Positions 1 through 64,000 of a stretch of 64,000 nucleotides of DNA are shown one piece after another. Within the stretch, counting starts at the first letter, position 1. Each line of letters begins with the position of its first letter. The notes below the pieces were generated by a model. The model was not told where the DNA came from. It did not search any database and saw nothing but the letters and a program-made list of their open reading frames with translations. A program made the translations under genes and the position numbers. Source of the stretch: Candidatus Aquivivens invisus (lineage in GTDB: Bacteria > Omnitrophota > Gorgyraeia > Aquiviventales > Aquiviventaceae); assembly GCA_001804415.1 (NCBI GenBank), contig MHGA01000006.1, positions 14,308 to 78,307 of the forward strand, given 5' to 3'.

Positions 1-1
1 C

Positions 2-604
2 TTGCGGAGGATCCGCGAGGCGCACACGCGGCGCGCGCTCTCGTGGGGGGAGCGCATCTATTTGCCGGCCATCGCCCAGGGGTTGTGGGTGACCTCCGTC
101 CACTTCTGGCGCAACCTCTTGTTGCATCTTGCGCATCGGCTGGGTCTGTTTCGCCACATTCCAGCGTCGGTGACGATTCAATATCCCGATCAGCAGCGGC
201 AGACCTCTCCAAGGCTTCGCACGCGCCACCGGCTCATGCAGCGGGAGGACGGGACCCCTCGGTGCGTGGGCTGCATGTTGTGCGAGACGGTCTGCCCGGC
301 GAAGTGCATCTACATCACGCCGGCGGAGCATCCGGATCCGAACATCGAGAAATACGCGAAGAGCTTCGATCTCGACCTGGGCAAGTGCGTCTACTGCGGC
401 TACTGCGTGGAGGTGTGTCCCGAGGATGCGATTCGGATGGACACGCAACGGCACGACATCGCGGCCTTCTCGCGCGATGGGATGTGGCTGGATATCGTCG
501 AGCTCTTACACCCTGGCTCCAAACACCCGACGGATCCCCCGAAGAAATTTGTCCAGCTTGCGCTCGAGGACTTCAGGCAACTGAAGCGCGAGCGTCCTAC
601 CTAG
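2..604 (+). CDS. nuoI: NADH-quinone oxidoreductase subunit I, C-terminal part (two 4Fe-4S ferredoxin motifs; 5' end lies outside window)
   Basis: CxxCxxCxxxCP twice (CVGCMLCETVCP, CVYCGYCVEVCP); typical NuoI length/ending. Confidence 0.85.
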   Translation: MRRIREAHTRRALSWGERIYLPAIAQGLWVTSVHFWRNLLLHLAHRLGLFRHIPASVTIQYPDQQRQTSPRLRTRHRLMQREDGTPRCVGCMLCETVCPAKCIYITPAEHPDPNIEKYAKSFDLDLGKCVYCGYCVEVCPEDAIRMDTQRHDIAAFSRDGMWLDIVELLHPGSKHPTDPPKKFVQLALEDFRQLKRERPT

Positions 605-1712
605 CGACTCCGGAGGGGGCGAGGTTGCCGGCGCCTGGTTGTTGAGGTGCGTGGGGGTTGGGCGGCCCCCCGAACAGCTCCTTCTGGGTGGCGTGCTGGA
701 GCGCCTCGTCCGTCGTGATCTTCCTTTCCTGCACGAGCGTCTGCAAGCACTGATCCATCGATTGCATCCCTTCCTTCTTCGCCGTCTGAATGATCGAGGG
801 AATCTGGAACGTCTTGCCCTCGCGGATCAGGTTGGCGATGGCCGAATTGGCGATCATGATTTCCACGGCGGCGATGCGTTCCTGGCCATTCGCTTGCCTC
901 AGCAGGTTCTGCGCCACAACCCCGACCAACACGGTCGAGAGGACCTGACGGATCTGCGGCTGCTGGGCAGCCGGAAAGACGTTGATGATCCGGTCCACCG
1001 TGTCGGAGGCGCTGTTGGTGTGCAGCGTGCCGAACACCAGGTGGCCGGTCTCCGCGGCGGTGAGTGCGAGCTCGATCGTCTCCAGGTCCCGCATCTCCCC
1101 GACCAGGATCACGTCAGGATCCTCCCGCAGAGCCGCTCGGAGCGCGCTGGCAAACGAATCCGTATGGACGCCCGCTTCGCGCTGGTTGATGAGGCAGCCT
1201 TTGTTGGGATGCACGAATTCGATCGGGTCTTCGATGGTGATGATGTGCTCTTTGCGGTTGGCGTTGATGTGGTCGATGATGGCGGCCAGCGTGGTGCTCT
1301 TGCCGCTGCCGGTGGCGCCGGTCACCAGCACCAGCCCCGCGCGGCAGGTGGCGAACCGGATGATCTGCTGCGGCAGCCCCAACTGCGCCACGCTTTTGAT
1401 CTCGAAGGGGATATGCCGGAACACCGCCCCGGGCCCTTGCCGCTGGACGAAGGCGTTGACTCGGAACCGTCCGGTGCCGGGCAGCTCGTACGCGAAGTCG
1501 ACATCGTGGTGTTCGTTCCAGCGTTGTTTCTGCTCGGGGCTCATGAGCGGCTCGATCAGCACGCGCGCCGCCTCCGCCGTCACCACCCCCACGCCGTCGC
1601 ACGGCCGCAACTCGCCGTGGATGCGAAAAAGCGGCGGCGAGCCAGTCGTCAGGTGCACGTCGCTGGCGTGATGGTCTCTTGCCGCCACGAGCAACGGGTC
1701 AATGTCCGCCAC
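597..1712 (-). CDS. pilT: Type IV pilus retraction ATPase PilT
   Basis: Walker A GATGSGKST, PilT/PilU family motifs, 371 aa; SD GCAGGAGG upstream of ATG 1712. Confidence 0.85.
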   Translation of the reverse strand: MADIDPLLVAARDHHASDVHLTTGSPPLFRIHGELRPCDGVGVVTAEAARVLIEPLMSPEQKQRWNEHHDVDFAYELPGTGRFRVNAFVQRQGPGAVFRHIPFEIKSVAQLGLPQQIIRFATCRAGLVLVTGATGSGKSTTLAAIIDHINANRKEHIITIEDPIEFVHPNKGCLINQREAGVHTDSFASALRAALREDPDVILVGEMRDLETIELALTAAETGHLVFGTLHTNSASDTVDRIINVFPAAQQPQIRQVLSTVLVGVVAQNLLRQANGQERIAAVEIMIANSAIANLIREGKTFQIPSIIQTAKKEGMQSMDQCLQTLVQERKITTDEALQHATQKELFGGPPNPHAPQQPGAGNLAPSGVAR

Positions 1713-1805
1713 GGGTCGCCTCCTGCGACTGCAACGCTCAACGGATGATAAGGACGCTTAAAATAAGTATACCTGATCGCCGCCCGCGCTGAGGGGTGGG
1801 GAGAA

Positions 1806-3233
1806 TCAAAACGCTATGGCCGAGGAGAGGAGACGGAGAAACGGCTCCTGCACGGTGCCGATGATGACGATGCCAAGGAGCAACAGGAAGAGGACGGCCC
1901 GGCTGATGCCGTCCACCGCGATCGGCTTCGAAGACGCAGGCTTCAGCAGGTACATGCGCCGCACCACACAGAGATAGTAGTACAGCGAGATCGCCACGTT
2001 GAGGCCACCGATCGCCGCCAGCCAGAGCCGATGGCTCTCGACGGCCGAGAGCAGCACGAGCAGCTTGCCGACGAATCCGGCCAGCGGCGGCACGCCGGCC
2101 AGCGACAACAGCGCCACGAACATCGCCGCCGCCAAGAAGGGCGAGCGGTGCGAGAGACCGTTGTACTCCTCCAGCGAGTCGCCGGGGACGATCATCACGA
2201 CGAAGAACGCCGCGAGGGTGCTGACCAGGTACGCCAGGAGGTAAAAGCCCACCGCCTGCGCGCCGGAGAGCAACCCGCTGCACAGCCCCATCAGCAGATA
2301 TCCTGCGTGGCCGATGGAGGAATAGCCGAGCAGCCGCTTGACGTTGGTCTGCGGGATCGCGGCGAGGTTGCCGTACAGCAGGGTCGCGGCGGAGAGCGCG
2401 GCGAGCACGGCCGTCCACACCGCCGCAACCGGCAAGGCCACCGAGTAGAGTAGGCGCAGCAGGACGATCATCCCCGCCATCTTCGAGCCGACCGACAGGA
2501 GTGCCACCACCGGGGTGGGCGCACCCTCGTAGACATCCGGCACCCAGAGATGAAACGGCACGGCCGCCACTTTGAATCCCAATCCCGCCAAGACCAGGAA
2601 CAACCCCGCGAGCACATTCGGGCCGGCCGGGCCGGAGGCCAACAGCGCGCGGAGCGCCTCGAATCCTGTGCCGCCCGCCGCGCCGTAGAGCAAGCTGATG
2701 CCGTACACCAGGAACCCCGAGGAGACAGAGCCCATGATCAGGTACTTCATACCGGCTTCGATGGAGCGGGGATCAGTCTTGACGTACGCGGCCATGACGT
2801 ACAGCGAGAACGTCAGCAGCTCCAAGGCGATGAACAGCAGCAGCAGATCGTTGATGGACGCCAGCACCAGCATCCCCAGCAGTGCGGAGAAGATCAAGAG
2901 GTAGAATTCTCCAAGGTGGGTGATGGCCAGCGGGTTCGCCTGGCGCATCATGGCGATCACGACCGCGGTGGTAATCAGGAAGAGCCACTTGAAGGTGAAG
3001 GCGAACCCATCAAAGAGAAACATGGGTCCGAAGGCCTGCCCGAGCCAACGCGATTGCCATCCCAGCACCCACGCCAGCACCCCGATCCCCAGCATCGCCA
3101 GGCTCCACAGCCGGCGCTGGCGCTTGCCGCGTTCCAGCCCCGCGAACCGGGGGGTGAGCAGCGCATCGCCCGCCAGCAGGACGGCGATCCAGCCGCAGAC
3201 GGCAAGCTCAATCGCGACAACCGGCCAATTCAT
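1806..3233 (-). CDS. nuoN: NADH-quinone oxidoreductase subunit N
   Basis: 14-TM antiporter-like subunit, NuoN-type N-terminus, follows nuoM. Confidence 0.85.
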   Translation of the reverse strand: MNWPVVAIELAVCGWIAVLLAGDALLTPRFAGLERGKRQRRLWSLAMLGIGVLAWVLGWQSRWLGQAFGPMFLFDGFAFTFKWLFLITTAVVIAMMRQANPLAITHLGEFYLLIFSALLGMLVLASINDLLLLFIALELLTFSLYVMAAYVKTDPRSIEAGMKYLIMGSVSSGFLVYGISLLYGAAGGTGFEALRALLASGPAGPNVLAGLFLVLAGLGFKVAAVPFHLWVPDVYEGAPTPVVALLSVGSKMAGMIVLLRLLYSVALPVAAVWTAVLAALSAATLLYGNLAAIPQTNVKRLLGYSSIGHAGYLLMGLCSGLLSGAQAVGFYLLAYLVSTLAAFFVVMIVPGDSLEEYNGLSHRSPFLAAAMFVALLSLAGVPPLAGFVGKLLVLLSAVESHRLWLAAIGGLNVAISLYYYLCVVRRMYLLKPASSKPIAVDGISRAVLFLLLLGIVIIGTVQEPFLRLLSSAIAF

Positions 3234-3248
3234 CTGTAGAAGATGTAA

Positions 3249-4814
3249 TCATCTAACAATCTGTGTAATCGAGGTCTGCTCTTTAGCTATATGCACTTCG
3301 AGAGGTTGCGCGGGTGCCAGGGTGCGCGCGACGAGCGGGCGCGTGGAGAGATCAATCAATCGCACCAGCGGCTTGGGCCAGCATCCCACGATCAACAGTG
3401 CTGCGATCAACACCACATACGGGAGGCGGGCAAACGGGGTGGCGGCGTCTTTCGCGTGGGCGAGGCTCTCGTTGGCGCCTCCGAAGAACACCCCGCGCAC
3501 CATCCGCAGCATGTACACCGAGGTGATCACGATCCCCAGCACCGCCAGCACCGCCTGCAGACGGTACCGATCCCACGACCCGAAGATCACCATCATCTCC
3601 GCCACGAAGTTCGCGAATCCCGGCAGGCCGCTGGACGCCATGGCGGCCATCACCCCGCAGGTGGCGATGAACGGCAGGCGCTTCGCCAGCCCTCCCAGCT
3701 CCGGCAGGGAGCGCGTGTGCGTCTCGTCGTAGATGTGGCCGACCAGCGCGAAGGCGAGCGCCGTCATCACCCCGTGCCCGAACATCAGCAACACCGCACC
3801 GTTGAGCGAGAGCGGAGTGAGCGCACAGATCCCCAGCAGGACGTAGCCCATGTGGCTGGAGGAGGAGTACCCGATGATGAACTTCAAATCTTTCTGGGCC
3901 ATGGCGACCAGCCCGCCGTAGATGATGTTCATCGTGCACAGCCCGGCGATCCACGGCAGCCACGCCTGCGCGCCGAGGGGCAGGAGGTTCAGCGGCAGGC
4001 GGATGATCGCGTAGGAACCCAGCTTCATCAGGACCGCCGCATGCAGCATGCTCACCGCCGACGGAGCCGCGGCGTGTCCGATAGGCGACCAGCTATGCAG
4101 CGGCCACAGCGGCGCGATGACCCCGAAGCCCACCGCCAGCAGGGGAAAGATCCACCACTGCAACCGGGCGTCCAGCGGATGGGCGCGCAGATGCTCCTCC
4201 AGCGCGACCACGTCAAAGGTCTGCGCCCCGCAACTGACGTACAGCCACAAGAGTCCGATCAACGCCAGCACCGCGCCGGAGGTGAGGTAAATCGTCAGCT
4301 TCATCGCGGCGTATTCTTTCGAGAACACCACCCGGCCGCCTTCCTTGGTATCGCTGCCCCAGACGCCGATGAGCGGATACATCGGGATCACCGCCATCTC
4401 GTAGAAGAAGTAGAAGAAGAACAGATCCAGCGACAGGAACACCCCGAACACGCCGGTGATGAGCAGCAGGTAGAAGAGATAGTATTCCTTCACGCGCTCC
4501 TTGATGGCGTACGAGATCAGCACGCCGGCGAAGGCGCAGATCGCATGCAGCAGCACCAGCACGGCGCTGATCCCATCCACCCCGAGGTGAAACCCGACGC
4601 CCAGCGCGGCGATCCACGGCACCTCCACGTGGAACTGATATCCACCGGAGGAGCGGTCGAAATTCGTCACCACCCACAGCGCGGTCAGCAGCGGGATGAA
4701 GGTCGCCCCCACCGCCACCCGCCGGATGAGGCGGATCTCTTGCCGGGGGAGCCACAGCAACAGCATCACGCCCATCGCCGGCGCCAGCAGGATCATCAGC
4801 AGCGGACTCATCAT
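3249..4814 (-). CDS. nuoM: NADH-quinone oxidoreductase subunit M (start ATGATGA overlapping nuoL stop)
   Basis: NuoM-type sequence; ATG at 4814 overlaps TGA of nuoL (4811-4813); the longer ORF to 4931 is rejected as extension. Confidence 0.85.
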   Translation of the reverse strand: MMSPLLMILLAPAMGVMLLLWLPRQEIRLIRRVAVGATFIPLLTALWVVTNFDRSSGGYQFHVEVPWIAALGVGFHLGVDGISAVLVLLHAICAFAGVLISYAIKERVKEYYLFYLLLITGVFGVFLSLDLFFFYFFYEMAVIPMYPLIGVWGSDTKEGGRVVFSKEYAAMKLTIYLTSGAVLALIGLLWLYVSCGAQTFDVVALEEHLRAHPLDARLQWWIFPLLAVGFGVIAPLWPLHSWSPIGHAAAPSAVSMLHAAVLMKLGSYAIIRLPLNLLPLGAQAWLPWIAGLCTMNIIYGGLVAMAQKDLKFIIGYSSSSHMGYVLLGICALTPLSLNGAVLLMFGHGVMTALAFALVGHIYDETHTRSLPELGGLAKRLPFIATCGVMAAMASSGLPGFANFVAEMMVIFGSWDRYRLQAVLAVLGIVITSVYMLRMVRGVFFGGANESLAHAKDAATPFARLPYVVLIAALLIVGCWPKPLVRLIDLSTRPLVARTLAPAQPLEVHIAKEQTSITQIVR

Positions 4815-6760
4815 GGATGGTTCGCCAGATACAGCAACGCGACGACTCCCACAAAAAACACCAACACGTACTGCTGCACCTTCCCGGTTTGGCACAAGCG
4901 CAGCAACCGGCCGGCCGTCTTGGTCGTCCACGCCGTGCCGTTGACCGCCAAGCCGATAATGACGAACCGCTCAAACAGCGCGCAGGCGGAGGCGATGAGG
5001 CGCTGCTGAATCCGATCCACATACCAGGCATACGCGTCGTCGATACGGTAGTGCCGAAGGAGCAGCCGGTAGACCGGGCCGAACGTCTGCGCAATCTTCG
5101 ACGGTGAGATTGAGCGCGTGCCGTAGATCAACCATGCCAGCCCGACGCCGATGGCCACCACCACCAGGGAGGTCCCGGCGATGCCCCAATGCAGCTCGGC
5201 CGCCTGCTCACCCAGAAACGCCGGGATGCCGAGGTAACCGCCGACGATGGACAGCGCCGCCAGCACCGCCAGCGGAACGAGCATGATCGTCGGAGACTCG
5301 TGCGGATGCAATCCGTGGGCGGGCGACCGAGCCGGCACCATCCCTGCTGGCGAGGAAGTGCCGTCAGCCGCAGGGCTGACGGCCTTGCCCACAAACGCCA
5401 CACACCACACCCGCGCCGTGTAGAACGCGGTGAAACCCGCGGTCACCGTCCCCAACCAGTAGAGCGAGGCGTTGTGCTCATGGGCGAGCGCGAGGATGGC
5501 ATCCTTGCTGAAAAAACCGCTCAAGCCCGGCGCGCCGCACAACGCCAGCGCGCCGACGAAAAACGAGAGCGACGTCCATCGCATCGACGTCCACAGTCCC
5601 CCCAGCTCCCAGATGTTCTGCCGGTGGGTGCCGTGGATGACGCTGCCGGCGCTGAGGAACAGCAGCGCCTTGAAAAACGCGTGCGTGGTGAGGTGATACA
5701 TGCCCGCGCCCGCCCCGCCCAACCCCACCGCCATCACCATGTAGCCAAGCTGGCTCAGCGTCGAGTACGCGAGGATGCGCTTCAGGTCCGATTCCACGAT
5801 GGCCAGGCACGCCGAGAGAAACGCCGTCGCGCCACCGACCCACGCGATCACGGTCAAGACGGTGCGCAACTCCTCGAACAGCCAGAAGGTCCGGCAGAGC
5901 ATGTAGACCCCGGCCGCCACCATCGTGGCCGCATGGATGAGCGCGGAGACCGACGTGGGCCCTTCCATCGCATCCGGCAGCCACACGTGCAGCGGAAACT
6001 GCGCCGACTTGCCCAGCACCCCGCAGAACAGCAACAGCCCGATCCCCGTCAGCGCCGTAGGGGACAGCCACCCCAGCTCCATCAGGTGCGGAAGCCGCTG
6101 GTACAGCGTCTGGAACTGCACGCTGCGCTCAGCGGCGATCGGGCTTGAGACGGCCCACAGCCAGACAATCCCCAGCAGGAAGCCGAAGTCCGCGACGCGG
6201 TTGACCATGAACGCTTTCTTGCCGGCCTCAGCGGCGGCGGGTTTCTCGTACCAGTGGCCGATGAGCGCGTAGGAGCAGAACCCCACTAGCTCCCAGCCGA
6301 TGAACAGCTCGATCCAGTTGGTCGCCAGGACGATCGCCAGCATGGAGAAGGCGAACAGCGACAGCAGTCCGAAGTACCGGCTGTAGCCGGCGTCATCCGC
6401 CATGTAGCCGATGGAATAGAGGAAGATGGCACTGCCCACGCCGGTGACCACCAGCGACATGAGCAGGGAGAGCCGGTCGATGAGCACCCCGAACGGAATG
6501 GAGAAGTCCGGCAGCCCGATCCATGTCACCGATAGCTCCAGCGGCAGGGTCAGGCCTCCGCTGCGCGCTTGGACGAACAGCGACAGCGCGCAGGCAAACG
6601 AGAGCAGCAGCCCCCCATTGGCGAGCAGCGCGCTCAACCGCCGTCGGGAGATCCCGAAGAGGAGAATCCCCAGCGCCGAGACGAGCGGGCTGAGCAACAG
6701 GGTCCACGCGCAGAAAACGGCTGAAGGCTGAAGGCTGAAGGCTGAAGGCTGGGCTACCAT
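4811..6760 (-). CDS. nuoL: NADH-quinone oxidoreductase subunit L; 12-aa N-terminal extension encoded by a (GGCTGAA)n heptamer tract
   Basis: 649-aa antiporter-like subunit with long C-terminal helix region; ATG 6760 overlaps nuoK stop. Confidence 0.85.
   Translation of the reverse strand: MVAQPSAFSLQPSAVFCAWTLLLSPLVSALGILLFGISRRRLSALLANGGLLLSFACALSLFVQARSGGLTLPLELSVTWIGLPDFSIPFGVLIDRLSLLMSLVVTGVGSAIFLYSIGYMADDAGYSRYFGLLSLFAFSMLAIVLATNWIELFIGWELVGFCSYALIGHWYEKPAAAEAGKKAFMVNRVADFGFLLGIVWLWAVSSPIAAERSVQFQTLYQRLPHLMELGWLSPTALTGIGLLLFCGVLGKSAQFPLHVWLPDAMEGPTSVSALIHAATMVAAGVYMLCRTFWLFEELRTVLTVIAWVGGATAFLSACLAIVESDLKRILAYSTLSQLGYMVMAVGLGGAGAGMYHLTTHAFFKALLFLSAGSVIHGTHRQNIWELGGLWTSMRWTSLSFFVGALALCGAPGLSGFFSKDAILALAHEHNASLYWLGTVTAGFTAFYTARVWCVAFVGKAVSPAADGTSSPAGMVPARSPAHGLHPHESPTIMLVPLAVLAALSIVGGYLGIPAFLGEQAAELHWGIAGTSLVVVAIGVGLAWLIYGTRSISPSKIAQTFGPVYRLLLRHYRIDDAYAWYVDRIQQRLIASACALFERFVIIGLAVNGTAWTTKTAGRLLRLCQTGKVQQYVLVFFVGVVALLYLANHP
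6718..6752. repeat. Tandem heptanucleotide repeat (GGCTGAA)x4.7 inside the first 15 codons of nuoL
   Basis: ggctgaa repeated 4 times perfectly + ggctggg; read directly. Confidence 0.95.
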
Positions 6761-7056
6761 TTGAGCTGGCGGACCTCATCGACGTTGAGCGTCTTCAATT
6801 GGCGGGACATCAGGATCGCAATCGCGAGTCCCACGGTGACCTCAGCCGCCGCAACGGTGATCACAAACAGCACGATGAGCTGCCCGTTCAGATCCCCCAG
6901 CGCCCGACCGTAGGCGACAAACGACAGGTTGGCCGCGTTGAACATCAGCTCGATGCACAGCAGGATCATCAGCACGTTGCGCCGCGTCATGATCCCGACG
7001 AGCCCGATCGCAAAGAGCACCCCGCTGAGGACGAGGTAGTGATTGAGGGTGATCAT
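6754..7056 (-). CDS. nuoK: NADH-quinone oxidoreductase subunit K
   Basis: 100 aa, 3 TM, conserved NuoK sequence. Confidence 0.9.
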   Translation of the reverse strand: MITLNHYLVLSGVLFAIGLVGIMTRRNVLMILLCIELMFNAANLSFVAYGRALGDLNGQLIVLFVITVAAAEVTVGLAIAILMSRQLKTLNVDEVRQLKW

Positions 7057-7078
7057 CGAGGGAATGAATAGGTCGGGG

Positions 7079-7582
7079 TCATTGATCGTGTCGCGTGACG
7101 CGGGCGAGGGTGATCGCGCCGATGATGGCCGCGAGGATGAGGAAGGACGTCAGTTCAAACGGCAGCAGGTACGTCGTGAAGAGCAGGCGCGCGACCTCCC
7201 GCACCGTCCACGTCGCCGCCGCCGTCGTGCCCGGGCCGGAGGCGGTGCGCACCAACATCCCCACCAGCTGCACGCAGAAGAGTGCGCCCACCAGCGTGCC
7301 GATGGCGCGCAGCGTAAAGGGGCGCATGCGCGAGAGTGCCTCCGGAGCGAGATTGAGCAGCATGATGGCGAACAGGAACAGCACCAGCACCGCCCCGGCG
7401 TACAGGAGGATTTGGATCGCGGCCACAAAAAAGGCCCCCAGCATCACGAACAGGGAGGCCAAGCAGAACATCGCCACCAGGAGGGAGAGCACGCTGTAGA
7501 TCGGCTGGGGACTGGTGACGACCAGCAGCGCGGCCGCCAGCAGGACTGCGCTGAAGAGATAAAAACAGACTGCTTCCACCAT
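7079..7582 (-). CDS. nuoJ: NADH-quinone oxidoreductase subunit J (true start ATG 7582; the longer ORF to 8281 is an antisense extension)
   Basis: 167 aa MVEAVCFYLF..., NuoJ-type TM profile. Confidence 0.8.
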   Translation of the reverse strand: MVEAVCFYLFSAVLLAAALLVVTSPQPIYSVLSLLVAMFCLASLFVMLGAFFVAAIQILLYAGAVLVLFLFAIMLLNLAPEALSRMRPFTLRAIGTLVGALFCVQLVGMLVRTASGPGTTAAATWTVREVARLLFTTYLLPFELTSFLILAAIIGAITLARVTRHDQ

Positions 7583-7654
7583 TGGGCTCTTGCGGGGGGA
7601 TTCGGAAGGCCTTATTATAGAGGCTCCTTGTTGGGGTGTCCACTGAGGCCTCCC

Positions 7655-8779
7655 ATGAATCGTGCCCAACTCATCATCGCCGATAGCGAGAAAAACGCCA
7701 ACCTCTACTACGCCACGAGATTCCTGGCGCCCGATCCGTTCATCTTGGTTCAAGCCGACGGCCGCAAGCAGCTGGTCATGAGCGACCTGGAGCTGGATCG
7801 CGCCAAGGCGCAAGCGACGGTGGATGAGGTCCTCTCGTACACCGCCCTGGCCCGACAGGCCAAGCAACGGCTCAGCGGGGAACCGACGATGCTGGATGTC
7901 GTCGATGAGCTCTTGCAGGCGTACGGGGCGAAGGCGATCGAGGTCCCGCTCGATTTCAGCGTCGGGCACGCGGATGGGCTGAGGCAGCGGGGCTATGAGA
8001 TCGTCGCCAAGCCGGAGCCGTTTTACCCGCAGCGACTGCTGAAGTCCGAGGAGGAAATCGCCTTCCTCACCCAGACGCTTCGCGCGACGGAAGACGCGCT
8101 CGAATCGGCCATCGAGCTGATCCGCAACTCCGAGATCAAGGCCGACGGGACGCTGTGGATCGGTGGCAAGCCCCTCACGGTGGAGATGATCCGGAAGGTC
8201 CTGCACATGCAGCTGCTGGAGCGCAACTGCATCGGGCAGCACACGATCATCGCCTGCGGGGCGCAGGCGGTCGATCCGCACAACGAAGGTTCAGGCCCGC
8301 TGAGGGCCAACGAGCCGATCGTGATGGACGTGTTCCCGCAGCACGCCGATACGCGCTACTTCGCCGACATCACGCGCACCATCGTCAAGGGCAAGGCGGC
8401 TCCGAAAGTCCGCAAGATGTTCGACGCGGTGCGCGAGGGGCAGGAGATCGCCTTTCGGATGATCAAAGACGGCGTGGATGGGTCGGTGGTGCATCAAGCG
8501 ATCCTGGCCTCGTTCGAGTCGCTCGGGTTCAAGACGGGGCCGCAGGACGGCCGCATGCAGGGGTTCTTCCACGGGACGGGTCACGGGGTCGGCTTGGAGA
8601 TCCACGAGCCGCCGCGCATCAGCCCCCGCAAGGACATCTTGAGAGCCGGCATGGTGGTGACGGTTGAGCCCGGACTCTACTACATGGATGCCGGCGGGAT
8701 GCGCCTCGAGGACATGGTCGTGGTGACGAGCGACGGGTGTCTGGTGCTGACCCAGGCCCCGAAAATCTTGGAAGTGTAG
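7655..8779 (+). CDS. M24 family Xaa-Pro aminopeptidase / creatinase-type peptidase
   Basis: Creatinase N-domain plus pita-bread fold motifs (HGTGHGVGLEIHEPP, VEPGLY). Confidence 0.8.
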   Translation: MNRAQLIIADSEKNANLYYATRFLAPDPFILVQADGRKQLVMSDLELDRAKAQATVDEVLSYTALARQAKQRLSGEPTMLDVVDELLQAYGAKAIEVPLDFSVGHADGLRQRGYEIVAKPEPFYPQRLLKSEEEIAFLTQTLRATEDALESAIELIRNSEIKADGTLWIGGKPLTVEMIRKVLHMQLLERNCIGQHTIIACGAQAVDPHNEGSGPLRANEPIVMDVFPQHADTRYFADITRTIVKGKAAPKVRKMFDAVREGQEIAFRMIKDGVDGSVVHQAILASFESLGFKTGPQDGRMQGFFHGTGHGVGLEIHEPPRISPRKDILRAGMVVTVEPGLYYMDAGGMRLEDMVVVTSDGCLVLTQAPKILEV

Positions 8780-8783
8780 CGCC

Positions 8784-10403
8784 ATGCCCGAGACGCTCCA
8801 CACCACCGCCTTGACCCCTGAGCCCATCGTCAGGCTCGAGAACTATTTCCGCGAGCCGTACAACCTCGCCGTCGCGGCGGCGCGCACCTGTTACTCCTCC
8901 CAGGTGATCTCGACGGACGATGTGGACCGCGATGACCAAACCCGCGCCCAGCGGGACCGCATCGCGGAGAGCATCTACAAGGCCGGCCATCACACGACGA
9001 TCCAGCACCCCACCTTCCAGTTCGTCCTTGAGCGCGTGTCACGCCACTGCATTTGGTCCTTCCTCCACGCGCATCCTTTTTATAACAGCGAGCAGGTTTC
9101 ACAACGTTTTGTCGAGGTGAAGCCGGAGCATTTTACGATCCCGCCGCTGGAAGACGCCGCCCGGTCGATCTACCTCAAGGCGGTGCGCGCGCAGATGGAC
9201 GCCTACCACCGCCTGTGCGAGCTGGTGGAGCCGACGGTCAACCTGGAGTATCGGCGGATCTTTCCCCATCGCGAGCTGTCGGACAAACGCTGGAAGGGCG
9301 CCATCAAGAAACGCTGCCAGGAGGTGGCGAGGTACGTCTTGCCGGTGGCGACCCACGCGCACCTCTACCACACGATCAGCGGGATTACCCTGCACCGCTA
9401 CTGGCGGCTATGCCGGCAGTTTGACGTCCCGCTGGAGCAGCGCTTCGTCGTGCAGCGAATGGTCGAGGAGGTGTGCCGGGTCGATCCGAAGTTCATGGCC
9501 CTGGCGGAGGATCCGATGCCGATGGAGGAGACGCTGGAGTATCGCGTGTTCCAGGCTCTCCACGCCGGATCCCCGGCCCGCCTCGATGGCCAGAGTCCGG
9601 GGCGGGCAACCAACGGGACGGGCCGAGGCTTTGTCGATGAATTCGACCGGGAGCTCGGTGCGCACACCTCCAGGCTGGTGGATTACAAGGCGCGCGCGCA
9701 AGAGACCCTGGCGCAGGCGGTGCGATCGGTGCTCGGCGTACCCAGAGGACAGCTGTCAGATCTGCAGGCGATCGATCTGGTGCTCAATCCGGCGCGCAAC
9801 CCCTACCTGTCCGACACGCTGACCCTCACGACGGTCAGCAAGCTCTCCCGCGCCCTGGTGCATCCCCACTTTACATTTAAGAAGAAACTGTCGCACACCG
9901 CTGATTCGCAGGACCAGCGCCACCGCATGGTGCCCGCCTCGCGGCCGATCCTGCTGACCCACTTCGTCGCGGATCGACCGGACTACATCACCCCCGTCCT
10001 GATTCGCGCCACCCCGGAAGCTCTCGCCTGCTACGGCGAGGTGATGACCACGGTCTGGCGCGCCATCACCCGGTTGCTCGAGCTAGGGGTGAGCCACGAA
10101 TTCGCGCTGTACCTGCTCCCCAATGCGTTTCCGATCCGGTTTGAAGAGTCGGGCGATTTGCTGCACTTCCATCACAAGTGGGTGCAGCGGCTCTGCTACA
10201 CGGCGCAGGAGGAAATCTGGAACAGCTGTCGCGAAGAGGTGTTGCAGGTGACCGAGCGTTTTCCGGAGATCGGCCGGTACCTCCAAGCGCCGTGCTGGCC
10301 GAGGTCGCAGGCAGGGATTCGTCCGTACTGTCCCGAAGGCGACCGCTTCTGCGGCGTCGCCGTGTGGAAGCTGCCGGTCGAAGAGTACCAACGGCTCATT
10401 TGA
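8784..10403 (+). CDS. Tandem-domain ThyX-like (flavin-dependent thymidylate synthase family) protein, 539 aa
   Basis: Two ThyX-like halves; the first has GHHTTIQH...SRHCIWSFLHAHPF..SQRF (RHR replaced by HAH), the second retains RHRMVPAS. Confidence 0.55.
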   Translation: MPETLHTTALTPEPIVRLENYFREPYNLAVAAARTCYSSQVISTDDVDRDDQTRAQRDRIAESIYKAGHHTTIQHPTFQFVLERVSRHCIWSFLHAHPFYNSEQVSQRFVEVKPEHFTIPPLEDAARSIYLKAVRAQMDAYHRLCELVEPTVNLEYRRIFPHRELSDKRWKGAIKKRCQEVARYVLPVATHAHLYHTISGITLHRYWRLCRQFDVPLEQRFVVQRMVEEVCRVDPKFMALAEDPMPMEETLEYRVFQALHAGSPARLDGQSPGRATNGTGRGFVDEFDRELGAHTSRLVDYKARAQETLAQAVRSVLGVPRGQLSDLQAIDLVLNPARNPYLSDTLTLTTVSKLSRALVHPHFTFKKKLSHTADSQDQRHRMVPASRPILLTHFVADRPDYITPVLIRATPEALACYGEVMTTVWRAITRLLELGVSHEFALYLLPNAFPIRFEESGDLLHFHHKWVQRLCYTAQEEIWNSCREEVLQVTERFPEIGRYLQAPCWPRSQAGIRPYCPEGDRFCGVAVWKLPVEEYQRLI

Positions 10404-10411
10404 AGCAAGCG

Positions 10412-10460
10412 ACAAGGGACAAGGGACAAGGGACAAGGGACAAGGGACAAGGGACAAGGA
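10412..10460. repeat. Tandem heptanucleotide repeat (ACAAGGG)x7 between thyX-like stop and cld-like start
   Basis: Seven consecutive 7-nt units, last one ACAAGGA. Confidence 0.95.
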
Positions 10461-10462
10461 AC

Positions 10463-11209
10463 ATGACCATGCCGATACCGGTCGAGGAAGCCAAGAGCCA
10501 CGCCCCCGCGGTTCAACGGGAGGCCGTGGCTCGGCAGATCGTGGGGTTCTCGTTCTACCGCGTGGATCCGGAGTGGAGGCGGCTGCCGGCTTCGACGAAG
10601 CGCAGGCAGGGCGGGGAGCTGGCCGGTGTCATCACGCGCTACGCCAAGCAGCTGATGGTGCTGACCTATTCGCTCGTCGGGTTGAAGCCCGACGTCGACT
10701 TCTTGATCTGGCGCGTGGGCAACCGGCTTGAGCAGCTGCAGGCGATGTCGGCGGCGGTTCGGCAGACGGCGATGGCCGGGTACCTGTCGATGCCGCACGC
10801 GTATCTGTCGATGACGAAACGGTCCACCTACGTGGATAAGCTCGATCCCGATCACGCGGATGCGCGGCGGTTCATCACGCCGTTTCACAGCAAGTACCTG
10901 TTCGTCTATCCCTTCGTGAAAACCCACGAATGGTATCAGCTCCCGTTCGAACAGCGCCAGGCGATGATGGACGAGCATATCGTCCTGGGGAACACGTACC
11001 CCTCGGTGCGGATCCACACGACCTACGGCTTCGGGCTGGATGATCACGAGTTCGTCCTCGCCTTTGAAACCGACCACCCTCAGGACTTCCTCGATCTCGT
11101 GATGGCGATGCGCGAGAGCAAGGCTCGCCCCTACACCCTGCGGGATACGCCGATCTTCACCTGTGTGGCCAAACCGTTTGATGAGATTCTCAATGAAATC
11201 GGCTGCTGA
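10463..11209 (+). CDS. Chlorite dismutase family protein (Cld-like/HemQ-like), cytoplasmic (no signal peptide)
   Basis: C-terminal half aligns with Nitrospira Cld (YxFVKTxEWYxLxxxxRxxMMxEH, GLDDxxF..FET); ATG right after the heptamer tract. Confidence 0.75.
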   Translation: MTMPIPVEEAKSHAPAVQREAVARQIVGFSFYRVDPEWRRLPASTKRRQGGELAGVITRYAKQLMVLTYSLVGLKPDVDFLIWRVGNRLEQLQAMSAAVRQTAMAGYLSMPHAYLSMTKRSTYVDKLDPDHADARRFITPFHSKYLFVYPFVKTHEWYQLPFEQRQAMMDEHIVLGNTYPSVRIHTTYGFGLDDHEFVLAFETDHPQDFLDLVMAMRESKARPYTLRDTPIFTCVAKPFDEILNEIGC

Positions 11210-11214
11210 ACGGC

Positions 11215-11913
11215 ATGCCCGAGTGTCTCACCGCTGAGGTCACGTACCCGAGCGACGGCCTCACGCTCAGGGGCTTCCTGGCGCGGCCACACGATGAGCA
11301 GCCTCGTCCCGCCGTGGTGGTGATCCACGAATGGTGGGGGCTCAACGACCACATCAAGGATGTCACCCAGCGGTTTGCGAAGGAAGGTTACGTGGCGCTG
11401 GCGCCTGACCTCTACTCCCGTGTGGGTCACAAGGTGACGAAGGACCCCGACGAGGCGGCGAAGCTGATGGAACGCCTGCAATCGCAACACGCGCTCAAAG
11501 ACCTCAACGCGGCCACGCGCTATCTCAAGACGCTATCGTGTGTCGACCCCATCAAGATCGGGGCGGTGGGGTTGGGCATGGGAGGGACGTTCGCCTTGAT
11601 GGTGGCCTCACACAACTCCGATGTCAAAGCCTCGGTGTCGTTTTACGGGCAGATCCCCCCAACCGATAGCCTCAAGTATCTCCTCGCGCCTATCCTCTAT
11701 CTCCACGGGGGGCAGGACGCGTGGATTCCGTCGCGCGAGGCGCAGCGCCTTGCTCAGGGGCTCAAACAATTCGGACGGCCGGGCGAGGTGCAGAGCTACG
11801 CGGATTGCCCGCACGCCTTTTTCAACGACACCCATCCTGAGGTGTATCGTTCGAACGAGGCCAAGGACGCCTGGCAACGGACCGCGCGTTTCCTCGCAAC
11901 CTACCTGAGGTAG
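11215..11913 (+). CDS. Dienelactone hydrolase family protein
   Basis: VVIHEWWGLNDH, alpha/beta hydrolase DLH layout, 232 aa. Confidence 0.75.
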   Translation: MPECLTAEVTYPSDGLTLRGFLARPHDEQPRPAVVVIHEWWGLNDHIKDVTQRFAKEGYVALAPDLYSRVGHKVTKDPDEAAKLMERLQSQHALKDLNAATRYLKTLSCVDPIKIGAVGLGMGGTFALMVASHNSDVKASVSFYGQIPPTDSLKYLLAPILYLHGGQDAWIPSREAQRLAQGLKQFGRPGEVQSYADCPHAFFNDTHPEVYRSNEAKDAWQRTARFLATYLR

Positions 11914-11915
11914 CC

Positions 11916-12395
11916 ATGGATGCCCAAGCGAAGAAGATCGCGTTGAGGAAAATTCCGCACGGCGTCTATATCATCGGGGTGGCGCAGGACGGCCAGCTCA
12001 ACGCCTTCACCGGCACGTGGCTGACGCAGGTGTCCTTCACGCCTCCGTTGGTCGCGCTGGGGATCAGGAAGGACAGCCACTCCTTGTCCATGATCCAGCA
12101 CGCCAAGGTGTTCTCGGTGAACATCCTGGGCAAAGAGCAGAAGCCGCTCGCCGAGCATTTCGTCAAGCCCGCCACCGTCATCGGGGAGAAACTCAAGACC
12201 GTTGCGCACCGCGCCGGCAAGACCGGGGCTCCGCTCTTGGATGACGCGATCGCCTTCGTGGAGTGCGAGGTGCGGGAAATCGCCAATGAGCTCGGCGACC
12301 ATGCGGTGGTCATCGGCGAGGTGGTGGAGGCCGGCGTGCGCAACGACGTGCCGGCCTTGACGCTGATAGACACCGGCTGGCACTACGGTGGTTAA
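11916..12395 (+). CDS. Flavin reductase-like (FMN-binding split-barrel) protein
   Basis: 159 aa, typical flavin reductase domain (YIIGVAQDGQLNAFTGTWLTQVSFTPP). Confidence 0.7.
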   Translation: MDAQAKKIALRKIPHGVYIIGVAQDGQLNAFTGTWLTQVSFTPPLVALGIRKDSHSLSMIQHAKVFSVNILGKEQKPLAEHFVKPATVIGEKLKTVAHRAGKTGAPLLDDAIAFVECEVREIANELGDHAVVIGEVVEAGVRNDVPALTLIDTGWHYGG

Positions 12396-13929
12396 GTCTC
12401 TGGTTCGCTGGGCGAGGTGGGGCTGGCTGGTTCTCCTCCTCGGCTACTGCGCGCTGTTTTTCGCCGAGCCGATCAATCTCACCACCGCCGACCTGGGCCG
12501 GCATCTCAAGAACGGCCAGCTTGTCTGGCAGCATCCGGAGCTTCTCTCCACCAACTTCTACTCCTACACCGAGCCCACCCACCCCTTCCTCAATCACCAT
12601 TGGGCGAGCGGGATGGTGTTCTTTCTCATCTGGAGGCTCGGTGGGTTCGCCGGCCTGCACCTGTTCTTCATCGCGCTGAATCTCGCGGCTCTGGCCATCG
12701 CATGGCGATGCGCCGAGGAACGGGCCGGGGTCGGCGTCGCCGCGTGGCTCTCCATCCTCCTGCTCCCGCTCCTGGCCATTCGGGCTGAGGTTCGTCCCGA
12801 AGCCTTCAGCCTGCTCTTCACGTCGGTCTTCTTTCAGCGGTTGCTTCGATTCAGAGACCAACGGGCCTCACAACGCTCGGTGTGGTGGTTGCCTCTGCTC
12901 GAAGCCGTGTGGGTGAATCTCCACAGCTATTTTTTCCTGGGCCCGGCGCTGATCGCCGCCTTCCTCGTCGACAGCTTGTGCTCGCCCGCACGGAGGGGAC
13001 AGGCGCGCGTGTTGGCCGTCGTGCTGAGCCTGGCGATGCTGGCCACGCTGCTCAATCCCTTTGGGATCACGGGAGCCCTAGTGCCGTTGACGATCTTTCA
13101 GGAGTATGGCTACCGGTTGTTTGAGAACCAGACGATCCCGTTTCTCCTCGCTCGTTTTCAGATGCCCGCCTTGTGGCTCTTTCTCGGCGTGTTTATGGCG
13201 CTGGCCCTCAGCCTGGGGGGCGCGTGGGCTCGGGTGGGGAAATCAGCGGGAGTGGCCGAGACGCTCATCGCCGTTGGCGTCAGCGCCATGGGCTGGGTGG
13301 CCTATCGGAATCTGGCGTTGTTCGGGCTATTGGCCTTGCCGCTGATCGCCTCAGCGCTTGGCGTGCTGCGAGCGGTCCGTCCGCGCAACGACCGGTTCTT
13401 CGCGCTGGCCGCGGTGCTGTCGCTTGCGCTGGTCATCGCCGTCCCGTCGACGGTGTGGTCGCTTCCTCCGGCCTCCGGACGGCGTCTGGGTCTTGAGCCA
13501 GGCGACGGCGAGGCGGCGGCGTTTATCCGGCAGCAGCATCTTGAAGGCCCCATCTTTAATAACTATGACATCGGCGGCTACCTGATCTTCCACCTGTTTC
13601 CTGAGCACCGCGTCTTTGTCGACAACCGGCCGGAGGCGTATTCCGCGGCGTTCTTCAGGGAGCTCTATATCCCGATGCAAGAGGATGACGCGGTGTGGCG
13701 CGAGGCGGAGGCGAGGTTCGGGTTGAACATGATCGTCTTCCACCGGCACGACTTGACGCCGTGGGGGCAGCGCTTCATGATCGCGCGCGTGGACGATCCC
13801 GCGTGGGCCCCGGTCTTTGCGGACCGCGACACCCTCATCCTGCTGAAGCGAAACGTGCGCAACCGATCAGCGATCGACCGCTTTGAAATTCCCCGAAGCG
13901 CGTTTCACGTGACGCGCGCAAGCCCTTGA
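12388..13929 (+). CDS. Large polytopic membrane protein, unknown function (glycosyltransferase-39/ArnT-like topology possible)
   Basis: 513 aa, about 12 hydrophobic helices plus C-terminal soluble domain; GTG start overlapping previous gene. Confidence 0.5.
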   Translation: MVKSLVRWARWGWLVLLLGYCALFFAEPINLTTADLGRHLKNGQLVWQHPELLSTNFYSYTEPTHPFLNHHWASGMVFFLIWRLGGFAGLHLFFIALNLAALAIAWRCAEERAGVGVAAWLSILLLPLLAIRAEVRPEAFSLLFTSVFFQRLLRFRDQRASQRSVWWLPLLEAVWVNLHSYFFLGPALIAAFLVDSLCSPARRGQARVLAVVLSLAMLATLLNPFGITGALVPLTIFQEYGYRLFENQTIPFLLARFQMPALWLFLGVFMALALSLGGAWARVGKSAGVAETLIAVGVSAMGWVAYRNLALFGLLALPLIASALGVLRAVRPRNDRFFALAAVLSLALVIAVPSTVWSLPPASGRRLGLEPGDGEAAAFIRQQHLEGPIFNNYDIGGYLIFHLFPEHRVFVDNRPEAYSAAFFRELYIPMQEDDAVWREAEARFGLNMIVFHRHDLTPWGQRFMIARVDDPAWAPVFADRDTLILLKRNVRNRSAIDRFEIPRSAFHVTRASP

Positions 13930-13969
13930 CCCCCACACCAATTGTCGCAGACAACAATTGGTGTGGGGG
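13930..13969. promoter_or_regulatory. Perfect 16-bp-arm palindrome (CCCCCACACCAATTGT-N7-ACAATTGGTGTGGGGG) immediately after the stop at 13929
   Basis: Read directly; no T-run on either side. Confidence 0.6.
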
Positions 13970-14015
13970 CTTGACCCTCTCGTTGCGGGGTGTCAGAATA
14001 GCCAGAGGAGGATCG

Positions 14016-14336
14016 GTGATTCGACGCTCGCGTCGTGTCGTCATCATGGGGCTCGCCGTCTGTTGGAGCCTGAGCGGTCCGGCACAACCGGTGTCGGCAG
14101 ATGCCCTTGGGGATCTTGTTGGAGGGCTTGGGCAGCTGCTCATCGGCGCGTTTGCCATTCCGGTTGAAGCCATCCAGGGGACGCTCAACGGGCCGCCGAT
14201 TCTTGGGACCATCGGCGGCATCCTCAGCGGGACGGTCCATACGGTCGGTTCAACACTGGGCGGGGTGCTGCAGATCGCCAAATCCGTCGTCCCCCTCGCC
14301 ACCTCCCTGGTGCCATTTCTTCCCTGGGTTCTCTAG
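14016..14336 (+). CDS. Small secreted Gly-rich protein, divergent member of the small secreted paralog family (see 37489, 47084, 56874)
   Basis: SD AGGAGG 4 nt before GTG; signal peptide; shares PxEAIQG...G...GG..H.V block with paralogs. Confidence 0.55.
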   Translation: MIRRSRRVVIMGLAVCWSLSGPAQPVSADALGDLVGGLGQLLIGAFAIPVEAIQGTLNGPPILGTIGGILSGTVHTVGSTLGGVLQIAKSVVPLATSLVPFLPWVL

Positions 14337-14343
14337 CCCTTCC

Positions 14344-15195
14344 GTGACCGTGCATCGCACCCGGCTGTCAACCTACGCCAACTTCATCAAACTTGAGCAC
14401 ACGATTCTTTCTCTGCCGCTCATCTATGCGGGAGCCGTCGTGGGTGCGGCAGGGTGGCCCTCGATCCGGCTGGCCGGCCTGATCCTGCTTGCGGCGATCG
14501 GAGGACGGGTGATGGCGATGGGATTGAACCGCCTCATCGACGCCGCCATCGATGCGCGCAACCCCCGCACGAAGGGCCGCGAGCTGCCAAGCGGCACGAT
14601 GCGACCGCTTGAGGCGTGGGGGATCGTCGGACTGGCCGGCCTGCTCTATGCAGGCAGTGCGGCGGCGGTTGCGCCGATCTGCCTGATCTGGTCGCCGCTG
14701 CCGGTTGCGCTGTTTGTCCTGTATCCGTATCTGAAGCGATTCACCGCGCTCTCACACGTTGGACTCGGTCTGGCTTGGTCGATGGGCCCGCTCGGTGGAT
14801 GGTTGGCGACTGCGCAGTCGTTGGCGCACCTTGATCAGATCATGTGGCTGTGGCTGTTCGCCGTCTTGTGGGTGGCGGGGTTCGACGTGATCTACGCCAC
14901 CCTGGATGAAGCGTTCGACCGGCAGGAAGGGTTGCATTCGCTGCCTGCGCGGATGGGAAAAGACCGCGCCCTGCGAGTTGCCGCGTTGTTGCACGCCGCC
15001 GCGTTCATGGCTCTGGCCATCTTACAGCGCGACGTCCTGCGCTCACCCGTTGGCTGGCCGTGGCTGCTCGCCATCGCCGCCATTCTCATTTGGGAGCACG
15101 CCATCGCTCCCCGCCGCCCAGAGTTCGCCTTCTTCTACTTAAATGCCGCTCTCGGCTTCCTTGTCTTCGGTCTGGTTGCATCCGGCTTGAGATAA
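14344..15195 (+). CDS. UbiA-family prenyltransferase, probable menaquinone (futalosine-route) prenyltransferase MqnP-like
   Basis: NRLIDAAIDARNPRTKGRELPSG UbiA motif, 8-9 TM; adjacent to UbiX/UbiD homologs. Confidence 0.75.
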   Translation: MTVHRTRLSTYANFIKLEHTILSLPLIYAGAVVGAAGWPSIRLAGLILLAAIGGRVMAMGLNRLIDAAIDARNPRTKGRELPSGTMRPLEAWGIVGLAGLLYAGSAAAVAPICLIWSPLPVALFVLYPYLKRFTALSHVGLGLAWSMGPLGGWLATAQSLAHLDQIMWLWLFAVLWVAGFDVIYATLDEAFDRQEGLHSLPARMGKDRALRVAALLHAAAFMALAILQRDVLRSPVGWPWLLAIAAILIWEHAIAPRRPEFAFFYLNAALGFLVFGLVASGLR

Positions 15196-15216
15196 CGGCG
15201 CTCCTTATCCAATCTA

Positions 15217-15245
15217 TTGATAATATACATTCTATATAGTATAAT
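15217..15245 (+). promoter_or_regulatory. Canonical sigma-70 promoter TTGATA-17nt-TATAAT upstream of phd/yefM antitoxin
   Basis: -35 TTGATA 15217-15222, 17-nt spacer, -10 TATAAT 15240-15245, SD GGGAGGGAGAGG before ATG 15285; AT-rich island. Confidence 0.7.
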
Positions 15246-15284
15246 CATATTAGTGGAATTGAGTTGGTAGCAGGGAGGGAGAGG

Positions 15285-15551
15285 ATGAAGGAGATCACAG
15301 CTCTCGAGCTTCGGAAGCGCTTTGGGGAAGTCATGGAAGATGTTCGTTATCGCAAGGAGCCGTATCTCGTAAAGCGGAACGGACGCCCCATGATCGTGCT
15401 GCTTGATATCGATGCGTATCAGGCCGATGAAAGTCGCCGAAAGGAAGACGTCTTCATTGAAGACTATACCGAGGAGCGTCTTCAGGAATTCTTAGAGGAA
15501 GACCGCCTGGATCCCGGCGTGCAGGCCCGTGTGAATCGGCGTCTGCGATAA
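15285..15551 (+). CDS. Phd/YefM-family antitoxin
   Basis: MKEITALELRKRFGEVMEDV...PYLVKRNGRPMIVLLDIDAYQ typical YefM/Phd N-domain. Confidence 0.8.
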   Translation: MKEITALELRKRFGEVMEDVRYRKEPYLVKRNGRPMIVLLDIDAYQADESRRKEDVFIEDYTEERLQEFLEEDRLDPGVQARVNRRLR

Positions 15552-15983
15552 ATGGTCCGGGTCTTCCTGGATGCGAACGTGTATTTCGCTGGTTGTTATT
15601 CTGCGAAGGGGGCCTCGGCGCTCCTGCTGAAGCTGGCGGTGCGCAAACGCCTCCAAGTGGTGGCATCTCGGCTAGTATTGCGGGAAGCCGAGCGCAACTT
15701 GCATGCGAAAGCCGATCGCAAGGCTCTGCGCGTGTTTCATCGGTTCTTAGAGACTGCCACCCCGCGCATACTTCGAACGCCATCCGCCAAAACGCTCGCT
15801 GCCTACGAGACGATTATTCATCCGAAAGACGTCCCAGTGCTGGCTGCGGCCGTTGAAGCAAAGGTTGACTATCTGGTGACGCTGGACCGCCGGCATTTCT
15901 TTGCCCCCCTCGTCGAGGCCCGAATTAAATCGCCGCGCATTCTGGCCCCCGGCGACTTCCTACAGGAATGGCTGTCGAGATGA
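15552..15983 (+). CDS. PIN-domain (VapC-like) toxin
   Basis: FLDANVY PIN signature, TAAATG junction with antitoxin. Confidence 0.75.
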   Translation: MVRVFLDANVYFAGCYSAKGASALLLKLAVRKRLQVVASRLVLREAERNLHAKADRKALRVFHRFLETATPRILRTPSAKTLAAYETIIHPKDVPVLAAAVEAKVDYLVTLDRRHFFAPLVEARIKSPRILAPGDFLQEWLSR

Positions 15984-16219
15984 AACGTACAAAACGCGAA
16001 GTGGCGGACATCATTGACTCATTTTTATCAGGCGAGGGAGAGGAGTGGGACTGGGATGATTTTACCAGCATTCCAATTCACGATCCCGAGTTAAACAGAA
16101 TTCGTCTGAGGTGCGTTCAACTCGACAAAGAATTTCCTCCAGAGAAACGTGGCGAGTATTGTAATGCTCATGGAATGGACGTGTTGCGGGATTATGTGAA
16201 GCGATTACGGACGAAATAG
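15979..16219 (+). CDS. Small acidic hypothetical protein in low-GC island (80 aa)
   Basis: ATGA overlap with vapC stop; markedly AT-rich codon usage. Confidence 0.4.
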
Positions 16220-16226
16220 AGATCTG

Positions 16227-16790
16227 ATGGAGAGAATGATGCGCATTGTAGTCGGGATGACGGGGGCGTCGGGGGCGGTCTTCGGGGTGGAGTTTCTGCG
16301 GCGATGTCAGGCGGAGAAATACCTGATTCTGACGAAGTGGGGGCGGTACGTGCTGAAAGAAGAAACCGGCCTGACCGAACACCATCTAGCCGAGCATGTC
16401 AAACGCAGCTTTTCAGACGACGATCTCTCCGCGCCGTTTTCCTCAGGGTCGACGCCGTTCGATGCGCTGGTGATCGTGCCCTGCTCCGCCTCGACGATGG
16501 CCAAGCTCGCTGTCGGGATTGCCGATACCCTGCTGACAAGGGCGGCGATGGTCGCTCTCAAAGAACGGCGAAAGCTGATCATCTGCCTTCGCGAGACGCC
16601 GTTGTCCACCATCCACTTGGAACAGGCGCACAAGCTCTCGCAGGCCGGCGCCATCGTGATGCCGATTTGCCCGCCGTTCTATCACCGCCCCCAGACGATC
16701 GACGAGATGGTGAGCCAGTTCACCGAGAAGGTCCTGAGTCTCCTCGGATTCGAAACCTCGCTTGCTTGGAAAGCCGAAGCCCTTGAGTAA
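16227..16790 (+). CDS. ubiX: Flavin prenyltransferase UbiX family (MqnL-like in futalosine route)
   Basis: Flavoprotein fold motifs GMTGASGAV, PCSASTMAKLAVGIADTLLTRAA. Confidence 0.85.
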   Translation: MERMMRIVVGMTGASGAVFGVEFLRRCQAEKYLILTKWGRYVLKEETGLTEHHLAEHVKRSFSDDDLSAPFSSGSTPFDALVIVPCSASTMAKLAVGIADTLLTRAAMVALKERRKLIICLRETPLSTIHLEQAHKLSQAGAIVMPICPPFYHRPQTIDEMVSQFTEKVLSLLGFETSLAWKAEALE

Positions 16791-18548
16791 ATGGCTGATT
16801 TGCAATCCTTCCTCTCCCTCTTAGAACGCGAGGACCAACTCGCCCGCATCCGGGTGGAGGTCGATCCGGAGCTCGAGATCACCGAGATCGCCACGCGCGT
16901 GGTCAAGGAACGGGGGCCGGCGCTGTTGTTCGAGCGGGTGAAAGGCTCGGCCATCCCTCTGGCGATTAACATCTTGGGGACTGAGCGGCGCATCGAGCTC
17001 GCGCTCGGTCGGCACCCGCAAGAGGTTGGGGCCTCGCTGAAGCGCTTGATGGAAGCCGCGATGCCGCCTCGGCCCAAGCGGTTGCTCGAGGAATGGCGCA
17101 CCGTTGGCCGGGTGCTGTCGATGCCGCCCAGGCGGGTGCGTCGCGCGGCGTGCCACGACGTGGAAGAACCGCCCGACCTGGGGAAGCTGCCCATCATGAA
17201 ATGCTGGCCGAACGACGCGGGGCGGTTCATCACCTGCGGGATGGTGCTGACGCATGATCCCAAGACGGAGGTCCGGAACCTTGGCATCTACCGGATGCAG
17301 GTGGTCGGAGGCGATCAGGTGCTCATGCACTGGCAGATCCAGAAGGGCGGAGGATTCCACTATTGGAAAGCCGAGCAGCAGGGCAAGGCGCTGGCGGTCT
17401 CGGTCATCATCGGCGCAGATCCTCTCCTTTATATCGCTTCGGTCGCTCCGCTGCCTGAAGGGATTGACGAGCTGGCGTTCGCCGGATTTCTGGGAGGCCG
17501 GCGCATCCCGCTGGTGCATGGGAAGGCCACACCGACCGTCGCTCCCGCCGAGGCGGAGATCGTGCTGGAAGGTGTGGTGCCGCCTGATGAGCGCCTGCCC
17601 GAAGGGCCGTTCGGGGACCATTTCGGCCACTACTCCCATCCCGCGCCGTTTCCCGTGATGTGGGTTCAGACCATGACGCGCCGCGCCAAGCCGATTTATC
17701 TCTCGGCGGTCGTGGGCAAACCCCCTCAAGAGGACCGGTATATCGGCGACGCGGTGCAGGAGATGCTGCTGCCGATGATCCGGTTGATCCATCCGGAGCT
17801 GAAGGACCTGTGGGCCTATTACGAGGCCGGGTTTCACAGCCTGGCGGTGGCGGCGGTTGAGGAGCGGTACGGCAAGGAAGGGATGAAGACCGCCCTGGGG
17901 CTGCTGGGAACCGGGCAGATGAGCCTCACCAAGTGCCTCATCCTGGTGGATCCGGACGTCAACGCGCGCGACGCCAACGAAGTGCTGCGCGCCGTGCGCG
18001 ATCATTTCGATCCGGCGGAGGACTTTCTCTTGCTCCCTGGTGTCCCTTTTGATACGCTAGATTTTACGAGCCTGACCCCCAATCTGGGCAGCAAGATGGT
18101 GCTCGATGCCACCCGCGACGGGAAGGCATCCCCTCCAGGGGTTCCTCCAGTTGATCTGGAGGCTGTCCGGTGTCTGCATCCACGGATCCAAGCTGCCCGC
18201 ATCATCGGGGGATGTCTGGTGGCGGTCCAGGTCGAGGGCGAAGGCCGCTCGGTGGTGGAGGCGCTCGTTCAGGCGGATGCGTTGCGCGCCGTCAAGCTGA
18301 TCGCCGCGGTCAGCGCCGACGTGGACCTGCGCGAGGGCGAAAGCCTGTTGTGGGGGATCTTCACGCGGTTTGATCCCGCCCGCGACGTCGTCTTCACCGA
18401 GGTGGAGCTCCACGGAGGCTGGCCCATCCACCGAGGCCGCCTCGGCATCGATGCCACCTTCAAGACCGGATACCCTGATCCGATCGTGATGGATCCGGCA
18501 GTCGTCACACGAGTCACCCAACGATGGCCTCACTACTTCAAGGCGTAG
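16791..18548 (+). CDS. ubiD: UbiD-family decarboxylase (MqnM-like in futalosine route)
   Basis: 585 aa, UbiD family conserved blocks; starts 1 nt after ubiX stop. Confidence 0.8.
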   Translation: MADLQSFLSLLEREDQLARIRVEVDPELEITEIATRVVKERGPALLFERVKGSAIPLAINILGTERRIELALGRHPQEVGASLKRLMEAAMPPRPKRLLEEWRTVGRVLSMPPRRVRRAACHDVEEPPDLGKLPIMKCWPNDAGRFITCGMVLTHDPKTEVRNLGIYRMQVVGGDQVLMHWQIQKGGGFHYWKAEQQGKALAVSVIIGADPLLYIASVAPLPEGIDELAFAGFLGGRRIPLVHGKATPTVAPAEAEIVLEGVVPPDERLPEGPFGDHFGHYSHPAPFPVMWVQTMTRRAKPIYLSAVVGKPPQEDRYIGDAVQEMLLPMIRLIHPELKDLWAYYEAGFHSLAVAAVEERYGKEGMKTALGLLGTGQMSLTKCLILVDPDVNARDANEVLRAVRDHFDPAEDFLLLPGVPFDTLDFTSLTPNLGSKMVLDATRDGKASPPGVPPVDLEAVRCLHPRIQAARIIGGCLVAVQVEGEGRSVVEALVQADALRAVKLIAAVSADVDLREGESLLWGIFTRFDPARDVVFTEVELHGGWPIHRGRLGIDATFKTGYPDPIVMDPAVVTRVTQRWPHYFKA

Positions 18549-18574
18549 CCGACCGCCTTCAGCGCCGCGCGCGG

Positions 18575-19702
18575 ATGTCGAGAGCAGAGGCGCTGAAGCT
18601 CTTTGAGGCACGCGATCTCATCGGCCTCGGGCAATTGGCGAACGAGGTCAAGCAAGCCACATGGGGCGATCGCGCCCACTTTGTGATCAACCGCCAGATC
18701 AACCCTACGAACGTCTGCGTCCTGTCCTGCCGGTTCTGCGACTTCGCGACCAAGCGGGGACGCCCTAACGCCTACGAGATGACGATCCAGGACGTCTTAG
18801 ATCGCCTCAGCCCGGAGCTGCGGGAAGTCCACATCGTGCAGGGGCTGCATCCGGACTGGACGTGGGATTTCTACCTGGAGATGCTCCGCGCGATCAAGAC
18901 GAGCTTCCCCCGGATGCAGATCAAAGCCTGGACGGCGGTTGAGATTGACTATTTCTCCAAGAAGTTTCGCCTCTCGGTCGAAGAGGTCCTGGTGCAGATG
19001 AAGGAGGCGGGGCTCTCCGCCTTGCCCGGCGGGGGCGCGGAGGTGTTTTCCGAACGGGTGCGCAAGGCGCTGTTTCCCTTTAAAATCGGCGCGCCGAGGT
19101 GGCTGGAGATTCACCGGATCGCGCATCAGCTGGGCATCCCGACCAACGCGACCTTGCTGTACGGCCACATCGAGACGCGCGAAGAACGCGTGGATCACCT
19201 CCTGAAGCTTCGCGAACTCCAGGATGACACCGGCGGCTTCATGAGCTTCATCCCGTTGGCGTATCAAGTCGGCAAGACGCGCGTGGTCGAGCGCCAGGCG
19301 TCGGCGATCGAGGACCTCAAGACGATGGCGATCTCCAGGCTGCTCCTGGACAACATCCCCCACATCAAAGCCTACTGGGTGACGATGGGTGAAGAGACGG
19401 CGTCGATCGCCCTGAACTTCGGGGCCGATGATCTCGACGGGACGATCGGGGAGGAGCGGATCATGCATGCCGCGGATGCCGCAAGCCCGATTCGGCAGAC
19501 CCGCGAGCGGCTGGTGGAACTCATCCGAGCCTCCGGATGCGTGCCGGTGGAACGCGATGCCCTCTATCACGAGGTCGCGGTGTGCGACCCTTCGACTCGC
19601 GCCACGGCCTCTGGCCGTGGGCTCGCTCAGGATTCCGCCCCACGGGCGCAGGAAGAGGTGCCACGGGCTCTGCCCGTGGGGCTCCACAATGGCCACCGGT
19701 AA
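18575..19702 (+). CDS. Radical SAM menaquinone biosynthesis enzyme, MqnC/MqnE family (paralog 1; alternative start 18524); about 45-aa C-terminal extension encoded by hairpin repeats
   Basis: NPTNVCVLSCRFCDFA cluster motif, CofG/CofH-like fold. Confidence 0.75.
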   Translation: MSRAEALKLFEARDLIGLGQLANEVKQATWGDRAHFVINRQINPTNVCVLSCRFCDFATKRGRPNAYEMTIQDVLDRLSPELREVHIVQGLHPDWTWDFYLEMLRAIKTSFPRMQIKAWTAVEIDYFSKKFRLSVEEVLVQMKEAGLSALPGGGAEVFSERVRKALFPFKIGAPRWLEIHRIAHQLGIPTNATLLYGHIETREERVDHLLKLRELQDDTGGFMSFIPLAYQVGKTRVVERQASAIEDLKTMAISRLLLDNIPHIKAYWVTMGEETASIALNFGADDLDGTIGEERIMHAADAASPIRQTRERLVELIRASGCVPVERDALYHEVAVCDPSTRATASGRGLAQDSAPRAQEEVPRALPVGLHNGHR

Positions 19703-19736
19703 AGTCAGAAGTCAAAAGTCAGAAGTCGGAAGTACA
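19702..19736. repeat. Tandem heptanucleotide repeat (AAGTCAG)x5 (imperfect) between mqnC/E paralog 1 and mqnA
   Basis: aagtcag aagtcaa aagtcag aagtcgg aagtaca, followed by CT-rich run. Confidence 0.9.
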
Positions 19737-19766
19737 CTTCCCTCTTCCCCCTTCGCTCTTCCCCCT

Positions 19767-20522
19767 TTGACGGTGGCCCGCATTCCGTATCTCAACTGCG
19801 CGCCGTTTTTTGCCGGCCTTCCGCTCAAGCCAGGATGGGAGGTGGTCGACGTTGCGCCCAGGCGTTTAGGCCAGATGGCTGAGGAGGGCAAGTTCTTGGC
19901 GGGCGTGATGTCGCTGGCGGATTACCTGCGGTTGCAGGATCGCTTCGAGCGGATCGGGCCGCTGGGGGTGGCGGTGCGGGGACGGGTGGGCAGCGCGCTG
20001 CTGTTTTCGCGCAAACCCCTTCGGCAGCTGGACGGCGCCTGCGTCGCGGTGACGGACGAAACGTCGACGACCGCCCTGTTGCTTCGCGTGATCCTGGAAC
20101 AGCGTTACCACCTGACGGTTCGACTCGCGCCGCACGCCCACCCGACCCAGCAGGATGCTGACGCGGTGCTGCTGATCGGCGATGAGGCCTTGCGGTTTGG
20201 CAGCGTCAACCGGCTCTATCCGTTTGAGATTGATGTCGCCTTTGAATGGTGGTTGTGGCAGCATCTGCCCTGCGTCTTCGCCGTGTGGGCGATCCGCGCG
20301 GACGCCGGCGCGAGCACCAAGCGGGAGGTGAGCGAAGCCCTCCAGCGCACCCTGGCGGTCAACCTGCGTCGCCTCGATGAGCTCGTCATCCAACCGGCTG
20401 CCTCCCTGCACGTTCCGGCCGAGGACCTCACGATGTATCTGAGCCGGTTCATCTATCGTCTCAGCGCCGAGGAGGAGCGCGCCATCCAGCGCTTCGCCCA
20501 ACTGTCCCAATCCATGGCATGA
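19767..20522 (+). CDS. mqnA: Chorismate dehydratase MqnA (start uncertain: TTG 19767/GTG 19773, or ATG 19689 if heptamer tract is translated)
   Basis: RIPYLNCAPF MqnA signature, PF02621-type fold. Confidence 0.75.
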   Translation: MTVARIPYLNCAPFFAGLPLKPGWEVVDVAPRRLGQMAEEGKFLAGVMSLADYLRLQDRFERIGPLGVAVRGRVGSALLFSRKPLRQLDGACVAVTDETSTTALLLRVILEQRYHLTVRLAPHAHPTQQDADAVLLIGDEALRFGSVNRLYPFEIDVAFEWWLWQHLPCVFAVWAIRADAGASTKREVSEALQRTLAVNLRRLDELVIQPAASLHVPAEDLTMYLSRFIYRLSAEEERAIQRFAQLSQSMA

Positions 20523-21604
20523 GCCCCGTCTGCTGCGACTCGCTCGAGGAGAAGGTGTTCGCCGGGGAGCGGCTGACGCGCGAGGAAGGCCGCTCCCTCT
20601 TGCAAGACGCCTCCCTCCTTGAGCTAGGTCAGCTCGCCAACTCCGTGCGCTCCCGCCACAATCCCGACCCCGCCGTGACGTTTGTGATCGACTCGAATCC
20701 GAACTACACGAATGTGTGCATCACCGACTGCGTCTTCTGCGCGTTCTACCGCAAGCCCGGCTCGAAGGACGGCTATGTCCTGACGGTGGACCAAGTCATG
20801 GAGAAGGTCCGTCGGGCCGTTGAGTTGGGGGCGACGACCGTCTTGCTGCAAGGAGGGCACAACCCGCAGATTCCCCTCAGCTATTACCTGGCGTTGGTCT
20901 CCGAAACCCGCCGCCGGTTTCCGCAGGTGACCCCGCATTTCTTCACCGCCTCGGAAGTGACGACGATGGCGCAGGTCTCCGGGCTGCCGATCGGCGATGT
21001 GCTCAGACAGCTCAAAGACGCGGGGCAGTCCACCTTGCCGGGCGGGGGCGCGGAGATCCTCTCCGATCGCATTCGGCGGAGGCTCAGTCCGAAGAAAGGC
21101 GGAGCCGAGGCGTGGTTATCGGTCCATCGCGAAGCGCACCGCCTCGGCTTCAAATCGACCGCGACCATGATGTTCGGTCACCTCGAGGACGACGACGATC
21201 TCCTCCAACACCTTGAGCACATCCGCGGGCTGCAAGATGAGACGAGAGGGTTCACCGCTTTTATCCCGTGGAGCTTCAAGCCCGGCAACACCCCGCTCGA
21301 GAAACCGATCCCGCATCACGCCGACCCAACCCGTTACCTTCGGATCATCGCGCTCTCGCGACTCTACCTCGACAACGTCCCGCACATCCAGGCTTCCTGG
21401 TTCTCTGAAGGCAAGAAGACCGGCCAGGTCGCTCTGCACTTCGGGGCCGACGATTTCGGAGGGACCTTGTTCGAGGAGAACGTGCACGCCGCCACCAACT
21501 TTATCAACACAACGAGCGTTGAGGACCTCGTCACCGTGATCCGTGAAGCGGGATTTCGGCCGGTTCAACGCACCACGTTGTACGAACGCATCAAGGAGTG
21601 GTAA
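20519..21604 (+). CDS. Radical SAM menaquinone biosynthesis enzyme, MqnC/MqnE family (paralog 2)
   Basis: NYTNVCITDCVFCAF motif; ATGA overlap with mqnA. Confidence 0.75.
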   Translation: MSPVCCDSLEEKVFAGERLTREEGRSLLQDASLLELGQLANSVRSRHNPDPAVTFVIDSNPNYTNVCITDCVFCAFYRKPGSKDGYVLTVDQVMEKVRRAVELGATTVLLQGGHNPQIPLSYYLALVSETRRRFPQVTPHFFTASEVTTMAQVSGLPIGDVLRQLKDAGQSTLPGGGAEILSDRIRRRLSPKKGGAEAWLSVHREAHRLGFKSTATMMFGHLEDDDDLLQHLEHIRGLQDETRGFTAFIPWSFKPGNTPLEKPIPHHADPTRYLRIIALSRLYLDNVPHIQASWFSEGKKTGQVALHFGADDFGGTLFEENVHAATNFINTTSVEDLVTVIREAGFRPVQRTTLYERIKEW

Positions 21605-21606
21605 GG

Positions 21607-22077
21607 ATGGGACAGGAGATTCCGCTTTCCAACGGTGTGGGCGAGGTCATGGCGCCGCAGACGCTCGTGACGGCCTTCGTCATCGCGCCGGACGGCAGCA
21701 TTCGGTTGGATGCCGGCGCGCTGCATGGACGCAGCCAGATCGAGGGCCAGGTGACGATGGTCTCGCGGCAGGAGCTGGCGGGTGAGTCCCAGCCGGTGCT
21801 CGTCGTGTGGGTGGCCCTGGAGCTTGACGGGGCCAATCGGCCGGTGCGGTACAAAGGCTTGTCGGTGTGCCAGATCCTCGTGAACTCGAAGCAGCAGATG
21901 GGCTACAAGAGCCTCTCCGAGCACGTCAACCGCATGGGCGAAGCGATTCGAGGAGACATCAACATTGCGCGTCTCAGCCCCGAGCAGCGGCGCGCGGTCA
22001 AGCAACAACTCGTGGCCTTGGGCGCTTCGTTCTGGGACGCGTCCGACCCGGTGCTCAAGCAGGCCCTTGAGTCGTGA
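21607..22077 (+). CDS. Hypothetical protein (156 aa), translationally coupled to downstream BioB-like gene
   Basis: SD AAGGAG upstream; ATGA overlap at 22074. Confidence 0.45.
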   Translation: MGQEIPLSNGVGEVMAPQTLVTAFVIAPDGSIRLDAGALHGRSQIEGQVTMVSRQELAGESQPVLVVWVALELDGANRPVRYKGLSVCQILVNSKQQMGYKSLSEHVNRMGEAIRGDINIARLSPEQRRAVKQQLVALGASFWDASDPVLKQALES

Positions 22078-23048
22078 TGGAGTGGTCCTCCATCATCTCG
22101 CGCTCGCTGACGGACGAGGCGATTGCCCGCGAGGAAGCCCTCGACATCCTGCGGCTGCCTGACGAGCAGATCGTGGAGGTCTTACGCGCCGCCTTCGAGG
22201 TGCGCCAAGCCACCTACGGCAAGCGGGTGAAAATCTGCCTGCTGCAAAACGCCCGCAGCGGGCTGTGCCCCGAGGATTGCCACTACTGTTCCCAGTCCGC
22301 CGTATCCACCGCGCCGATTGCGAGGTACCTGCTGCTTCCCCTTGACCAGCTGATGGAGGGGGCTCGTCGCGCGCGCGAGGCCGGGGCAAGACGCTACTGC
22401 ATGGTGACCAGCGGACGGGGCCCCAGCGAAGAAGACATCGCGCACTTCTGTGAAGCCGCCCGACTGATCAAATCCCAGTATCCCCTGGAGATCTGCGTGT
22501 CGCTGGGCATCCTGTCGGGGACGCAGGCCCACCAACTCAAAGAGGCCGGTGTGGGGTGGGTGAACCACAACCTGAACACCAGCGCTCGGCATCATCCCGC
22601 CATCTGTACGACCCACACGTATCAGGATCGCCTCCAAACCGTCCGGAATGTCCAGCAGGCCGGGCTGATGACGTGCAGCGGAGGCATCGTGGGCATGGGC
22701 GAAACGGACGAGGATCTTCTCGAACTCGCCCTGGCCCTGCGGGAGTTGCGCGTCAACTCGCTGCCGGTCAATTTCCTCAATCCGATCCCCGGCACGCCGC
22801 TGGAGGCGTGCCGCGCGCTGACCCCCATGCGGTGTCTGAAAATCCTCTGCCTGTTCCGGTTTCTGAATCCGAAAAGCGATCTGCGCGCCGCGGGAGGCCG
22901 CGAGGTCAATCTGCGCTCCCTCCAGCCGCTGGCGCTGTATCCCGCCAATTCCATCTTCGTGGACGGTTACCTGACCACGCCGGGCCAGGCCGCGCAGGCC
23001 GCCCGGCAGATGGTCAGCGACATGGGGTTTGAGCTGGAGGAGTCATGA
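22074..23048 (+). CDS. bioB: Biotin synthase-like radical SAM protein
   Basis: CPEDCHYCSQS plus BioB-type 2Fe-2S cysteines (RYCMVTSGRG, EICVSLGIL, MTCSGGIVG). Confidence 0.6.
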   Translation: MMEWSSIISRSLTDEAIAREEALDILRLPDEQIVEVLRAAFEVRQATYGKRVKICLLQNARSGLCPEDCHYCSQSAVSTAPIARYLLLPLDQLMEGARRAREAGARRYCMVTSGRGPSEEDIAHFCEAARLIKSQYPLEICVSLGILSGTQAHQLKEAGVGWVNHNLNTSARHHPAICTTHTYQDRLQTVRNVQQAGLMTCSGGIVGMGETDEDLLELALALRELRVNSLPVNFLNPIPGTPLEACRALTPMRCLKILCLFRFLNPKSDLRAAGGREVNLRSLQPLALYPANSIFVDGYLTTPGQAAQAARQMVSDMGFELEES

Positions 23049-23181
23049 TCCCCCCACCTCCTGAGGGCTGCCAATGGCAGCCCATGCAACGCGAGACAGC
23101 GCGCGAGGGGATGGCGAAATTTGCAGAGACAGAGCATGGTTGCATTGCCACGCCATTGGTGTGGCATCAGGAGGTGGGGGG

Positions 23182-23721
23182 ATGAAGCGAACCTGGATCC
23201 TGACGGCGATCGGCAGGGATCGGCCCGGCATCGTGGCGCATGTGACCAAGGTCTTGTACGCGCTCGGCGGCAATCTCGAAGACTCCGCGATGACGCGGCT
23301 GTGCGGCGAATTTGCGATCATGCTGGTCTTCTCCGCGCCGGGTCTGGTGACGGCGAAGCGGCTGGAGAGGGCCTTTCGACCGGTCGCCTCCCGACTAGGG
23401 CTGGCGACTCATCTCAAGCCGCTGGCGGCAACCGCGCAGCGTTCGACGACGCGGCCCCGCGTCTCTCTCATCTCCGTCTACGGGGCTGACCACCCGGGCA
23501 TTGTGTATCGGGTTGCCGAGTTGCTCGCCCGCTCCAAGATCAACATCACCGACCTATCGACCCATCGAACCACGGGCAACCGTCCGCTGTACCATCTCCT
23601 CCTTGAAGTCGAGCTGCCAAACCGACTCGACCCCGCACGGCTCGAACGCCGCCTGAAGACGCTGGGCAGACGACTTGGCGTCACGGTGAGCCTCCGAGCG
23701 GCTGAGACGACAGTCCTCTAG
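23182..23721 (+). CDS. Tandem ACT-domain protein (GcvR/UPF0237-like)
   Basis: Two ACT repeats (GRDRPGIVAHVT..., GADHPGIVYRVAELL...). Confidence 0.6.
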   Translation: MKRTWILTAIGRDRPGIVAHVTKVLYALGGNLEDSAMTRLCGEFAIMLVFSAPGLVTAKRLERAFRPVASRLGLATHLKPLAATAQRSTTRPRVSLISVYGADHPGIVYRVAELLARSKINITDLSTHRTTGNRPLYHLLLEVELPNRLDPARLERRLKTLGRRLGVTVSLRAAETTVL

Positions 23722-23732
23722 CTGCCGCGCGC

Positions 23733-24236
23733 ATGGCCGTGCTGCCTGTCCGACGGTTTCCCGATCCGCTCCTCAAGACCATCACTCGCCCTGTCGATCC
23801 AAACGCCCCGCCTGTCCGGCGGCTCATCGCGGATCTTATCGACACCATGCGGCATCATCCCCGTTGTGTCGGCTTGGCCGCGCCGCAGGTGGGGCAGCTG
23901 CTGCGCGTGGCGGTGGTGGATGTGACCGGCCACCCGAAAGCCGAGCAGTCGCACGGCCTGCTGGTGTTGGTGAATCCCCGCCTCACGGCCCGAGACGGTC
24001 TGCGCATGCAACGGGAGGGATGCCTGTCGGTGCCTGATCTCACCGGGAACGTCAGCCGGGCCGTCCGGGTGCACGTCGAGGCGTGGGATGGCTCAGGCGC
24101 CCGGTGGACCAGGCGGCTGGAGGGATTTGAGGCGGTGGCGGTTCAGCACGAGCTCGATCACCTGGACGGCACGCTCTTCCTGGATCGCGTGGTGAATGCG
24201 CGCACCGACGTGTTCAGGCGACAACGATACGCCTAA
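23733..24236 (+). CDS. def: Peptide deformylase
   Basis: GLAAPQVG, EGCLSVP, HELDHLDG motifs. Confidence 0.9.
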   Translation: MAVLPVRRFPDPLLKTITRPVDPNAPPVRRLIADLIDTMRHHPRCVGLAAPQVGQLLRVAVVDVTGHPKAEQSHGLLVLVNPRLTARDGLRMQREGCLSVPDLTGNVSRAVRVHVEAWDGSGARWTRRLEGFEAVAVQHELDHLDGTLFLDRVVNARTDVFRRQRYA

Positions 24237-25087
24237 CGATCCGCGGTCCGCGTCGGCGGCTGGATCAACGCGAGACGGGGCACGCGCGGGATCAGGCCGC
24301 GCGCATGCGCCTCGCGGTAGAGCAGGCGCAGGGCCTGCCGGCAGGGACGGGAAAAACTCAGGGTGTCTTCGTTCACATACATGCTGACGAACTGTCTGGC
24401 GCGCACCGGATCAATGCCTCGCCCGTAGCGAAGCGACCAGGCCATGGCTTCATCCTGATGCGTCATCGCATAGACGATGCTGTCCCGCAGCAGCTGCGCA
24501 AATTTCGAAGCGAGGGGTTTGCCCAACGAGCGTTTGATGACGTTCAACCCCAGCGGCAGCGGCAATTTTTTCTGCTGCTGCCACCACATCCCTAAATCCA
24601 GGATCGGCAGCAAGCCTTGATCGCGGTAGGTCAGTTGCCGCTCGTGGATGAGCAGCCCCGCCTCCACTTCGCCGTTGAGCACCGCGTCGGGAATCCGCTC
24701 GAAGGCCATCTCGATCGGCACAATCCCCTGGACGGCAAGCGAGAGGAGGAGGGAGGCCGTGGTGTGGAGACCGGGAACCGCCACGCGGCACTTGGCGAGG
24801 TCAGACGGCGCGTAGCCCTTCATCGCCACCACGACCGGCCCGTAGCTTCGCCCCACGCTTGACCCAACGCCCAACATCCAGTAGTCATGGGCGATCAGGG
24901 GGTAGCTCGCCGCCGAGACGGCCGTGACGTCCAGCTCGGCGTGGAGGGCTCGTCGGTTCAGGGTTTGGATGTCTTCGATTGTCTGTCGGACACGGAGTCC
25001 CTCCATCGCGACCTTTCCTTCCGCGATGGCGTAGAACATGAACGCATCGTCCATGTCCGGCGTATGCCCAACAGTGAGCGTCCTCAT
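24233..25087 (-). CDS. MqnA/MqnD-family protein, probable 1,4-dihydroxy-6-naphthoate synthase MqnD (start 25087 or 25096)
   Basis: GHTPDMDDAFMFYA aligns with MqnD GxSPCPNDTFxFYA; N-terminal 55 aa of the longer ORF rejected. Confidence 0.6.
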   Translation of the reverse strand: MRTLTVGHTPDMDDAFMFYAIAEGKVAMEGLRVRQTIEDIQTLNRRALHAELDVTAVSAASYPLIAHDYWMLGVGSSVGRSYGPVVVAMKGYAPSDLAKCRVAVPGLHTTASLLLSLAVQGIVPIEMAFERIPDAVLNGEVEAGLLIHERQLTYRDQGLLPILDLGMWWQQQKKLPLPLGLNVIKRSLGKPLASKFAQLLRDSIVYAMTHQDEAMAWSLRYGRGIDPVRARQFVSMYVNEDTLSFSRPCRQALRLLYREAHARGLIPRVPRLALIQPPTRTADR

Positions 25088-25797
25088 CAGCTCCATTCCT
25101 CGTAGTGGATCTGCCCAGGCTGCACCCCGTAGGCGCGCAGGTCGTGGGCCACCGCCTTCACCACCTCGAGCCAGCCGCAGATGTAAATTTCTTTGTTGGT
25201 GAAGTCGGTGATATACTTGCGGAACGCGTCTTGCACGTGTCCGACCTCGCCCTGCCATTCTTTCGGCCGGCTGACGATCGGAACATACTGGAAGTTATGG
25301 CGCAGGGAGGCCAGCGTGCGGAACTCAGCCTCGAACAAGGTGCCGTGCTCGTACCGGCAGCCGAAGAACAGCCGCACCGGTTGGGTCGCATGCAGGTGAA
25401 AGAGATGATGAATCATGCTCCGCAGCGGGGCGACACCGGTTCCAGTGGCCATGAAGATCGGCTCATACGTGAGGGGTTGCTTGAGGACGAAGCGCCCGTG
25501 CGGGCCGGAGAGGGTGACGGGGGAGCCGGTTTTTAATTGCCAGAAGAAGGTCGAAGCCGCCCCGCCGTCCACATGCTGGAGGCAAATCTCCACCACGCCC
25601 TCCTCATGCGGGGGCGAGGCGATGGAGTAGGCTCGCTTGACGACCGCCCCGTTCTTCGGCACATGGACAATCACGAACTGCCCGGCTTCGAAGGGCAGGT
25701 GGGTGGGTTCGGCCAGCCGAAGCCGGAAACAGCGGACGTTATACGACAAGATGTCAATCCGATCGACGACCGTGCGATACGGTTGCGCTGCCATCAT
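25087..25797 (-). CDS. Ferredoxin-NADP reductase-like FAD/NAD(P)-binding oxidoreductase, translationally coupled (TGATG) to the mqnD-like gene
   Basis: RAYSIAS FAD motif, GTGVAP NAD motif. Confidence 0.65.
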   Translation of the reverse strand: MMAAQPYRTVVDRIDILSYNVRCFRLRLAEPTHLPFEAGQFVIVHVPKNGAVVKRAYSIASPPHEEGVVEICLQHVDGGAASTFFWQLKTGSPVTLSGPHGRFVLKQPLTYEPIFMATGTGVAPLRSMIHHLFHLHATQPVRLFFGCRYEHGTLFEAEFRTLASLRHNFQYVPIVSRPKEWQGEVGHVQDAFRKYITDFTNKEIYICGWLEVVKAVAHDLRAYGVQPGQIHYEEWS

Positions 25798-25866
25798 CTG
25801 GTATTCTAACAGAGCGGCTCGCGCATTGTAAATTGACGTCGTCGGGCGGCGTGGTGAACCTCGCGC

Positions 25867-26568
25867 ATGCGCGCATTGATTCGAACGTTCCAGCGACGGG
25901 TGGTGCGGTGGTACGCGCGCCACCAGCGGAGGCTACCGTGGCGGCGGACGCATGATCCCTATAAGATTCTGGTCTCGGAGATCATGCTGCAGCAGACCCA
26001 GGTGGATCGCGTCATCCCCAAATACCGCGAATTCCTAAAGCGGTACCCCACCGTCGAAGACCTGGCGAAGGCGCGGCCAACCGAGGTTCGCAAGCTGTGG
26101 TACCCGCTGGGCTACAACATCAGGCCGCTGCGCCTGCGCAGGATCGCCAAGCAGGTTGTGGAGCAACACGGCGGCTCAATCCCTGGGTCGTATGACGGCC
26201 TGCTGGCGATGGACGGGATCGGCCGGTACACCGCAGGCGCGGTGCTGAGCTTCGCGTTCAAACAGGACGCGCCCATTCTCGATACGAATGTAGCGCGACT
26301 ACTCTCGCGCTATTTCGGCATCCGAGCGTCTCTCGCGCGCGGGAGGACGCGGCGTCGTCTCTGGGACCTGGCTGCGGCGGTGATCCCCACAGGGCATGGC
26401 TACACCATCAACCAGGCGATGATGGATTTCGGCGCCTTGGTGTGCACGGCACACAACCCTAAGTGTCCCACCTGTGTCTTGCGTCGATCGTGTCGGAGTT
26501 ATCCGTATGCGGCCGCTGCCTCACGTGCGCGTGGTACCCACCTGCAAGGTCGCCCTCGCCGTCGTTGA
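25867..26568 (+). CDS. mutY: A/G-specific adenine glycosylase MutY, catalytic HhH-GPD plus 4Fe-4S domain only (reading frame ends early)
   Basis: HhH motif, CTAHNPKCPTCVLRRSC cluster loop. Confidence 0.75.
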   Translation: MRALIRTFQRRVVRWYARHQRRLPWRRTHDPYKILVSEIMLQQTQVDRVIPKYREFLKRYPTVEDLAKARPTEVRKLWYPLGYNIRPLRLRRIAKQVVEQHGGSIPGSYDGLLAMDGIGRYTAGAVLSFAFKQDAPILDTNVARLLSRYFGIRASLARGRTRRRLWDLAAAVIPTGHGYTINQAMMDFGALVCTAHNPKCPTCVLRRSCRSYPYAAAASRARGTHLQGRPRRR

Positions 26569-26980
26569 GCGGCGCAAGCGCTACCTGATCTGCCGGCGCC
26601 GCGCCGATGCTCATTTCGGCGGCTACTGGGAGTTCCCAGGCGGGAAGAAAGAGGCACGGGAATCATGGGAGGCGTGTCTTCGTCGGGAGCTTCGAGAGGA
26701 ATTAGGCGTGTCGGTGCGGGCGTTGCGAGGGTTCGGGCGTCTGCAGCACCGATATCCTGATCGCCGGATCTCCTTTCGGATCTATCGCTGTCAGATCGCG
26801 CGTGGGCGCCCCAAGCCGTTGGGGACCGCAGACATCCGGTGGGCGACGGCCGAGGAGCTACCGCGCTACCGTTTCCCGCCCGCCGATCTGGCGTTGATTG
26901 CTCGCCTGACTGAAGCAGGGTCGTTGCCTCGTCGTCGACGGCATGCTATACTAACAAGACAGAGGAGGAATCGCTCATGA
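26507..26980 (+). CDS. NUDIX-fold domain corresponding to MutY C-terminal domain, in a different frame (frameshift or split gene)
   Basis: YWEFPGGKKE NUDIX-like block; overlaps mutY ORF by 62 nt. Confidence 0.55.
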   Translation: MRPLPHVRVVPTCKVALAVVERRKRYLICRRRADAHFGGYWEFPGGKKEARESWEACLRRELREELGVSVRALRGFGRLQHRYPDRRISFRIYRCQIARGRPKPLGTADIRWATAEELPRYRFPPADLALIARLTEAGSLPRRRRHAILTRQRRNRS

Positions 26981-27303
26981 TTGCACTGACACCAACAGCG
27001 GTTGAGGAAGTGAAACGGCTGATCGCCAAAGAACAGAAGCCGAACCTGGCTCTGCGTCTCGGGGTCAAGGGGGGCGGGTGCTCCGGCTTCAGCTACCAGA
27101 TGCTCGTGGACGAGGCGACGCCGAAGACCTACGACACCACCTTCGAGCAAGATGGCGTCAAAATCGTCGTTGATGCAAAGAGCCATCTCTACCTGGATGG
27201 CACCACCATCGACTTCAAGAGTGGTTTGGTCGGCGGTGGGTTTGAATTCAACAACCCGTTGGCCAAGAAGAGCTGCGGGTGCGGCTCATCGTTCAGCGTG
27301 TAG
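26977..27303 (+). CDS. erpA: A-type iron-sulfur carrier (ErpA/IscA/HesB family)
   Basis: C-terminal CGCGSSF, 108 aa. Confidence 0.85.
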   Translation: MIALTPTAVEEVKRLIAKEQKPNLALRLGVKGGGCSGFSYQMLVDEATPKTYDTTFEQDGVKIVVDAKSHLYLDGTTIDFKSGLVGGGFEFNNPLAKKSCGCGSSFSV

Positions 27304-27735
27304 AGTCTGAGCCTACTGCCTTCCGAACAGCCTTACAAAGTCTTCACGGTTGAAGAAGCCAACGCGCTCCTGCCTCGCGTTCGCCCGCTCGTCGAGCAGC
27401 TTCGGGCGCTGCAAGGCTCAATCGTCACGACCAACGAGCAGCTCGACGAGAAAGTGCACAAGCTCTCCGGAGGAAACGGCTATCCCTTGCAGGACCTGCG
27501 CCATCACATCGAGAAGCTGACCCGGCATCAGCTCCAACTGATCGAAGCCTTCCATTCCGCCCTCCAGCAGCTTGAGGAACTGGGGTGCGTGTTGAAAGAC
27601 CTCAGCCTCGGCCTGATCGATTTCTATACCGTGCGTGACGGCGAGCCGGCGTTCCTGTGCTGGAAGCTGGACGAAGAGACCGTACGGTTTTGGCATCCGC
27701 TCGATGCCGGCTACGCCGCCCGCCGACCCCTCTAA
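27304..27735 (+). CDS. DUF2203-like hypothetical protein with no canonical start codon; the frame opens directly after the erpA TAG in the same frame
   Basis: Conserved-looking N-terminus KVFTVEEANALLP begins 7 codons after TAG; first ATG/GTG only at 27454. Confidence 0.4.
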   Translation, partial: SLSLLPSEQPYKVFTVEEANALLPRVRPLVEQLRALQGSIVTTNEQLDEKVHKLSGGNGYPLQDLRHHIEKLTRHQLQLIEAFHSALQQLEELGCVLKDLSLGLIDFYTVRDGEPAFLCWKLDEETVRFWHPLDAGYAARRPL

Positions 27736-27737
27736 GC

Positions 27738-28088
27738 ATGGAATCCCGCCCGATCCCGTTTCACAAGATCCTCTTCGTGTGCGTCAACCGGAGGGCTGCG
27801 AACGAGATCTGCTGCGCCCATCGGGATAGCGAGACGATCGCCGCTCAGCTCAAGGAGCGCATCAAAGCCCTGGGGTTGTCTCGCGTCGTGCGGGTCAGCA
27901 AATCAGGATGCCAAGATCTCTGCGCGAAGGGGCCCAACGTGATGGTGTTTCCGGACGGTGTGTGGTATGACGGGGTGACGCCTACGGATGTGGAGCAGAT
28001 TATTCAGGACGCGATCCGTGACGTGCCAGGTGCACGAGCGCTTCCCGTACCACCAGCACCGCCAGTCCCAGCAAGACCAGGGCGATGA
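27738..28088 (+). CDS. Thioredoxin-like [2Fe-2S] ferredoxin (NuoE-like fold)
   Basis: Cys pattern FVCVNRRAANEICC...SGCQDLCAKGP; 3' end overlaps cstA on opposite strand. Confidence 0.65.
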   Translation: MESRPIPFHKILFVCVNRRAANEICCAHRDSETIAAQLKERIKALGLSRVVRVSKSGCQDLCAKGPNVMVFPDGVWYDGVTPTDVEQIIQDAIRDVPGARALPVPPAPPVPARPGR

Positions 28089-29667
28089 CGCCGATCCAAT
28101 CCCAGGCGCCTCGGCCCTGCAGCAGCGTGCTCACCCAGGGCTTGATCGTCAGCACCAGCGACCAGAGCGTCATCGTCACCATGAAGGCGGCAGGAATCCC
28201 GGTCAGCCACCAGGGACGGCGACTTCGTTTCAGCCAGACCGTGATGGTCAACAGGGTGAGCGCGGCCAGCAGTTGATTCGAGGTGCCGAAGATCGTCCAG
28301 AACACCTTCCACGCCGGCACGATCTGGCCTGAGGCGTCTCGGATGGTCAAGCTCACGCACACCGCCGGCAGGGCCAGGGTGCACAGCGTCGAGCCCACCC
28401 GTCCCCACCATCCGGTCCAGCCAGTCAGCTCCTGGAAGACATAGCGTCCTAATCGTGTCGCCACATCCAGCGTGTCGTAGATGAACGTGGCAAACGCCAG
28501 GAGCGCAAACGACCGGGCGAAATCCCGGTTGACCCCGAAGCGCGCCACGAATTGGCTCAGGCCATTGGCGTAAATCCGGTCGGGGGATTGGGCGGTCGTC
28601 GGATCCCCCGGAGCCAGCAGCATCAGCGTGGCCAGCGCGATCACGGCAACCAACCCTTCCAGCAGCATCCCACCATAGCCCACCAACCGGCAGTCTGATT
28701 CCCGGCTGATCTGCTTGGACGTCGTGCCTGAGCTCACGATGCCGTGGAAACCGGAGCACGCCCCGCAGGCGATCGTGACGAACAACATGGGGAACAATGG
28801 GAGCCCCCGTTGGCTCGTCCATCCGAGGAACGCCGGATACTGAATGCGCTCGCCCCCGAGGAAGAGGCCCACCACACCTGCGGCCAGCACGACGTACAAG
28901 AAGAACCCCCCGAGATACCCGCGCGGTTGCAGGAGTAGCCACATCGGCGCGATCGAGGCGAGCAGGCAGTAGGTGAGGATGATTCCGTTCCAGAGCACCT
29001 GCGGGCGCACCCCACCGAGCGCTGGCAAGGTCAGCGGGATGGATTGGCCGAGCCAGATGATCGCTCCCACCAGCGGCAGGAACACGCACGTCGCCAGCCA
29101 CAGCGGCAGGCGCAGCTTATAGAGGGAGAATCCCATCGCCATCGCGGCAGCGAGATACATCGCCGAGGAGGCGGCGACCCCTCCGCCGTAGGTCGCTTCC
29201 ACGAACGAGCCACTCGTCAAATCCGTAAACGCGATGATCACGTAGAGCAGGGACAGCCACACGAAGCCCATGAACAACCCGTGGGCTTTCGGGCCCAGCT
29301 GGTCGCGGACGATTTCCACAATCGAACGCGCGCGATGACGCACCGAGCCGACGAGGCTGGAGAAGTCGTGCACCGCGCCGAAGAAAATCGCCCCGAAGAC
29401 GATCCACAGCAGGGCCGGCAGCCATCCGAACCACAGCCCGGCGAGGATCGGGCCGACGATCGGACCGGCCGCGGCGATCGCCGAGAAATGTTGACCGAGC
29501 AGGAACGGGGCTTTGGCGGGCACGTAGTCCACGCCGTCGTTGAGCTCGCAGGCCGGCGTGGGTCGGCTGGGGGAGAGCTCAAAGCGTCTGGCCAGCCACC
29601 GTCCATAGAGGAGATAGCCGGCCAGAAACAATCCGCACGACGCAAGCGCGATGACGAACAGCGGCAT
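28000..29667 (-). CDS. cstA: Carbon starvation protein A (peptide/pyruvate transporter CstA family)
   Basis: 555 aa, CstA-family conserved blocks. Confidence 0.85.
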   Translation of the reverse strand: MPLFVIALASCGLFLAGYLLYGRWLARRFELSPSRPTPACELNDGVDYVPAKAPFLLGQHFSAIAAAGPIVGPILAGLWFGWLPALLWIVFGAIFFGAVHDFSSLVGSVRHRARSIVEIVRDQLGPKAHGLFMGFVWLSLLYVIIAFTDLTSGSFVEATYGGGVAASSAMYLAAAMAMGFSLYKLRLPLWLATCVFLPLVGAIIWLGQSIPLTLPALGGVRPQVLWNGIILTYCLLASIAPMWLLLQPRGYLGGFFLYVVLAAGVVGLFLGGERIQYPAFLGWTSQRGLPLFPMLFVTIACGACSGFHGIVSSGTTSKQISRESDCRLVGYGGMLLEGLVAVIALATLMLLAPGDPTTAQSPDRIYANGLSQFVARFGVNRDFARSFALLAFATFIYDTLDVATRLGRYVFQELTGWTGWWGRVGSTLCTLALPAVCVSLTIRDASGQIVPAWKVFWTIFGTSNQLLAALTLLTITVWLKRSRRPWWLTGIPAAFMVTMTLWSLVLTIKPWVSTLLQGRGAWDWIGVIALVLLGLAVLVVREALVHLARHGSRPE

Positions 29668-30008
29668 GCCAGAAGTCTACCAAAGGCATCGATGTCAGAG
29701 CAAGTCGTTAGGAGAGTGGATGGTGAACTAAATGCGCCCAAGAATGCACGTTAACATGATGGGGCGCATTTAAATGGAACCCCCCTGAATGTTAAGATGC
29801 ATTGGTGGTTCCATTTAGGACGGGGTGAGGGAGCGCAGCAATTCGCAGAGGATCTGGTTCGTTCGCTTGGCGCGCGCCTGCAGGAGCGGCACCTTCTGCT
29901 CGAGATGCTTGCGCACCTCCTTGCGCAAATCCCATGTCCGATCCAACACCGCGCACAGCTTGCCGATGTTGAGCTCCGCGATGGAGGCAAGCCTCTCTGC
30001 TCAAGAGT

Positions 30009-30746
30009 CTACCTGCGGCTGCGCAGCTTCGCCAAGAGCCTGATGATCTCGAGGTACAGCCACACCAAGGTCACCGTCAGGCCGAAGGCGGCGTACCACT
30101 CCATATACTTCGGGAGATTGTTCCGGGCGCCCTGCTCGATGAAGTCGAAATCCAGCACCAGGTTGAGCGCGGCCACCACCACGATGAACAGACTGATCCC
30201 GATGCCGATGGGGCCGCTGTCATGAAGAAATGGGATGGAGATGCCGAAGAAGGCCAGGACAAAGCTCGCGAGATAGACGAGCATGATCCCGCCGGTGGCC
30301 GCGGCGACCCCGAGGCGGAAGTTGGCCGTCACCGGAATCAGGCGGGAGGTGTAAGCGATCAACAGCGCCGCCAGCACGCCGAAGGTCAACGTCACCGCCT
30401 GCATCGCGATGCCGGGGTAGCTGACCTCGAACATCGCCGAGATGCCACCCAGCGCGAGCCCTTCCAGCGCGGCATAGAGCGGGGCTGTGAGCGGCGCCCA
30501 CGTTTTCTTGAGGATCGTCACGAACGCCACGACCAGCCCGCCTAACGCCCCCAGGGCGATGAAGCCCTGCACGGGAACGCCCATGAAGGCTTTGCCCCAC
30601 ACCCACGCGCTGGTCACCAGCAGCAGGCCCAGGAGCACCGCGGTTTTGTTGACGGTGCCCTGGATGCTCATGGCCGCGCCCGAGACCATGCCGCGCGCGC
30701 CGATAAACGTCCCAGCCCCTAACGCCGGATTGGCGGTTCGCATCAT
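30009..30746 (-). CDS. Bax inhibitor-1/YccA family membrane protein
   Basis: 7-TM, BI-1 family conserved regions. Confidence 0.8.
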   Translation of the reverse strand: MMRTANPALGAGTFIGARGMVSGAAMSIQGTVNKTAVLLGLLLVTSAWVWGKAFMGVPVQGFIALGALGGLVVAFVTILKKTWAPLTAPLYAALEGLALGGISAMFEVSYPGIAMQAVTLTFGVLAALLIAYTSRLIPVTANFRLGVAAATGGIMLVYLASFVLAFFGISIPFLHDSGPIGIGISLFIVVVAALNLVLDFDFIEQGARNNLPKYMEWYAAFGLTVTLVWLYLEIIRLLAKLRSRR

Positions 30747-30788
30747 CTGCGTGCTCCTGGTTGTTCGTGGTACCCACCCGTAGGGCGG

Positions 30789-30954
30789 TTACTCGTCCAC
30801 CTCAAACTGCGCCTCGCACACCCCGCACTCGTAGACCAAGACTTCGTAGCGCATCCCCACGAACCGCGTCTGCGTCAGGCCACAGTTCGGACAGGCGACC
30901 GGCGGCCGCCACGACTCCGGCTCTTCCTCGCCGATGTCCCCGCTCGCTGCCATG
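30789..30954 (-). CDS. Unlisted 55-aa zinc-ribbon protein (CPNCG...CGVC) downstream of hflC
   Basis: Own translation: MAASGDIGEEEPESWRPPVACPNCGLTQTRFVGMRYEVLVYECGVCEAQFEVDE; no clear SD. Confidence 0.4.
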
Positions 30955-30976
30955 GCGGCGTTTCGGCGTGCGCCGT

Positions 30977-31939
30977 TTACTTCGAAGCGGCGCCTGAGAG
31001 CCGTTTGAGGTAGCGGAAGTAATCGCTGTCGGTCGTGAGGATCAGCGTGCTGTGCTCGTCCACGGTGGCGCGGTAGGTCTCCAGCGTCTTCAAAAACGTG
31101 TAGAACTCGGGATCCTTGTTGAACGCCTCGGCATAGACCGCGGTTGACTCGGCATCGGCCTGGCCCTTCACCTCCTGCGCCGTGCGATATGCCTCGGAAG
31201 TGATCCGCTTCAACTCCTTCTCCATCTGGCCCTCGATCTCGGCCCGCTTGCCCTGGCCTTCCGAGCGGGACTTCTCGGCGGCTTGCTTGCGCTCGGCGAT
31301 CATCCGGTCGTAGATCTTCTGGCGGACCTCCTCGATGTAGTTGATCCGCTTGACCCGCATGTCCACCAGCTCGATCCCGTAGCTGGGGACCAGTTCAGAC
31401 GCCCGCGCCAGGATCAGACGGGTCAGCTCATCGCGGCCTTTCTCGATCCGCTCGCCGACTTCAGCCGGCAGGATGATGTCTTCTCCCGTCTCGATGGGTT
31501 CATCCAGCAGCCGGTTGGAGGACCGCACTACCTCCTGGAGGATGTGGCCGGTGACCACGTCCCGGGTGGCGGAGCCGATGATGTCGTTCAAGCGGGCCAT
31601 GGCGCCAAGCTCGCTGCCGACCGTCTGCATGAAGAGCAGCGGATCGGTGATGCGCCAGCGGGCCACCTCATCGATCAAGATGAACTTCTTGTCCTTGGTC
31701 GGAATCTGCGTCGGCAGCCCGTCCCATTCGATGAGCCGTTTGTCAAAGTAGTTCGCCTGTTGGATAAACGGGCGCTTGAGGTGCAAGCCGGCCGCGGTGA
31801 TCGGCGCTCCGATCGGCTCCCCGAATTGGGTAATGACTACCTGATGAGCCTCGGTGACCACGTAGAACACCCCGCCGGCCAGCACCAGGGCCACGAGGAT
31901 GACGAGCACGAGCAGCCCAGAGATGAATCGCGCCATCAC
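30977..31939 (-). CDS. hflC: Protease modulator HflC
   Basis: SPFH/band-7 domain, N-terminal TM, follows hflK with 4-nt overlap. Confidence 0.85.
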   Translation of the reverse strand: MMARFISGLLVLVILVALVLAGGVFYVVTEAHQVVITQFGEPIGAPITAAGLHLKRPFIQQANYFDKRLIEWDGLPTQIPTKDKKFILIDEVARWRITDPLLFMQTVGSELGAMARLNDIIGSATRDVVTGHILQEVVRSSNRLLDEPIETGEDIILPAEVGERIEKGRDELTRLILARASELVPSYGIELVDMRVKRINYIEEVRQKIYDRMIAERKQAAEKSRSEGQGKRAEIEGQMEKELKRITSEAYRTAQEVKGQADAESTAVYAEAFNKDPEFYTFLKTLETYRATVDEHSTLILTTDSDYFRYLKRLSGAASK

Positions 31940-32916
31940 TCCGCTCCTCCCTTCTGCAGCTGCAGGAACGGCAGGAGCGCCTGCTGGCTGGGATCGATGA
32001 TGTACTTCTGCTTCGAGGTCGCCAGCACCTGCGCCATGGCATCGAGATAGAGGCGCTTGCGGGTCACCTCCGGGGCCTGGCGGTACGCCTCCCAGGTGGC
32101 CAGGAAGCGCTGCGCCTCCCCCTTGGCGCGATTGACCACGTCCACGGCATAGCCCTCCGCCTCGCGGATCGTCTTCTCAGCCTCGCCTTTGGCCCTTGGG
32201 ATGACCTTGTTGTAGGCCTCCCACGCCTGGTTGATCGTTCGTTCTTTTTCCTGCTTAGCCTCGTTGACCTCGTTGAAGGCTGGCTGCACGCGCTCGGGCG
32301 GAGTGACATCCTGCAACTTCACGGTGACGATCTGCACGCCTGCCCCATAGCTATCGAGGATCCGCTGGAGCTCCTCCTGCGCCTGCACGTCGATCTCGGC
32401 CCGCTTGATCGTGAGGACCTCATCCACCGAGTAGTCGCCGGTGACCCGCCGCATGACCGCCTCGGAGATGTCACGGAGGGTTTCGCGCTGATCCCGGACC
32501 CGGAACAAAAACTGCACCGGATCCTTGATCTGGAATTGGACGATCCAGCGGATCTCCAGGACATTTAAGTCCCCGGTGAGCATCAGGGATTCGTCCCGGT
32601 AGAAGTCGGAACGGGTCTGGCGCGCCCCTTGAGCCTCCGCGCGAAACCCGAATTCCTCCTTGAAGATGCGCTTGACCTTGATGGGGATGGCCCGCTCCAC
32701 CAACAACGGGATCTTCATGTGCAGGCCCGGCGTCGTCGTCCGCACGTACTTGCCAAATCGCAAGATCACCCCCGCTTCATCCGGACCGATCGAGTAAAAC
32801 GACGTCAGGGCCGCCGCAAGCAGCAGGACCAACACGATGATCGCCGGCAGCCCTTTCAGCCAGCGTTGGACTTGAACGCTCTTCAAAATGTCCTCAGGAG
32901 ACTCGAAGTCAGCCAT
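31936..32916 (-). CDS. hflK: Protease modulator HflK
   Basis: SPFH domain, HflK-type. Confidence 0.85.
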   Translation of the reverse strand: MADFESPEDILKSVQVQRWLKGLPAIIVLVLLLAAALTSFYSIGPDEAGVILRFGKYVRTTTPGLHMKIPLLVERAIPIKVKRIFKEEFGFRAEAQGARQTRSDFYRDESLMLTGDLNVLEIRWIVQFQIKDPVQFLFRVRDQRETLRDISEAVMRRVTGDYSVDEVLTIKRAEIDVQAQEELQRILDSYGAGVQIVTVKLQDVTPPERVQPAFNEVNEAKQEKERTINQAWEAYNKVIPRAKGEAEKTIREAEGYAVDVVNRAKGEAQRFLATWEAYRQAPEVTRKRLYLDAMAQVLATSKQKYIIDPSQQALLPFLQLQKGGAE

Positions 32917-33154
32917 GCGTCACCTCCGTCCGTTGGCCTGAGCGCGAATCAGCGGCAGGTGGCGCCTGAGACCGCTCGGCGTGCTGCATGTGGATCGTGC
33001 GGATGGGAAACGGAATCGTAATGTTTTCTTGGTCATACCGTTTGTGGAGCCGCTTCACGAACTCATGCTTGAGGAGGTACTGATCCACGTACTCTTTGGC
33101 TCCGAGCCGATTTCCTCTCAGCTTCACTGCCACAGAAAAACGAGAAACCGCCAT
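32909..33154 (-). pseudogene. Remnant of an MscS-family channel (C-terminal about 55 aa only)
   Basis: FVKRLHKRYDQENITIPFPIRTIHMQ matches MscS C-terminus (cf. VKNRFDELGIEIPFPHRTLYW of 35020 gene). Confidence 0.55.
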
Positions 33155-33232
33155 CCGTTGTTTCCTCGGATGGCGGCCCGACCACCGACAACTCCTCTAA
33201 GAAGGAGCATGCGCTGCCTTCTTAGACCCTTC
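33134..33232 (-). terminator. Copy 1 of a repeated two-hairpin module ending (minus orientation) in GC hairpin plus U-run; downstream of ArsB/NhaD-family gene
   Basis: Hairpins ctctaagaagg/ccttcttagag and ccgccatccg/cggatggcgg, conserved linker GGTGGTCGGGCC. Confidence 0.6.
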
Positions 33233-33288
33233 GCAGTGCTTTCAGTGTACGTGCGCGAATGGAAAAAGCAAGAAATTTCCGGCCAACC

Positions 33289-34704
33289 TCAGTGCGGCAT
33301 GAGCGACAGTTGTGCCACGAGCAGCAGGTTCGCAACCAGCAGCGTCGGAACCGCAACCAGTAGACCCGCCCTAGCCCACTGAGCAAATGTGATGGTTCCG
33401 AGCTGGCGCCGCTCTAGCATCCCAGCGGCGACGATATTCGCGGTCGAACCGATCAGCGTTGCGTTCCCCATGAGTGTCCCGCCCATCAGCATGGCCCACC
33501 ATAGCGGAAAGGGATTGAGCCCCACGCGGGCCACATCCGAGACAATCGGCACAAATGTTGCCACGGCCAGCACATTGTCCATCACCGCCGTCAGGACGCC
33601 CGAGCTCCAGGCAAACAGCGTCGTGAGCACACCGAGATGTCCGCCGGAGAGTACCACAATCCGTTGCGCCAGCACATCGGTCACCCCAGTTTGCTTCAGC
33701 GTCCCGACCGAGGCGAACAAGAACAGGAAGAATGTCAGCGTCCACCAGTCCACACGCTTCTCCACCAGTTGACGCGCCTGATCGCCGCTCATCATCAGCG
33801 CCGCCCCGGCGCCCAGAAGCGCCACACCCAAGAGCATCGTATTTGGCGGCAGATGCAGCCAATGTTCGATGGGATGGTGGAGCACAAGTCCCACCACCAC
33901 ACTGCCGAAGAGCCAGCCGCTTTGCCGCACACCTGTCTTAGCGAGCCGGGCATCCGCCACGACGTGTTCGATGTGCTCCTCGCCGCGCTTGCCCGTCAAC
34001 ACGCCCTTCAGGCCAGCAATGTCCTTGGCGAAGAGCTTGAAGCAGATGGGAATCGTGATGGCCAGGCACACGGCCGAGATTGGTGTGGCCCAGCGCAGGA
34101 AATCGAGGAATGTGAGCCCGCTGCGCAACGCAATGATGACCCCGACCGGATTGCCCACCACCGTGGCGCTGGAGCCGATATTGGTCGTGAAGACCAGCAT
34201 CAGGATGAAAGGGATCGGGTTGAGTTTTGAGCCTTTGAGCAGGTTGAGCATTGCGGCGACCATGAACAGGATGGATGTCACCTCGTCCACCAGCGCCGCG
34301 GACACCGCAGCCATCATCATCATGGCCAGCATGATCCGCCTGGGGTGCGGGCCAACGAGTTTGAGTAGGCGCTCGATGAGATGCTCGAAGAATAGCTGCT
34401 CCTCCATGAAGCCGATCACCATCATCATGGCCAGGAGGAACGCGATGATGTCCAATCCGGCGAACTCGACGAAGTGTGGGACGTCGAGGAGTCCAGCCGC
34501 CAGCAGACCAGCGATGCCAAAGCAGGCGAAGGCCAGCCGCTGGCGCCAGAACAAGATGGCGCCGTACAAGACCACGCAGAAGCCGCCGACCGCGAGAGTT
34601 TGGGAAGCGGTGAGACCCAGTCGGGCGAGGAGCAAGGGCGTCAGGACAACACCGGCGAGATACCACAGCCAGTCTCGCTTCGCTGAGACGAGGTCACCGA
34701 TCAT
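33289..34704 (-). CDS. ArsB/NhaD-superfamily (CitMHS-type) ion transporter
   Basis: 12-TM, duplicated halves typical of the ArsB/NhaD permease superfamily. Confidence 0.7.
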   Translation of the reverse strand: MIGDLVSAKRDWLWYLAGVVLTPLLLARLGLTASQTLAVGGFCVVLYGAILFWRQRLAFACFGIAGLLAAGLLDVPHFVEFAGLDIIAFLLAMMMVIGFMEEQLFFEHLIERLLKLVGPHPRRIMLAMMMMAAVSAALVDEVTSILFMVAAMLNLLKGSKLNPIPFILMLVFTTNIGSSATVVGNPVGVIIALRSGLTFLDFLRWATPISAVCLAITIPICFKLFAKDIAGLKGVLTGKRGEEHIEHVVADARLAKTGVRQSGWLFGSVVVGLVLHHPIEHWLHLPPNTMLLGVALLGAGAALMMSGDQARQLVEKRVDWWTLTFFLFLFASVGTLKQTGVTDVLAQRIVVLSGGHLGVLTTLFAWSSGVLTAVMDNVLAVATFVPIVSDVARVGLNPFPLWWAMLMGGTLMGNATLIGSTANIVAAGMLERRQLGTITFAQWARAGLLVAVPTLLVANLLLVAQLSLMPH

Positions 34705-34819
34705 GATCGTCTTTCTTGCCCTTCTTCTCTTCCTGGCGGCTCTTGATGACCACGTACGCAAAGAAATACAGGACGCCGCCGACGAGAATGAGCACTACCC
34801 AATTTGCCGGGTCATGCAT
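34694..34819 (-). CDS. Unlisted 41-aa single-TM protein with Lys-rich C-tail, overlapping start of transporter
   Basis: SD GGAGGG 6 nt upstream of ATG 34819; MHDPANWVVLILVGGVLYFFAYVVIKSRQEEKKGKKDDHDR. Confidence 0.45.
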   Translation of the reverse strand: MHDPANWVVLILVGGVLYFFAYVVIKSRQEEKKGKKDDHDR

Positions 34820-34842
34820 CGTGATCCCTCCGTAACGGGAAG

Positions 34843-34925
34843 CGCAAAATAAAAACCGCCATCTAGCAAACGCTAGGTGGCGGCCCGACCACTAGAAACT
34901 CCTCCGGGCGATATACCCGGACCCT
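34843..34925 (-). terminator. Copy 2 of the repeated two-hairpin/terminator module (downstream of mscS)
   Basis: GGAAGCGCAAAATAAAAACCGCCATC identical to copy 3; first hairpin replaced by ccggg/cccgg stem. Confidence 0.6.
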
Positions 34926-35019
34926 TATTGGTACACTCGATTATGTTTGCAATTCTATCGCAAGCGATCTACGCGATCAAGCAGAACAACGGACCCACTC
35001 GTCATGCTGCACGTGATTA

Positions 35020-36174
35020 TCACGTTTGCTGAAGACCTCTCTGTGCGGCAGCAGCGCTCTCCTTCTGCACGCCCCAATAGAGCGTCCGGTGAGGAAACGG
35101 GATCTCGATGCCCAACTCATCGAACCGATTCTTTACGCGGCGCCGGAATTCCCGGGCCACGTCCCACTGTTTGATCGGCACCGTTTTAAAGAAACACTTG
35201 AGCGTCACTTGCGACTCCCCAAATTCCTCAACGCCAAGCATCTGGAGATCCTCCAGGATGAGCTTGCCGAAAACCGGATCCTGCCGCAGCTGCCGGCCCA
35301 GTTCTTTGAGGACGTCCATGACGTGATCCACATTCTCCTTGTAGGCGACGCCGATGTTGAACACCGCTCGGGACCATTCCTTCGTCATGTTGATGACGGC
35401 TTTGATCTCGCCGTTGGGGATGTAAATGACCCTGCCTTCAAGGTCTCTGAGGACCGTCACCCGCAGATTGACGTTCTCGACCATGCCCGCCAAGTCCCCG
35501 ATTTTGATCACGTCGTTGATCCGGTACTGCCCCTCGAATAAAATGAAGATGCCGTTGATAAGATCGCGGATCAGATACTGGCCGCCGAACCCGAAGGCCA
35601 ACCCGGCAATCCCGACGCCCGCCAGGAGTGGGGCCACATTGATCCCGATGGTTTCGAGGATGACATACAGCAGACACCCAACCAGGGTGACGGTTCCCAG
35701 CCAATAGGCCAGCCGGGAGAGCGTCTTAGCCCGCAGCCGTGCCTCGCTCTCGCGGATGGCGTCTTTCTGCGACATGAGCGTTTCGATCCGGCTGATGCCT
35801 CTCTTCAACAGGAGAAACAGCACCCCGCCGAAGAACAGGATCACCATGATCTTGATGGCCTTCTCGATCCAGAGCCAGACGGCCGAGCGTTCATGCGTGA
35901 CCGCGGCTTGTAATTTGGCCTCGGCCACCACCGCCTGCTGGGCCAACTGTTCGGCTTGCGCGCCAGAGACCTGCACTTGCTCCTGGAGCGCGGCTGACTC
36001 TTTGGCCAGCGCTTCAATGCGCTGTTCGAGGACTGCGGTCTCCGGGGTTCGCTCTGTCGCTGCAGTCCCAGTAGACTGCCATGCCAGTACACAGTAGATA
36101 GCTGCAATCCCGAGCAGCCACGGCGCGCCTGTGCGCCCGGTTCCCATTCGATGTCTCATGGCGGTAGCCTCCAC
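35020..36174 (-). CDS. Mechanosensitive ion channel, MscS family, with N-terminal periplasmic coiled-coil
   Basis: MscS TM3/beta domain, C-terminus IEIPFPHRTLY. Confidence 0.8.
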   Translation of the reverse strand: MEATAMRHRMGTGRTGAPWLLGIAAIYCVLAWQSTGTAATERTPETAVLEQRIEALAKESAALQEQVQVSGAQAEQLAQQAVVAEAKLQAAVTHERSAVWLWIEKAIKIMVILFFGGVLFLLLKRGISRIETLMSQKDAIRESEARLRAKTLSRLAYWLGTVTLVGCLLYVILETIGINVAPLLAGVGIAGLAFGFGGQYLIRDLINGIFILFEGQYRINDVIKIGDLAGMVENVNLRVTVLRDLEGRVIYIPNGEIKAVINMTKEWSRAVFNIGVAYKENVDHVMDVLKELGRQLRQDPVFGKLILEDLQMLGVEEFGESQVTLKCFFKTVPIKQWDVAREFRRRVKNRFDELGIEIPFPHRTLYWGVQKESAAAAQRGLQQT

Positions 36175-36203
36175 ACGTTGTTCACCTCTTCATGGCTCTT
36201 TCC

Positions 36204-36911
36204 TCAACAACGACTCAGTGGTAGTTTTTCTGCAAGGAGCACAAGACTTGGAAGATGTGGACGCGCTCTGAGCCGCTCATATTCTATCTCACGCAAGCCG
36301 TGACGTCGGATCAGAGTGCGCAGCGATGTGATGGTGAAATAGCGAAAGTACCGTGGCCCCAATCCCGATTCGTTGACGAATCCTTCTTGCGTGCCATATC
36401 GGACAAAGAGGTAGAGTAACCCGCCAGGCTTCAGGACGCGGACGAGCTCACCCAGAGCCGCATCGGCCGCCCGCCGGGTCAGGTGGTGGAACAGCGCCTG
36501 GGCCCGCACCGCGTCAATGCTCGCCTCCCGGAGACCCAGCCGCCGGATGTCCATTTGAACCAGCGCGCCCGAATCCAGCCCGAGTGCCCGTCTTCCCGCC
36601 TGGAGCATCGCCAAGGAAGAGTCGACACCGAACGCACGAACACCTGGTTGGGCCTTCAACCAGGCCAGGTCGCGTCCGTATCCGGTGCCGGCGTCAAGGA
36701 TGAGCGGAGGCTGGGTTTCGCGCAAGCCGAGCATCTGGCGCCGTGAACGAGCGACGGCCAGCAACCGGCGCAGCCATCGCGCCTCATGGGGCCTGGGACG
36801 ATCGCCCCGGAGCCGCCGAAACGCCTCGACAAATTCCGGGTTCGCATATTGCAAGCGTGTCACCTCTTCAAAGGTGAATTCAGCGGAACGAGAGGCCCGT
36901 TTCATCCCCAT
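36204..36911 (-). CDS. Class I SAM-dependent methyltransferase
   Basis: LDAGTGYG motif I, VLKPGGLL post-I. Confidence 0.7.
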   Translation of the reverse strand: MGMKRASRSAEFTFEEVTRLQYANPEFVEAFRRLRGDRPRPHEARWLRRLLAVARSRRQMLGLRETQPPLILDAGTGYGRDLAWLKAQPGVRAFGVDSSLAMLQAGRRALGLDSGALVQMDIRRLGLREASIDAVRAQALFHHLTRRAADAALGELVRVLKPGGLLYLFVRYGTQEGFVNESGLGPRYFRYFTITSLRTLIRRHGLREIEYERLRARPHLPSLVLLAEKLPLSRC

Positions 36912-37098
36912 CAGAGCTTCCAAGAAGATAAAAGGAGCTGGGCCCCATTCTGCTTCCGCCACCACACCAACCACGCTGAGGCGGAACCACGCGAAGGAGG
37001 TGAGTCCTCGTCAGGCCCAGCTCTCATCACCAGTTAGCCGGTCTCGTCGTTCAAAGCGGGTCCATTACCACCCCTGTCTGTGGCCGATCAAGATTCCC

Positions 37099-37476
37099 TC
37101 ACTGCCCCTTGTAACGCAATTCCACCCCGTGGTTCGGGCAGAATTTGATCCCTTCGGTATAAATCTCGCCACCGACCGGGCAGATTTTGGTCTGGCCGGA
37201 TGTCAGTGGATACTGCTGTCGTTGGAGCTTCTTGTCTTGTGCCTCCAGCGCTGAGCCGATCAATCCCCCACTCAGCGCTCCTAATCCGGCGCCGATCGCC
37301 GTCCCAGCTCCGGCTTTCCCTTTTTGCTCGCCGATGATCGCGCCGGTGCCTGCCCCGAGCAATCCGCCCAGCGCTGCGCCCTGCACGGCTTTGGACTGCG
37401 CGGCGGTCTGTGCGCCTTCACATCCGACCACACCCACGAGGCTCAAGCACAACACGGACCGAGCCATCCACGCCAT
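37099..37476 (-). CDS. Glycine-zipper lipoprotein with C-terminal zinc ribbon
   Basis: Lipobox LVGVVGC, GxxxG zipper run, CPVGG...CPNHG. Confidence 0.55.
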   Translation of the reverse strand: MAWMARSVLCLSLVGVVGCEGAQTAAQSKAVQGAALGGLLGAGTGAIIGEQKGKAGAGTAIGAGLGALSGGLIGSALEAQDKKLQRQQYPLTSGQTKICPVGGEIYTEGIKFCPNHGVELRYKGQ

Positions 37477-37488
37477 CGTTGTTCCTCC

Positions 37489-37929
37489 TTAACGCCGCTG
37501 CGGCCTGGGGCGCGTGATCTCCACGGGAATCCCGCCTTCCGGCAACGGCACATCAATGCGTGTGACGGGAAAGGTGACGAGGTGCACGGCACCTCCCACC
37601 GTATCGCCGATTGCGTTCCACACCCCCTCGGCAACTCCGCGACCGATGGACTGCTTTCGCCTGAAGGCTTCCCAGGGCTCAGTCACCAGTTTGGTCCATC
37701 CAAAGACAACGTTCGTGAGTCCGAAGGCGAATTTCGCCTTGACCCGAGTACCCTGCCCGACTTCACGCGTCCAATAACTGCCCTTCCAGGGAGTGGTTGT
37801 CTTCGCCTGGGTCGGCTTCGACGATAAAGGAGAGCGACCGGTCCGCGGCCCCTCGTCTTTCGCCAACGCCAATGTGGGCGCGATGCCAAGAAGGACGATG
37901 AGCGCCCACCCATTCCATCTTGTCAACAT
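37489..37929 (-). CDS. Small secreted protein, paralog family member (KFxxGLxNxxxGWxEI...VGGAxHxxTFP)
   Basis: Signal peptide plus conserved block shared with 47084 and 56874. Confidence 0.6.
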   Translation of the reverse strand: MLTRWNGWALIVLLGIAPTLALAKDEGPRTGRSPLSSKPTQAKTTTPWKGSYWTREVGQGTRVKAKFAFGLTNVVFGWTKLVTEPWEAFRRKQSIGRGVAEGVWNAIGDTVGGAVHLVTFPVTRIDVPLPEGGIPVEITRPRPQRR

Positions 37930-37964
37930 GCCTGCCTCCTTTGTGTGAGTCATCAGACGCTCCG

Positions 37965-38411
37965 TTACTCCTCAGGAAGATAGCTCGCGAGCCTCGCCCA
38001 GGTTTTCGGCCCGACTTTGCCATCGGCTGAGAGTCCGTTGGTCCGCTGGAACTCCTTGATGGCCTGTTTGGTCTGTGGACCGATCTTGCCGTCGACGCTC
38101 CCCGTGTAGTGCCCGGCGTTCTTCAGTGCCGTCTGGATCCGCCTCGGGGTGGATTTAACGGCAGCGGCTCGTCCCGACTGGCCGAACCCTGCTTGCATTC
38201 CCTCGACACGACCTCGAAGGTAGGAGACATCCTCCCGCTGGTTCCAGGCCTTGCCTTCGATGAGTCCCAAGTGGTTCTCCAGCATGCTGACCCGGCCATC
38301 AAGCTGGGCCACCTGCATATTCAGATTCTGCGTCTGCGCTGCCCGATGGCCGGCGCATCCCGTCAGGGTGACCACCATCAGACCCAGCAAACCCATGTAC
38401 CGTCCTTTCAT
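37965..38411 (-). CDS. Lipoprotein with C-terminal peptidoglycan-binding (PG_binding_1) domain
   Basis: Lipobox LTGC; LKNAGHYTGSVDGKIGPQTKQAIKEFQRTNGLSADGKVGPKTW. Confidence 0.7.
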   Translation of the reverse strand: MKGRYMGLLGLMVVTLTGCAGHRAAQTQNLNMQVAQLDGRVSMLENHLGLIEGKAWNQREDVSYLRGRVEGMQAGFGQSGRAAAVKSTPRRIQTALKNAGHYTGSVDGKIGPQTKQAIKEFQRTNGLSADGKVGPKTWARLASYLPEE

Positions 38412-38433
38412 GTCCTCTTACCTCCTTTGCGGC

Positions 38434-39066
38434 TTACTTCATCCATCCGTCGTCGTCTGCGCGACTGACATTCTTTTCTGGCAGCGACACCATCACTGAC
38501 ACCGGCTCCGTTCTCGTGGCCATGCGGGGACGATCCAGGAAGAGCCGCACGCTGTAGGCCATGCCATCCCAGACCGGCAGCACGCATTCCCGCAACAGCT
38601 CGGATTCGTGCCTCGGTGGCAACTTCGTCATCGTGTTGAGCAGGGTGGTCACGTCGTAGTGCCGCTCCACGTCGCGTTGCCAGCGCACGGACTGCCCAGG
38701 CGACTCGGTGATTGAGCAGCTCAGCATGGCCTCATGTCTGACGTGTGTAGGATAACGCCGGCGGATGGTGTAGCCCAAGCGGGGGACGGTACACGTCAGG
38801 ATATAATCAGCTGTGCCTGTCTCCGCCGTGACAGCACGAACGCCTTTTGACCGGAGCTGATGGAGTAGAAGCTGGGTGAACTCTTCGGGGCTCAGGTGGC
38901 TTGTTTGCCGCGCCGCGGCATCAGAGACCACAGGGTTTACCAAGAGCGTCTGTGCGGCTTCGCCAGAGAACAGCGGAGGGCCTGATCGCTTCAGACCTGC
39001 GCCGGTGCCGCACCCTGTGATCCCAACAACGCACGCTACCAGGAACCACCACCACCACTGGTTCAT
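38434..39066 (-). CDS. Hypothetical lipoprotein
   Basis: MNQWWWWFLVACVVGITGC lipobox; N-terminal extension of the longer ORF rejected. Confidence 0.45.
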   Translation of the reverse strand: MNQWWWWFLVACVVGITGCGTGAGLKRSGPPLFSGEAAQTLLVNPVVSDAAARQTSHLSPEEFTQLLLHQLRSKGVRAVTAETGTADYILTCTVPRLGYTIRRRYPTHVRHEAMLSCSITESPGQSVRWQRDVERHYDVTTLLNTMTKLPPRHESELLRECVLPVWDGMAYSVRLFLDRPRMATRTEPVSVMVSLPEKNVSRADDDGWMK

Positions 39067-39079
39067 GACGTTCGACGTG

Positions 39080-39481
39080 TTACCACCTTGCTTTCTTCTT
39101 GGTCTGGGTTGCCGACGGCTTTGCTGCGGGCTGCACAGCCTTGGGCGTCTCAACGAAAATGCGCTTCGCAATGTTGTTGCCCCGCCTGACTTCGTAGTCG
39201 GCTCGGAGGAGATCGCCCATGCGGATGTTTGACGCGGGGATCACCTTGTCGTTCTTCATGATCAGGGTTTTCTTGGGGTCAATCTGGAGCGTGACCGCCT
39301 GACCCTGTGTGGGCTTCACCGTGACCATTGGGCGTTTGCTGTCCTTGACGTTCACGACGGTCACTTTGCCACTGGCAAATGATGCCGTAGACGCCTTCTT
39401 CCCCATCACCGAAGCCAGCGAACCGATCACGAACAGGCTGGCAACAGCCAGCCCGATGGCAACAATCCAACGTCTACGCAT
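39080..39481 (-). CDS. Secreted hypothetical protein
   Basis: Signal peptide, 133 aa. Confidence 0.45.
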   Translation of the reverse strand: MRRRWIVAIGLAVASLFVIGSLASVMGKKASTASFASGKVTVVNVKDSKRPMVTVKPTQGQAVTLQIDPKKTLIMKNDKVIPASNIRMGDLLRADYEVRRGNNIAKRIFVETPKAVQPAAKPSATQTKKKARW

Positions 39482-39502
39482 GGACTCCCCCTCCTTCCGT
39501 GG

Positions 39503-40243
39503 CTAATCTTCAAGCGCTGCGCGCTCCTGGGCGCGCAGGCTTCCCGGCTCCAGATACTCGCTCAACGCCGTCCACGTCTTCACCCCCACGACTCCATCCG
39601 GCTCCAGGCCGTTGGCTCGCTGAAACGACCGCAGCGCCTGGTCAGTCCGGGGGCCGAGCTCGCCATCAATCGGTCCCAGATCGAAGCCGGCCTGCGTGAG
39701 GGCGAGCTGGACTTTCTTGATTCGCTCCGGGGAGCGCAGGCGAGATTCGAGGATCGCGGAGCGGACCTCATCCCTCTTGCTCGCTGAAGCAGGAGCCTTC
39801 TCTACCTCGGTCGTTGCACTGACCTCAGGGGCATCAGACACCTGTTCCGGCGAGGGATCGAACATGGATGTGGCGGCAGCAGCGAGACGCTGAGGCGCCG
39901 GATCTTCCAGCGCTGAGCGGTCGCGGCTGCGGGCTTGTAAGGCGTTCCACGTTTCGGTGTTCACCTCGCCTGTCGGCTTCAGGTCGTTGGCGGACTGAAA
40001 CGCTTTGAGCGCACGTCGCGTCCGGTGGCCCATCTGACCATCGATCGGCCCTGGATCAAATCCTGCCTGTTGTAAGGCACGCTGGACATCGGCCAGTGGT
40101 GGAGGGAAGGCGGCCTTCGAGGACTGTCGTTCTGGTGAAGCATTAATGGTCTGCTGAAAGAACTGCCCGATGCCTTCGCGCAGCGGCCCCGCAAGCCACA
40201 GCACGATGGCGCCGATTCCGAGAATGACCAGCAGCCGTTTCAT
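39503..40243 (-). CDS. Secreted protein with two peptidoglycan-binding (PG_binding_1) domains
   Basis: Two copies of LxxAGFDxGPIDGxxGxRTxxALxxFQxANxLxxxG. Confidence 0.7.
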   Translation of the reverse strand: MKRLLVILGIGAIVLWLAGPLREGIGQFFQQTINASPERQSSKAAFPPPLADVQRALQQAGFDPGPIDGQMGHRTRRALKAFQSANDLKPTGEVNTETWNALQARSRDRSALEDPAPQRLAAAATSMFDPSPEQVSDAPEVSATTEVEKAPASASKRDEVRSAILESRLRSPERIKKVQLALTQAGFDLGPIDGELGPRTDQALRSFQRANGLEPDGVVGVKTWTALSEYLEPGSLRAQERAALED

Positions 40244-40252
40244 CGTGGACGA

Positions 40253-40960
40253 TCAGCCTCCCTGCCGCCGGAAGGCGAGCAAGGCGTTGGCAAGACGCCG
40301 GGCGATCTCTTCACGCACAGCAGGATCATTGAGCAGTGCTTCATCCTTCGAGTTGGTGAGAAAGCCGGTCTCCACCAGGACCGCTGGAATGGGCGTATGT
40401 TTCAGCACATGAAACCTGGCCTGCTTGATGCCGCGATCCTTGAGCGGCCAGTCGCGCCGAAACTCGCGCTGAATGAGCTGGGCGAGCCGATAGCTGGCAT
40501 CGGGTGAGCGAGCGCTGGCGTACGCAATACCGCGGCCGTACCGCGCGGCATCAGGCAGGTAGTACACCTCAAAGCCCGAGGCGGAGGTATTTTTGGCGGC
40601 ATTGGCGTGGATGCTCAGGAACGCCCAGGCGCCTGAGCGTTTCCCGAGATCACTACGCTGGGCCAGCGTGACCGTCTGATCTCCGGCTCGTGTCAGCATC
40701 ACGCGCAAGCCCGCTTGCTCCAACTGGCGCTTGAGGCGCCGGGTGATATCCAGCGTGACCACTTTCTCCGCGGTACCGCGTCGGCCCCGCGCGCCGACTT
40801 GCTGCCCGCCGTGCCCTGGGTCAAGAACGACATCCCAACCTGCGGGCTTGGCCGGCAGACGCGCAGGCGGCACGCGGGACGGGGCATAGACCCCTGGCGT
40901 AGCGCAGCCGGCAACGACCAATATGAGGGCCAGAGCGCCCCATCGCATGCTCCTCATCAC
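40253..40960 (-). CDS. N-acetylmuramoyl-L-alanine amidase (Amidase_3/AmiC family) lipoprotein
   Basis: LDPGHGG, FLSIHANA, VLVETGFLTN motifs. Confidence 0.8.
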   Translation of the reverse strand: MMRSMRWGALALILVVAGCATPGVYAPSRVPPARLPAKPAGWDVVLDPGHGGQQVGARGRRGTAEKVVTLDITRRLKRQLEQAGLRVMLTRAGDQTVTLAQRSDLGKRSGAWAFLSIHANAAKNTSASGFEVYYLPDAARYGRGIAYASARSPDASYRLAQLIQREFRRDWPLKDRGIKQARFHVLKHTPIPAVLVETGFLTNSKDEALLNDPAVREEIARRLANALLAFRRQGG

Positions 40961-41023
40961 ACCACTGGTTTGGATACCATGTCCCTACTTGATAGAAGCG
41001 CAGAAATCGTGCCAACGTCCTGT

Positions 41024-41058
41024 CAAAAACAAAAACCTCGTAACTGTCGTTACGAGGC
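41024..41058 (-). terminator. Intrinsic terminator after the sigma-54 two-component operon (minus strand: CCUCGUAAC-GACA-GUUACGAGG plus UUUUUGUUUUU)
   Basis: Perfect 9-bp stem and U-run read on minus strand. Confidence 0.7.
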
Positions 41059-41148
41059 TATGTTACAAGCAGCGCGTCGAGTGAAATGTTTAGGTCATAA
41101 CCGATCCTGGCTGGTTAACGGCTTGCCAGTAAGGAAAGCGTGTTGCCT

Positions 41149-42576
41149 CTAGCCCTCCCGTTGGTTGAGGTGCACCCTACGCTGGATACGGTACTTGGAG
41201 ATTTTTTCCCGAAGCGTCGGCCGGGTGATGCCCAGCAACTTCGCGGCTTGAGCCAGATTCCCCTGGGTCTGCATGAGCGCCTCCAGGATGAGCTGCGCCT
41301 CGACCTGCTCGATCAGGTGTTGGTGGGCACTGCCAGGCGCCTGCTCCAGATGCTGCCGCGCCAACTCGCGCACGGCGTTCAAGCTCTCCGGAGCCGACCG
41401 GAGCTGAACGGCCGAGCTCTGCCCGAGGCGTAGATGTTCCGGCATCAGCACATCGCCCTGGCCCAGTACCATCGCCTGCTTGATGCAGTTCTCCAGCTCG
41501 CGGACATTGCCCGGCCACTCGTAGGCGCTTAACCGCTCCAACGCCTCCGGGGATAACCGCATGCCGCTTTTCTGGAGCTCCCGGCTGTACCGCTTCAGGA
41601 AGTATTCCGCCAGCAGCGGGATGTCCTCTTTACGCTCCCGGAGTGACGGCACGGTAATCGTCACGACATGGAGCCGGTAGTAAAGATCCTCCCGAAACCG
41701 CCGGTCGCGGATCAACGCTTCGAGGTCCTGATTGGTCGCCGCCAGCAGCCGCACATCCACGCGGATCGTCTCGTGGCCTCCGAGACGTTCACACGTGCCC
41801 TCTTGGAGCACCCGTAACACCTTCGCTTGGGTGGAAGGGCTCATGTCTCCCACTTCATCTAGGAGTATGGTCCCACCGCTGGCCTGCTCAAACTTGCCCG
41901 GCTTGCGAGCCACCGCCCCCGTAAAGGCCCCCTTTTCATAGCCGAACAGTTCGCTCTCCAGGAGTGTTTCAGGAATCGCCGCGCAGTTGACCGCGATGAA
42001 CGGCCGTTCCGCCCGCTGGCTATGATGGTAGATGGCCCGGGCCACCAGCTCCTTACCGGTGCCGCTCTCCCCCCGGATCAGCACGGTCACATTGGAGGGC
42101 GCGACTTGCCCGATAAGTTTATACACCTCAATCATCTTGGAGGACTTTCCAATGATCCGCTGCGCGCGCGCATCAGCATCAGCGGCGCCGTAGGTCACAG
42201 GGGTGCGCATGAGCTGCCCCATGGCCAAGGCCCGCTCGATCAGCGCGGTCAGCTTCGGGATATCGAAGGGCTTCAGGGTGTACTCGAACGCCCCGAGCTT
42301 CATCGCCTCAATGGCGGTATCGGTCGTGCCATACGCGGTCATCATGATCACGGGCACCTTCGGGACGATGGCCTTCGCCTGCCGGAAGGTCTCCAGGCCG
42401 GAGAGCCCGGCCATGCGGATATCCATGAGAATAAGATCGGGCGAATTCGATCCGAGCAGCGAGAGCGCCTGCTCGCCGCTTTTGGCCGTGAGGACCTCAT
42501 GTCCCTTCTTACCGAGCAGGTGCTGGAATGACGTCAAGACGTTGCGCTCGTCATCTACGACGAGGATGCGGCTCAT
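41149..42576 (-). CDS. Sigma-54-dependent response regulator (NtrC family)
   Basis: REC domain MSRILVVDDE, AAA+ sigma-54 activator GESGTGKE/GAFTGA, C-terminal HTH; start at 42576 (4-nt overlap with kinase). Confidence 0.85.
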   Translation of the reverse strand: MSRILVVDDERNVLTSFQHLLGKKGHEVLTAKSGEQALSLLGSNSPDLILMDIRMAGLSGLETFRQAKAIVPKVPVIMMTAYGTTDTAIEAMKLGAFEYTLKPFDIPKLTALIERALAMGQLMRTPVTYGAADADARAQRIIGKSSKMIEVYKLIGQVAPSNVTVLIRGESGTGKELVARAIYHHSQRAERPFIAVNCAAIPETLLESELFGYEKGAFTGAVARKPGKFEQASGGTILLDEVGDMSPSTQAKVLRVLQEGTCERLGGHETIRVDVRLLAATNQDLEALIRDRRFREDLYYRLHVVTITVPSLRERKEDIPLLAEYFLKRYSRELQKSGMRLSPEALERLSAYEWPGNVRELENCIKQAMVLGQGDVLMPEHLRLGQSSAVQLRSAPESLNAVRELARQHLEQAPGSAHQHLIEQVEAQLILEALMQTQGNLAQAAKLLGITRPTLREKISKYRIQRRVHLNQREG

Positions 42577-43901
42577 GCGACCGCTCCGACAGGTTGGAGC
42601 AGCGGGAGCCGGATCGCCACCGTCGTGCCCGCCCCATGGCGATCCTTCAGTGCAATGCTGCCTCGATGCTGCTCCACCACCTTCTTGGCCAGTGACAGTC
42701 CAAGCCCGATCCCATTGGCCTTCGTCGTGAAGAAGGGCTCGAAGAGATTGGCCCGCGACTCCTTGGGGATGCCGGGGCCGGTGTCGCTCACGGAGACTTC
42801 GAGCGATCCATCCGCCCAAGAAGCCCCGATATCGACCACCCCACCTTCCGGCATGGCCTGGACGGCATTGAGGAGCAGATTCAATAGCACCTGTTCCAGC
42901 TGCTCCGCATCGCCGTGCACCAAGGGCAGGCCGTCGGACAGGCTGGTGCGGACTTGTATCGCTTGTTCCTCAAGAGTTGGCTTCATGACCTCAAGCGCCC
43001 GCGTGATGACGTCGCTGACCGCAAGCAACCGGAGGCAGGGCTCCGGCAGCCGCGCGAGGTCCAGAAAGTTCTGGACCATTCGCTCCAGCCGCTCGATCTC
43101 CTGCCGGATGACGGTCACGTGATCCTGGCTGGCGTGTGACGCCTCGAGTTCGTCCTGCAACGCGTGGATGCGCATTTTGATCGCGGTCAGGGGATTGCGC
43201 ACCTCGTGGGCGACGAGGCCTGCCATGTGCCCCAGGGAGGCGAGCTTCTCCGACTGCACCAGCCGTCGCGTCATGCTCCGCGCGATCAGCCAGCCACCGA
43301 GCACCCCCAACAGGATGGCGGTGGCCACGCTGCCCCAGAGCATCGTCTGAAACCAAATGAGCCGGTGACCGCTGGCTTGCTGCGACTCCGCGATCAGCTG
43401 CTCATTGAAGAAGAGCAGTTCCTCGCAGGAATCATAAAGCCGATCCGCCAGCTCGCGGCCATGCTGGAACAACAGCTGCTCGGCCGCGCGCGTCTCGCCA
43501 TCCTGAGCAAGCTGGATGACGTGATACCGCAGACGGTCGTACTCTTGATAGAGCAAACGAATCCGATCCAAGATTCGCTGCTCATGTGTTGTCAAGGCGA
43601 CCTGTTTAGCTTTGTTAAACCACTCCTCGAATTTGGCACGCTTCTCTTCCAGGAGCTTCAGCCATTGCGGATCGCCGTTCACCAGGTAGCTGCTGACCAG
43701 GCCTTTTTGGTCCAACAGCGTGATCTCAAGCTCTTCTGCAGCCTTGAGACTAGAGACGTTCTCGGTGAGAATGGCTTGCGAAGATCGAGCCACCGTATGG
43801 CTCATCTGCCCGGCAAGCAGACCAATCGCCACGACGAGCAGCCCGAGCAACACGGACCAGGCGAGTACTCTTGTCTTAAAGGACCACATGAGAGATTTCA
43901 C
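42573..43901 (-). CDS. Sensor histidine kinase (HisKA/HATPase, NtrB/AtoS-like)
   Basis: H-box HEVRNPLTAIK, N/G boxes, 2 TM. Confidence 0.8.
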   Translation of the reverse strand: MKSLMWSFKTRVLAWSVLLGLLVVAIGLLAGQMSHTVARSSQAILTENVSSLKAAEELEITLLDQKGLVSSYLVNGDPQWLKLLEEKRAKFEEWFNKAKQVALTTHEQRILDRIRLLYQEYDRLRYHVIQLAQDGETRAAEQLLFQHGRELADRLYDSCEELLFFNEQLIAESQQASGHRLIWFQTMLWGSVATAILLGVLGGWLIARSMTRRLVQSEKLASLGHMAGLVAHEVRNPLTAIKMRIHALQDELEASHASQDHVTVIRQEIERLERMVQNFLDLARLPEPCLRLLAVSDVITRALEVMKPTLEEQAIQVRTSLSDGLPLVHGDAEQLEQVLLNLLLNAVQAMPEGGVVDIGASWADGSLEVSVSDTGPGIPKESRANLFEPFFTTKANGIGLGLSLAKKVVEQHRGSIALKDRHGAGTTVAIRLPLLQPVGAVA

Positions 43902-44023
43902 GACGCTATTATAGCCTCATCGGCCTGGTTTCTTGTATTGCGTCCCAAATTGCTCCGTAATTGCCCGAAGATCTTGGATTGCTCGTTCGATGGTTCGCTG
44001 GCTGGCTCGTTTTCCGTCGCGGA

Positions 44024-44120
44024 AGCGCAAAATAAAAACCGCCATCCAGCAATGCTAGATGGCGGCCCGACCACCGAACCTCCTCTAAGAAGGGGCACAA
44101 GACATCCTTCTTAGACCCTT
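44024..44120 (-). terminator. Copy 3 of the repeated two-hairpin/terminator module (downstream of APC permease)
   Basis: Minus orientation: GGGUCUAAGAAGG..CCUUCUUAGAGG-AGGUUCGGUGGUCGGGCC-GCCAUCUAGCAUUGCUGGAUGGCGG-UUUUUAUUUU. Confidence 0.65.
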
Positions 44121-44167
44121 TGTGTTGTTTAGTCTACCGACATGCATAAAGCAGTCAAGAGGTATTT

Positions 44168-45487
44168 TCACCCCACTCGCCGGCGGGAGAGCGCGTAAAA
44201 GGGTAGCGCTAGGACGAGGAGGCCGAAGCCGAAGAGCGCCTCACGCGGCTGCTTCACGCAGACGTCGAGGATGAAGCCGCACATCACCAAGGAGAACAGC
44301 AGCGGGGTCAGCGGATACCCCCAGGCGCGGTAGGGCCTTGGGCGCGTGGGATGCGCGCGCCGCAGGACGATCACCCCCAGCACCGCCATCACGAAGAACA
44401 CGGAGATGACGACCGTGGAGTAGGTCATGATCTGGTCAAACGTCTTGGTGAACACTAGCACCACGGCGATCGCCGCGTTGGTCCACAAGGCCAGGGCCGG
44501 CGTGTGATACGTCGGGTGCACGGCGCTCAACCATTCGAAGAGGGGATGATCCTTGCCCATCGCATACAGGATGCGCGCGCCGGTGAGGATGTAGCCGTTG
44601 AGCGCGCCGAACGCCGAGCAGGCTACCATGACGGCGATGAACGTCGCCCCCGGATTTCCCCACAGGCGTTCCAGCACATGCGAGGCGACCAGCGTGGTGG
44701 TCGGCAAGTCGGTCATGTCCACGCAGACCAAGTAGCTGATGTTCACCAGCAGATACAAGACAGTCACCAGCGCCAGGCCTCCGAGAATCGAACGCGGCAG
44801 CGTGCGGGACGGATCGCGGATTTCTTCGGCGACGTAGGCGGCCTCCGTCCATCCGCCGAAGGTCCACAGCACAAACACAAACGCCACGCCGGACGACTGG
44901 ATGACGGGCAGGGTCAGGGCGGGGAGGCGCCAGTCAACGGCCACGCCGCGCCCGCCGGCCAACGCAATCACGCCGGTTGCGATCACGCTGACCAACGCCC
45001 CGATCTTCAGCACGGTAAAAATGTTTTGGACCGCTGTGCCCCGCCGCACCCCCAAGACGTTGATGGCGGTCAGCAGCACAATCGAGCCGGCGGCGAGGCC
45101 TCGCAGCGCAACCGGCGACATCGGGAACAACCGCCCGAGGTACTCCGCGAACACAAAACCCAGGATGGCGATGGTGCCGGTTCGCTCGATGAACAGTTTC
45201 GTCCAGCCGAAGAGAAAGCCCCAGAACCGGCCGTAGCCTTGCGTGATGTAGACGTAGTCGCCCCCGCTCTGTGGAAACAGCGTGGACAATTCGGCGTAGC
45301 ACAACGCACCGCACAATGACACGAGTCCCCCGACGACCCAGAGCGCGAGGATCAGCGAGGGACTTGGGAGGTGCGTGGCGATTGAGCTGGCCGTGCGGAA
45401 GATCCCGACGCCGACGATGCAGCCCACCACCAGCATCGTCGCATCGAAGAGCCCCAGCGCCCTAATGAGGGAAGACGGCTTGCTCAT
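44168..45487 (-). CDS. APC-family amino acid permease (start ATG 45487; the GTG 45505 alternative lies inside the repeat)
   Basis: 12-TM APC family profile. Confidence 0.75.
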   Translation of the reverse strand: MSKPSSLIRALGLFDATMLVVGCIVGVGIFRTASSIATHLPSPSLILALWVVGGLVSLCGALCYAELSTLFPQSGGDYVYITQGYGRFWGFLFGWTKLFIERTGTIAILGFVFAEYLGRLFPMSPVALRGLAAGSIVLLTAINVLGVRRGTAVQNIFTVLKIGALVSVIATGVIALAGGRGVAVDWRLPALTLPVIQSSGVAFVFVLWTFGGWTEAAYVAEEIRDPSRTLPRSILGGLALVTVLYLLVNISYLVCVDMTDLPTTTLVASHVLERLWGNPGATFIAVMVACSAFGALNGYILTGARILYAMGKDHPLFEWLSAVHPTYHTPALALWTNAAIAVVLVFTKTFDQIMTYSTVVISVFFVMAVLGVIVLRRAHPTRPRPYRAWGYPLTPLLFSLVMCGFILDVCVKQPREALFGFGLLVLALPFYALSRRRVG

Positions 45488-45492
45488 AGCGG

Positions 45493-45559
45493 CGACAAGC
45501 GACACGCGACAAGCGACAAGAAGAGAATCATGTCACTTGTCCCTTGTCACTTGTCACTC
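45493..45559. repeat. Inverted arrays of heptamers: (CGACAAG)x4, 10-nt spacer, (CTTGTCA/TGTCACT)x4; long hairpin between M15 peptidase stop and permease start
   Basis: Read directly; right arm supplies the last codons and stop of the peptidase. Confidence 0.9.
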
Positions 45560-46419
45560 TGTTCAAAGTGCCAATGCCACGGCTCGAACGCCGTGTTGTG
45601 CGGATTATCGCGGGGGTACGACAGCACGAATCCAAACTCGTGCGCATGGTGCGCAAGCCACTGGTATTCCGGGAGGGCTTCGAACGCCTCAGGGTTGTCC
45701 TCGCCATTGATGCCCTCCTCGTTGATGAAATCGACGGCTTGGCGGGGAGGGTAGCCGTGCTCGCTGTGTCCCGGCAAGGCGACGAAACGGTTGGTCTCGC
45801 GGATGGAATGGTCGTGCTTCGGCAGATAGAAGAGGAACAAATACAGCTGATAAGCCGGCGAGCGATAGCCGGACTCAACCAGGAGGCGCTTGCCGAGGTC
45901 GTGCGCCATGGCCTCCATCATGGCCTCGTAGGCCAGCATGGCTTCCCGAGGCAGAACCTGGGCGTCCAGCAAGATCGGTTGGCCTTCCTTGAGGTATTCC
46001 TGGGGACCCACCGGCACCACGTCGGGCGGTTCGCTCAACTCCCCGAAATAGTGGGAGGTTGCGCCGAGATCGGTTCCGCGCAAGGCGCGGACGGCATCGA
46101 GGAACGCGCGCTGCTCCTCGGTGAGGGGTTGGTACAGCTCCTCCCAGGTGAGCAGGTTGGCCGTGCCGGATTGCTTGTGGGAACTGATGAGCGGATCGAG
46201 GCGTTCAAGGACCGCCTGGAGCTGCGCGGTCTCTTCAGGATCCAGACGATCGACGTGGAGGGCGAGAGCCGACGCGGCAACACACAGCAGCCCGACCGTT
46301 GCCAGAACGCCGGCGAGGAACGGTCGGGCTGCGCGCGCGTGCACGGCGAGAATTACCGTCTCTTCGATGACAATTCGTCGACCACGCCGTTGAACCAGCG
46401 CCCCGCCTGATCCTTGCAT
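45547..46419 (-). CDS. D-alanyl-D-alanine carboxypeptidase, VanY/peptidase M15B family
   Basis: ESGYRSP and LPGHSEHGYPPRQAVD motifs; signal peptide. Confidence 0.75.
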   Translation of the reverse strand: MQGSGGALVQRRGRRIVIEETVILAVHARAARPFLAGVLATVGLLCVAASALALHVDRLDPEETAQLQAVLERLDPLISSHKQSGTANLLTWEELYQPLTEEQRAFLDAVRALRGTDLGATSHYFGELSEPPDVVPVGPQEYLKEGQPILLDAQVLPREAMLAYEAMMEAMAHDLGKRLLVESGYRSPAYQLYLFLFYLPKHDHSIRETNRFVALPGHSEHGYPPRQAVDFINEEGINGEDNPEAFEALPEYQWLAHHAHEFGFVLSYPRDNPHNTAFEPWHWHFEQSDK

Positions 46420-47027
46420 CCCAGGCCGAAGGCCAGCGCCAACCCAAAGCTGACGGCGGCGAGGACGATGAGGAACGCTTCCCCCACCAACTGGATTTGC
46501 AGTTGTCGCAGGGCGGCGGAGATGGCGAAGATCACCACGATGGCTTGGACCGCCTGGCCCAGCAGCCTGGAGGCATCCACCCCCGCATTGCTCGCCGCGG
46601 TACGCACGGTGCTGGCGAGAAACGCTCCCGTGACAATGCCAGCCACGAGGATGAAGATGGCCGCCACCACGTTCGGGAGGAAGGCGACGATGTGCTCAAG
46701 CAGTTGGGCTGCGACGGTGAGCTGCAGGGCGTTGAGGGTGGCAATGAGGACGACCAGCGTCACAAGCCAGTAGATGATCACCCCGATGACTTCCGAGAGC
46801 TTGCGTTTGATACCACCTTTGCTTAACACCTCGGTCAATTGCACCTTATCCGCGAGCTTGTCCAGCTTCGCCGTCTTGAGCAACTTGACGATCACGCCTT
46901 CCACCCCCTTGGCGACCGCCCATCCGACCAGCAGGATGAACAGGGCCCCCAGCACGTTGGGGAGAAACCCCATGAGCTGGCTGAAAAAGACTTGGACCGG
47001 CTGAATGAGCACCAACTGCCAATCCAT
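46353..47027 (-). CDS. Membrane protein with conserved TM-helix repeats (MscS-associated TM_helix type)
   Basis: Three similar TM repeats (FLPNVxxAxFILxxG). Confidence 0.55.
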   Translation of the reverse strand: MDWQLVLIQPVQVFFSQLMGFLPNVLGALFILLVGWAVAKGVEGVIVKLLKTAKLDKLADKVQLTEVLSKGGIKRKLSEVIGVIIYWLVTLVVLIATLNALQLTVAAQLLEHIVAFLPNVVAAIFILVAGIVTGAFLASTVRTAASNAGVDASRLLGQAVQAIVVIFAISAALRQLQIQLVGEAFLIVLAAVSFGLALAFGLGCKDQAGRWFNGVVDELSSKRR

Positions 47028-47083
47028 CCCTCACCTCCCGTGTTCAGGTACGGTGACACGACAACCCGAACCCACTTCAGGAT

Positions 47084-47431
47084 TTATGGGACAGCGCTGG
47101 ATTCTTCCCAGAAGACGAACTCGGGCTGGATGACCGGCTCGTAGTCAGGCGGGGCCGGAAAGGGGAACGTGAAGAACTCGTAGAACCCTGCGGCGGTCCG
47201 GACGAATCCGTGGCCCATCCCGCGCAGCAGCCCCCACGTGAGCCCGGCCGCCATCCCTTCGGTGTTGGAGGTCTCGGCGATGCGTTTGGGGATTTCGACC
47301 CACCCCGTGATGATGTTCGCGAGGCCTCGACCCAACTTGGTCGTCGGGCTGGCAGCGTGACTGAGGGAGGGAACGCTCAGGAAGGCAATCGTCAGGAAGG
47401 TCAGGGTCCGTGCAGCTTGCGACCGTGACAT
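47084..47431 (-). CDS. Small secreted protein, paralog family member
   Basis: Signal peptide; [18 protein letters not shown]...TFPFP. Confidence 0.6.
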
Positions 47432-47487
47432 GCGCGTACTGTAGCATGAGCAGCCTCCGAACGCAAGCGCTTGTTATAATAGGGAGG

Positions 47488-49635
47488 ATGCGAAGGAAAG
47501 AGTGGCTCTTGGTGATCATGGTCGGGGGGATCGCCGGTGCCATCTGGTTGGCCGGCACACGTCCCTGGCCGCACACGGAGTCAGTCCCTATGGTGCAGGA
47601 ACATCCGGGTCGTCAGCCGAACCGTCTCATTAAGGAAAAGAGTCCCTACCTCTTACAACACGCCTACAACCCGGTGGCCTGGTATCCGTGGGGCGACGAG
47701 GCGCTCGCCACAGCTGCGCGTGAGGACAAACCCATTCTCCTGTCGATCGGCTACTCCACCTGCTACTGGTGCCATGTGATGGAGCAGGAGTCGTTCGAAG
47801 ATCCGGAAATCGCCCGGCTCATGAACGAGTGGTTTGTATCCATCAAGGTGGATCGGGAGGAGCGGCCTGATCTTGACGCCCTGTACATGACGGCAGTGCA
47901 GGCGATGTCGGGGCAGGGCGGATGGCCCATGACCGTCTTTCTGACTCCCGAGGGCAGGCCGTTCTGGGGCGGGACGTATTTCCCCCCCGAGGACGCGTAC
48001 GGTCGTCCGGGATTCAGGACGGTCCTGCGCTCGATCCACGAGGCCTGGCAAGCCAAACGCGCCGATCTCCTGGCCACCAGCCAATCAATCACCCAAGCGC
48101 TCCAAGCCGAGACCCAGCGCCTGACGACGGTGCCGTTAACGCGCGAGACCCTCCAGGAGGCGGTTGCGCAGTTGAGCGCCCAATACGATCCCGACCACGG
48201 CGGATTTGGACCGGCCCCGAAGTTCCCCCGACCGCACGCGCTCTCCTTCCTCTTGCGCGTGTGGTATCGGGATCGTGACCCCAAGCCCTTGGAGATGGTC
48301 GAGACGACGCTTCAGGCGATGGCTCGCGGCGGCATCCACGATCATCTCGGCGGCGGGTTCCATCGGTATTCCACCGACGAGCGGTGGCTCGTCCCCCATT
48401 TCGAGAAGATGCTCTACGACCAAGCCTTGTTGGCCCTGGCGTATCTTGAGGCGTTTCAGATTACCGGCAAGGCCGACTACGCGCAGGTCGCCCGAGGCAT
48501 CTTCACCTATGTGCTGCGCGATCTGCGCGATCCGCAGGGGGCCTTCTTGTCCGCAGAGGACGCCGGCGAGGTCGGCAAGGAAGGGGAGTTTTACGTGTGG
48601 AGTCCATCACAGGTTGAGGCCGTCTTGGGAGTGGAGGGCGCGGCGCCGTTCAACCAGGCGTATGACGTGACTGACCAGGGAAATTTTGAGGGGCATAGCC
48701 TCCTTCACCTGAACCAACAGTTATCAGCCGTTGAGCACCTTGCCTTGGCACGCGCCAAGCTGCTGCAAGAGCGCAACCGGCGCCCGAGGCCGCACCGTGA
48801 CGACAAGATCCTCACCGACTGGAACGGCTTGATGATCGGCGCGCTGGCCTATGGCGCGAAGGCACTTGGGGAACCGGCTTACGGCGAGGCGGGCGCAGGC
48901 GCCGCGACGTTTCTTCTCGATCGACTGCAGCGTTCGGGGCAACTGCTCCACCGCTATCGGGACGGCCAGGCCGAGATCCACGCGTTTCTTGATGACTACG
49001 CGTTCCTCAGTTGGGGGTTGCTTGCGTTGTATGAGGCCACGGGTGAGGCGCGCTGGCTGTCGGAGGCCAAACGACTGATGACGCAAGCGCTGCCACTCTT
49101 CTGGGACGATGCCGCAGGCGGGTTGTTCCTGAGTGGTGCTAAGAATGAAACCCTGATCGCCCGCACCAAGGAGCTGTACGACGGCGCGATTCCGTCAGGC
49201 AACTCAGTGGCCGCCCTGGTGTTGGTGCGCTTGAGTCAACTGACCATGGACGAAGCGATGCAGGACAAGGCGAAGCGGCTCATTGAAGCCTTTTCGGGAG
49301 AGGTCGCCCGCGCTCCGCACGCGTTTCCCCAATTTCTGATCGCGGTGGACGGATGGCTGGGTCCCTCGCAGGAGATCGTCATTGCGGGTGATCCCGATGC
49401 CCCGGCGACCCGCCGGATGCTGGAGCACGTCCACCGCCGGTTCCTGCCTCGGGCCTCGGTCGTCTTGCATCCACCAGGGGAAGCGGGCCGGACGATTGAA
49501 TCGCTCATCCCCTTTGTGGCCAATCAGGTCCAGCTCAACGGCCAGCCCACGGCCTATGTGTGTGAGAACTACCTCTGCAAGCTGCCGACGACGGATGTGG
49601 CAAAGCTGGTGGAACTGCTTGATGCGATCCGGTGA
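47488..49635 (+). CDS. Thioredoxin-domain protein YyaL/DUF255 with six-hairpin glycosidase-like domain
   Basis: [12 protein letters not shown] thioredoxin-like motif, about 715 aa. Confidence 0.8.
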
Positions 49636-49672
49636 GGGTGTATAATAACGCCACACAGGAGGGCGAGTCATC

Positions 49673-50293
49673 ATGCCGGATCTGTACAGCAATCTCCACC
49701 TGATCATCCGATGGCTGCATGTGATCGCGGGCATTACGTGGATCGGGCATCTCTATTTCTTCAATTTCGTGAATGTCCCCCTCCAAGGCTCGCTCGATGA
49801 CGCGGCGAAAAAGGCCGTCAACCCGCAGCTGATGCCCCGCGCCCTGTGGTGGTTCCGGTGGGGTGCGATGGTCACGTTCCTCGCGGGACTTTCGCTGTTC
49901 GTCCTGACCTACTTCTACACCCCAGGCGTCGGCTTCGGTGCGACCAGTCTCTTGATCGACACGATGGGCCTGACCCACCGGGCTATGTGGATTCTCTTCG
50001 GGATGCTCCTGGGAACCATCATGTGGTTCAACGTGTGGTTCATCATTTGGCCCACCCAGAAACGTCTCCTCACCGGCAAGGTCCCGGCTGACCAGATTCC
50101 CGCCGCGAGGAAGAAAGCCCTGCTGACCTCGCGGATCAATACGTATCTCTCCGGCCCTATGCTCTTCGGCATGCTCGCCCCGGCGCACTACGGCGCGATG
50201 AGCACGCCGGCACTCCTCATCGCCCTCGGCCTGGGGCTCCTGGCGATCTGGGCGAGCATTCGCTCCTCCTCGAACGTTGGCAAGCTCGCGTAA
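49673..50293 (+). CDS. Membrane protein of the HemJ / urate-hydroxylase-N-domain (DUF989)-like type
   Basis: LHVIAGITWIGHLYFFNFVNVP resembles HemJ/PuuD-N signature; 4-5 TM. Confidence 0.45.
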   Translation: MPDLYSNLHLIIRWLHVIAGITWIGHLYFFNFVNVPLQGSLDDAAKKAVNPQLMPRALWWFRWGAMVTFLAGLSLFVLTYFYTPGVGFGATSLLIDTMGLTHRAMWILFGMLLGTIMWFNVWFIIWPTQKRLLTGKVPADQIPAARKKALLTSRINTYLSGPMLFGMLAPAHYGAMSTPALLIALGLGLLAIWASIRSSSNVGKLA

Positions 50294-51923
50294 TCAGGCC
50301 ACAGTTCTCGCACGGCACGAGGCCCGCCTCGTGTCGTTTCTGTCGAATCCCGCTAGCTACACTCCTCCGGTCGATTGCGTCGAGCGACGGGAAACGCACG
50401 TCTCCCACGTGTTCCTCGCCGGGGCCTTCGCCTACAAGTTGAAGAAGCCGGTCACCTTTCCATTTCTCGACGCCTCCACCCTGGCGCTGCGACGGCGGTG
50501 GTGCGGTTTGGAGCTGACGCTCAACCGGCGGCTCGCTCCCCGCATCTATCTGGGCCTTGCGCCGGTGGTGGAGGGCACCGAGGGCCTGTGTCTCGGAGGG
50601 AAGGGTCGAGTGGTGGAGTGGCTGGTTGCGATGCGCCGACTGCCTGAGGCGCGGATGCTCGATCAGCTCGTGGCGAAAGACCGGGTCAGCCGGCGCGATA
50701 TGTTCCGGATCGCAGACATCCTGGCGCGGTTCTTCAGGACGTGTGCGCGCAGCGCACGCATCAACCGGTTTGGCGCTTCCCGGCTCGTTGCGGAGCTTGT
50801 GCTTGGCAACCTCCGGGAGTGCGCCCCATTTGTGGGGCGGCTGCTGTCGGAGAAGGACCTCCGGTTGCTGGAATCGGCGTATCGGCAGTTCCTCTCGCTC
50901 CATGAACCTCTGCTGCAACGGCGGGTGCGCGAGGGACGCATCATCGACGGCCACGGGGATCTGCGCTGCGAGAACATTTGCATGACTGAGCCGGTGACGA
51001 TCTTTGATTGCGTGGAGTTCCAGCCGGCGTTTCGCTGCGGCGACGCCATCAACGACCTGAGTTTCCTGGCGATGGATCTCGAGTTTCGCGGCAAGCCCAG
51101 ACTGGCCGAGGCGCTGGTGGCGCGCTATCGTCGGAACAGCCGCGATGTCACGTGCGAGCCGCTCCTGCCGTTCTACAAATGCCACCGCAGCCTGGTGCGG
51201 GGCAAGGTCAGGGGGCTTTCGTGGCTGCAGCATCCGCGCGCCGCGGAAGGTCGACGGGTACGGAAGCTTTCCCGACGGCACTTTGCGCTGGCCGTGCGGT
51301 ACGCCAGGCAATTTGCCCCCCCGCGGCTCATCGCAGTCGGCGGCCTGATCGGCACAGGGAAGAGCACCCTGGCCCGCGGGCTGGCCGAGCGGTTGGGGGC
51401 GGTGTGGCTGCGGACCGATGAGATCCGGCTGAAAGAATTTGCGAGATTTCGGCGGCTCGCCTCTGCGAAGCCAGGTGGCGAAGCAGGGGAGGATGCAAGG
51501 GGTTTCTCGGACGGGCTCTACGCCCCGCGCGTCTCAGCCCTGGTGTACGAACGGTTGATCGAGCGAGCCGAAGCCGTCATCCGCCAGGGCCGGTCGGTGG
51601 TCTGCGACGGGACGTTCTCAAGGGCCGAAGGGCGCCGGGCGCTGAGACGCATCGCGAAACGCGCCGGTGGTTCGTTCTATTTCTTTGAGTGCACAGCACC
51701 TCGGCAGGTGGCGAGGCAACGGGTGGGGAGGCGCCTGGCCAGGCAGAGCGACCTGTCAGAAGCCAGACCGGAGCACTACGACCGCCTGAAACACGGGTTT
51801 GAGCCGGTCCGAAGACCTGAGGCTGCTTGCTGGAGGCGGCTGCCCACCACGAGCTCACCGGAGCGCGTGGTGCAGGAGGCGCTGGAGACCCTGCGCCGCG
51901 CCTGGCGTATCGGGGCCTATTGA
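50277..51923 (+). CDS. Bifunctional aminoglycoside-phosphotransferase-like kinase / P-loop ATP-binding protein (start uncertain, TTG)
   Basis: APH catalytic loop HGDLRCENI plus DxxE; C-terminal Walker A GLIGTGKST. Confidence 0.65.
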   Translation: MASSRNQATVLARHEARLVSFLSNPASYTPPVDCVERRETHVSHVFLAGAFAYKLKKPVTFPFLDASTLALRRRWCGLELTLNRRLAPRIYLGLAPVVEGTEGLCLGGKGRVVEWLVAMRRLPEARMLDQLVAKDRVSRRDMFRIADILARFFRTCARSARINRFGASRLVAELVLGNLRECAPFVGRLLSEKDLRLLESAYRQFLSLHEPLLQRRVREGRIIDGHGDLRCENICMTEPVTIFDCVEFQPAFRCGDAINDLSFLAMDLEFRGKPRLAEALVARYRRNSRDVTCEPLLPFYKCHRSLVRGKVRGLSWLQHPRAAEGRRVRKLSRRHFALAVRYARQFAPPRLIAVGGLIGTGKSTLARGLAERLGAVWLRTDEIRLKEFARFRRLASAKPGGEAGEDARGFSDGLYAPRVSALVYERLIERAEAVIRQGRSVVCDGTFSRAEGRRALRRIAKRAGGSFYFFECTAPRQVARQRVGRRLARQSDLSEARPEHYDRLKHGFEPVRRPEAACWRRLPTTSSPERVVQEALETLRRAWRIGAY

Positions 51924-51968
51924 CAAATTATTTTTTATCAGCTAATATTTAGCATAAGCGAATTAAAC

Positions 51969-52403
51969 ATGACGATCAGCCGATCCCACGTCAGCGAAGC
52001 GGTGGCCCAGCTCATGCCCAACATCATCCGGGGCGTGCAGCTGGACTTTTTTGTCAAGCGCCGGGTCACCCAGACCCAGTTGCTCATGCTGCTGGCGATC
52101 CGAGGATACGGACATCCCTCAATGGGTCGTCTGGCCGATGGCCTCCACGTGAAGATGCCCACCGCCACCGGCATCGCGAGCCGCTTGGCCCGTGCGGGGT
52201 ACGTCCGGCGCGCCCCAGGAGAAACCGATCGCCGGCAAGTCCTGGTGCAGCTCACGCCGAGGGGCGAGCAGTTTATCCGCGATTTTCAATCCGTCATCCG
52301 CCGGCGCTGGGAGGACGTGCTGGGTTCGCTCAACGCCGGGGAGCTGGCGGCGTTCCACCGGGTGGTTACCAAACTCTCCGCATCGCTGCAAGGAACCCTC
52401 TAA
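51969..52403 (+). CDS. MarR-family transcriptional regulator
   Basis: wHTH MarR core, 144 aa. Confidence 0.8.
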   Translation: MTISRSHVSEAVAQLMPNIIRGVQLDFFVKRRVTQTQLLMLLAIRGYGHPSMGRLADGLHVKMPTATGIASRLARAGYVRRAPGETDRRQVLVQLTPRGEQFIRDFQSVIRRRWEDVLGSLNAGELAAFHRVVTKLSASLQGTL

Positions 52404-52407
52404 CCTC

Positions 52408-53658
52408 ATGCGCATCCTGTGTGGGATCGTCCTTCTGCTGTTCATGCCCTCGGGGATTTCCTCCGCCTCTGACGTCTTGACGCTCGAAGAGTGTTATGAG
52501 CTCGCGCTGGCGCGCAGCGAGGAGCTCCTGATCCACCAGGAGAAGATCCGGGAAGCCGAAGGGCGGTTCCTCGAGGCGCTCGGCACCGTGATGCCCACCG
52601 CGACGTTCGAATGGTCTCGCAAGCGGCAGGACGGCAACAACGCCTCGGCGTTCAGCCTCCAGGATATCCCAGAGCGAAAATTTGTCTTCACGCAGCCGAT
52701 CTTCTCCGGCTTCAAGGAGTTTGCGGCGTTGGCCGCCTCGCGCGCCCAGCGCCGCGAGCGCGCGTTCGAGCGCCGGCGGGCGGAGCACCTGTTGTTCCTC
52801 GACGTCGTGGACGCGTTCTCCCTGTTGAGGCAGCAGCGGGAAGATTTGGCGACGCTGGAGGCGATCCGCCTGGCGCTGGTGGAGCGACTCGATGAGCTGG
52901 CTGCGCGGCAGCGGCTGGGCCGCTCAAGGCCGAGCGATCGGGTCAGCGCCGAGGCGCGGCTTCGGCGCGACGAAGCTGAGATCGAACGCGTCCGGCGGCA
53001 GGAGGCGACGGCGCGTCACCTGCTTGAGTTCCTCACCGGTCTGCCGCAGATCAGCGGACTCGCGGACGATGCGGCGGGCGCGCCGATGCTCGACGACGAG
53101 GAGACGTGCGTCCAGCGCGCACACCTGCGTCCGGATGTGCAAGCGGAGGAGGAGGCCTGGCGGATCGTCAAGCACGAGGTGGTGGTGGCCCAATCCGGGC
53201 TGTGGCCCGACGTCGATGTGGAGGGCAACTACTACACCCGTCGGGTCGGGAACGCCTCGGGGGTTGATTGGGACGTCCTCTTGAAGGTGGAGGTGCCGAT
53301 CTTCAAGGGCAGCGAGGTGCTCGGGGATATCCAGACGGCCTCGGCGAAAGCCCGTCAGGCAAAATGGCGTTTCGAGCAGGTTCACCGGGAGGCGCAACGC
53401 GAGATTCGGGACGCCTACTCGGACGTGCAGTTGGCGATCGCCCGGCAACAGGCCTTGGATCGCGCGTGGAAAGCCGCCGAGGACAACTACCGGCTCCAAC
53501 TGGACGACTACCGTCTCAACATCGTCAATAACCTCGACGTCCTCCAGACGCTTCAGGAGCTTCAAGATGTGCGCCGCGACCTCATCGCGGCGACGTACGA
53601 CGTGCAACGGCTCTACCAACGCTTGCAAATCGCCACCGCTCATGATCCCACCACCTGA
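52408..53658 (+). CDS. Outer-membrane efflux protein (TolC-like OMF)
   Basis: Signal peptide plus two OEP repeats; 416 aa. Confidence 0.75.
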   Translation: MRILCGIVLLLFMPSGISSASDVLTLEECYELALARSEELLIHQEKIREAEGRFLEALGTVMPTATFEWSRKRQDGNNASAFSLQDIPERKFVFTQPIFSGFKEFAALAASRAQRRERAFERRRAEHLLFLDVVDAFSLLRQQREDLATLEAIRLALVERLDELAARQRLGRSRPSDRVSAEARLRRDEAEIERVRRQEATARHLLEFLTGLPQISGLADDAAGAPMLDDEETCVQRAHLRPDVQAEEEAWRIVKHEVVVAQSGLWPDVDVEGNYYTRRVGNASGVDWDVLLKVEVPIFKGSEVLGDIQTASAKARQAKWRFEQVHREAQREIRDAYSDVQLAIARQQALDRAWKAAEDNYRLQLDDYRLNIVNNLDVLQTLQELQDVRRDLIAATYDVQRLYQRLQIATAHDPTT

Positions 53659-53757
53659 GCATCAAGGCAGCTCCGGTGCGGCGATCCCGGGCTGCCTTGA
53701 TACGCGTGGGGGGCTTAACCGTTGGCCCCGCCTTCGGCGGGGCGCACAGGTGGGGGG

Positions 53758-56700
53758 ATGACCCTCTCTGATCTGTCGATCAAGAAACCGGTGTTCGCCT
53801 GGATGCTCATGGCCGGGCTGATCGTCTTCGGCACGATCAGTTTTAAGCGACTGGGCGTGAGCCAGATGCCGGATGTCGAGTTTCCGGTCGTGTCCGTCGA
53901 TCTGCGATGGGAGGGTGCCGCCCCGGAGGTGATGGAGACCGACGTCGTGGATGTCACGGAAGACGTCATCACGAGCATCCAAGGCATCCGGGATATCTCT
54001 TCCTCGATCCGCCAGGGACAAGCGACGATCACCATTGAATTCGATCTGGAGCGCGACATCGACGTCGCCGTGCAGGAGGTGCAGACCAAGCTCGCCCAGG
54101 CGCAGCTGCGCCTGCCACGCGAGCTGGATCCGCCGATCGTGACCAAGGTCAATCCGCAGGATCAACCCATCATGTGGCTGGGCGTTTCAGGCGACGTGCC
54201 GAAGCGCGAGCTGATGGAGTACGTGCAGGACCACCTGAAGGATCAGTTTCAGACGATCAGCGGCGTGGGTGAAATCTTCCTGGGCGGATTTCTCGAGCGC
54301 AACCTGCGCGTCTGGATCGATGCGGACAAGCTGGAGGTCGCTCAGTTGACCATCGAGGATGTCATCACGGCGATCCAACGGGAGCACGCGGAGCTGCCGG
54401 CCGGCCGCCTGGAGACCGGCGCGAAAGAGTTCAACGTGCGCGCCATGGGCGAGGCGAGCAGCGTGGAGGAGTTCGGCAGGATCCTCATCCCGAGCCGCGG
54501 GGGCCAGCCGATCTACACCCCGATTGCCTTGAAGGATGTGGCGGTCATCGAGGACGGGCTGGCGGACCAACGGCGCATCTCCCGCATCATGGGCGAGACG
54601 GCGGTGGGCTTAGGGATCCGCAAGCAGCGCGGGGCGAACGACGTGGAGGTCGCCCGGCGGGTGCGCCGGAAAATGGCGGAGGTGGCGCAACGACTGCCTC
54701 AGGGGATCCAGCTCGGCGTCAACTTTGACCGGACGCGCTTCATCGAGGACTCGATCAACGAGCTCACCTTCACGCTGATCCTCTCGGCCATCCTGACGTC
54801 CCTGGTCTGCTGGGCGTTCCTCGGGTCGTGGAGTGCGACGCTCAACATCCTCATGGCGATCCCGACCTCGATCGTCGGATCGTTCATCTGTTTGTATTTC
54901 CTCGGCTTCACCCTCAACACCTTCACGCTGCTCGCACTCTCCCTGGCGATCGGCGTGGTGGTGGATGACGCCATCATGGTACTGGAAAACATCGTGCGCC
55001 ACCGCGAGCAGGGCCTCGCGCGGATCGAGGCGGCCAGGCTGGGCGCCCGGCAGATCACCTCGGCGGCGCTGGCGGCCACGCTGTCGATCATCGCGATCTT
55101 CCTGCCGGTGGCGTTCATGGCCGGCCTCATCGGGAAATTTTTCTTCGAATTCGGCATGACCATCTCCATCGCGGTCGCACTCTCCCTCCTGGAAGCCTTG
55201 ACGCTGGCCCCGATGCGCTGCGCCCAGTTCCTTCGGATCGGCGAGCGGCGCACGCAATTCGGCAAAGCGGTGGAATCGGCGTTTCGGATCCTGGCGGTTC
55301 GCTATCACGCGGCGCTGATCTGGTCCCTGCGGAATCGGCGAATGGTGCTCCTGGCCTCCGCGGCGATCTTCGTCGTGTCGTTGGGGGTGCTGCCGTGGCT
55401 GCGGAAGGAGTTCGTGCCGCCGCAGGATCAAAGCATGTTTTTGGTCCGGCTGCAGACGCCGGTCGGCTCGTCGATCGAGTTCACGGATGAGCAATTCAAG
55501 CTGGCGGAGCAGTTCGCGATGAGCCGCCCGGAGATCAAGCGCTATTTCGGAGCCATCGGCGGCTTCGGCGGCGGGGAGGTGAACGCGGGCATCTTGTTCA
55601 TCACCCTCCATCCGCCGCGCCAGCGCCGGATCGTGCCGCCGGACAGACATCCCCTGTCGCAACGCGAGTTGATGGCGCTCTTCCGGAAGGAGCTCAACGC
55701 CATTCCCGATGTGAAGGCCTCGATTCAAGACCTGAGCCTCAGCGGGTTCTCCGCCCAGCGGGGATTTCCCATTGAGTTCAGCATCCGCGGACCGGACTGG
55801 GAGCAGCTCGGCGTCATCGCGCAGGAGATGGAACGGCGGATGAGCCGAAACCCCCTCATGGTGGACGTCGACAGCGACTACTTGACCGGCGTGCCGGAGG
55901 TGCGCGTGCGGCCCGACCGCCGGCAGGCGGCGGCGCGCGGTGTCAGCATGGCGACGATCGCGCGGACCATCAACGCGCTCATCGGGGGGGAGCGGGTGGC
56001 CAAGTACACCCGCGGAGGCCGGCGCTACGACGTGCGGGTGCGGTTGATGCCGACCCAGCGTCTGCAGGCCGATGACATCGAGCGGTTATGGGTCTGGAAC
56101 CGCCACGGCGAGCTGGTCCAACTGAAGGACATCGTGACGATCACCGAAAATCCGTCGCTGTTGACCATCACGCGCAAGAACCGCGAGCGGGCCATCAGCG
56201 TTTTCTCGAACATCGCCCCGGGCCGGTCGCAGGCGGAGGCATTGCGGGAGGTGCAGCGGATCGCCAAGGACGTCCTGCCGCAGGGCTATCACGCGGTCTT
56301 CGGCGGCAGCGCGCAGACGTTCCGCGAGTCGTTTCAAAGCCTCCTGTTTGTCCTGTGGCTCGGCGTCCTCGTGGCGTACATGGTGCTGGCGTCGCAGTAC
56401 AACAGCTACCTCCATCCCGTCCTGGTGCTCTTAGCACTTCCGTTCAGCGTCTCCGGCGCCCTGATGGCGCTCTGGGTGGGAGGGCAGTCGCTGAACATTT
56501 ACAGTTTCATCGGACTGATCTTGCTGATGGGGATCGTCAAGAAAAACTCCATCCTGTTGGTGGACTTCACCAACCAGCTTCGGGAACAAGGGCAGGGCGT
56601 CCATGAGGCGCTCCTGAACGCGTGCCCCATGCGGCTGCGTCCGATCCTCATGACGTCCATCTCGACGGTGGCGGCCGCTGTCCCTCCGGCCCTGGCCGTG

Positions 56701-56880
56701 GGGCCTGGGGCGGAGACGCGCATCCCGATGGCGGTCGCGGTCATCGGCGGGGTGCTGCTCTCAACCCTCCTGACCTTGTTTGTGGTGCCGTGCGCGTATA
56801 GCCTCATCCCTGAGAAAAACAAAGGCCCTTGGGGATTCCCAAGGGCCTTGTCGATTGCGCAGGAAGCAAAAGGCTATTGA
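53758..56880 (+). CDS. RND efflux transporter (AcrB/CzcA superfamily)
   Basis: 1040 aa, 12-TM RND topology with two large periplasmic loops. Confidence 0.85.
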   Translation: MTLSDLSIKKPVFAWMLMAGLIVFGTISFKRLGVSQMPDVEFPVVSVDLRWEGAAPEVMETDVVDVTEDVITSIQGIRDISSSIRQGQATITIEFDLERDIDVAVQEVQTKLAQAQLRLPRELDPPIVTKVNPQDQPIMWLGVSGDVPKRELMEYVQDHLKDQFQTISGVGEIFLGGFLERNLRVWIDADKLEVAQLTIEDVITAIQREHAELPAGRLETGAKEFNVRAMGEASSVEEFGRILIPSRGGQPIYTPIALKDVAVIEDGLADQRRISRIMGETAVGLGIRKQRGANDVEVARRVRRKMAEVAQRLPQGIQLGVNFDRTRFIEDSINELTFTLILSAILTSLVCWAFLGSWSATLNILMAIPTSIVGSFICLYFLGFTLNTFTLLALSLAIGVVVDDAIMVLENIVRHREQGLARIEAARLGARQITSAALAATLSIIAIFLPVAFMAGLIGKFFFEFGMTISIAVALSLLEALTLAPMRCAQFLRIGERRTQFGKAVESAFRILAVRYHAALIWSLRNRRMVLLASAAIFVVSLGVLPWLRKEFVPPQDQSMFLVRLQTPVGSSIEFTDEQFKLAEQFAMSRPEIKRYFGAIGGFGGGEVNAGILFITLHPPRQRRIVPPDRHPLSQRELMALFRKELNAIPDVKASIQDLSLSGFSAQRGFPIEFSIRGPDWEQLGVIAQEMERRMSRNPLMVDVDSDYLTGVPEVRVRPDRRQAAARGVSMATIARTINALIGGERVAKYTRGGRRYDVRVRLMPTQRLQADDIERLWVWNRHGELVQLKDIVTITENPSLLTITRKNRERAISVFSNIAPGRSQAEALREVQRIAKDVLPQGYHAVFGGSAQTFRESFQSLLFVLWLGVLVAYMVLASQYNSYLHPVLVLLALPFSVSGALMALWVGGQSLNIYSFIGLILLMGIVKKNSILLVDFTNQLREQGQGVHEALLNACPMRLRPILMTSISTVAAAVPPALAVGPGAETRIPMAVAVIGGVLLSTLLTLFVVPCAYSLIPEKNKGPWGFPRALSIAQEAKGY

Positions 56881-57212
56881 AGGAGCTGCGTCCCGCCTTC
56901 CGGAAGGGGGACGTCGATCTGCGGGATGGGGAAGGTTGCCACGTGCAACGCCCCGCCGACGGTCTGCCCGATGCCGTTGAAGAGCCCTTCGCCGATGCCG
57001 AGGAAGAAGTTCCCTCCACCCTGGATGGCTTCCGCCGGTTCGCTGAAGATCTCCGTCCAGCCCAGCAGCCCGTTCTTGAGGCCGTAGACGAACTTGCCCT
57101 TTACCTTGCCAAGATAGTCCACCTCTTGCGTCCACGGGCTTGCCGCAAACGCCGCAATGGGCGCTGCCACCAACGCGAGGACCACTGCGATTGCCCCTAA
57201 CCGTCTGGTCAT
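56874..57212 (-). CDS. Small secreted protein, paralog family member
   Basis: Signal peptide; GKFVYGLKNGLLGWTEIFSEPAEAIQG...VGGALHVATFPIP. Confidence 0.6.
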   Translation of the reverse strand: MTRRLGAIAVVLALVAAPIAAFAASPWTQEVDYLGKVKGKFVYGLKNGLLGWTEIFSEPAEAIQGGGNFFLGIGEGLFNGIGQTVGGALHVATFPIPQIDVPLPEGGTQLLQ

Positions 57213-57348
57213 GGGTACCCTCCTCTGTTAACACAACACTCTAGCAGGGTTCTATAAAAATGCAACAAAAATTATCAAAAACCATCAAACGTTAAATCTG
57301 AATTTTCGTTTTCCTTGAGCCCATTAATCAGTACACTATTCTCGGCCC

Positions 57349-58221
57349 ATGAAACGGGTGTTGGTCGTCTACAAGAAAAGCGCCTATCAGCTCCACGTGG
57401 TGGAGCGGAAGGATCCGTGGCTGAGGCGGCTGCTGCGAGCGAGTCACCCCGATGCCCTCGACTGGCTCGCGGCCCACCGCGTGCAACAACGCACCCTCGA
57501 TGCCGTGGTGCGCAGCCTGCGCAGCCTCGGCGTGCGGGAGACCCTGGTCTATCGCGAGCGCCTTCGGCCCGCCACCGGCTACGATCTGGTGCTGAGTGTG
57601 GGAGGCGACGGGACGGTGCTGCAGGCCTCCCACTTCATGAAGGACACGCCGCTCCTGGGCGTGAACTCAGATCCGACGCGCAGTGAGGCCGTGTTCTGCG
57701 CGGCCACCGCCTCGGACGTCCATCGAGTCGTGCGGGACGCGTTGGAGGGCCGGCTGCCCGCGCTCTTGCTCTACCGCTTGGCCGTTGCGCTCAACGGCCG
57801 GCGGCTGGGTCCGTTAGCGCTCAATGACGTGCTGATCGCCCATGAGGATCCCGCCACGATGAGCCGCTATCGCCTGCGGCTCGGCGCCCGGTGTGAAGAT
57901 CACAAGAGTTCAGGATTGTGGGTGGCCACCGCCGCGGGCTCCAGCAGCGCGATGGCCGCGGCGGGAGGAAGGCGCCTGCCCTGGGGGGCCAAGCGGTTTC
58001 AGTACCGGCCTCGCGAGCTGTACCAGGGGCGCTTGACCCGTTGTCGCCTGACAGGCGGGCAGCTTTCGCCCCCACGGTGTCTTGAGTTGGTCTGGTTGAT
58101 GCGGGAGGGTGCGGTCTTTCTCGACGGGCCGCATCTCAAACACCGACTGCGATTCGGGGATCGGGTGACGGTGTCGCTCTCGCCGCAACATCCATTCCGC
58201 GTGCTGGGCTTACGCCGATGA
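57349..58221 (+). CDS. nadK: NAD kinase
   Basis: GGDGT motif, NAD kinase fold. Confidence 0.8.
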   Translation: MKRVLVVYKKSAYQLHVVERKDPWLRRLLRASHPDALDWLAAHRVQQRTLDAVVRSLRSLGVRETLVYRERLRPATGYDLVLSVGGDGTVLQASHFMKDTPLLGVNSDPTRSEAVFCAATASDVHRVVRDALEGRLPALLLYRLAVALNGRRLGPLALNDVLIAHEDPATMSRYRLRLGARCEDHKSSGLWVATAAGSSSAMAAAGGRRLPWGAKRFQYRPRELYQGRLTRCRLTGGQLSPPRCLELVWLMREGAVFLDGPHLKHRLRFGDRVTVSLSPQHPFRVLGLRR

Positions 58222-58228
58222 GACAGAG

Positions 58229-58336
58229 CGACAAGCGACAAGCGACAGGTAACAAGTCGAACAGGCCTACTCGAGGGCAGCTTCCTCTGTTGTGGTGTTG
58301 CCTTGTCGCTTGTACCTTGTCGCTTGTCCCTGTCCT
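58229..58336. repeat. Inverted arrays of heptamers (CGACAAG)x3-5 ... 37-nt spacer ... (CTTGTCG/CTTGTMC)x5 between nadK and memo-ammecr1
   Basis: Read directly; ATG 58218 (overlapping nadK TGA) is in frame through the array with the downstream gene. Confidence 0.9.
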
Positions 58337-58367
58337 TGAGGTCACGGCGGAGCCGCGAAGCGCCCGC

Positions 58368-59735
58368 GTGGCCGGGGCGTTCTATCCCGATGACCCTGCC
58401 GTCTTGCGCGCGACGATTGAGCAGCTCCTCGCGGGCCACGACGGCGCACCGGCATCGCCCGACAAGCCCCGCATACTCATCAGCCCCCACGCCGGCTACC
58501 CCTATGCGGGGTCAGTGGCCTCCCGCGCCTTCCACGAGGTCCAGGGGCGTGCCTATGATGGAGTCGTCGTCGTGGGCTTCACACACCGCTTGAACTTCGA
58601 GGGTACCTCCGTCGAGACCCGCGACGCCTACCACACGCCGCTGGGTCCCATCCCCGTCGACACGGAGGCCGTGGAGTTCCTGCAGGCGCAACCCGGCATC
58701 ACGCACGTCGAGGAGGCGCATGAGGCCGACGAGCACTCGATGGAGGTGATGCTGCCGTTCTTGCAGGTTGCCTTAGGCGAGTTCCGGGTGGTCCCGATGC
58801 TGATGGGCCGCCATGATTTCTCAGACGCCCAGGAACTGGCCGCGGCCCTGGCGCAGTTGGCGCAGCACGGCGAGTATCTGTTCGTGTTCAGCACCGACCT
58901 CTCCCACTACCATCCGTACGACGAGGCGAAACGGCTCGATGACCAGACCGTCAACCTCATCCTGCGCGAAACCGCGGGGGCGGTTGATCGGCTCTTCTCC
59001 CAGGGCCACCTGGAGGCGTGCGGTCGGGGGCCGGTGGTCGCCGGGTTGCTGCTCGCCCAACGGTTCGGCTATCTGGAGCGTCGGTTGCTCCTCTACGCGA
59101 ATTCGGGCGATACGACGGGTGAGGCGAGTCGCGGGGTCGTGGGGTATGCCGCCATCGGGATGTATCCGCCGAAGACGTCCGCGTCGGTGGAGACGGTGTC
59201 CCGCGACGCGGGGATGGCGCTGGTGCGCGCGGCCCGGCAGGTCATCACCGCGAAACTTCAACCCACCCCCTCGACCGAGGCCGTTGCGCTGGACGTGTTT
59301 CCTGAGCTGCAGCAAGCGCGCGGCATGTTCGTGACGCTGCGCAAGCACGGGGAGTTGCGCGGCTGCATCGGCCGCATCGAGACAGACGAGCCGATGGCCT
59401 CGCTGCTGCCGACCGTCTCGGTCGAAGCGGCGCTGGCGGATACGCGCTTCCTGCCTGTGACTGCGGAGGAGCTGGACGACATCACCGTCGAAGTCTCCGT
59501 CCTGAGCCCGCCGGCACCGGTCAGCTTCCAAGACATCGTCGCCGGGCGTGACGGGGTGGTGCTGCGGAAGGACGGCCGCAGCGGGGTGTTCCTGCCGCAG
59601 GTCTGGACAGAGAGCGGCTGGACGAGGCTGGAATTCTTACGCGAGCTGGCCCACCAGAAGGCCGGGCTCCAGCCGGATGCCTGGCAATCCGCGCAGCTGT
59701 TCACCTTCCAGGATCAGGTGTTTGAAGAACACTGA
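58368..59735 (+). CDS. Fused MEMO1-like (AmmeMemoRadiSam protein B-type) and AMMECR1 (protein A-type) protein; GTG start 58368, alternative ATG 58218
   Basis: N-terminal VAGAFYP...ISPHAGYPYAGSVASRAF (MEMO), C-terminal FVTLRKHGELRGCIGRIE (AMMECR1). Confidence 0.7.
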   Translation: MAGAFYPDDPAVLRATIEQLLAGHDGAPASPDKPRILISPHAGYPYAGSVASRAFHEVQGRAYDGVVVVGFTHRLNFEGTSVETRDAYHTPLGPIPVDTEAVEFLQAQPGITHVEEAHEADEHSMEVMLPFLQVALGEFRVVPMLMGRHDFSDAQELAAALAQLAQHGEYLFVFSTDLSHYHPYDEAKRLDDQTVNLILRETAGAVDRLFSQGHLEACGRGPVVAGLLLAQRFGYLERRLLLYANSGDTTGEASRGVVGYAAIGMYPPKTSASVETVSRDAGMALVRAARQVITAKLQPTPSTEAVALDVFPELQQARGMFVTLRKHGELRGCIGRIETDEPMASLLPTVSVEAALADTRFLPVTAEELDDITVEVSVLSPPAPVSFQDIVAGRDGVVLRKDGRSGVFLPQVWTESGWTRLEFLRELAHQKAGLQPDAWQSAQLFTFQDQVFEEH

Positions 59736-61015
59736 TTCGTCTGGCAGGCGGTGTTGCGGTGGAAGAGGAAGCGGCGCGCCGCCACCCAATCGTAGGCTCG
59801 TACGCCGACCCAGCGTGCGCCGGGGAGGTACAGCAGCGGCACAAGCCACCACAGCAGCACGAGCCGGACGCTGATCCGGCGAAACGCGTCAAACCCCTCC
59901 GCGATCCTCCCGTACGGCTCCACCAGTTGCATGCGACTCTGGCAGCCCTCCCGAGTCAGCGACGGGTGGATGGCGCGTAGATCCGCGACCCCGTGAAAGT
60001 CAATCGGCTCCAGCCGACCGAACAGGTCAAGCGCGAACAGCCGCGCAACACTCGCCAGGCAAAATCCGCATCGTCCGTCGTAGAGCAGGCGGATCCGCCC
60101 GCGCTGCGCATGACGGGTTCTCCGCCGTTCAATCCACCGCACGAGGGTTTCCGGCTCGACGAACAGCAGCAGCTGCGGGGGAAAGAGGAAGAAGAAGATC
60201 GTCGGCACATGGAGGGTCACCAGCAGCAGCACGTGAAAGCTGACACCCCACAGCAGCGCGAAGGGGCGCGTGCGCCGGATGAAGAGCAGGAACGGCAGGG
60301 CGAATTCCCCCGTGATGACCACCAGCTCAATCCACTGGCACACCTCAGGCTGCCCCGCCAGCCATGCGCGGAAGGGGAACTGTCGCACCACACCCTGCGG
60401 CGGGTAGCGCAGAAGATAGTAGTATGGGTTGTCGGTGAGCCAGTTGCCTCCGGCGGTGATCTTGCTCAAGCCGGTGTAGAGAAAGGTCCAGGCGATCTGC
60501 AATTGCAACAGCCGCTGCACGAAAAACGGCCGGAGGCGTTTGTACGCATGGGCGCCGGCTCGGTCGCCGCGCAGGAAGCTGTCGACCGAGAGGAAGTCGC
60601 CGGGGTAGCTCGTGACGTACATCAGCGAGAGTGTGACCAGCAAAATGTCAAATGACAGCGTGCCGATGTGGAGGGAATTGAGCGCGTAAAAGTAGTAACA
60701 GGACACTCCCATGAGGAGGCAGCTTGCCTGGGTATTGAGGCCGATCAGCACGCAGGCCCAGGAGCCGCCGAAGAGCCCGACGAACGTCCACACCAGCCAG
60801 TCGGGACTTTGCTCGATGAGCTGCAGGGCCCAGAGCGGGAAGAACGAGCCGTTCTTCTCCTTGAAGGCGGTGGCGAGGTAATTGTCCTCCATCTGAAAGA
60901 ACCCGGGGAACAGATGAGCCCCGACCGTGATCGCCACCGCGATCCGGAACAACCCCAGGCTGAGCGACGGTCTCTCGACCAAGAACGCCTTGTGCCACCA
61001 CGCTCTCACGGACAT
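59714..61015 (-). CDS. HTTM-domain (vitamin-K-dependent gamma-carboxylase-like TM domain) protein fused to a DCC-family thiol-disulfide oxidoreductase (DUF393) domain
   Basis: N-terminal LGLFRIAVAITVGAH HTTM; C-terminal LLYDGRCGFC DCC motif. Confidence 0.65.
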   Translation of the reverse strand: MSVRAWWHKAFLVERPSLSLGLFRIAVAITVGAHLFPGFFQMEDNYLATAFKEKNGSFFPLWALQLIEQSPDWLVWTFVGLFGGSWACVLIGLNTQASCLLMGVSCYYFYALNSLHIGTLSFDILLVTLSLMYVTSYPGDFLSVDSFLRGDRAGAHAYKRLRPFFVQRLLQLQIAWTFLYTGLSKITAGGNWLTDNPYYYLLRYPPQGVVRQFPFRAWLAGQPEVCQWIELVVITGEFALPFLLFIRRTRPFALLWGVSFHVLLLVTLHVPTIFFFLFPPQLLLFVEPETLVRWIERRRTRHAQRGRIRLLYDGRCGFCLASVARLFALDLFGRLEPIDFHGVADLRAIHPSLTREGCQSRMQLVEPYGRIAEGFDAFRRISVRLVLLWWLVPLLYLPGARWVGVRAYDWVAARRFLFHRNTACQTNQCSSNT

Positions 61016-61449
61016 CGGTACATGACCTGCCGTTGAATCTCGTCCGGACGATTCGCAAGGTCCGGATGCGCCGCGTAGACCACCGTGAAACCGTCATACT
61101 GAGGAAACTTTCGCCGCAGGTATCGGCAGAATCGCGGCGCGTCGTGCAAAGAGAGCACGCTGATGAGGACGTTACGGTGAATGTTGTCGTACCAGACAAA
61201 GCGGGTTTCAAAAATCTCGTGGGGATCGATCAGAGACGGCTGGCCGTGCTTGAGGCCGTAGACCTCCGTGAACCCGTAGGAGCGGTCCACGTTGAAGAAC
61301 ATGATCCAGCCAGCCGGCGGGTACAGAAATTTCAGCTTCGGCAGCTCCCGCCCGATGAGGGGGCTGAGGTAGTTCAGGCGGAGGGTCTCGTAATGGAAGA
61401 CGGCGATCCAGAGGATCACGAATCCACTGATCCAGACATGGCGTCGCAT
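61006..61449 (-). CDS. Hypothetical membrane-anchored protein co-transcribed with HTTM-DCC gene
   Basis: ATG 61449; N-terminal TM; 10-nt overlap with downstream gene. Confidence 0.4.
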   Translation of the reverse strand: MRRHVWISGFVILWIAVFHYETLRLNYLSPLIGRELPKLKFLYPPAGWIMFFNVDRSYGFTEVYGLKHGQPSLIDPHEIFETRFVWYDNIHRNVLISVLSLHDAPRFCRYLRRKFPQYDGFTVVYAAHPDLANRPDEIQRQVMYRCP

Positions 61450-61471
61450 GCCACTACTATATCGCATCGCC

Positions 61472-61512
61472 GGAAAAAGAAAACGGCCCCGCGCTCGCAA
61501 GAGCGCAGGGCC
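61472..61512 (-). terminator. Intrinsic terminator of cspA (GGCCCUGCGCUC-UUGC-GAGCGCGGGGCC plus UUUUCUUUUUCC)
   Basis: Read on minus strand directly after cspA stop. Confidence 0.7.
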
Positions 61513-61531
61513 GCTTCCGGCGAGCCCAACG

Positions 61532-61735
61532 CTAGGCGGCCTTCGTCACGTTGGCAGCCTGAGGACCTTTCGGTCCTTGGGTGACCTCGAACTCCACCTG
61601 TTGGCCTTCCTGAAGGCTGCGAAAGCCGTCAGCTTTGATGGCGCTGTGATGGACGAACACGTCCTTCGACCCGTCCTCCGGGGTGATGAACCCATACCCC
61701 TTCTGGTCGCTGAACCACTTCACGGTACCCTTCGC
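61532..61735 (-). CDS. cspA: Cold-shock protein CspA family
   Basis: [18 protein letters not shown]..., RNP motifs; long 5' leader. Confidence 0.9.
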
Positions 61736-62032
61736 CATGCTCCGTACACCCCCCTTCATTTTCGGTCACACAACTTACGTTTCCGCCAAACCACTCGGCG
61801 GATCCGCCAAGTCTTGTGGCGGACGCTGTCGCTCCGTAAGTGACGGCCTCAAATGAAAAAACCGCTGGACGACCGAACAGATCGCCCTGCGGTTTCCCCA
61901 ACCAACTACTTCTGGATCAACGCCTTCCCGACGTTCAGAAGGGCGCATAGACACTGTAACTATATCAGGACGGTGAGGTGGTTGTCAAGGACATGTTTGT
62001 CGGCGGAGAGGCATAGTATATAATGAACGGTC

Positions 62033-64000
62033 ATGTCGAACGGCGAACACGAGCCTCTGAAGGCGTTGTACGCCGGCCTGGCCCAGCGGCACGCGGCGCT
62101 GCGCAAGCGGTTGGGCCGCCCGCTGACGCTGGCCGAGAAGATTCTCGGCGCGCACGCGGCGGATGCCGAGACACAGGCCTTCGCCCGCGGCACCAGCTAC
62201 CTGACGCTGAAGCCCGATCGGGTGATCATGCAGGATGCCACCGCCCAGATGGCGATCCTCCAGTTCATGCTCGCCGGCCGAGACGCCGTGGCGGTGCCGA
62301 CGACGGTCCACTGCGATCACCTCATCCAGGCGCGCGTCGGAGCCTCCGGCGACATGCAGGCGGCGCTGGACGCCAACCGCGAGGTGTATGACTTCCTCCG
62401 CTCCGCGTCCCAGCGCTACGGGATGGGCTTCTGGCAGCCGGGGGCGGGCATCATTCATCAAGTGTTCCTGGAACAGTACGCGTTTCCCGGCGGGCTGATC
62501 ATCGGGACGGACTCGCACACCCCCAATGCCGGCGGCCTGGGGATGCTGGCGATTGGCGTGGGGGGATCGGAAGCGGCCGACGTGATGGCCGGGCTGCCAT
62601 GGGAAGTCAAATGCCCGAAGCTCATCGGCGTGCGGCTGACCGGACGCTTAAGCGGCTGGACCTCGCCGAAAGACGTCATCCTGAAGGTCTGCGGCCTCCT
62701 GACGACGAAAGGCGGTACGAACAAGATCCTCGAGTATTTCGGGGCCGGCACGCGCTCCATCAGTTGCACGGGCAAGGCGACGATCACGAACATGGGCGCG
62801 GAGCTGGGTGCGACCACCTCGGTGTTTCCGTTCGATGAGCGGATGAGCACGTATCTGCGCGCCACCGGCCGCGCCGGCGTGGCGGATCTGGCGCAGCGAC
62901 ACGCCGAGGACCTGGGAGCGGATCCGCAGGTCCAGGAGGACCCCCGGCGGTTCTACGACGAGGTCATTGAGATCGACCTTTCTTGGCTTGAGCCGCACAT
63001 CGTCGGGCCTCGTTCGCCCGACGTCGCGAGGCCGATTTCGCAATTGGCGAAGGACGTGGAGCGCGGCGGCTGGCCGCCCCAGATCAACGTTGCGCTGATC
63101 GGCAGTTGCACCAACTCCTCCTACGAAGATATCGGCCGCGCCGCCTCGGTGGCCCGGCAGGCCCGGCAGGCCGGCCTCAAGGCGAAATGCTACTTCCTGA
63201 TCACGCCGGGGTCGGATCAGATCTACGAGACGATCCGGCGCGACGGGCAGCTCGAAGCGCTGGAGGCGATCGGCGGCACGGTATTAGCGAATGCCTGCGG
63301 GCCGTGCATCGGCCAGTGGAGGCGCGATGACATCGCGCCCGGCGAAGTGAACTCGATCCTCACGTCGTTCAACCGCAACTTCCCGCGCCGCAACGACGGC
63401 ACCGCCGAGACGCTGGCGTTCATGGGCAGCCCAGAACTTGTGACCGCGATGGCGCTGGCGGCGGACCTGCGGTTCAATCCACTGACCGACTCGGTGGACA
63501 CGCCCGATGGACGCCGCGTGAAGCTGAGCCCTCCGGAGGCGCCGGAGCTGCCGTCCAACGGCTTTGCGCGCGGCATGGCGGGCTGCTTGCCGCCCCTGCC
63601 GCAGGCGGAGCGCCGGACGATCAGCGTGCTGGTGCCGCCGGGTAGCGAGCGGCTGCACGTATTGGAGCCGTTTCGGCCATGGAACGGGCGTGACTTCGAG
63701 CGCCTGCCGGTGTTGATCAAAGTCCGGGGGCAGTGCACCACCGACCACATCTCCCCGGCGGGGAAGTGGCTGCGGTTCCGCGGTCATCTGGATCGGATCA
63801 GCGACAACATGTTCACCGCCGCGGAAAACGTCTTCACGAAACACACCGGCATGGCGATCGATCAGCTCGATGGAAACGAGAAGCCGATCCCAGAGGCGGC
63901 GCGCCACTACAAGGCGGAGGGCTTGGGGTGGGTTGCCGTCGGCGATGAGAACTACGGGGAGGGCTCCAGCCGCGAGCACGCGGCCATGTCACCCCGGCAT
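62033..64000 (+). CDS. acnA: Aconitate hydratase (mitochondrial-type/AcnA-like), N-terminal 656 codons; continues beyond window
   Basis: Own translation: RVIMQDATAQMA, GSCTNSSYED, ANACGPCIGQW cluster-ligand motifs; not in ORF track because no stop within window. Confidence 0.85.
   Translation, partial: MSNGEHEPLKALYAGLAQRHAALRKRLGRPLTLAEKILGAHAADAETQAFARGTSYLTLKPDRVIMQDATAQMAILQFMLAGRDAVAVPTTVHCDHLIQARVGASGDMQAALDANREVYDFLRSASQRYGMGFWQPGAGIIHQVFLEQYAFPGGLIIGTDSHTPNAGGLGMLAIGVGGSEAADVMAGLPWEVKCPKLIGVRLTGRLSGWTSPKDVILKVCGLLTTKGGTNKILEYFGAGTRSISCTGKATITNMGAELGATTSVFPFDERMSTYLRATGRAGVADLAQRHAEDLGADPQVQEDPRRFYDEVIEIDLSWLEPHIVGPRSPDVARPISQLAKDVERGGWPPQINVALIGSCTNSSYEDIGRAASVARQARQAGLKAKCYFLITPGSDQIYETIRRDGQLEALEAIGGTVLANACGPCIGQWRRDDIAPGEVNSILTSFNRNFPRRNDGTAETLAFMGSPELVTAMALAADLRFNPLTDSVDTPDGRRVKLSPPEAPELPSNGFARGMAGCLPPLPQAERRTISVLVPPGSERLHVLEPFRPWNGRDFERLPVLIKVRGQCTTDHISPAGKWLRFRGHLDRISDNMFTAAENVFTKHTGMAIDQLDGNEKPIPEAARHYKAEGLGWVAVGDENYGEGSSREHAAMSPRH

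Follow-up and report, generated by a model that had tools for sequence, protein, structure and literature searches.

Genes, promoter and composition of the insert

The window, by which we mean the whole stretch of 64,000 nucleotides that was analysed, derives from Candidatus Aquivivens invisus and contains a futalosine-pathway menaquinone (vitamin-K2) operon. Between the stop of the mqnP-like gene of this operon (15195) and the start of ubiX (16239) lies an insert of 1,043 nt. Its contents, in order, are an 89-nt AT-rich spacer, a Phd/YefM gene, a PIN_3 gene, a third small gene designated ORF3, and 19 nt carrying the ubiX ribosome-binding site. The features of the locus are as follows.

14344..15195, + strand: mqnP-like UbiA prenyltransferase, left flank (PF01040, 1.6e-42; TIGR01475, 238 bits)
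15217..15245, + strand: sigma-70-type promoter TTGATA-17-TATAAT (11/12 matches)
15232..15239, + strand: perfect 8-bp palindrome CTATATAG, read from the sequence and adjoining the -10 hexamer
15285..15551, + strand: Phd/YefM-family antitoxin, 88 aa (PF02604, 4.2e-11; TIGR01552, 1.9e-9)
15552..15983, + strand: PIN_3-family toxin, predicted Mg-dependent RNase, 143 aa (PF13470, 2.9e-13; TIGR00305)
15980..16219, + strand: ORF3, 79 aa, candidate orphan immunity-type gene, in ATGA overlap with the PIN stop
16239..16790, + strand: ubiX flavin prenyltransferase, right flank (TIGR00421, 192.8 bits)
16791..18548, + strand: UbiD-type menaquinone biosynthesis decarboxylase (TIGR03701, 514.8 bits; cut-off 495.9)

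The start of the mqnP-like gene agrees with the call on identical contigs, and ubiX begins with MRIVVG, as it does in relatives. In the profile search, the MqnP models stayed below their own cut-offs for the UbiA prenyltransferase at 14344..15195. The ubiD gene opens a closely spaced series of mqn genes, in which the MqnC/E-like, VitK2_biosynth and YwhD genes further downstream either overlap their neighbours or adjoin them. UbiD has its best relatives in groundwater Candidatus Omnitrophota MAGs (73-82% identity). Contigs bearing the island come from many JGI and ENA groundwater samples; 24 contigs carry ORF3, and the three-gene island and its context were identical on all ten contigs examined. 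Because of this identity, the three-gene island is fixed in the host species as sampled. The earlier note on this DNA had described an AT-rich toxin-antitoxin (TA) island of about 1 kb inside the menaquinone cluster, between the mqnP-like gene and ubiX, and all elements of that description were found in place.

The GC content of the island (15196-16226) was 0.528 against a background of 0.63, and the 48 long ORFs of the window had a mean GC content of 0.637 (standard deviation, 0.022), so that its composition deviates in the manner of a horizontally acquired islet. Only 0.06% of 1031-bp windows were as low in GC as the island, which is the minimum of the whole window. The values of its parts were 0.38 for the left spacer, 0.536 for Phd, 0.590 for PIN, and 0.458 for ORF3; the depression is only mild in the PIN gene, and ORF3 and the PIN gene lie 13 points apart. 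The contrast first reported, 45-52% GC against 65%, thus holds as regards the anomalous composition and the lowest kilobase, but was slightly too strong for the PIN gene. The AT-rich left spacer is promoter DNA and a candidate functional element. It holds the -35 hexamer TTGATA (15217-15222) and the -10 hexamer TATAAT (15240-15245) at a spacing of 17 nt. Promoter-like sites with at most one mismatch occurred twice in the 64-kb window versus none in 100 shuffles, and the sigma-70 promoter previously proposed for the island was confirmed as near-consensus. The CTATATAG palindrome is a candidate operator, through which the antitoxin would probably repress its own promoter.

Antitoxins of the Phd/YefM type are found with toxins of several families, of which PIN is one. 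The antitoxin scored 42.9 bits against PF02604 (cut-off, 29.8) and 36.7 bits against TIGR01552 (cut-off, 20.8), and the toxin scored 51.1 bits against PF13470 (PIN_3; cut-off, 27) and 32.1 bits against TIGR00305 (cut-off, 29.15), in agreement with the earlier identification of a YefM antitoxin and a PIN toxin. The antitoxin stop TAA directly abuts the toxin ATG. In an alignment of 14 PIN homologs, the acidic quartet D7, E45, D93 and D112 was invariant. The name VapC given to the toxin was correct in pointing to a PIN toxin but loose, as the protein matches PIN_3 rather than PF01850: the VapC-type PIN model PF01850 was absent from its profile matches at E<=0.1, and its next-best model after PIN_3 was PIN_12, below cut-off. 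A few of the PIN homologs carry a precomputed PF01850 match. To our knowledge, the PIN_3 subfamily is poorly characterised, and we know of no characterised target.

The core of the insert is an ordinary type II TA pair as predicted from sequence. It resembles known Phd/YefM-PIN (VapC-like) systems in its layout (antitoxin first, abutting genes, 88 + 143 aa), in the N-terminal DNA-binding domain of the Phd/YefM protein and the PIN fold bearing its four conserved acidic positions, and in having a palindrome beside the -10 of a strong promoter, as autoregulation would lead one to expect. It is unlike the classic VapC type in that the toxin of the window belongs to PIN_3 (PF13470/TIGR00305) and not to PF01850, and unlike the usual Phd/YefM-PIN systems in that the cassette lies inside a biosynthetic operon and is accompanied by an extra, unrelated gene. 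The Phd-PIN_3 pairing recurs in L182-L187. PIN matches on plasmids reached 42% identity or less, and PIN relatives were not found on viral contigs. NCBI already lists an identical protein from a Candidatus Omnitrophica MAG under the annotation of PIN-family TA toxin, and the pair itself adds little, being one more automatically annotated Phd-PIN_3 module.

ORF3 could alternatively start at an upstream ATG at 15968, which would give a protein of 83 aa. The 79-aa protein contains 17 D/E and 15 K/R residues and is mildly acidic overall, with an acidic N-terminal half. None of the Pfam, NCBIfam, PADLOC and PHROGs profile libraries gave a match, and a sequence-profile match to a PDB entry (E 0.72) was dismissed as chance. 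AlphaFold predicted a four-helix bundle (pLDDT 95.5). ORF3 lacks a separate promoter, and its sequence does not vary among the contigs read for this species. It had been described as an overlapping 80-aa acidic ORF of unknown function; the overlap and the lack of library matches stand, but the protein has 79 aa and is only mildly acidic. The ATGA overlap would make ORF3 co-expressed with the toxin, and a true third component would look alike.

The mqnP-ubiX-ubiD junctions in related species

The order mqnP-ubiX-ubiD is kept across phyla. In three Omnitrophota loci, ubiX begins 6 bp (L016), 18 bp (L025) and 8 bp (L022) after the mqnP stop; in the Ignavibacteriales and Acidobacteriota loci, the gap is 8-49 bp. 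The comparison of mqnP-ubiX synteny that had been suggested as a check thus yielded empty sites, and the islet is absent at the syntenic site in these relatives. As reconstructed, the ancestral state is a tight junction, and the cassette is an insertion.

The closest relative recovered, L182 (GCA_964624155.1; 79% amino acid identity in MqnP and 92% in UbiX), has the order UbiA, Phd, PIN_3 and later UbiX at the same site, and its Phd and PIN proteins share 86% and 77% amino acid identity with those of the window. The fraction of identical residues with different codons was 0.43 for Phd and 0.55 for PIN, and the same measure was 0.41-0.49 in the flanking genes (hyp513, MqnP, UbiX and UbiD). The L182 ortholog occupies the identical site and matches the flanks in synonymous divergence, so the Phd-PIN cassette predates the speciation; by this measure, its age is that of the separation between the window and L182 species, with vertical descent ever since. 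The left spacers of the two species are alignable over their full length, both promoter hexamers and the 17-nt spacing are identical, and the TTCTATATAGTATAATCATATT stretch is identical in surroundings that have diverged. The GC content of the L182 cassette is also low (0.53-0.56 versus 0.57-0.63 in neighbour genes). Low GC and a perfect promoter have outlasted speciation and are therefore poor evidence, and for the Phd-PIN cassette no sign, of recency. The earlier note had read the island as a recent horizontal acquisition: the insertion is borne out by the empty sites of 6-18 bp, but the orthologs in L182, diverged to the level of the flanks, lack the profile of a recent arrival. It had also named the observation that would speak against recency, namely the same module at the same place in relatives with native GC content; the module is present at the site in L182, but its GC is still slightly below that of the flanks.

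The homology between the window and L182 breaks off where the PIN gene ends. The place of ORF3 is taken in L182 by 188 bp of AT-rich spacer and, behind it, a second Phd gene (Phd2) paired with a 99-aa RelE-like gene. Likewise, L185 carries a two-gene Phd-PIN_3 module (PIN, 68% identical) without ORF3, and the third gene is not conserved with the pair. ORF3 is best read as a separate passenger outside the TA module, and only ORF3 can be lineage-specific.

There was no tRNA within 8-24 kb of the island, no Rfam match at it, no integrase in it, and no convincing direct repeats flanking it. A 14-nt similarity between 15275-15288 and 16226-16239 was considered as a direct repeat and rejected, since it consists of two Shine-Dalgarno-plus-ATG regions. 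An attC-like inverted repeat was not found at the window junctions, where 19 nt separate the ORF3 stop from ubiX; the window ORF3 thus lacks the flanking attC of an integron cassette.

The occupancy of the two junctions was compared among the twelve closest species, with the window counted.

Window: Phd-PIN_3-ORF3 at mqnP-ubiX; ubiX-ubiD tight
L182: Phd-PIN_3, then Phd+RelE-like pair, at mqnP-ubiX; ubiX-ubiD tight
L020: Phd+ParE, + strand, at mqnP-ubiX; 90 bp with no gene found at ubiX-ubiD
L019: Phd+RelE-like, - strand, homologous to the second pair of L182, at mqnP-ubiX; ubiX-ubiD tight
L024: VapB+PIN (PF01850), - strand, at mqnP-ubiX; 23S_rRNA_IVP gene, GC 0.49, at ubiX-ubiD
L015: VapB remnant at mqnP-ubiX; 23S_rRNA_IVP gene at ubiX-ubiD
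L023: 221 bp, non-coding, at mqnP-ubiX; Phd+ParE plus a 386-aa gene at ubiX-ubiD
L017: two PAS-domain genes at mqnP-ubiX; 143 bp at ubiX-ubiD
L018: 153 bp, non-coding, at mqnP-ubiX; 235 bp, non-coding, at ubiX-ubiD
L016, L025, L022: mqnP-ubiX empty; ubiX-ubiD short

Six other species (L020, L019, L024, L015, L023 and L017) carry different cargo at these junctions. As they are occupied by differing small cassettes among related species, the mqnP-ubiX-ubiD junctions are, as read from these loci, an insertion hotspot in this clade. In the relatives, seven TA-like loci lay inside the junctions versus two outside in ~121 kb, a count biased by ascertainment, as the queries came from the junctions, and drawn from a sample of 12 species. 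The same TA queries found only this locus and one weak ParE-like match in the window. That TA genes might be dense everywhere was considered and rejected, given the single locus in the window and the two loci outside versus seven inside in the relatives, with a query set that is junction-biased. A shared boundary repeat, integrase, tRNA or attC-like site was not found at the junctions.

An essential-pathway operon of Omnitrophota thus tolerates, and repeatedly gathers, small selfish cassettes at two junctions, which offer a tractable comparative system for the spread of TA pairs without recognisable mobile-element machinery. We found no paper describing a hotspot in this operon. Modest novelty lies in the hotspot at the junctions and in the functional lead, given below, on the ORF3 family and its partner RHS C-terminal domain.

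The ORF3 family and its genomic contexts

A homology search with ORF3, also among the checks proposed, recovered a large unannotated family, with 1,095 representatives at 50% identity (E<=1e-3) and 1,699 clusters at 90% identity. All source-named clusters are labelled 'hypothetical' save one with an evidently spurious label, and Pfam detected no domain in 38 family members. The family is marked by the motif G-x-G-x-x-W-D-W-D-D-F (WDWDDF), and other conserved positions are D35, R42, C45, PP53-54, Y60, C61, G65 and L76. An N-terminal hydrophobic (membrane) helix is frequent in the family and absent from the ORF3 of the window. The distribution is patchy, and some copies are low-GC, cassette-like insertions. 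Viral contigs gave only three matches to the family, all weak or partial, and plasmids gave none to ORF3.

The contexts of the family were examined at 86 loci, six on long contigs and 80 from metagenomes. By phmmer, neither PIN nor Phd genes stood next to the family gene at any of the 86. The copies are mostly small genes standing alone, and some lie between housekeeping genes, as in L099, where the order is purM-ORF3-purN. One conserved C-terminal domain, encoded in the same orientation, precedes the family gene by 3-14 bp at six of the 86 loci. In L096, it forms the end of a 1,334-aa DUF6531/RHS/YD-shell protein, and the gap to the gene is 14 bp. The conserved domain comprises the last ~60 residues of this protein (LLNxNDYxRIGWGW...VFRIGIG...HxHIxLF) and is found again in L132, L135, L161 and L176, with 3-9 bp between it and the family gene; in L143, a 27-aa remnant of it lies 8 bp upstream. 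These six toxin-adjacent loci span four clearly different sequences. Pfam returned no family for the RHS C-terminal domain. In the 64-kb window, neither an RHS gene nor a matching C-terminal domain was found, and ORF3 follows the PIN gene.

The closest homologs of the window ORF3 (P0002 and P0003) are found within an array, low in GC, of ~175-nt repeats which start with GCCTAAC, end with GTTAGGC and have internal complementarity, the layout of an attC-type integron cassette array. The family copy in L014, a distant homolog of the window ORF3, is, from its sequence context, an integron cassette between attC-like repeats (GCCTAAC...GTTAGGC).

Because a small helical protein stands directly after an RHS C-terminus and many solitary copies are scattered elsewhere, ORF3 of the window is best read as a putative orphan immunity-type gene that was joined to the TA operon. 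We give this about an even chance, as the toxin-adjacent arrangement occurs in only ~7% of loci and another role is possible. Three papers set out the concept of orphan immunity genes and describe the same signature for those of polymorphic toxins (PMC3150448, PMC10539506 and PMC12247911). Like the orphan immunity genes of RHS, CDI and T6SS toxins, ORF3 is small and helical, the copies of its family are mostly solitary and patchily distributed, and family members lie directly downstream of a variable RHS C-terminal domain, with L143 resembling a toxin remnant plus immunity gene. Unlike known immunity genes, the ORF3 family and the partner C-terminal domain match no Pfam model, the Imm families included, and unlike orphan immunity genes, the window ORF3 is attached to a TA pair and not to an rhs locus or an immunity array. 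Of the suggestion that ORF3 is an immunity-like partner, the immunity part fits, but the immunity would be to an RHS-type toxin domain and not to the PIN toxin. An unannotated family of ~1,700 clusters thereby gains a testable function, namely immunity to an equally unannotated RHS C-terminal domain.

Origin and maintenance of the insert

The insert is best explained as a two-gene type II TA cassette, inherited since the ancestor shared with a sister species, together with a separately acquired one-gene passenger, ORF3; we assign this reading a probability of roughly 0.72. The cassette would have entered the tight mqnP-ubiX junction in an ancestor common to at least one sister species and descended vertically since, and ORF3 would have joined the 3' end of the PIN gene in the window lineage only. 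Elsewhere, its family acts as an autonomous mobile gene or directly follows the conserved C-terminal domain of RHS-type proteins. By analogy with characterised pairs, Phd would bind and neutralise the PIN RNase, the antitoxin or the complex would repress the promoter via the CTATATAG palindrome, and turnover of the antitoxin would free the toxin. Translation of antitoxin and toxin may be coupled via the TAA-ATG abutment, and ORF3 is predicted to be expressed from the TA promoter and translated through ATGA coupling. No terminator-like site was detected at 16000-16300. Because there is no terminator, the gap to ubiX is 19 nt and the mqn genes are packed, read-through from the TA promoter is probable, both into ubiX and further into ubiD and the mqn genes behind it. 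Such read-through may help to retain the cassette, besides addiction.

Two alternatives concern the history and use of the TA pair. A late arrival of the island in the host species is highly improbable: L182 has an ortholog at the same site with flank-level synonymous divergence and a conserved promoter, no integrase, tRNA or convincing flanking direct repeats were found at the island, and close viral or plasmid relatives were not found. A late arrival would agree with the position of the island as the lowest-GC kilobase of the window, with its E. coli-like promoter, with its being missing in several relatives, and with the role of TA pairs as mobile cargo in groundwater Omnitrophota (bioRxiv 10.64898/2026.05.20.726742), but the AT-rich spacer is explained by promoter function. 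The pair might instead be kept mainly as a conditional promoter for ubiX, ubiD and the mqn genes, which would couple menaquinone synthesis to TA autoregulation. This domestication is compatible with the two-part explanation preferred above and would account for the missing terminator, the short gap to ubiX with tight genes downstream, the conservation of the promoter core between species next to a diverged spacer, and the promoter-bearing cassettes at the same junctions in other species. We consider it unlikely, however, in that relatives with empty sites do without such a promoter and the opposite-strand cassettes of L019 and L024 cannot give ubiX one.

Two others concern ORF3. It could be a working third component of the Phd-PIN system (a regulator, chaperone or second antitoxin), as its ATGA overlap with the PIN stop, its lack of an own promoter and its identity on the species contigs would allow. 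This tripartite module, which the earlier note had raised, is not supported: ORF3 is missing from the ortholog cassette of L182 and from L185, PIN and Phd genes are absent next to all 86 loci of the family, the family occurs solitary, as an integron cassette and behind an RHS-type C-terminal domain, and its GC content differs by 13 points from that of PIN. We therefore regard it as very unlikely. Known three-component TA systems (toxin-antitoxin-chaperone, or ParE-type with a regulator) likewise have three small, co-directional, overlapping genes under one promoter, but ORF3 has no conserved linkage to the pair in related cassettes or sampled loci. That the family is a small housekeeping or regulatory protein, and its toxin-adjacent cases a minority coincidence, is a possible though somewhat doubtful reading. 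Some ~93% of the sampled family loci have no C-terminal domain upstream, some copies sit in core operons, such as that between purM and purN, and the two conserved cysteines and the frequent N-terminal membrane helix would suit many functions. Against coincidence, the same domain lies 3-14 bp upstream in six loci, which span four distinct sequences, a 27-aa remnant among them, and once forms the C terminus of a full RHS protein. In addition, patchy, low-GC, cassette-like copies and an integron cassette are typical of orphan immunity genes (PMC10539506 and PMC12247911).

The two-part explanation leaves room for a broader reading of the junctions, which we offer tentatively and rate below an even chance. 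At least seven small cargoes would have entered the junctions independently, in both orientations and sometimes in tandem, comprising three TA types, 23S-rRNA-IVP-type four-helix proteins, PAS proteins and a WDWDDF family member. The WDWDDF family would provide immunity to its cognate partner, a new and unannotated RHS C-terminal toxin domain, and an unrecognised site-specific or selection-driven mechanism would load the junctions, possibly exploiting or supplying the transcription of the operon. These junctions resemble integron cassettes and small-cassette hotspots in holding promoter-bearing units of one or two genes, in tandem at one site and with frequent TA cargo, and the ORF3 homolog in L014 is itself an integron cassette. 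Unlike in integrons, an attC-like repeat, an integrase and a conserved recombination site were not seen at the window junctions, and the cassettes lie in both orientations within an essential-pathway operon.

RHS-type proteins and repeat arrays beside ORF3 homologs

At four loci of the family of ORF3, the 79-aa third gene after the Phd-PIN_3 pair in the window, RHS-type proteins share a conserved C-terminal domain, and a repeat was found at the loci of the nearest ORF3 homologs (P0002 and P0003).

L096:3-2987 (C-terminal ~120 aa); L132:1642-2262; L161:1503-1757; L176:2-337, RHS C-terminal domain
L014:380-2048 (also L011 to L013), ~175-nt repeat, 4 copies, 5' end GCCTAAC, 3' end GTTAGGC, internal complementarity

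The domain is preceded by a glycine-rich stretch and has the consensus LLNxNDyFRiGyGW...VFRIgIG...HxHIxLW in the four loci. Because it showed no match in Pfam and the next gene was an ORF3-family member in every listed case, it is a candidate for a new polymorphic-toxin domain. In L014, the repeats set short ORFs apart, and one of these ORFs, a homolog of ORF3, encodes a membrane helix at its N-terminus. This arrangement resembles the cassette array of a chromosomal integron, in an organism of low GC content. P0003 is a copy of P0002 with a frameshift.

Other genes around the menaquinone cluster

L015:5587-5937; L024:5556-5912, 23S_rRNA_IVP (bAvd-like four-helix-bundle) protein genes between ubiX and ubiD
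L016:11325-11787; L018:2104-2706, additional Phd/ParE-like matches outside the mqnP-ubiD junctions
window:14016-14336 (+), 106-aa glycine- and hydrophobic-rich ORF just 5' of mqnP
L002:1-3950 versus L001:1-3950, differing upstream context in the same species

The ubiX-ubiD junction holds an inserted 23S_rRNA_IVP gene of low GC content (0.48 to 0.49) in two related Omnitrophota species, and these genes are a second type of cargo in the same operon as the toxin-antitoxin (TA) cassettes. The Phd/ParE-like matches of two relatives lie beyond the junctions; thus, sites elsewhere around the mqn cluster carry TA cassettes too. The 106-aa ORF showed no match in Pfam and is kept at the same place in all close Omnitrophota relatives (34 to 54% identity), with two copies in L018. 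Within the window's own species, contig L002 carries SfsA and QueC genes upstream, replacing the Thy1, chlorite dismutase, DLH, and flavin reductase genes of L001, and a 513-aa gene is shortened to 451 aa (98.5% identity over 398 aa). Either the strains differ by a rearrangement here, or the assembly is chimeric.

Further features of the window

43164-44114 (+); 61033-61584 (+), lowest-GC long ORFs (GC 0.573 and 0.594; GC3 about 0.60)
29755-30222 (+ frame), weak ParE-like phmmer match to the toxin of the relative L023 (E = 0.001)
7614-7642 (-), TGGACA...TATAAT site

The two low-GC ORFs, which showed no match in Pfam, may be additional foreign or fast-evolving genes. The ParE-like frame partly overlaps a minus-strand ORF (30009-30746), and the match is probably spurious. 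The TA promoter and the site at 7614-7642 are the only sequences of the window that differ from TTGACA-17-TATAAT at no more than one position; the site at 7614-7642 lies antisense within a long plus-strand ORF (7043-8779).

Follow-up and report, generated by a model that had tools for sequence, protein, structure and literature searches.

Heptanucleotide arrays at the 5' end of an Omnitrophota mqnA gene are probably read in frame as part of an N-terminal coding leader

The gene mqnA of Candidatus Aquivivens invisus (Omnitrophota) probably opens with two heptanucleotide tandem arrays that are read in frame from an ATG at position 19689, as part of an N-terminal coding leader; they belong to a lineage-wide repeat family, and nothing points to a switch. 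We analyzed a 64,000-nt stretch of contig MHGA01000006.1 (the window, to which all positions refer unless a related locus is named) together with related loci, designated L001 and so on. The mqnA tract is one member of a family of heptanucleotide tandem arrays found at operon junctions across this group of Omnitrophota, often laid out with a purine-rich array first and a roughly complementary, pyrimidine-rich array behind it. In the mechanism we propose, translation of mqnA would start at ATG 19689, overlapping the final codons of the radical-SAM gene upstream, with initiation most likely achieved by termination-reinitiation coupling, as presumed for the other overlapping junctions of the operon. 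A ribosome moving through both arrays would then produce a disordered, low-complexity leader of about 27 residues ahead of the TVAR-IPYLN beta-strand. Arrays of this kind may grow by slipped-strand mispairing, and could persist at an overlapping junction only where the downstream frame is kept and no stop codon is introduced, which is the pattern seen.

The mqnA start codon and its leader

The mqnA gene (chorismate dehydratase family, PF02621; 19689..20522, plus strand) encodes 277 aa when read from ATG 19689 (19689..19691, plus strand); the Pfam match (VitK2_biosynth) was obtained on P0001, which differs by one residue, and on the identical contig L013. Gene calls on L013 place an MqnC/MqnE-type radical-SAM gene (PF04055 and PF19288) upstream, at 18524..19702 on the plus strand, and its stop codon, TAA 19700-19702, gives a 14-nt overlap with the mqnA ORF. 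In the ORF table, the frame opened by ATG 19689 stays open into ...MATGKVRSQKSEVGSTLPSSPFALPPLTVARIPYLN. A sequence-only reading had proposed that this ATG overlaps the upstream stop, that it runs in frame through the repeats into MqnA, and that the alternative starts lack a Shine-Dalgarno sequence; direct inspection of the sequence, together with the ORF table for the reading frame, bore out each of these points. The alternatives, TTG 19767 and GTG 19773 (19767..19775, plus strand, likewise in frame), are preceded by 30 nt of almost pure pyrimidine and therefore have no Shine-Dalgarno sequence, and the region they occupy adjoins or falls inside a predicted stem.

In L012 and L040, array-less relatives with 85% and about 90% MqnA identity, mqnA starts at a homologous ATGG(G/C)CACC that overlaps the upstream stop, and an overlap with the upstream gene was seen for most Omnitrophota MqnA genes. 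L001, L002 and L014 contain no in-frame ATG, GTG or TTG between their arrays and the conserved ARIPYLN. The other junctions of the mqnA operon all overlap or abut (16790/16791, 18524/18548, 20519/20522, 21598/21604 and 22074/22077), so that initiation at TTG or GTG would leave the operon with its sole gap. Judged from the sequence, mqnA very probably starts at ATG 19689.

That the arrays instead form an untranslated intercistronic element, with mqnA starting at TTG 19767 or GTG 19773, the arrays serving as a 65-nt RNA spacer and the upstream ATG surviving as a relic, seems unlikely. Such a spacer might act as a hairpin stabilizing the upstream message or offer repeated protein-binding sites, and clear spacer arrays do lie directly before start codons elsewhere (window 45492-45558; L008 at 3095; L009 at 359-501, there with a Shine-Dalgarno sequence); the choice of downstream starts in some public gene calls, the nucleotide-level conservation of array 1 and a leader that folds far better than its shuffled versions would also suit it. 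It has to accommodate, however, two candidate starts without a Shine-Dalgarno sequence and in or against a stem, three relatives with no start codon after the arrays, a reading frame preserved across lineages, a single gap in an otherwise overlapping operon, and a hairpin that is absent in L001 and has no consensus structure.

Public calls for MqnA differ in length (215, 226, 249, 251, 277 or 348 aa), and annotations of this very genome include both the TTG start (251 aa) and the GTG start (249 aa). The 226-aa calls, found on 10 contigs, were considered as frameshift variants and ruled out: their DNA matches the window exactly, so they are choices of the gene caller. The AlphaFold2 model of the 277-aa MqnA had a mean pLDDT of 91.2, with values of about 54 for the first 20 residues; residues 1-27, modelled at low confidence and lacking secondary structure, were predicted to be disordered, and the first beta-strand comprised residues 28-31. 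This model fits either start: it tolerates initiation at TTG or GTG and does not tell the candidate start codons apart. The leader tryptic peptide expected from translation at ATG 19689 is SEVGSTLPSSPFALPPLTVAR.

Array 1, the purine-rich arm, is an (AAGTCAG)x4.6 tract at 19702..19733 on the plus strand that encodes KVRSQKSEVGS. TRF assigned it a period of 7 and the consensus AAGTCAG with 88% matches; it consists of four full units and a 4-nt partial unit, with one substitution each in units 2 and 4. The sequence-only reading had counted five 7-nt units and a CT-rich run behind them. The heptamer tract is real, at 4.6 copies of which two are interrupted rather than five clean ones, and the CT-rich run, present and in frame as described, proved to be a period-7 array itself. 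This array 2, the pyrimidine arm, is a (CTTCCCC/CTTCCCT)x4.4 tract (19737..19767, plus strand; TRF) encoding LPSSPFALPP. It also fits a period of 14 (CTTCCCTCTTCCCC, 94% in TRF), and in the predicted fold it is partly complementary to array 1, with GAAG:CUUC pairing every 7 nt. Both AAGTCAG and CTTCCCC units are free of stop codons in the mqnA frame.

A family of heptamer arrays at operon junctions

Under a single threshold, the window contained six period-7 arrays and four of period 6, with none of periods 4, 5 or 8-12, and 332 kb of sequence (the window and related loci) held 33 period-7 arrays, with counts of 1-16 for each of the other periods between 4 and 13. Because period 7 dominates in the window and in the related loci, the heptamer tract at mqnA is not a product of chance. 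About 40 arrays were found in 366 kb of the window and related loci. All five array sites in the window, and most of those in the related loci, were junctions between co-directional genes, and the junction table places the onset of the arrays about 0-18 nt after the upstream stop codon. Many arrays were inverted pairs; among 15 such pairs, the purine-rich arm came first in 11 and the order was reversed in one. Particular heptamers recurred, with AATGCGG/ACTCCGC in L002, L014, L041, L007 and L032, AAGTCAG in the window, L001 and L009, GACAAGN at four window sites and in L037, and TAGTCCA in L008 and L039. No further copies of the two palindromes in the tail of the upstream gene (CCACGGNCTCTGNCCGTGG) or of GGGCTCGCTCAGGAT were present in the window.

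The sequence-only reading had seen one layout, an ATG followed by a tract and then the gene, at nuoL and Memo-AMMECR1 as well as at mqnA, and had judged the recurrence to be no coincidence. The layout holds at both genes and was found at the thyX-cld junction besides. Its recurrence is indeed no coincidence, but a heptamer family spread through the genome and constrained to keep the downstream frame accounts for it better than a switch. At nuoL, ATG 6760 (minus strand) overlaps the nuoK stop (AAATGGTAG), and a (CCTTCAG)x4.7 array (6719..6751, minus strand; TRF) follows in frame between this conserved ATG and the conserved AWTLLLSPL; L037 has CCTTCAG at the same site and L038 has another unit. 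Nearly all NuoL homologues begin with MV at the nuoK-overlapping ATG and continue with a variable linker of 2-20 aa, in several cases repeat-derived. At Memo-AMMECR1, ATG 58218 overlaps the NAD-kinase stop (ATGA), and the two arrays of an inverted pair, (GACAAGC)n ... (SCTTGTC)n, follow in frame at the 5' end of the gene (58222..58335, plus strand; TRF; z -4.7). Arm 1 supplies the charged n-region of a signal peptide (net charge +5, hydropathy -2.5) and arm 2 its hydrophobic h-region (hydropathy +2.3), and an N-terminal signal peptide ending ..A|EPR..AGxFYP was found in all Memo homologues.

Between thyX and a chlorite-dismutase-family gene (start ATG 10463) lies a (GACAAGG)x8.3 array (10406..10463, plus strand; TRF) that was predicted to be unstructured (z +1.2). 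The thyX stop, TGA 10401-10403, is overlapped by TTG 10400, which is in frame with ATG 10463, and the junction reads TTGA, array, ATG in a single frame. An inverted pair of GACAAG-type arrays occupies the junction between vanY and an amino-acid permease gene (ATG 45487) at 45492..45558 on the minus strand (TRF; z -7.5). Arm 1 of this pair is untranslated because it contains TGA in all frames, and a uORF of 15 codons opens at ATG 45531, crosses arm 2 and ends in ATGA at the permease start. Public calls for NuoL (628 or 649 aa) and Memo (455, 472 or 505 aa) vary in length, Memo-AMMECR1 being annotated from a TTG, and the start calls for MqnA, Memo and NuoL in public annotations could be corrected.

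The junction table lists 11 array clusters that are open throughout and have a start codon at most 21 nt before the array. Only in L032 is the ancestral ATG out of frame; three-frame translation of that locus shows the frame to be joined by an ATG within the AATGCGG array. By our own count, roughly 9 of 10 independent cases were in frame, compared with about one third expected (binomial P about 4e-4). About half of the arrays in the related loci are untranslated spacers with stops in all frames (e.g. in L008 and L009, and likewise at window 45492), so translation is not a general property of the family.

Conservation and predicted structure of the mqnA arrays

Array 1 matches the corresponding L001 array at 30 of 32 nt (94%), whereas the two gene bodies agree at 51% of third codon positions. 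Of the seven differences between the window and L001 in the first 51 nt, five are synonymous third-position changes (counted by hand on the alignment). The length of the tract in L001 is the same as in the window, despite MqnA proteins that are only 73% identical; the leader measures 87 nt in both, and 90 nt in L002 and L014, whose mqnA leaders carry AATGCGG-type arrays. Array copy number did not change within the species or relative to L001, and array type and length turn over among the other relatives. Which array type occupies the mqnA junction does not depend on MqnA similarity, a pattern suggestive of exchange or re-seeding. Array 1 is conserved well above the neutral expectation, more than a linker that is just tolerated should be, and the proposed mechanism leaves some nucleotide-level function, or an exchange of arrays between genomes, out of account.

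The window leader was predicted to fold at -36.3 kcal/mol (z -5.3), and none of 200 shuffled sequences was as stable. The outer stem of the predicted interrupted hairpin pairs GGCCACCG (19691..19698, plus strand) with CGGUGGCC (19770..19777, plus strand), the latter covering GTG 19773 and starting 1 nt after TTG 19767-19769. This imperfect hairpin (dG -36 kcal/mol) may bury codons 2-4 and the TTG/GTG region, and such burial would make initiation of mqnA in this genome dependent on a ribosome finishing the upstream gene. Among the relatives, z was -3.6 in L002, -2.2 in L014 and -0.2 in L001, and RNAalifold recovered essentially no structure common to the four array-bearing mqnA leaders (-1.5 kcal/mol, 9 pairs). 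A conserved-hairpin model was dropped for want of this consensus, and coupling enforced by structure is the weak step of the mechanism because the hairpin does not appear to be conserved. No Rfam 15 family matched 19689-19775 at the gathering threshold; the matches in the window were three nhaA-I elsewhere.

We consider it quite unlikely that the arrays are both translated and functional as cis elements, with a lineage-specific factor or an mRNA structure recognizing the shared heptamers and tuning translation at internal junctions of operons. The recurrence of identical heptamers at different junctions and in different genomes would fit such a role, as would array conservation in excess of the synonymous rate, the strong bias of inverted pairs towards a leading purine-rich arm and the uncoupling of array type from MqnA similarity, but no candidate factor was identified, the heptamer families share no common motif, the hairpin does not appear to be conserved, and the closest relatives are array-free (L012) or have decayed arrays (L040). 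A broader conjecture, itself unlikely, holds that shared and possibly exchangeable heptamer-array hairpins, with the purine-rich arm leading, are actively maintained at operon junctions, where a lineage-specific factor would use them as cis elements to coordinate the translation of internal cistrons, and that they yield raw material for new N-terminal peptides as a by-product. If this were true, the raw material would include complete signal peptides, whose charged n-region would come from the purine arm and whose hydrophobic h-region from the complementary arm.

As to the origin of array 2 within the coding leader, decay from a perfect complement of array 1, minus TGA, was considered and set aside; all three TGA positions are replaced, and the idea remains a guess. 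L002 shows the same C enrichment as array 2, although no stop had to be avoided there.

Tract length and known repeat systems

Positions 19580-19800 are identical in the window and five assemblies from different samples, SNPs nearby notwithstanding, and the same MqnA leader peptide was called on 19 contigs. Differences in length between lineages amount to 3 or 6 nt, not 7, and the genes that carry the tracts are housekeeping genes (MqnA, PF02621; NuoL, PF00361/PF00662), with Memo-AMMECR1 as a further target. Nothing indicates that the mqnA arrays are a length-variable switch, and the shared translational switch suggested by the sequence-only reading finds no support in a tract that is identical in six assemblies, has interrupted units, keeps its frame and sits in housekeeping genes. 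Opa-type phase variation, in which 7-nt slippage would move ATG 19689 in and out of frame and thereby switch MqnA, NuoL and Memo, is highly improbable: the mqnA leader shares with Neisseria opa (PMC3960869) a unit that is not a multiple of three, placed in frame between start codon and gene body, and this layout recurs at several genes, but length polymorphism among assemblies, a long uninterrupted tract and a dispensable or surface function are all missing, with no variant in the six assemblies or on the 19 contigs, a length that is constant at 73% MqnA identity, just 4.6 units of which two are interrupted, a menaquinone enzyme and a complex I subunit as targets whose loss would be costly, and lineage differences that preserve the frame.

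Long heptanucleotide simple sequence repeats (SSRs; Mrazek et al. 2007, as summarized in PMC4679880 and PMC4692102) and the short tandemly repeated repetitive sequences (STRR) of the cyanobacteria Calothrix and Nostoc consist of tandem 7-nt units in numbers between a few and a dozen; an over-representation specific to period 7 is seen, the repeats are mostly intergenic, and a genome may hold several heptamers, sometimes as inverted pairs. The arrays described here resemble them in these respects, and the mqnA tract itself shows head-to-tail 7-nt copies, a period-7 excess and a location at a gene junction. Unlike those repeats, many arrays here lie in frame inside 5' coding regions with a unit that is not a multiple of three, arrays begin right after the upstream stop within operons, and the host belongs to the Omnitrophota. 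We found no report in the literature of heptamer or simple-sequence repeats in Omnitrophota.

The TAACTGA repeats of marine Beggiatoaceae (MacGregor 2015, PMC4679880) are similar in lying directly upstream of start codons, often overlapping the upstream stop, in the rarity of Shine-Dalgarno sequences and in preceding genes of all kinds, essential ones included. They comprise one heptamer in 2-6 copies that has stops in all three frames, is untranslated in the forward direction and almost never forms inverted pairs, whereas the arrays here draw on diverse heptamers, are mostly stop-free and read in frame, and are frequently paired; the AAGTCAG and CTTCCCC units of mqnA, stop-free in its frame, do not match the TAACTGA definition (PMC4679880). 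The CTCTT repeats of Neisseria opa (PMC3960869) are likewise non-triplet units between the ATG and the mature protein that encode part of the leader or signal peptide, comparable to Memo-AMMECR1. The opa tracts, which govern surface proteins, change in length at a rate of about 1e-3 per generation, in contrast to tracts that are fixed across assemblies and lie in housekeeping genes. The GGGAATC and GGGGAYT repeats of Xanthomonas and Nostoc (Rehm et al. 2015, PMC4692102) have G-rich units, can form G-quadruplexes and vary extensively in length between close relatives, whereas the mqnA array is not G-rich and its length is kept.

Non-triplet repeats are usually regarded as filler between genes or, in dispensable genes, as frameshift switches. 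Here, heptamers appear in frame at the 5' ends of housekeeping genes, with their length kept across populations and species, and in one case they account for a whole signal peptide. Inverted repeat arrays would thus offer a simple route to N-terminal extensions and export signals, and they pose the question of what stabilizes and conserves frameshift-prone tracts inside essential genes. Borg tandem repeats located within genes reportedly have unit lengths divisible by three. Set against that account, the unit here is 7 nt long and the frame is kept through total length alone. The two systems are alike in that their repeats add low-complexity or disordered segments to proteins, as described for Borg repeats in PMC9879509.

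Translation start of mqnA

The window (G+C 61–67%) has exact protein matches to Omnitrophica WOR_2 bacterium RIFCSPLOWO2_02_FULL_63_16 and to groundwater MAGs nearly identical to it. In it, mqnA (19689–20522) sits within a tightly packed menaquinone (futalosine-route) operon, preceded by a UbiX-like gene (16227..16790), a UbiD-like gene (16791..18548), and, directly upstream, a radical-SAM MqnC/E-type gene (18524..19702, stop TAA 19700–19702), and followed by a second radical-SAM MqnC/E-type gene (20519..21604) and further operon genes; all junctions overlap or abut. The sequence-only reading had described an ATG overlapping the upstream stop and reading in frame via a heptamer tract into MqnA, with which both sequence and ORF frame agree: ATG 19689 lies 14 nt within the 3′ end of the upstream gene, and its frame is open across two arrays into MATGKVRSQKSEVGSTLPSSPFALPPLTVARIPYLN. 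Array 1, from 19702 (AAGTCAG, AAGTCAA, AAGTCAG, AAGTCGG, AAGT; 4.6 copies, 88% matches, TRF), comprises four full units and one partial rather than the five first counted. The CT-rich run reported behind it is present and is itself a second period-7 array, beginning three bases past array 1 (CTTCCCT, CTTCCCC, CTTCGCT, CTTCCCC; 19737–19767, TRF).

Four arguments favour ATG 19689 as the mqnA start. In an array-less related locus from another genome (L012, MqnA 85% identical), which reads ...GAAAATGGCCACCCGTGAAATGCTGGCTCGCATTCCC, the same ATGGCCACC overlaps the upstream stop and the product is MATREMLARIPYLN; in a second relative (L040, ~90% identical) the overlapping ATG is likewise retained, and behind it lies an in-frame, G-rich period-7 stretch that has decayed. 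Overlap of the mqnA start with the upstream gene extends to more distant Omnitrophota. Three array-bearing loci, L001 (73% identical, same AAGTCAG array) and L002 and L014 (70%, AATGCGG-type arrays), contain no in-frame ATG, GTG, or TTG between the arrays and the conserved ARIPYLN, so the arrays there must be translated. The leader measures 87 nt in both the window and L001, against 90 nt in L002 and L014; differences of 0 or 3 nt despite a 7-nt unit indicate selection on the reading frame. In addition, of seven differences from L001 within the first 51 nt, five are synonymous third-position changes (a hand count on the alignment, with small numbers).

The alternative starts, TTG 19767 and GTG 19773, are in frame, with only pyrimidines 5′ of both; L001, L002, and L014 have no counterpart to them. 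As the fourth argument, a start there would fit the operon poorly: it would create the only intergenic gap, without a Shine–Dalgarno sequence, at a site within or adjoining the 3′ strand of the outer stem predicted for the leader. In the AlphaFold2 model, residues 1–27 are low-confidence coil and the first strand comprises residues 28–31, making the leader, as modelled, an appendage to the fold; the model would tolerate a downstream start equally well. Public starts for identical genes differ at MqnA (215/226/249/251/277/348 aa), NuoL (4811–6760; 628/649 aa), and Memo-AMMECR1 (58218–59735; 455/472/505 aa), because gene callers handle the arrays differently.

Compared with L012 and L040, 34 codons are inserted in frame in the C-terminal tail of the upstream radical-SAM gene (19585–19686); the insert contains two near-identical 19-nt palindromes (CCACGGCCTCTGGCCGTGG, 19602–19620; CCACGGGCTCTGCCCGTGG, 19661–19679) with no further copies elsewhere in the window. 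A related 'DPSTR...LAQD/LRI' segment occupies this position in L006 and L007.

A family of heptamer arrays at gene junctions

The mqnC/E–mqnA junction is one of five array sites in the window, all between co-directional genes (Pfam). The other period-7 arrays (TRF) are GGCTGAA at nuoK–nuoL (6719–6751), GACAAGG ×8.3 between thyX and a chlorite-dismutase-family gene (cld; 10406–10463), and array pairs at vanY–amino-acid permease (45492–45520 and 45531–45558) and NAD kinase–Memo-AMMECR1 (58222–58247 and 58301–58335). At a common threshold, the window holds six arrays of period 7, with periods 4, 5, and 8–12 absent; together with 36 related loci (332 kb), period-7 arrays number 33, versus 1–16 for each other period from 4 to 13, and further loci bring the count to ~40 in 366 kb. 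Arrays start ~0–18 nt past the upstream stop codon or include the stop. Many are inverted pairs (array, short spacer, complementary array), with the purine-rich arm first in 11 of 15 pairs from the window and L001–L039 and the order reversed in one (L017); since purine-first order is identical on both strands, gene orientation does not explain it. Several heptamers are common to different junctions and genomes: AATGCGG/ACTCCGC (L002 1552–1616, L014 1750–1813, L041 1–50, L007 3963–4030, L032 11313–11389), TAGTCCA (L008 10484–10515, L039 9956–10089), AAGTCAG, GACAAGN, and CCTTCAG.

Across all junctions examined, 11 array clusters are open through in the downstream gene's frame with a start codon ≤21 nt before the array, and in ~9 others the frame is closed and an ordinary start comes after the array. 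At L032, the ancestral ATG is out of frame and the used ATG is supplied by the AATGCGG array. A conservative lineage count gives ~9/10 in frame versus ~1/3 expected (binomial P ~4e-4, our own calculation). At L007 (3963–4043), an inverted AATGCGG/ACTCCGC pair lies in the upstream gene's frame as a C-terminal extension whose stop overlaps the next ATG (CTGATGG), so arrays can be absorbed at either gene end. Two contig ends fall inside arrays (L037 1–91, L041 1–27), the former in 13 copies of AGCTTGT just past the thyX stop, the junction of the window's GACAAGG array; such repeats evidently break metagenome assemblies, and the true array number is probably underestimated.

Heptanucleotide simple-sequence repeats, the kind to which these arrays belong, are over-represented in some bacteria, including three heptamers in Calothrix, GGGAATC and GGGGAYT arrays in Xanthomonas and Nostoc, and Beggiatoaceae TAACTGA repeats just 5′ of start codons and overlapping upstream stops (PMC4692102, PMC4679880). 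In contrast to these, the Omnitrophota heptamers are diverse and mostly stop-free, often form inverted pairs, and, most notably, are read in frame within housekeeping genes, in their 5′ coding regions, in one instance constituting an entire signal peptide. The literature searched yielded no published heptamer repeats in Omnitrophota. As repeats they are unremarkable; what stands out is that they reside in essential genes, stable, conserved, and in frame, and that one signal peptide is built from them.

Arrays at nuoL, Memo-AMMECR1, cld, and the permease

The layout of ATG, array, and gene had been proposed as common to mqnA, nuoL, and memo-ammecr1, and overlapping starts with in-frame arrays are indeed found at both other genes. 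Nearly all Omnitrophota NuoL homologues start "MV" from an ATG overlapping the nuoK stop, with a 2–20 residue linker, visibly repeat-derived in several, before (C)AWTLLLxPL. At the DNA level, AAATGGTAG in L038 nuoL precedes an in-frame (TCCACCC)x5, and in L037 ATGGTC precedes the window's CCTTCAG unit, also in frame and differing in length from the window by 6 nt.

In all close Memo-AMMECR1 homologues, the N-terminus is a signal peptide that ends in ...A|EPR(T/S)AKVAGxFYP. In the window, ATG 58218 overlaps the NAD-kinase gene (ATGA); RQSDKRQATGNKSNRPTRGQ (net charge +5, mean hydropathy −2.5) comes from the purine-rich array and LPLLWCCLVACTLSLVPVL (hydropathy +2.3) from the complementary one, followed by EVTA|EPRSARVAGAFYP, whose cleavage-like VTA|EPR site agrees with the homologues. 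Judged by its sequence, the inverted pair (58218–58345) would encode a signal peptide in full, with the charged n-region from the purine arm and the hydrophobic h-region from its complement; the public 472-aa annotation, whose start falls within the second array, would lack it. At the same junction in L039, a different inverted pair has a first arm, (TAGTCCA)x5, with stops in all frames, an ATG in the loop, and the hydrophobic core encoded by the second arm.

At thyX–cld, the stop is overlapped by TTG 10400 (TTGA), whose frame continues across the array to ATG 10463; because that ATG follows the array, read-through is not needed. In the permease leader (45484–45558, minus strand), the vanY stop (TGA) lies inside hairpin arm 1, and loop ATG 45531 opens a 15-codon uORF (MILFLSLVACRLSPL) across arm 2 whose stop overlaps permease ATG 45487 (ATGA); the arrangement resembles a relay that would carry translational coupling past the hairpin. 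Just 3′ of the permease gene is one of three nhaA-I RNA matches in the window (Rfam RF03057; 33168–33229, 34875–34924, 44057–44118, minus strand; 42.5–42.9 bits, each above the gathering score).

Conservation, folding, and length constancy

Between the window and L001, array 1 is identical at 30/32 positions and array 2 at 28/34, versus 72% identity across the mqnA body (51% at third codon positions); a disordered linker that is only tolerated would not be expected to stay so similar. MqnA similarity does not predict which array type occupies this junction: among the closest relatives, L012 lacks an array, L040 has a decayed one, and L041 has an AATGCGG/CGGAGTT-type, while the 73% relative shares the window's type and the 70% relatives that of L041. 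Such a distribution suggests that arrays are exchanged, or re-seeded from a common repertoire.

In the predicted fold of the window's mqnA leader, an interrupted hairpin, GAAG pairs with CUUC every 7 nt, and 19691–19698 pairs with 19770–19777 as the outer stem (ΔG −36.3 kcal/mol; stability relative to shuffled sequences, z −5.3). L002 (z −3.6) and L014 (z −2.2) reach a similar fold from different heptamers; L001 is not folded that way (z −0.2), and no consensus structure was found among mqnA leaders. Structure-enforced coupling at mqnA is therefore inferred for this genome only. Elsewhere, inverted pairs fold into long predicted stems (permease leader z −7.5, Memo leader z −4.7), and single arrays at nuoL (z +1.9) and cld (z +1.2) are, if anything, less structured than shuffles.

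The sequence-only reading also proposed that these tracts form a shared translational switch; start codon, read-through, and shared architecture stood, and for the switch at mqnA the sequence comparisons gave no support. Five further assemblies from different samples contain no variants across 19580–19800, with four positions differing in one and one in another across the surrounding 2–2.5 kb, and the same MqnA leader peptide is called on 19 contigs. Short public MqnA calls (215–251 aa) were rejected as variants because their DNA is identical, reflecting gene-caller choices. L001 retains the window's tract length although its MqnA has diverged by 27%. The mqnA tract is short and interrupted, and the genes targeted encode an enzyme of menaquinone synthesis and a subunit of complex I. 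The CTCTT repeats that opa-type loci carry in their leader-peptide region vary at ~1e-3 per generation (PMC3960869), whereas the length of the mqnA tract is constant across the assemblies compared.

What the first reader, a model, noticed from the sequence alone, without database searches (positions are those of the whole stretch)
19600..19690. Two tandem hairpins with a compensatory G/C swap encode the C-terminal tail of the first mqnC/E gene
GCCACGGCC-UCUG-GCCGUGGGCUC (19601-19624) and GCCACGGGC-UCUG-CCCGUGGGGCUC (19660-19684) are the same hairpin with stem position 7 flipped C:G to G:C. They lie within a 45-aa extension (…STRATASGRGLAQDSAPRAQEEVPRALPVGLHNGHR) beyond the usual MqnC/MqnE C-terminus, directly before the heptamer tract and mqnA. 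The reading frame probably runs on by chance through an intercistronic RNA element (attenuator, REP-like sequence or protein-binding site).
Basis: seen in the sequence. Interest (0 to 1): 0.5.

Follow-up and report, generated by a model that had tools for sequence, protein, structure and literature searches.

The report
Mobile 99-base hairpin element in mqnE
The two hairpins are real, but they are parts of a 99-base mobile repeat that inserted, in frame, four codons before the end of the mqnE gene; they are not a control element of the menaquinone operon.

Summary
CCACGGCC-TCT-GGCCGTGG (19602-19620) and CCACGGGC-TCT-GCCCGTGG (19661-19679) are two 8-bp hairpins that differ by a C:G to G:C swap. 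They are the only such pair in the 64 kb window.

They belong to one discrete 99-nt insertion, window 19589-19687. An ortholog more than 90% identical (P0123, DNA in L183 and L184) lacks exactly these 33 codons and ends ...VCD|NGHQ*. The insertion therefore lies inside the ancestral reading frame, four codons before the ancestral stop. It is not an intercistronic RNA that the frame runs into by chance.

Four other contigs carry copies of exactly 99 nt, in unrelated contexts. Relatives sit in frame inside mqnA, at two different places in mqnC, and antisense in a probable SPL-family radical-SAM gene. In 9 of 11 copies the flanking dinucleotide (AC or AT) is repeated at the far end, which fits a 2-nt target-site duplication. 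Three helices show compensatory changes. Hairpin 1 is the variable stem-loop of a widespread motif, CCTTCGACTCG-X-CTCGCTCAGG. Hairpin 2 is the less well supported of two alternative pairings.

I read it as a non-autonomous palindromic mobile element, most like the Rickettsia palindromic elements. It is a new member of a known kind and of moderate interest.

The parts
18524..19702 (+). mqnE (aminofutalosine synthase), 392 aa. This is the host gene of the insertion.
   Evidence: TIGR03700 gives 471.8 bits over residues 9-351. P0001 and P0121 are identical 392-aa proteins from Candidatus Omnitrophota MAGs.
19589..19687 (+). The 99-nt inserted element, CCTTCGACTCG...GTGGGGCTCCAC, equal to codons 356-388 (PSTRATASGRGLAQDSAPRAQEEVPRALPVGLH). 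Read another way, it is a 97-nt core (19589-19685) plus one copy of a duplicated AC.
   Evidence: It is absent as one block from L183 and L184, orthologs of the same 90% cluster. Four other copies are exactly 99 nt (L097, L145, L212, L213). Covariance model R1 scores it 115.7 bits, and it is the only significant copy in the window.
19587..19588 (+). Left copy of the AC dinucleotide, the putative 2-nt target-site duplication. The right copy is at 19686-19687.
   Evidence: The empty site reads GCG-AC-AATGG and the filled site reads GCG-AC-[97 nt]-AC-AATGG. The flank dinucleotide equals the end dinucleotide in 9 of 11 copies: AC/AC five times and AT/AT four times.
19589..19631 (+). Domain 1, a copy of the widespread motif: CCT (P1 5' strand), T, CGA, CTCG, [hairpin 1], C, TCG, CTC, AGG (P1 3' strand).
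   Evidence: RNAalifold consensus. The metagenome scan hit at least 120 stretches and the viral scan 27. P1 changes CCT/AGG to CCC/GGG in L212 and L213.
19602..19620 (+). Hairpin 1 of the finding: CCACGGCC-TCT-GGCCGTGG. It occupies the variable X position of the motif.
   Evidence: Eleven of 12 related copies fold into a stable hairpin at this site, with at least 5 different stem sequences. Helix 1 has 2 pairs with compensatory change.
19637..19647 (+). Half-site a (GCCCCACGGGC), the 5' strand of the outer 11-bp stem of domain 2.
   Evidence: It is 11/11 complementary to 19672-19682 (I2). This pairing is in the MFE and centroid of the isolated element and in the RNAalifold consensus. Its cells are 93.8% paired, with 3 compensatory pairs.
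19661..19679 (+). Hairpin 2 of the finding: a' (CCACGGGC), loop TCT, and the inner 8 nt of b (GCCCGTGG). It is the alternative pairing to a-b.
   Evidence: Its cells are 85.0% paired, with 1 compensatory pair. In L213 a double change keeps a-b but breaks a'-b.
19672..19682 (+). Half-site b (GCCCGTGGGGC), the shared 3' strand that can pair with either a or a'.
19688..19702 (+). The ancestral last four codons of mqnE (N-G-H-R) and the TAA stop.
   Evidence: The empty-site ortholog ends ...VCDNGHQ*. More distant relatives end ...VYENGHR(LS/PA)*.
19702..19767 (+). Adjacent heptamer-array palindrome, (AAGTCAG)x4.6 followed by (CTTCCCC)x4.4, filling the mqnE-mqnA gap. It is a separate repeat and not part of the 99-nt unit.
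   Evidence: TRF. It is absent from L183. In L212 the 99-nt element lies between two inverted heptamer arrays, and in L014 a heptamer palindrome is nested in a related element.
19773..20522 (+). mqnA, the downstream gene. The start is GTG at 19773 or TTG at 19767.
   Evidence: BLASTP to L003 MqnA. The neighbouring gene in L183 carries PF02621 VitK2_biosynth.

Best explanation
The two hairpins are structural modules of one 97-nt non-autonomous mobile element (99 nt with its duplicated AC). It belongs to a dispersed family of GC-rich palindromic repeats.

Shown: the element inserted between codons 355 and 389 of mqnE, four codons before the ancestral stop. Because the insert is 33 codons long, translation continues through it to the ancestral NGHR-stop.

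Inferred: the 33 added residues are tolerated and disordered. The AlphaFold model has low confidence there.

Shown: hairpin 1 is the variable stem-loop X of the conserved motif YCCT-T-CGA-CTCG-[X]-C-TCG-CTC-AGGR. Hairpin 2 is the inner alternative (a'-b) of a second domain, whose outer 11-bp stem (a-b) is the better conserved pairing.

Inferred: the stems are kept complementary because the folded single strand, DNA or RNA, is what an unidentified trans-acting enzyme recognises during spread. Correction of one palindrome arm against the other by template switching could add to this. The C:G to G:C swap between the two hairpins is then an old, fixed difference between two related modules of the element, not a feature tuned to the mqn operon.

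Inferred: any effect on mqnE or mqnA expression is incidental.
For: 1. Presence or absence at one site. P0123 (359 aa, same 90% cluster) ends VCDNGHQ*. Its DNA (L183, L184) aligns with the window on both sides and lacks exactly 99 nt.

2. A discrete unit. Five copies in different contexts are each exactly 99 nt and 77-92% identical to one another.

3. Dispersal.
- L212: between an adenylosuccinate lyase gene (Lyase_1/ADSL_C) and a PEGA-domain gene.
- L097, L145: not inside any long open frame.
- L003: in frame inside mqnA.
- L014 and L058: related type-3 elements sharing both hairpins, in frame at two different places in mqnC.
- L114: antisense in what is probably the 5' part of an SPL-family gene.
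- L003a, L010b, L011: other family members at the same mqnE-tail site.

4. Insertion signature. The left flank dinucleotide equals the dinucleotide after ...GGGGCTCC in 9 of 11 copies, AC/AC five times and AT/AT four times.

5. Nucleotide-level, not peptide-level, conservation.
- The two hairpins are read in different phases.
- Other predicted proteins read the element in another frame (P0126-P0130).
- L114 carries it antisense.

6. Structure is maintained.
- P1: CCT/AGG becomes CCC/GGG.
- Hairpin 1: A:T becomes C:G.
- a-b stem: G:C becomes C:G in L003b and C:G becomes T:A in L213.
- With HP1 plus a-b, 90.3% of cells pair, against 38-50% when the partners are slid; 5 pairs show changes on both sides, reached by 3 of 500 shuffles.
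- In 130 copies of the wider motif, the pair flanking P1 covaries: T:A 58, C:G 51, so 111/130 paired against 84 expected. X of 9 nt or more ends in a stem of at least 4 bp in 26 of 66 copies, against 1.9 in shuffles.

7. Translated rather than removed. Eleven of 12 copies have lengths divisible by three.

8. The tail, residues 357-392, has pLDDT 26-32 and no secondary structure.
Against: - No transposase or other mobilising enzyme was identified, and no autonomous longer version was seen in about 1.3 Mb of fetched loci.
- This subtype has no terminal inverted repeats, so the transposition chemistry is unknown. The 2-nt repeat could in principle reflect target preference plus microhomology rather than duplication.
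- The window holds only one copy in 64 kb, and the copy number in this genome is unknown.
- Stem maintenance and the conserved a/a'/b triple are equally what a functional RNA would show. The family could have an RNA-level role that I could not test.
- All covariation rests on 8-12 related sequences.
Confidence: 0.8

Rival explanations
1. The element is a cis-acting RNA switch or attenuator for the mqn operon. The three half-sites a, a' and b form mutually exclusive hairpins (a-b versus a'-b) at the end of mqnE. These would control ribosome release, mRNA stability or translation of mqnA.
For: - b can pair with either a (11 bp) or a' (8 bp).
- The triple arrangement is conserved in the long-form copies (window, L097, L145, L157, L212, L213).
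- It lies 20 nt before the stop codon, upstream of mqnA.
Against: - The closest ortholog has the same operon without it.
- L001 and L002, the next closest relatives, also lack it.
- The same unit occurs in unrelated contexts and in the antisense orientation.
- There is no T-run terminator or promoter and no Rfam family; the best match is ZMP/ZTP at 17.2 bits against a gathering score of 39, E = 2.5.
- The hairpins lie inside the translated ORF, so ribosomes would unwind them.
Confidence: 0.07
2. The element is a REP/REPIN-type repeat mobilised by a RAYT (REP-associated tyrosine transposase). The two hairpins would be two REP units of a BIME-like mosaic.
For: - The hairpins are GC-rich, about 20 nt long and lie near the 3' end of a gene, like REPs (abstract of PMC3733652, which also reports REPs inside genes).
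- The architecture is a modular mosaic, with the same hairpins in two different element types.
Against: - Neither hairpin has a GTAG or CGTC tag next to it (read; definition from PMC3733652).
- The two hairpins are in direct orientation, not the inverted orientation of REPINs.
- The mobile unit is a fixed 97/99-nt block with a 2-nt flank duplication. To my knowledge REPINs do not show this.
- No RAYT was seen, although the window's proteins were not all scanned.
Confidence: 0.08
3. The element is a protein-level module. The 33 residues would be a functional C-terminal extension or linker, selected as peptide.
For: - Four independent sense insertions read the right end in the same phase, as ...P(V/A)GL(H/Q) (window, L003b, L014, L058).
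- Lengths are nearly always multiples of three.
Against: - The peptide is absent from the ortholog that is more than 90% identical, and from all other MqnE tails examined.
- The two related hairpins are read in different phases.
- The element is read in another phase in P0126-P0130 and antisense in L114.
- The tail is predicted disordered, though at low confidence.
- Intergenic copies exist.
Confidence: 0.03
4. The similarity arose by chance, or by a local duplication in GC-rich coding sequence.
For: GC-rich DNA yields many short palindromes. The window has about 20 distinct perfect hairpins of 8 bp or more, against about 11 in simple shuffles.
Against: - The pattern count is far above shuffles.
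- Homologous 99-nt copies exist elsewhere, with nhmmer E-values from 1e-13 to 5e-6 and CM scores up to 88.6 bits.
- There is a precise empty site.
Confidence: 0.01

Closest known systems
Rickettsia palindromic elements (RPEs)
   Same: Both are interspersed palindromic repeats of about 100-150 bp found in intergenic and in protein-coding regions. Both insert in frame into unrelated metabolic genes, are translated as part of the host protein, and have no known transposase (PMC1779305; PMC10969869). Here the canonical unit is 99 nt, or 33 codons. It or its relatives sit in frame in MqnE, MqnA, MqnC (at two sites) and probably an SPL-family protein.
   Different: There is no sequence relationship. 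The host is a GC-rich free-living groundwater Candidatus Omnitrophota, not an AT-rich obligate intracellular alphaproteobacterium. Each RPE family is reported to encode a conserved peptide (PMC10969869), whereas this element is read in at least two sense phases and also antisense. A 2-nt AY flank duplication is seen here. The element is built from a motif shared with a much wider family in soil, peat and groundwater metagenomes.
Bacterial MITEs, for example Coxiella QMITE1 and the Correia element
   Same: Both are small, non-autonomous and multi-copy, with short direct repeats at the insertion site. QMITE1 has 2-3 nt direct repeats and often overlaps ORFs (PMC5896051). Both can make in-frame fusions with host ORFs (PMC10969869).
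   Different: The 99-nt subtype has no terminal inverted repeats: the left end is CCTTCGACTCG and the right end is GTGGGGCTCC. Related type-1 elements (L010b, L003a) do have them, TCCTTCGACTCG...CGAGTCGAGGGA. No parent insertion sequence is known.
REP / BIME / REPIN elements with RAYT transposases
   Same: Both are GC-rich stem-loops, mostly at the 3' ends of genes, combined into mosaics. REPs are occasionally intragenic and are thought to act as RNA hairpins or as transposase substrates (PMC3733652).
   Different: There is no GTAG or CGTC tag. The hairpins are direct rather than inverted. The mobile unit is the whole 97-nt block, with a 2-nt duplication. No RAYT was found.
Transcription attenuators with alternative hairpins
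   Same: Three half-sites allow two mutually exclusive stems.
   Different: There is no leader peptide logic, no terminator T-run and no link to a particular operon. The arrangement travels with the mobile element.

Membership tests
MITE (miniature inverted-repeat transposable element) | Small size (about 50-500 bp) with no transposase gene inside | tested here: met
   The core is 97 nt, too short to hold a transposase gene.
MITE (miniature inverted-repeat transposable element) | Multiple dispersed copies | tested here: met
   There are five 99-nt copies plus at least 6 variant copies on different contigs. The wider motif occurs in at least 120 metagenome stretches. The window itself holds only 1 copy in 64 kb.
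MITE (miniature inverted-repeat transposable element) | Target-site duplication | tested here: met
   The empty site GCG-AC-AATGG becomes GCG-AC-[97 nt]-AC-AATGG. Flank and end dinucleotides match in 9 of 11 copies, with both AC and AT versions. Two nucleotides is short, so microhomology is not excluded.
MITE (miniature inverted-repeat transposable element) | Terminal inverted repeats | tested here: not met
   The left end CCTTCGACTCG and the reverse complement of the right end, GGAGCCCCAC, are unrelated. Type-1 relatives do have inverted ends.
Rickettsia palindromic elements (kind, not sequence family) | Palindromic repeat of 100-150 bp found in both intergenic and coding regions | tested here: met
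   The unit is 99 nt. For coding and intergenic copies.
Rickettsia palindromic elements (kind, not sequence family) | In-frame insertion that keeps the host ORF open | tested here: met
   The window insertion is 33 codons. L058 shows an exact 42-aa gap and L014 an 81-aa gap, and L003 MqnA carries an in-frame insertion. Eleven of 12 lengths are divisible by 3.
Rickettsia palindromic elements (kind, not sequence family) | Sequence homology to an RPE family, or occurrence in Rickettsiales | not tested
   No RPE sequences or profile HMMs were available here. The host is Candidatus Omnitrophota, so this is at most an analogue.
Rickettsia palindromic elements (kind, not sequence family) | Each family encodes one conserved peptide, in one reading phase | tested here: not met
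   The sense phase differs between the window, L003b, L014 and L058 on one hand and P0126-P0130 on the other. L114 is antisense.
REP / REPIN | Palindrome of 20-40 nt with an unpaired GTAG or CGTC tag at one end | tested here: not met
   No GTAG or CGTC adjoins either hairpin in the window. GTAG occurs 8 nt upstream of a' in L097 and L145 only. The definition is from PMC3733652.
REP / REPIN | Two REPs in inverted orientation forming the mobile unit | tested here: not met
   The two hairpins are direct repeats (D1).
REP / REPIN | A cognate RAYT gene in the genome | not tested
   Only 64 kb of this genome is available, and its proteins were not all scanned.
Rfam cis-regulatory RNA, any family | Match at or above the gathering score | tested here: not met
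   Window 19300-20000 gave only ZMP/ZTP at 17.2 bits against a gathering score of 39. Eighteen loci carrying family copies matched only tRNAs.
Intrinsic terminator or attenuator | GC-rich hairpin followed by a T-run | tested here: not met
   No terminator-like site lies at 19580-19770.

The most novel reading that the evidence does not exclude
The 99-nt unit and the much wider CCTTCGACTCG-X-CTCGCTCAGG motif family are an undescribed class of structured mobile elements found in several kinds of environmental bacteria and in viral contigs. On this reading, their codon-compatible length (11 of 12 lengths are multiples of three), their covarying helices and their conserved a/a'/b alternative pairing are adaptations for living inside coding sequences. 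That would be a GC-rich, free-living counterpart of the Rickettsia palindromic elements, perhaps with an RNA-level activity of its own. It would be mobilised by an enzyme that makes 2-nt AY duplications without needing terminal inverted repeats.
Probability: 0.25. Interest if true: 0.65.

Novelty: new member of a known kind. Interest (0 to 1): 0.38.

Why it matters
For annotation, the odd 33-residue stretch in this MqnE and the large unexplained inserts in MqnA and MqnC of related MAGs are selfish-DNA insertions. They are not new domains, assembly errors or regulatory leaders.

For biology, in-frame colonisation of conserved enzymes by palindromic repeats has been treated as a hallmark of Rickettsia. 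Finding the same behaviour in GC-rich groundwater Omnitrophota suggests it is more general. The element here also has a defined empty site, a 2-nt duplication and covarying helices.

This gives a tractable case for two questions: which enzyme moves such TIR-less hairpin elements, and how do proteins tolerate them?

The finding does not reveal a new regulatory mechanism for menaquinone synthesis.

Tried and rejected
- **Rfam.** Window 19300-20000 at E up to 10, and 18 loci at gathering threshold. Nothing relevant.
- **Terminator and promoter scan.** Nothing at the hairpins.
- **Other copies in the window.** Exact and mismatch pattern searches, nhmmer and a covariance model with filters off found only the one copy. 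The end motifs CCTTCGACTCG and CTCGCTCAGGAT are not enriched in the window.
- **BLASTN of the element against PLSDB plasmids and INPHARED phages.** No match.
- **Literature.** A search for the motif strings returned only unrelated primer or sequence matches. No paper links Omnitrophota with such repeats. Ogata 2002 (PMC186582) is not held.
- **Word-index protein search with the 43-aa tail peptide.** It returned no candidate, because the query is too short for the index.
- **My one full-library phmmer job used the wrong codon phase.** I started at 19585 instead of 19586. It therefore tested the phase RPFDSRHGLWPWARSGF... and not DPSTRATASG.... The five hits are still informative, since they show the element is translated in another phase elsewhere. 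The number of proteins carrying the mqnE-phase peptide remains unmeasured.
- **Search for a longer autonomous element** bounded by the same ends in all fetched loci. None found. My first regular expression for the right end was wrong and was corrected.
- **The covariance-model hit L004 964-1064** (14.7 bits) lies in ordinary coding sequence, apparently UbiX-like by eye and not confirmed. I rejected it.
- **Same reading phase in all copies.** I considered this as evidence for a peptide function and rejected it after and the antisense copy in L114.
Full report
**1. The observation**

The region reads ...gtg tgc gac CCT TCG ACT CGC GCC ACG GCC TCT GGC CGT GGG CTC GCT CAG GAT TCC GCC CCA CGG GCG CAG GAA GAG GTG CCA CGG GCT CTG CCC GTG GGG CTC CAC aat ggc cac cgg taa.

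- The two hairpins are CCACGGCC-TCT-GGCCGTGG (19602-19620) and CCACGGGC-TCT-GCCCGTGG (19661-19679).
- Each has an 8-bp stem and a 3-nt loop. They differ by a C:G to G:C swap at stem position 7.
- The degenerate pattern with up to 3 mismatches gives 5 matches where 0.24 are expected, and none of 100 shuffles reached 5.
- No other exact copy exists in the 64 kb window.
- The ORF 18524-19702 is MqnE. TIGR03700 scores 471.8 bits and its profile ends at residue 351 of 392.
- The operon reads ubiX, a UbiD-family menaquinone decarboxylase, mqnE, mqnA, mqnC, bioB.
- The two hairpins are translated in different codon phases (ATASGRG versus VPRALPVG). Their similarity is therefore at nucleotide level.
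- A third half-site, GCCCCACGGGC (19637-19647), is fully complementary to GCCCGTGGGGC (19672-19682).

**2. The tail is a precise 99-nt insertion**

The organism is a GC-rich groundwater Candidatus Omnitrophota.

- MqnE tails of relatives are short. Examples are ...ERDALYQTVNVYENGHAVVA* and ...VYENGHRLS*. Many end ...VYDDHAxCESxVSQ*, a tail that by my reading overlaps the start of mqnA.
- The 90%-identity cluster of the window protein holds a 359-aa member, P0123, that ends ...ERDALYREIMVCDNGHQ.
- The DNA of P0123 (L183, L184) aligns with the window on both sides of a single 99-nt gap. The empty site reads GTATGCG-AC-AATGGGCACCAGTGA. The window reads GTGTGCG-AC-[97 nt]-AC-AATGGCCACCGGTAA.
- The insert is window 19589-19687, equal to codons 356-388. 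The last four codons and the stop are ancestral.
- AlphaFold2 with a 25-sequence alignment gives pLDDT 26-32 and no secondary structure for residues 357-392. The model as a whole is only moderate, with mean pLDDT 64.8.

**3. The insert is a copy of a dispersed element**

Searching the fetched loci with BLASTN, nhmmer and a covariance model finds homologous copies.

Full-length copies of exactly 99 nt, 77-92% identical to one another:

| Copy | Context |
|---|---|
| L097 | not inside any long open frame |
| L145 | not inside any long open frame |
| L212 | between an adenylosuccinate lyase gene (Lyase_1/ADSL_C) and a PEGA-domain gene, flanked by two inverted heptamer arrays |
| L213 | at the 3' end of a called ORF with no family match |

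Variant copies:

| Copy | Length (nt) | Context |
|---|---|---|
| L114 | 78 | antisense, probably in the 5' part of an SPL-family radical-SAM gene |
| L157 | 123 | next to a ThiS-family gene |
| L003b | 159, with a nested element | in frame inside mqnA |
| L011 | 107 | antisense, in the mqnE tail |

Type-3 relatives share hairpin 1 and hairpin 2 with the right end, but not the left motif. They sit in frame at two different places in MqnC.

- L014 has an 81-aa gap near the N-terminus.
- L058 has an exact 42-aa gap near the C-terminus. L010c appears to be the same insertion: it has the same flanking sequence on both sides.

L003a and L010b carry type-1 elements, which do have inverted ends (TCCTTCGACTCG...CGAGTCGAGGGA). 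They lie at the same VYD| position of the mqnE tail. That junction is therefore a repeated landing site.

**4. Insertion signature**

- The dinucleotide to the left of CCTTCG/CCCGCC equals the dinucleotide after ...GGGGCTCC in 9 of 11 copies.
- AC/AC occurs in the window, L097, L145, L114 and L014.
- AT/AT occurs in L011, L058, L212 and L213.
- The exceptions are L003b (AC/AG) and L157 (GC/AC).
- Together with the empty site, this fits a 2-nt AY target-site duplication after a YSRAY-like target.
- The 99-nt subtype has no terminal inverted repeats.
- Eleven of 12 copies have lengths divisible by three. This is expected if intragenic copies stay in the mRNA and are translated.

**5. Anatomy and structure**

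*Domain 1 (19589-19631).* It reads CCT-T-CGA-CTCG-[hairpin 1]-C-TCG-CTC-AGG, with CCT/AGG and CGA/TCG paired.

- This is one instance of a very widespread motif.
- In 130 copies, the pair just outside CCT/AGG covaries: T:A 58, C:G 51, C.A 18. That is 111 paired against 84 expected.
- A variable segment X of 9 nt or more ends in a stem of at least 4 bp in 26 of 66 cases, against 1.9 in shuffles.
- Hairpin 1 is this X. Eleven of 12 related copies hold a stable hairpin there, with at least five different stem sequences.

*Domain 2 (19637-19682).* It has half-sites a, a' and b.

- Short forms (L114, L003b) have only a-b with the TCT or AGA loop.
- Long forms carry an extra 21 nt that repeats CCACGGGC as a'.
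- The finding's hairpin 2 is a'-b.
- The a-b stem is the MFE and centroid pairing of the isolated element and the RNAalifold consensus.
- On 8 sequences, a-b is 93.8% paired with 3 compensatory pairs. a'-b is 85.0% paired with 1.
- In L213 a double change (C to T and G to A) keeps a-b but breaks a'-b.
- P1 also covaries: CCT/AGG becomes CCC/GGG in L212 and L213.

**6. What it is not**

- It has no Rfam family, no terminator or promoter and no plasmid or phage match.
- It is not a conserved peptide. My full-library phmmer run was submitted one base out of phase by my error. It found five protein clusters (P0126-P0130) that translate the element in a different phase, one of them internally.
- L114 carries the element antisense.

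**7. Mechanism**

Shown:
- a discrete 97/99-nt unit;
- a precise filled and empty site;
- dispersed copies in unrelated contexts and in both orientations;
- a flank dinucleotide repeat;
- helices kept by compensatory change;
- in-frame residence in several enzymes.

Inferred:
- The element spreads with the help of an unidentified trans-acting enzyme that recognises the folded strand.
- Stem complementarity is kept by that requirement, and possibly by arm-against-arm correction.
- The 33 residues added to MqnE are tolerated and disordered.
- Effects on mqnE or mqnA expression are incidental.

The regulatory-switch reading cannot be excluded for the family as a whole. It is unlikely for this operon, because the closest ortholog does without the element.

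**8. Comparison with known elements and novelty**

- The behaviour is closest to the Rickettsia palindromic elements. These are repeats of 100-150 bp in intergenic and coding regions, often in frame in metabolic genes (PMC1779305; PMC10969869).
- It is also close to MITEs with very short direct repeats that overlap ORFs (PMC5896051).
- It fails the REP definition, having no GTAG or CGTC tag (PMC3733652), and the MITE requirement for terminal inverted repeats.
- I file it as a new member of a known kind, a non-autonomous palindromic mobile repeat that tolerates coding sequence, in a phylum where I found no description of such elements.
- Interest is moderate. It explains an odd gene tail and several large inserts in related MAGs, and it extends an RPE-like phenomenon beyond Rickettsiales. 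It is not a new regulatory principle.

Noticed in passing
window 19702-19767; also L001 1554-1584, L002 2467-2535, L014 5092-5123, L212 about 1330-1365 and 1505-1540, and many others: Heptamer arrays. In the window, (AAGTCAG)x4.6 followed by (CTTCCCC)x4.4 fills the mqnE-mqnA gap and is absent from the empty-site relative L183. Across 1.28 Mb of fetched loci, period 7 is the commonest tandem-repeat period (79 arrays). Many arrays are close to 4.4-4.7 copies (31-33 nt), and the heptamer differs from array to array. Several come as pairs with a partly complementary second array 50-90 nt away. In L212 the 99-nt element sits between such a pair, and in L014 a pair is nested inside a related element. 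This looks like a separate class of repeat, reminiscent (from memory) of cyanobacterial STRR heptamers.
   Followed up: partly
window 20119-20131 (inside mqnA): TTCGACTCGCGCC is a 13-nt exact match to the left part of the element (19591-19603). It lies in the variable region of mqnA where L003 carries its in-frame copy, but is read in a different phase (VRLAP). It may be a remnant or a coincidence; the BLAST E-value was 0.59.
   Followed up: no
L003 4065-4155, L010 1776-1925, L011 3420-3530 (mqnE tails of related MAGs): The VYD|D position at the mqnE-mqnA junction has been hit independently by other family members: type-1 elements with inverted ends, one carrying large nested inserts, and one antisense copy. 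These truncate or replace the tail. By my reading of the sequences, in most relatives this tail (VYDDHAxCESxVSQ*) overlaps the 5' end of mqnA, which would explain its conservation.
   Followed up: partly
L058 40-95: A small GC palindrome, CCCCGCCCCGTGGGGCGGGG, lies in frame inside what looks like an MqnE-family gene (DEVPGFTPPRGAGFMSF where the window has DDTGGFMSF). This suggests that even bare hairpins are tolerated in conserved enzymes of these genomes.
   Followed up: no
L010 605-750: A cluster of at least two or three family elements lies immediately upstream of the mqnE start, where ubiD and mqnE overlap in the window. One has the hairpin CCCCGCCCGCGGGCGGGG at the X site.
   Followed up: no
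window 13930-13969: A perfect 16-bp inverted repeat with an 8-nt loop (CCCCCACACCAATTGT-CGCAGACA-ACAATTGGTGTGGGGG). It is the longest hairpin in the window and is unrelated to the family studied.
   Followed up: no
L198 (viral contig, 5 motif copies in 14 kb), L106 (3 copies in 2.4 kb), L108 5470-5555 (tandem copies): The wider CCTTCGACTCG-X-CTCGCTCAGG motif can be very dense locally and occurs on contigs classed as viral. The taxonomic origin of most metagenome copies was not determined.
   Followed up: no
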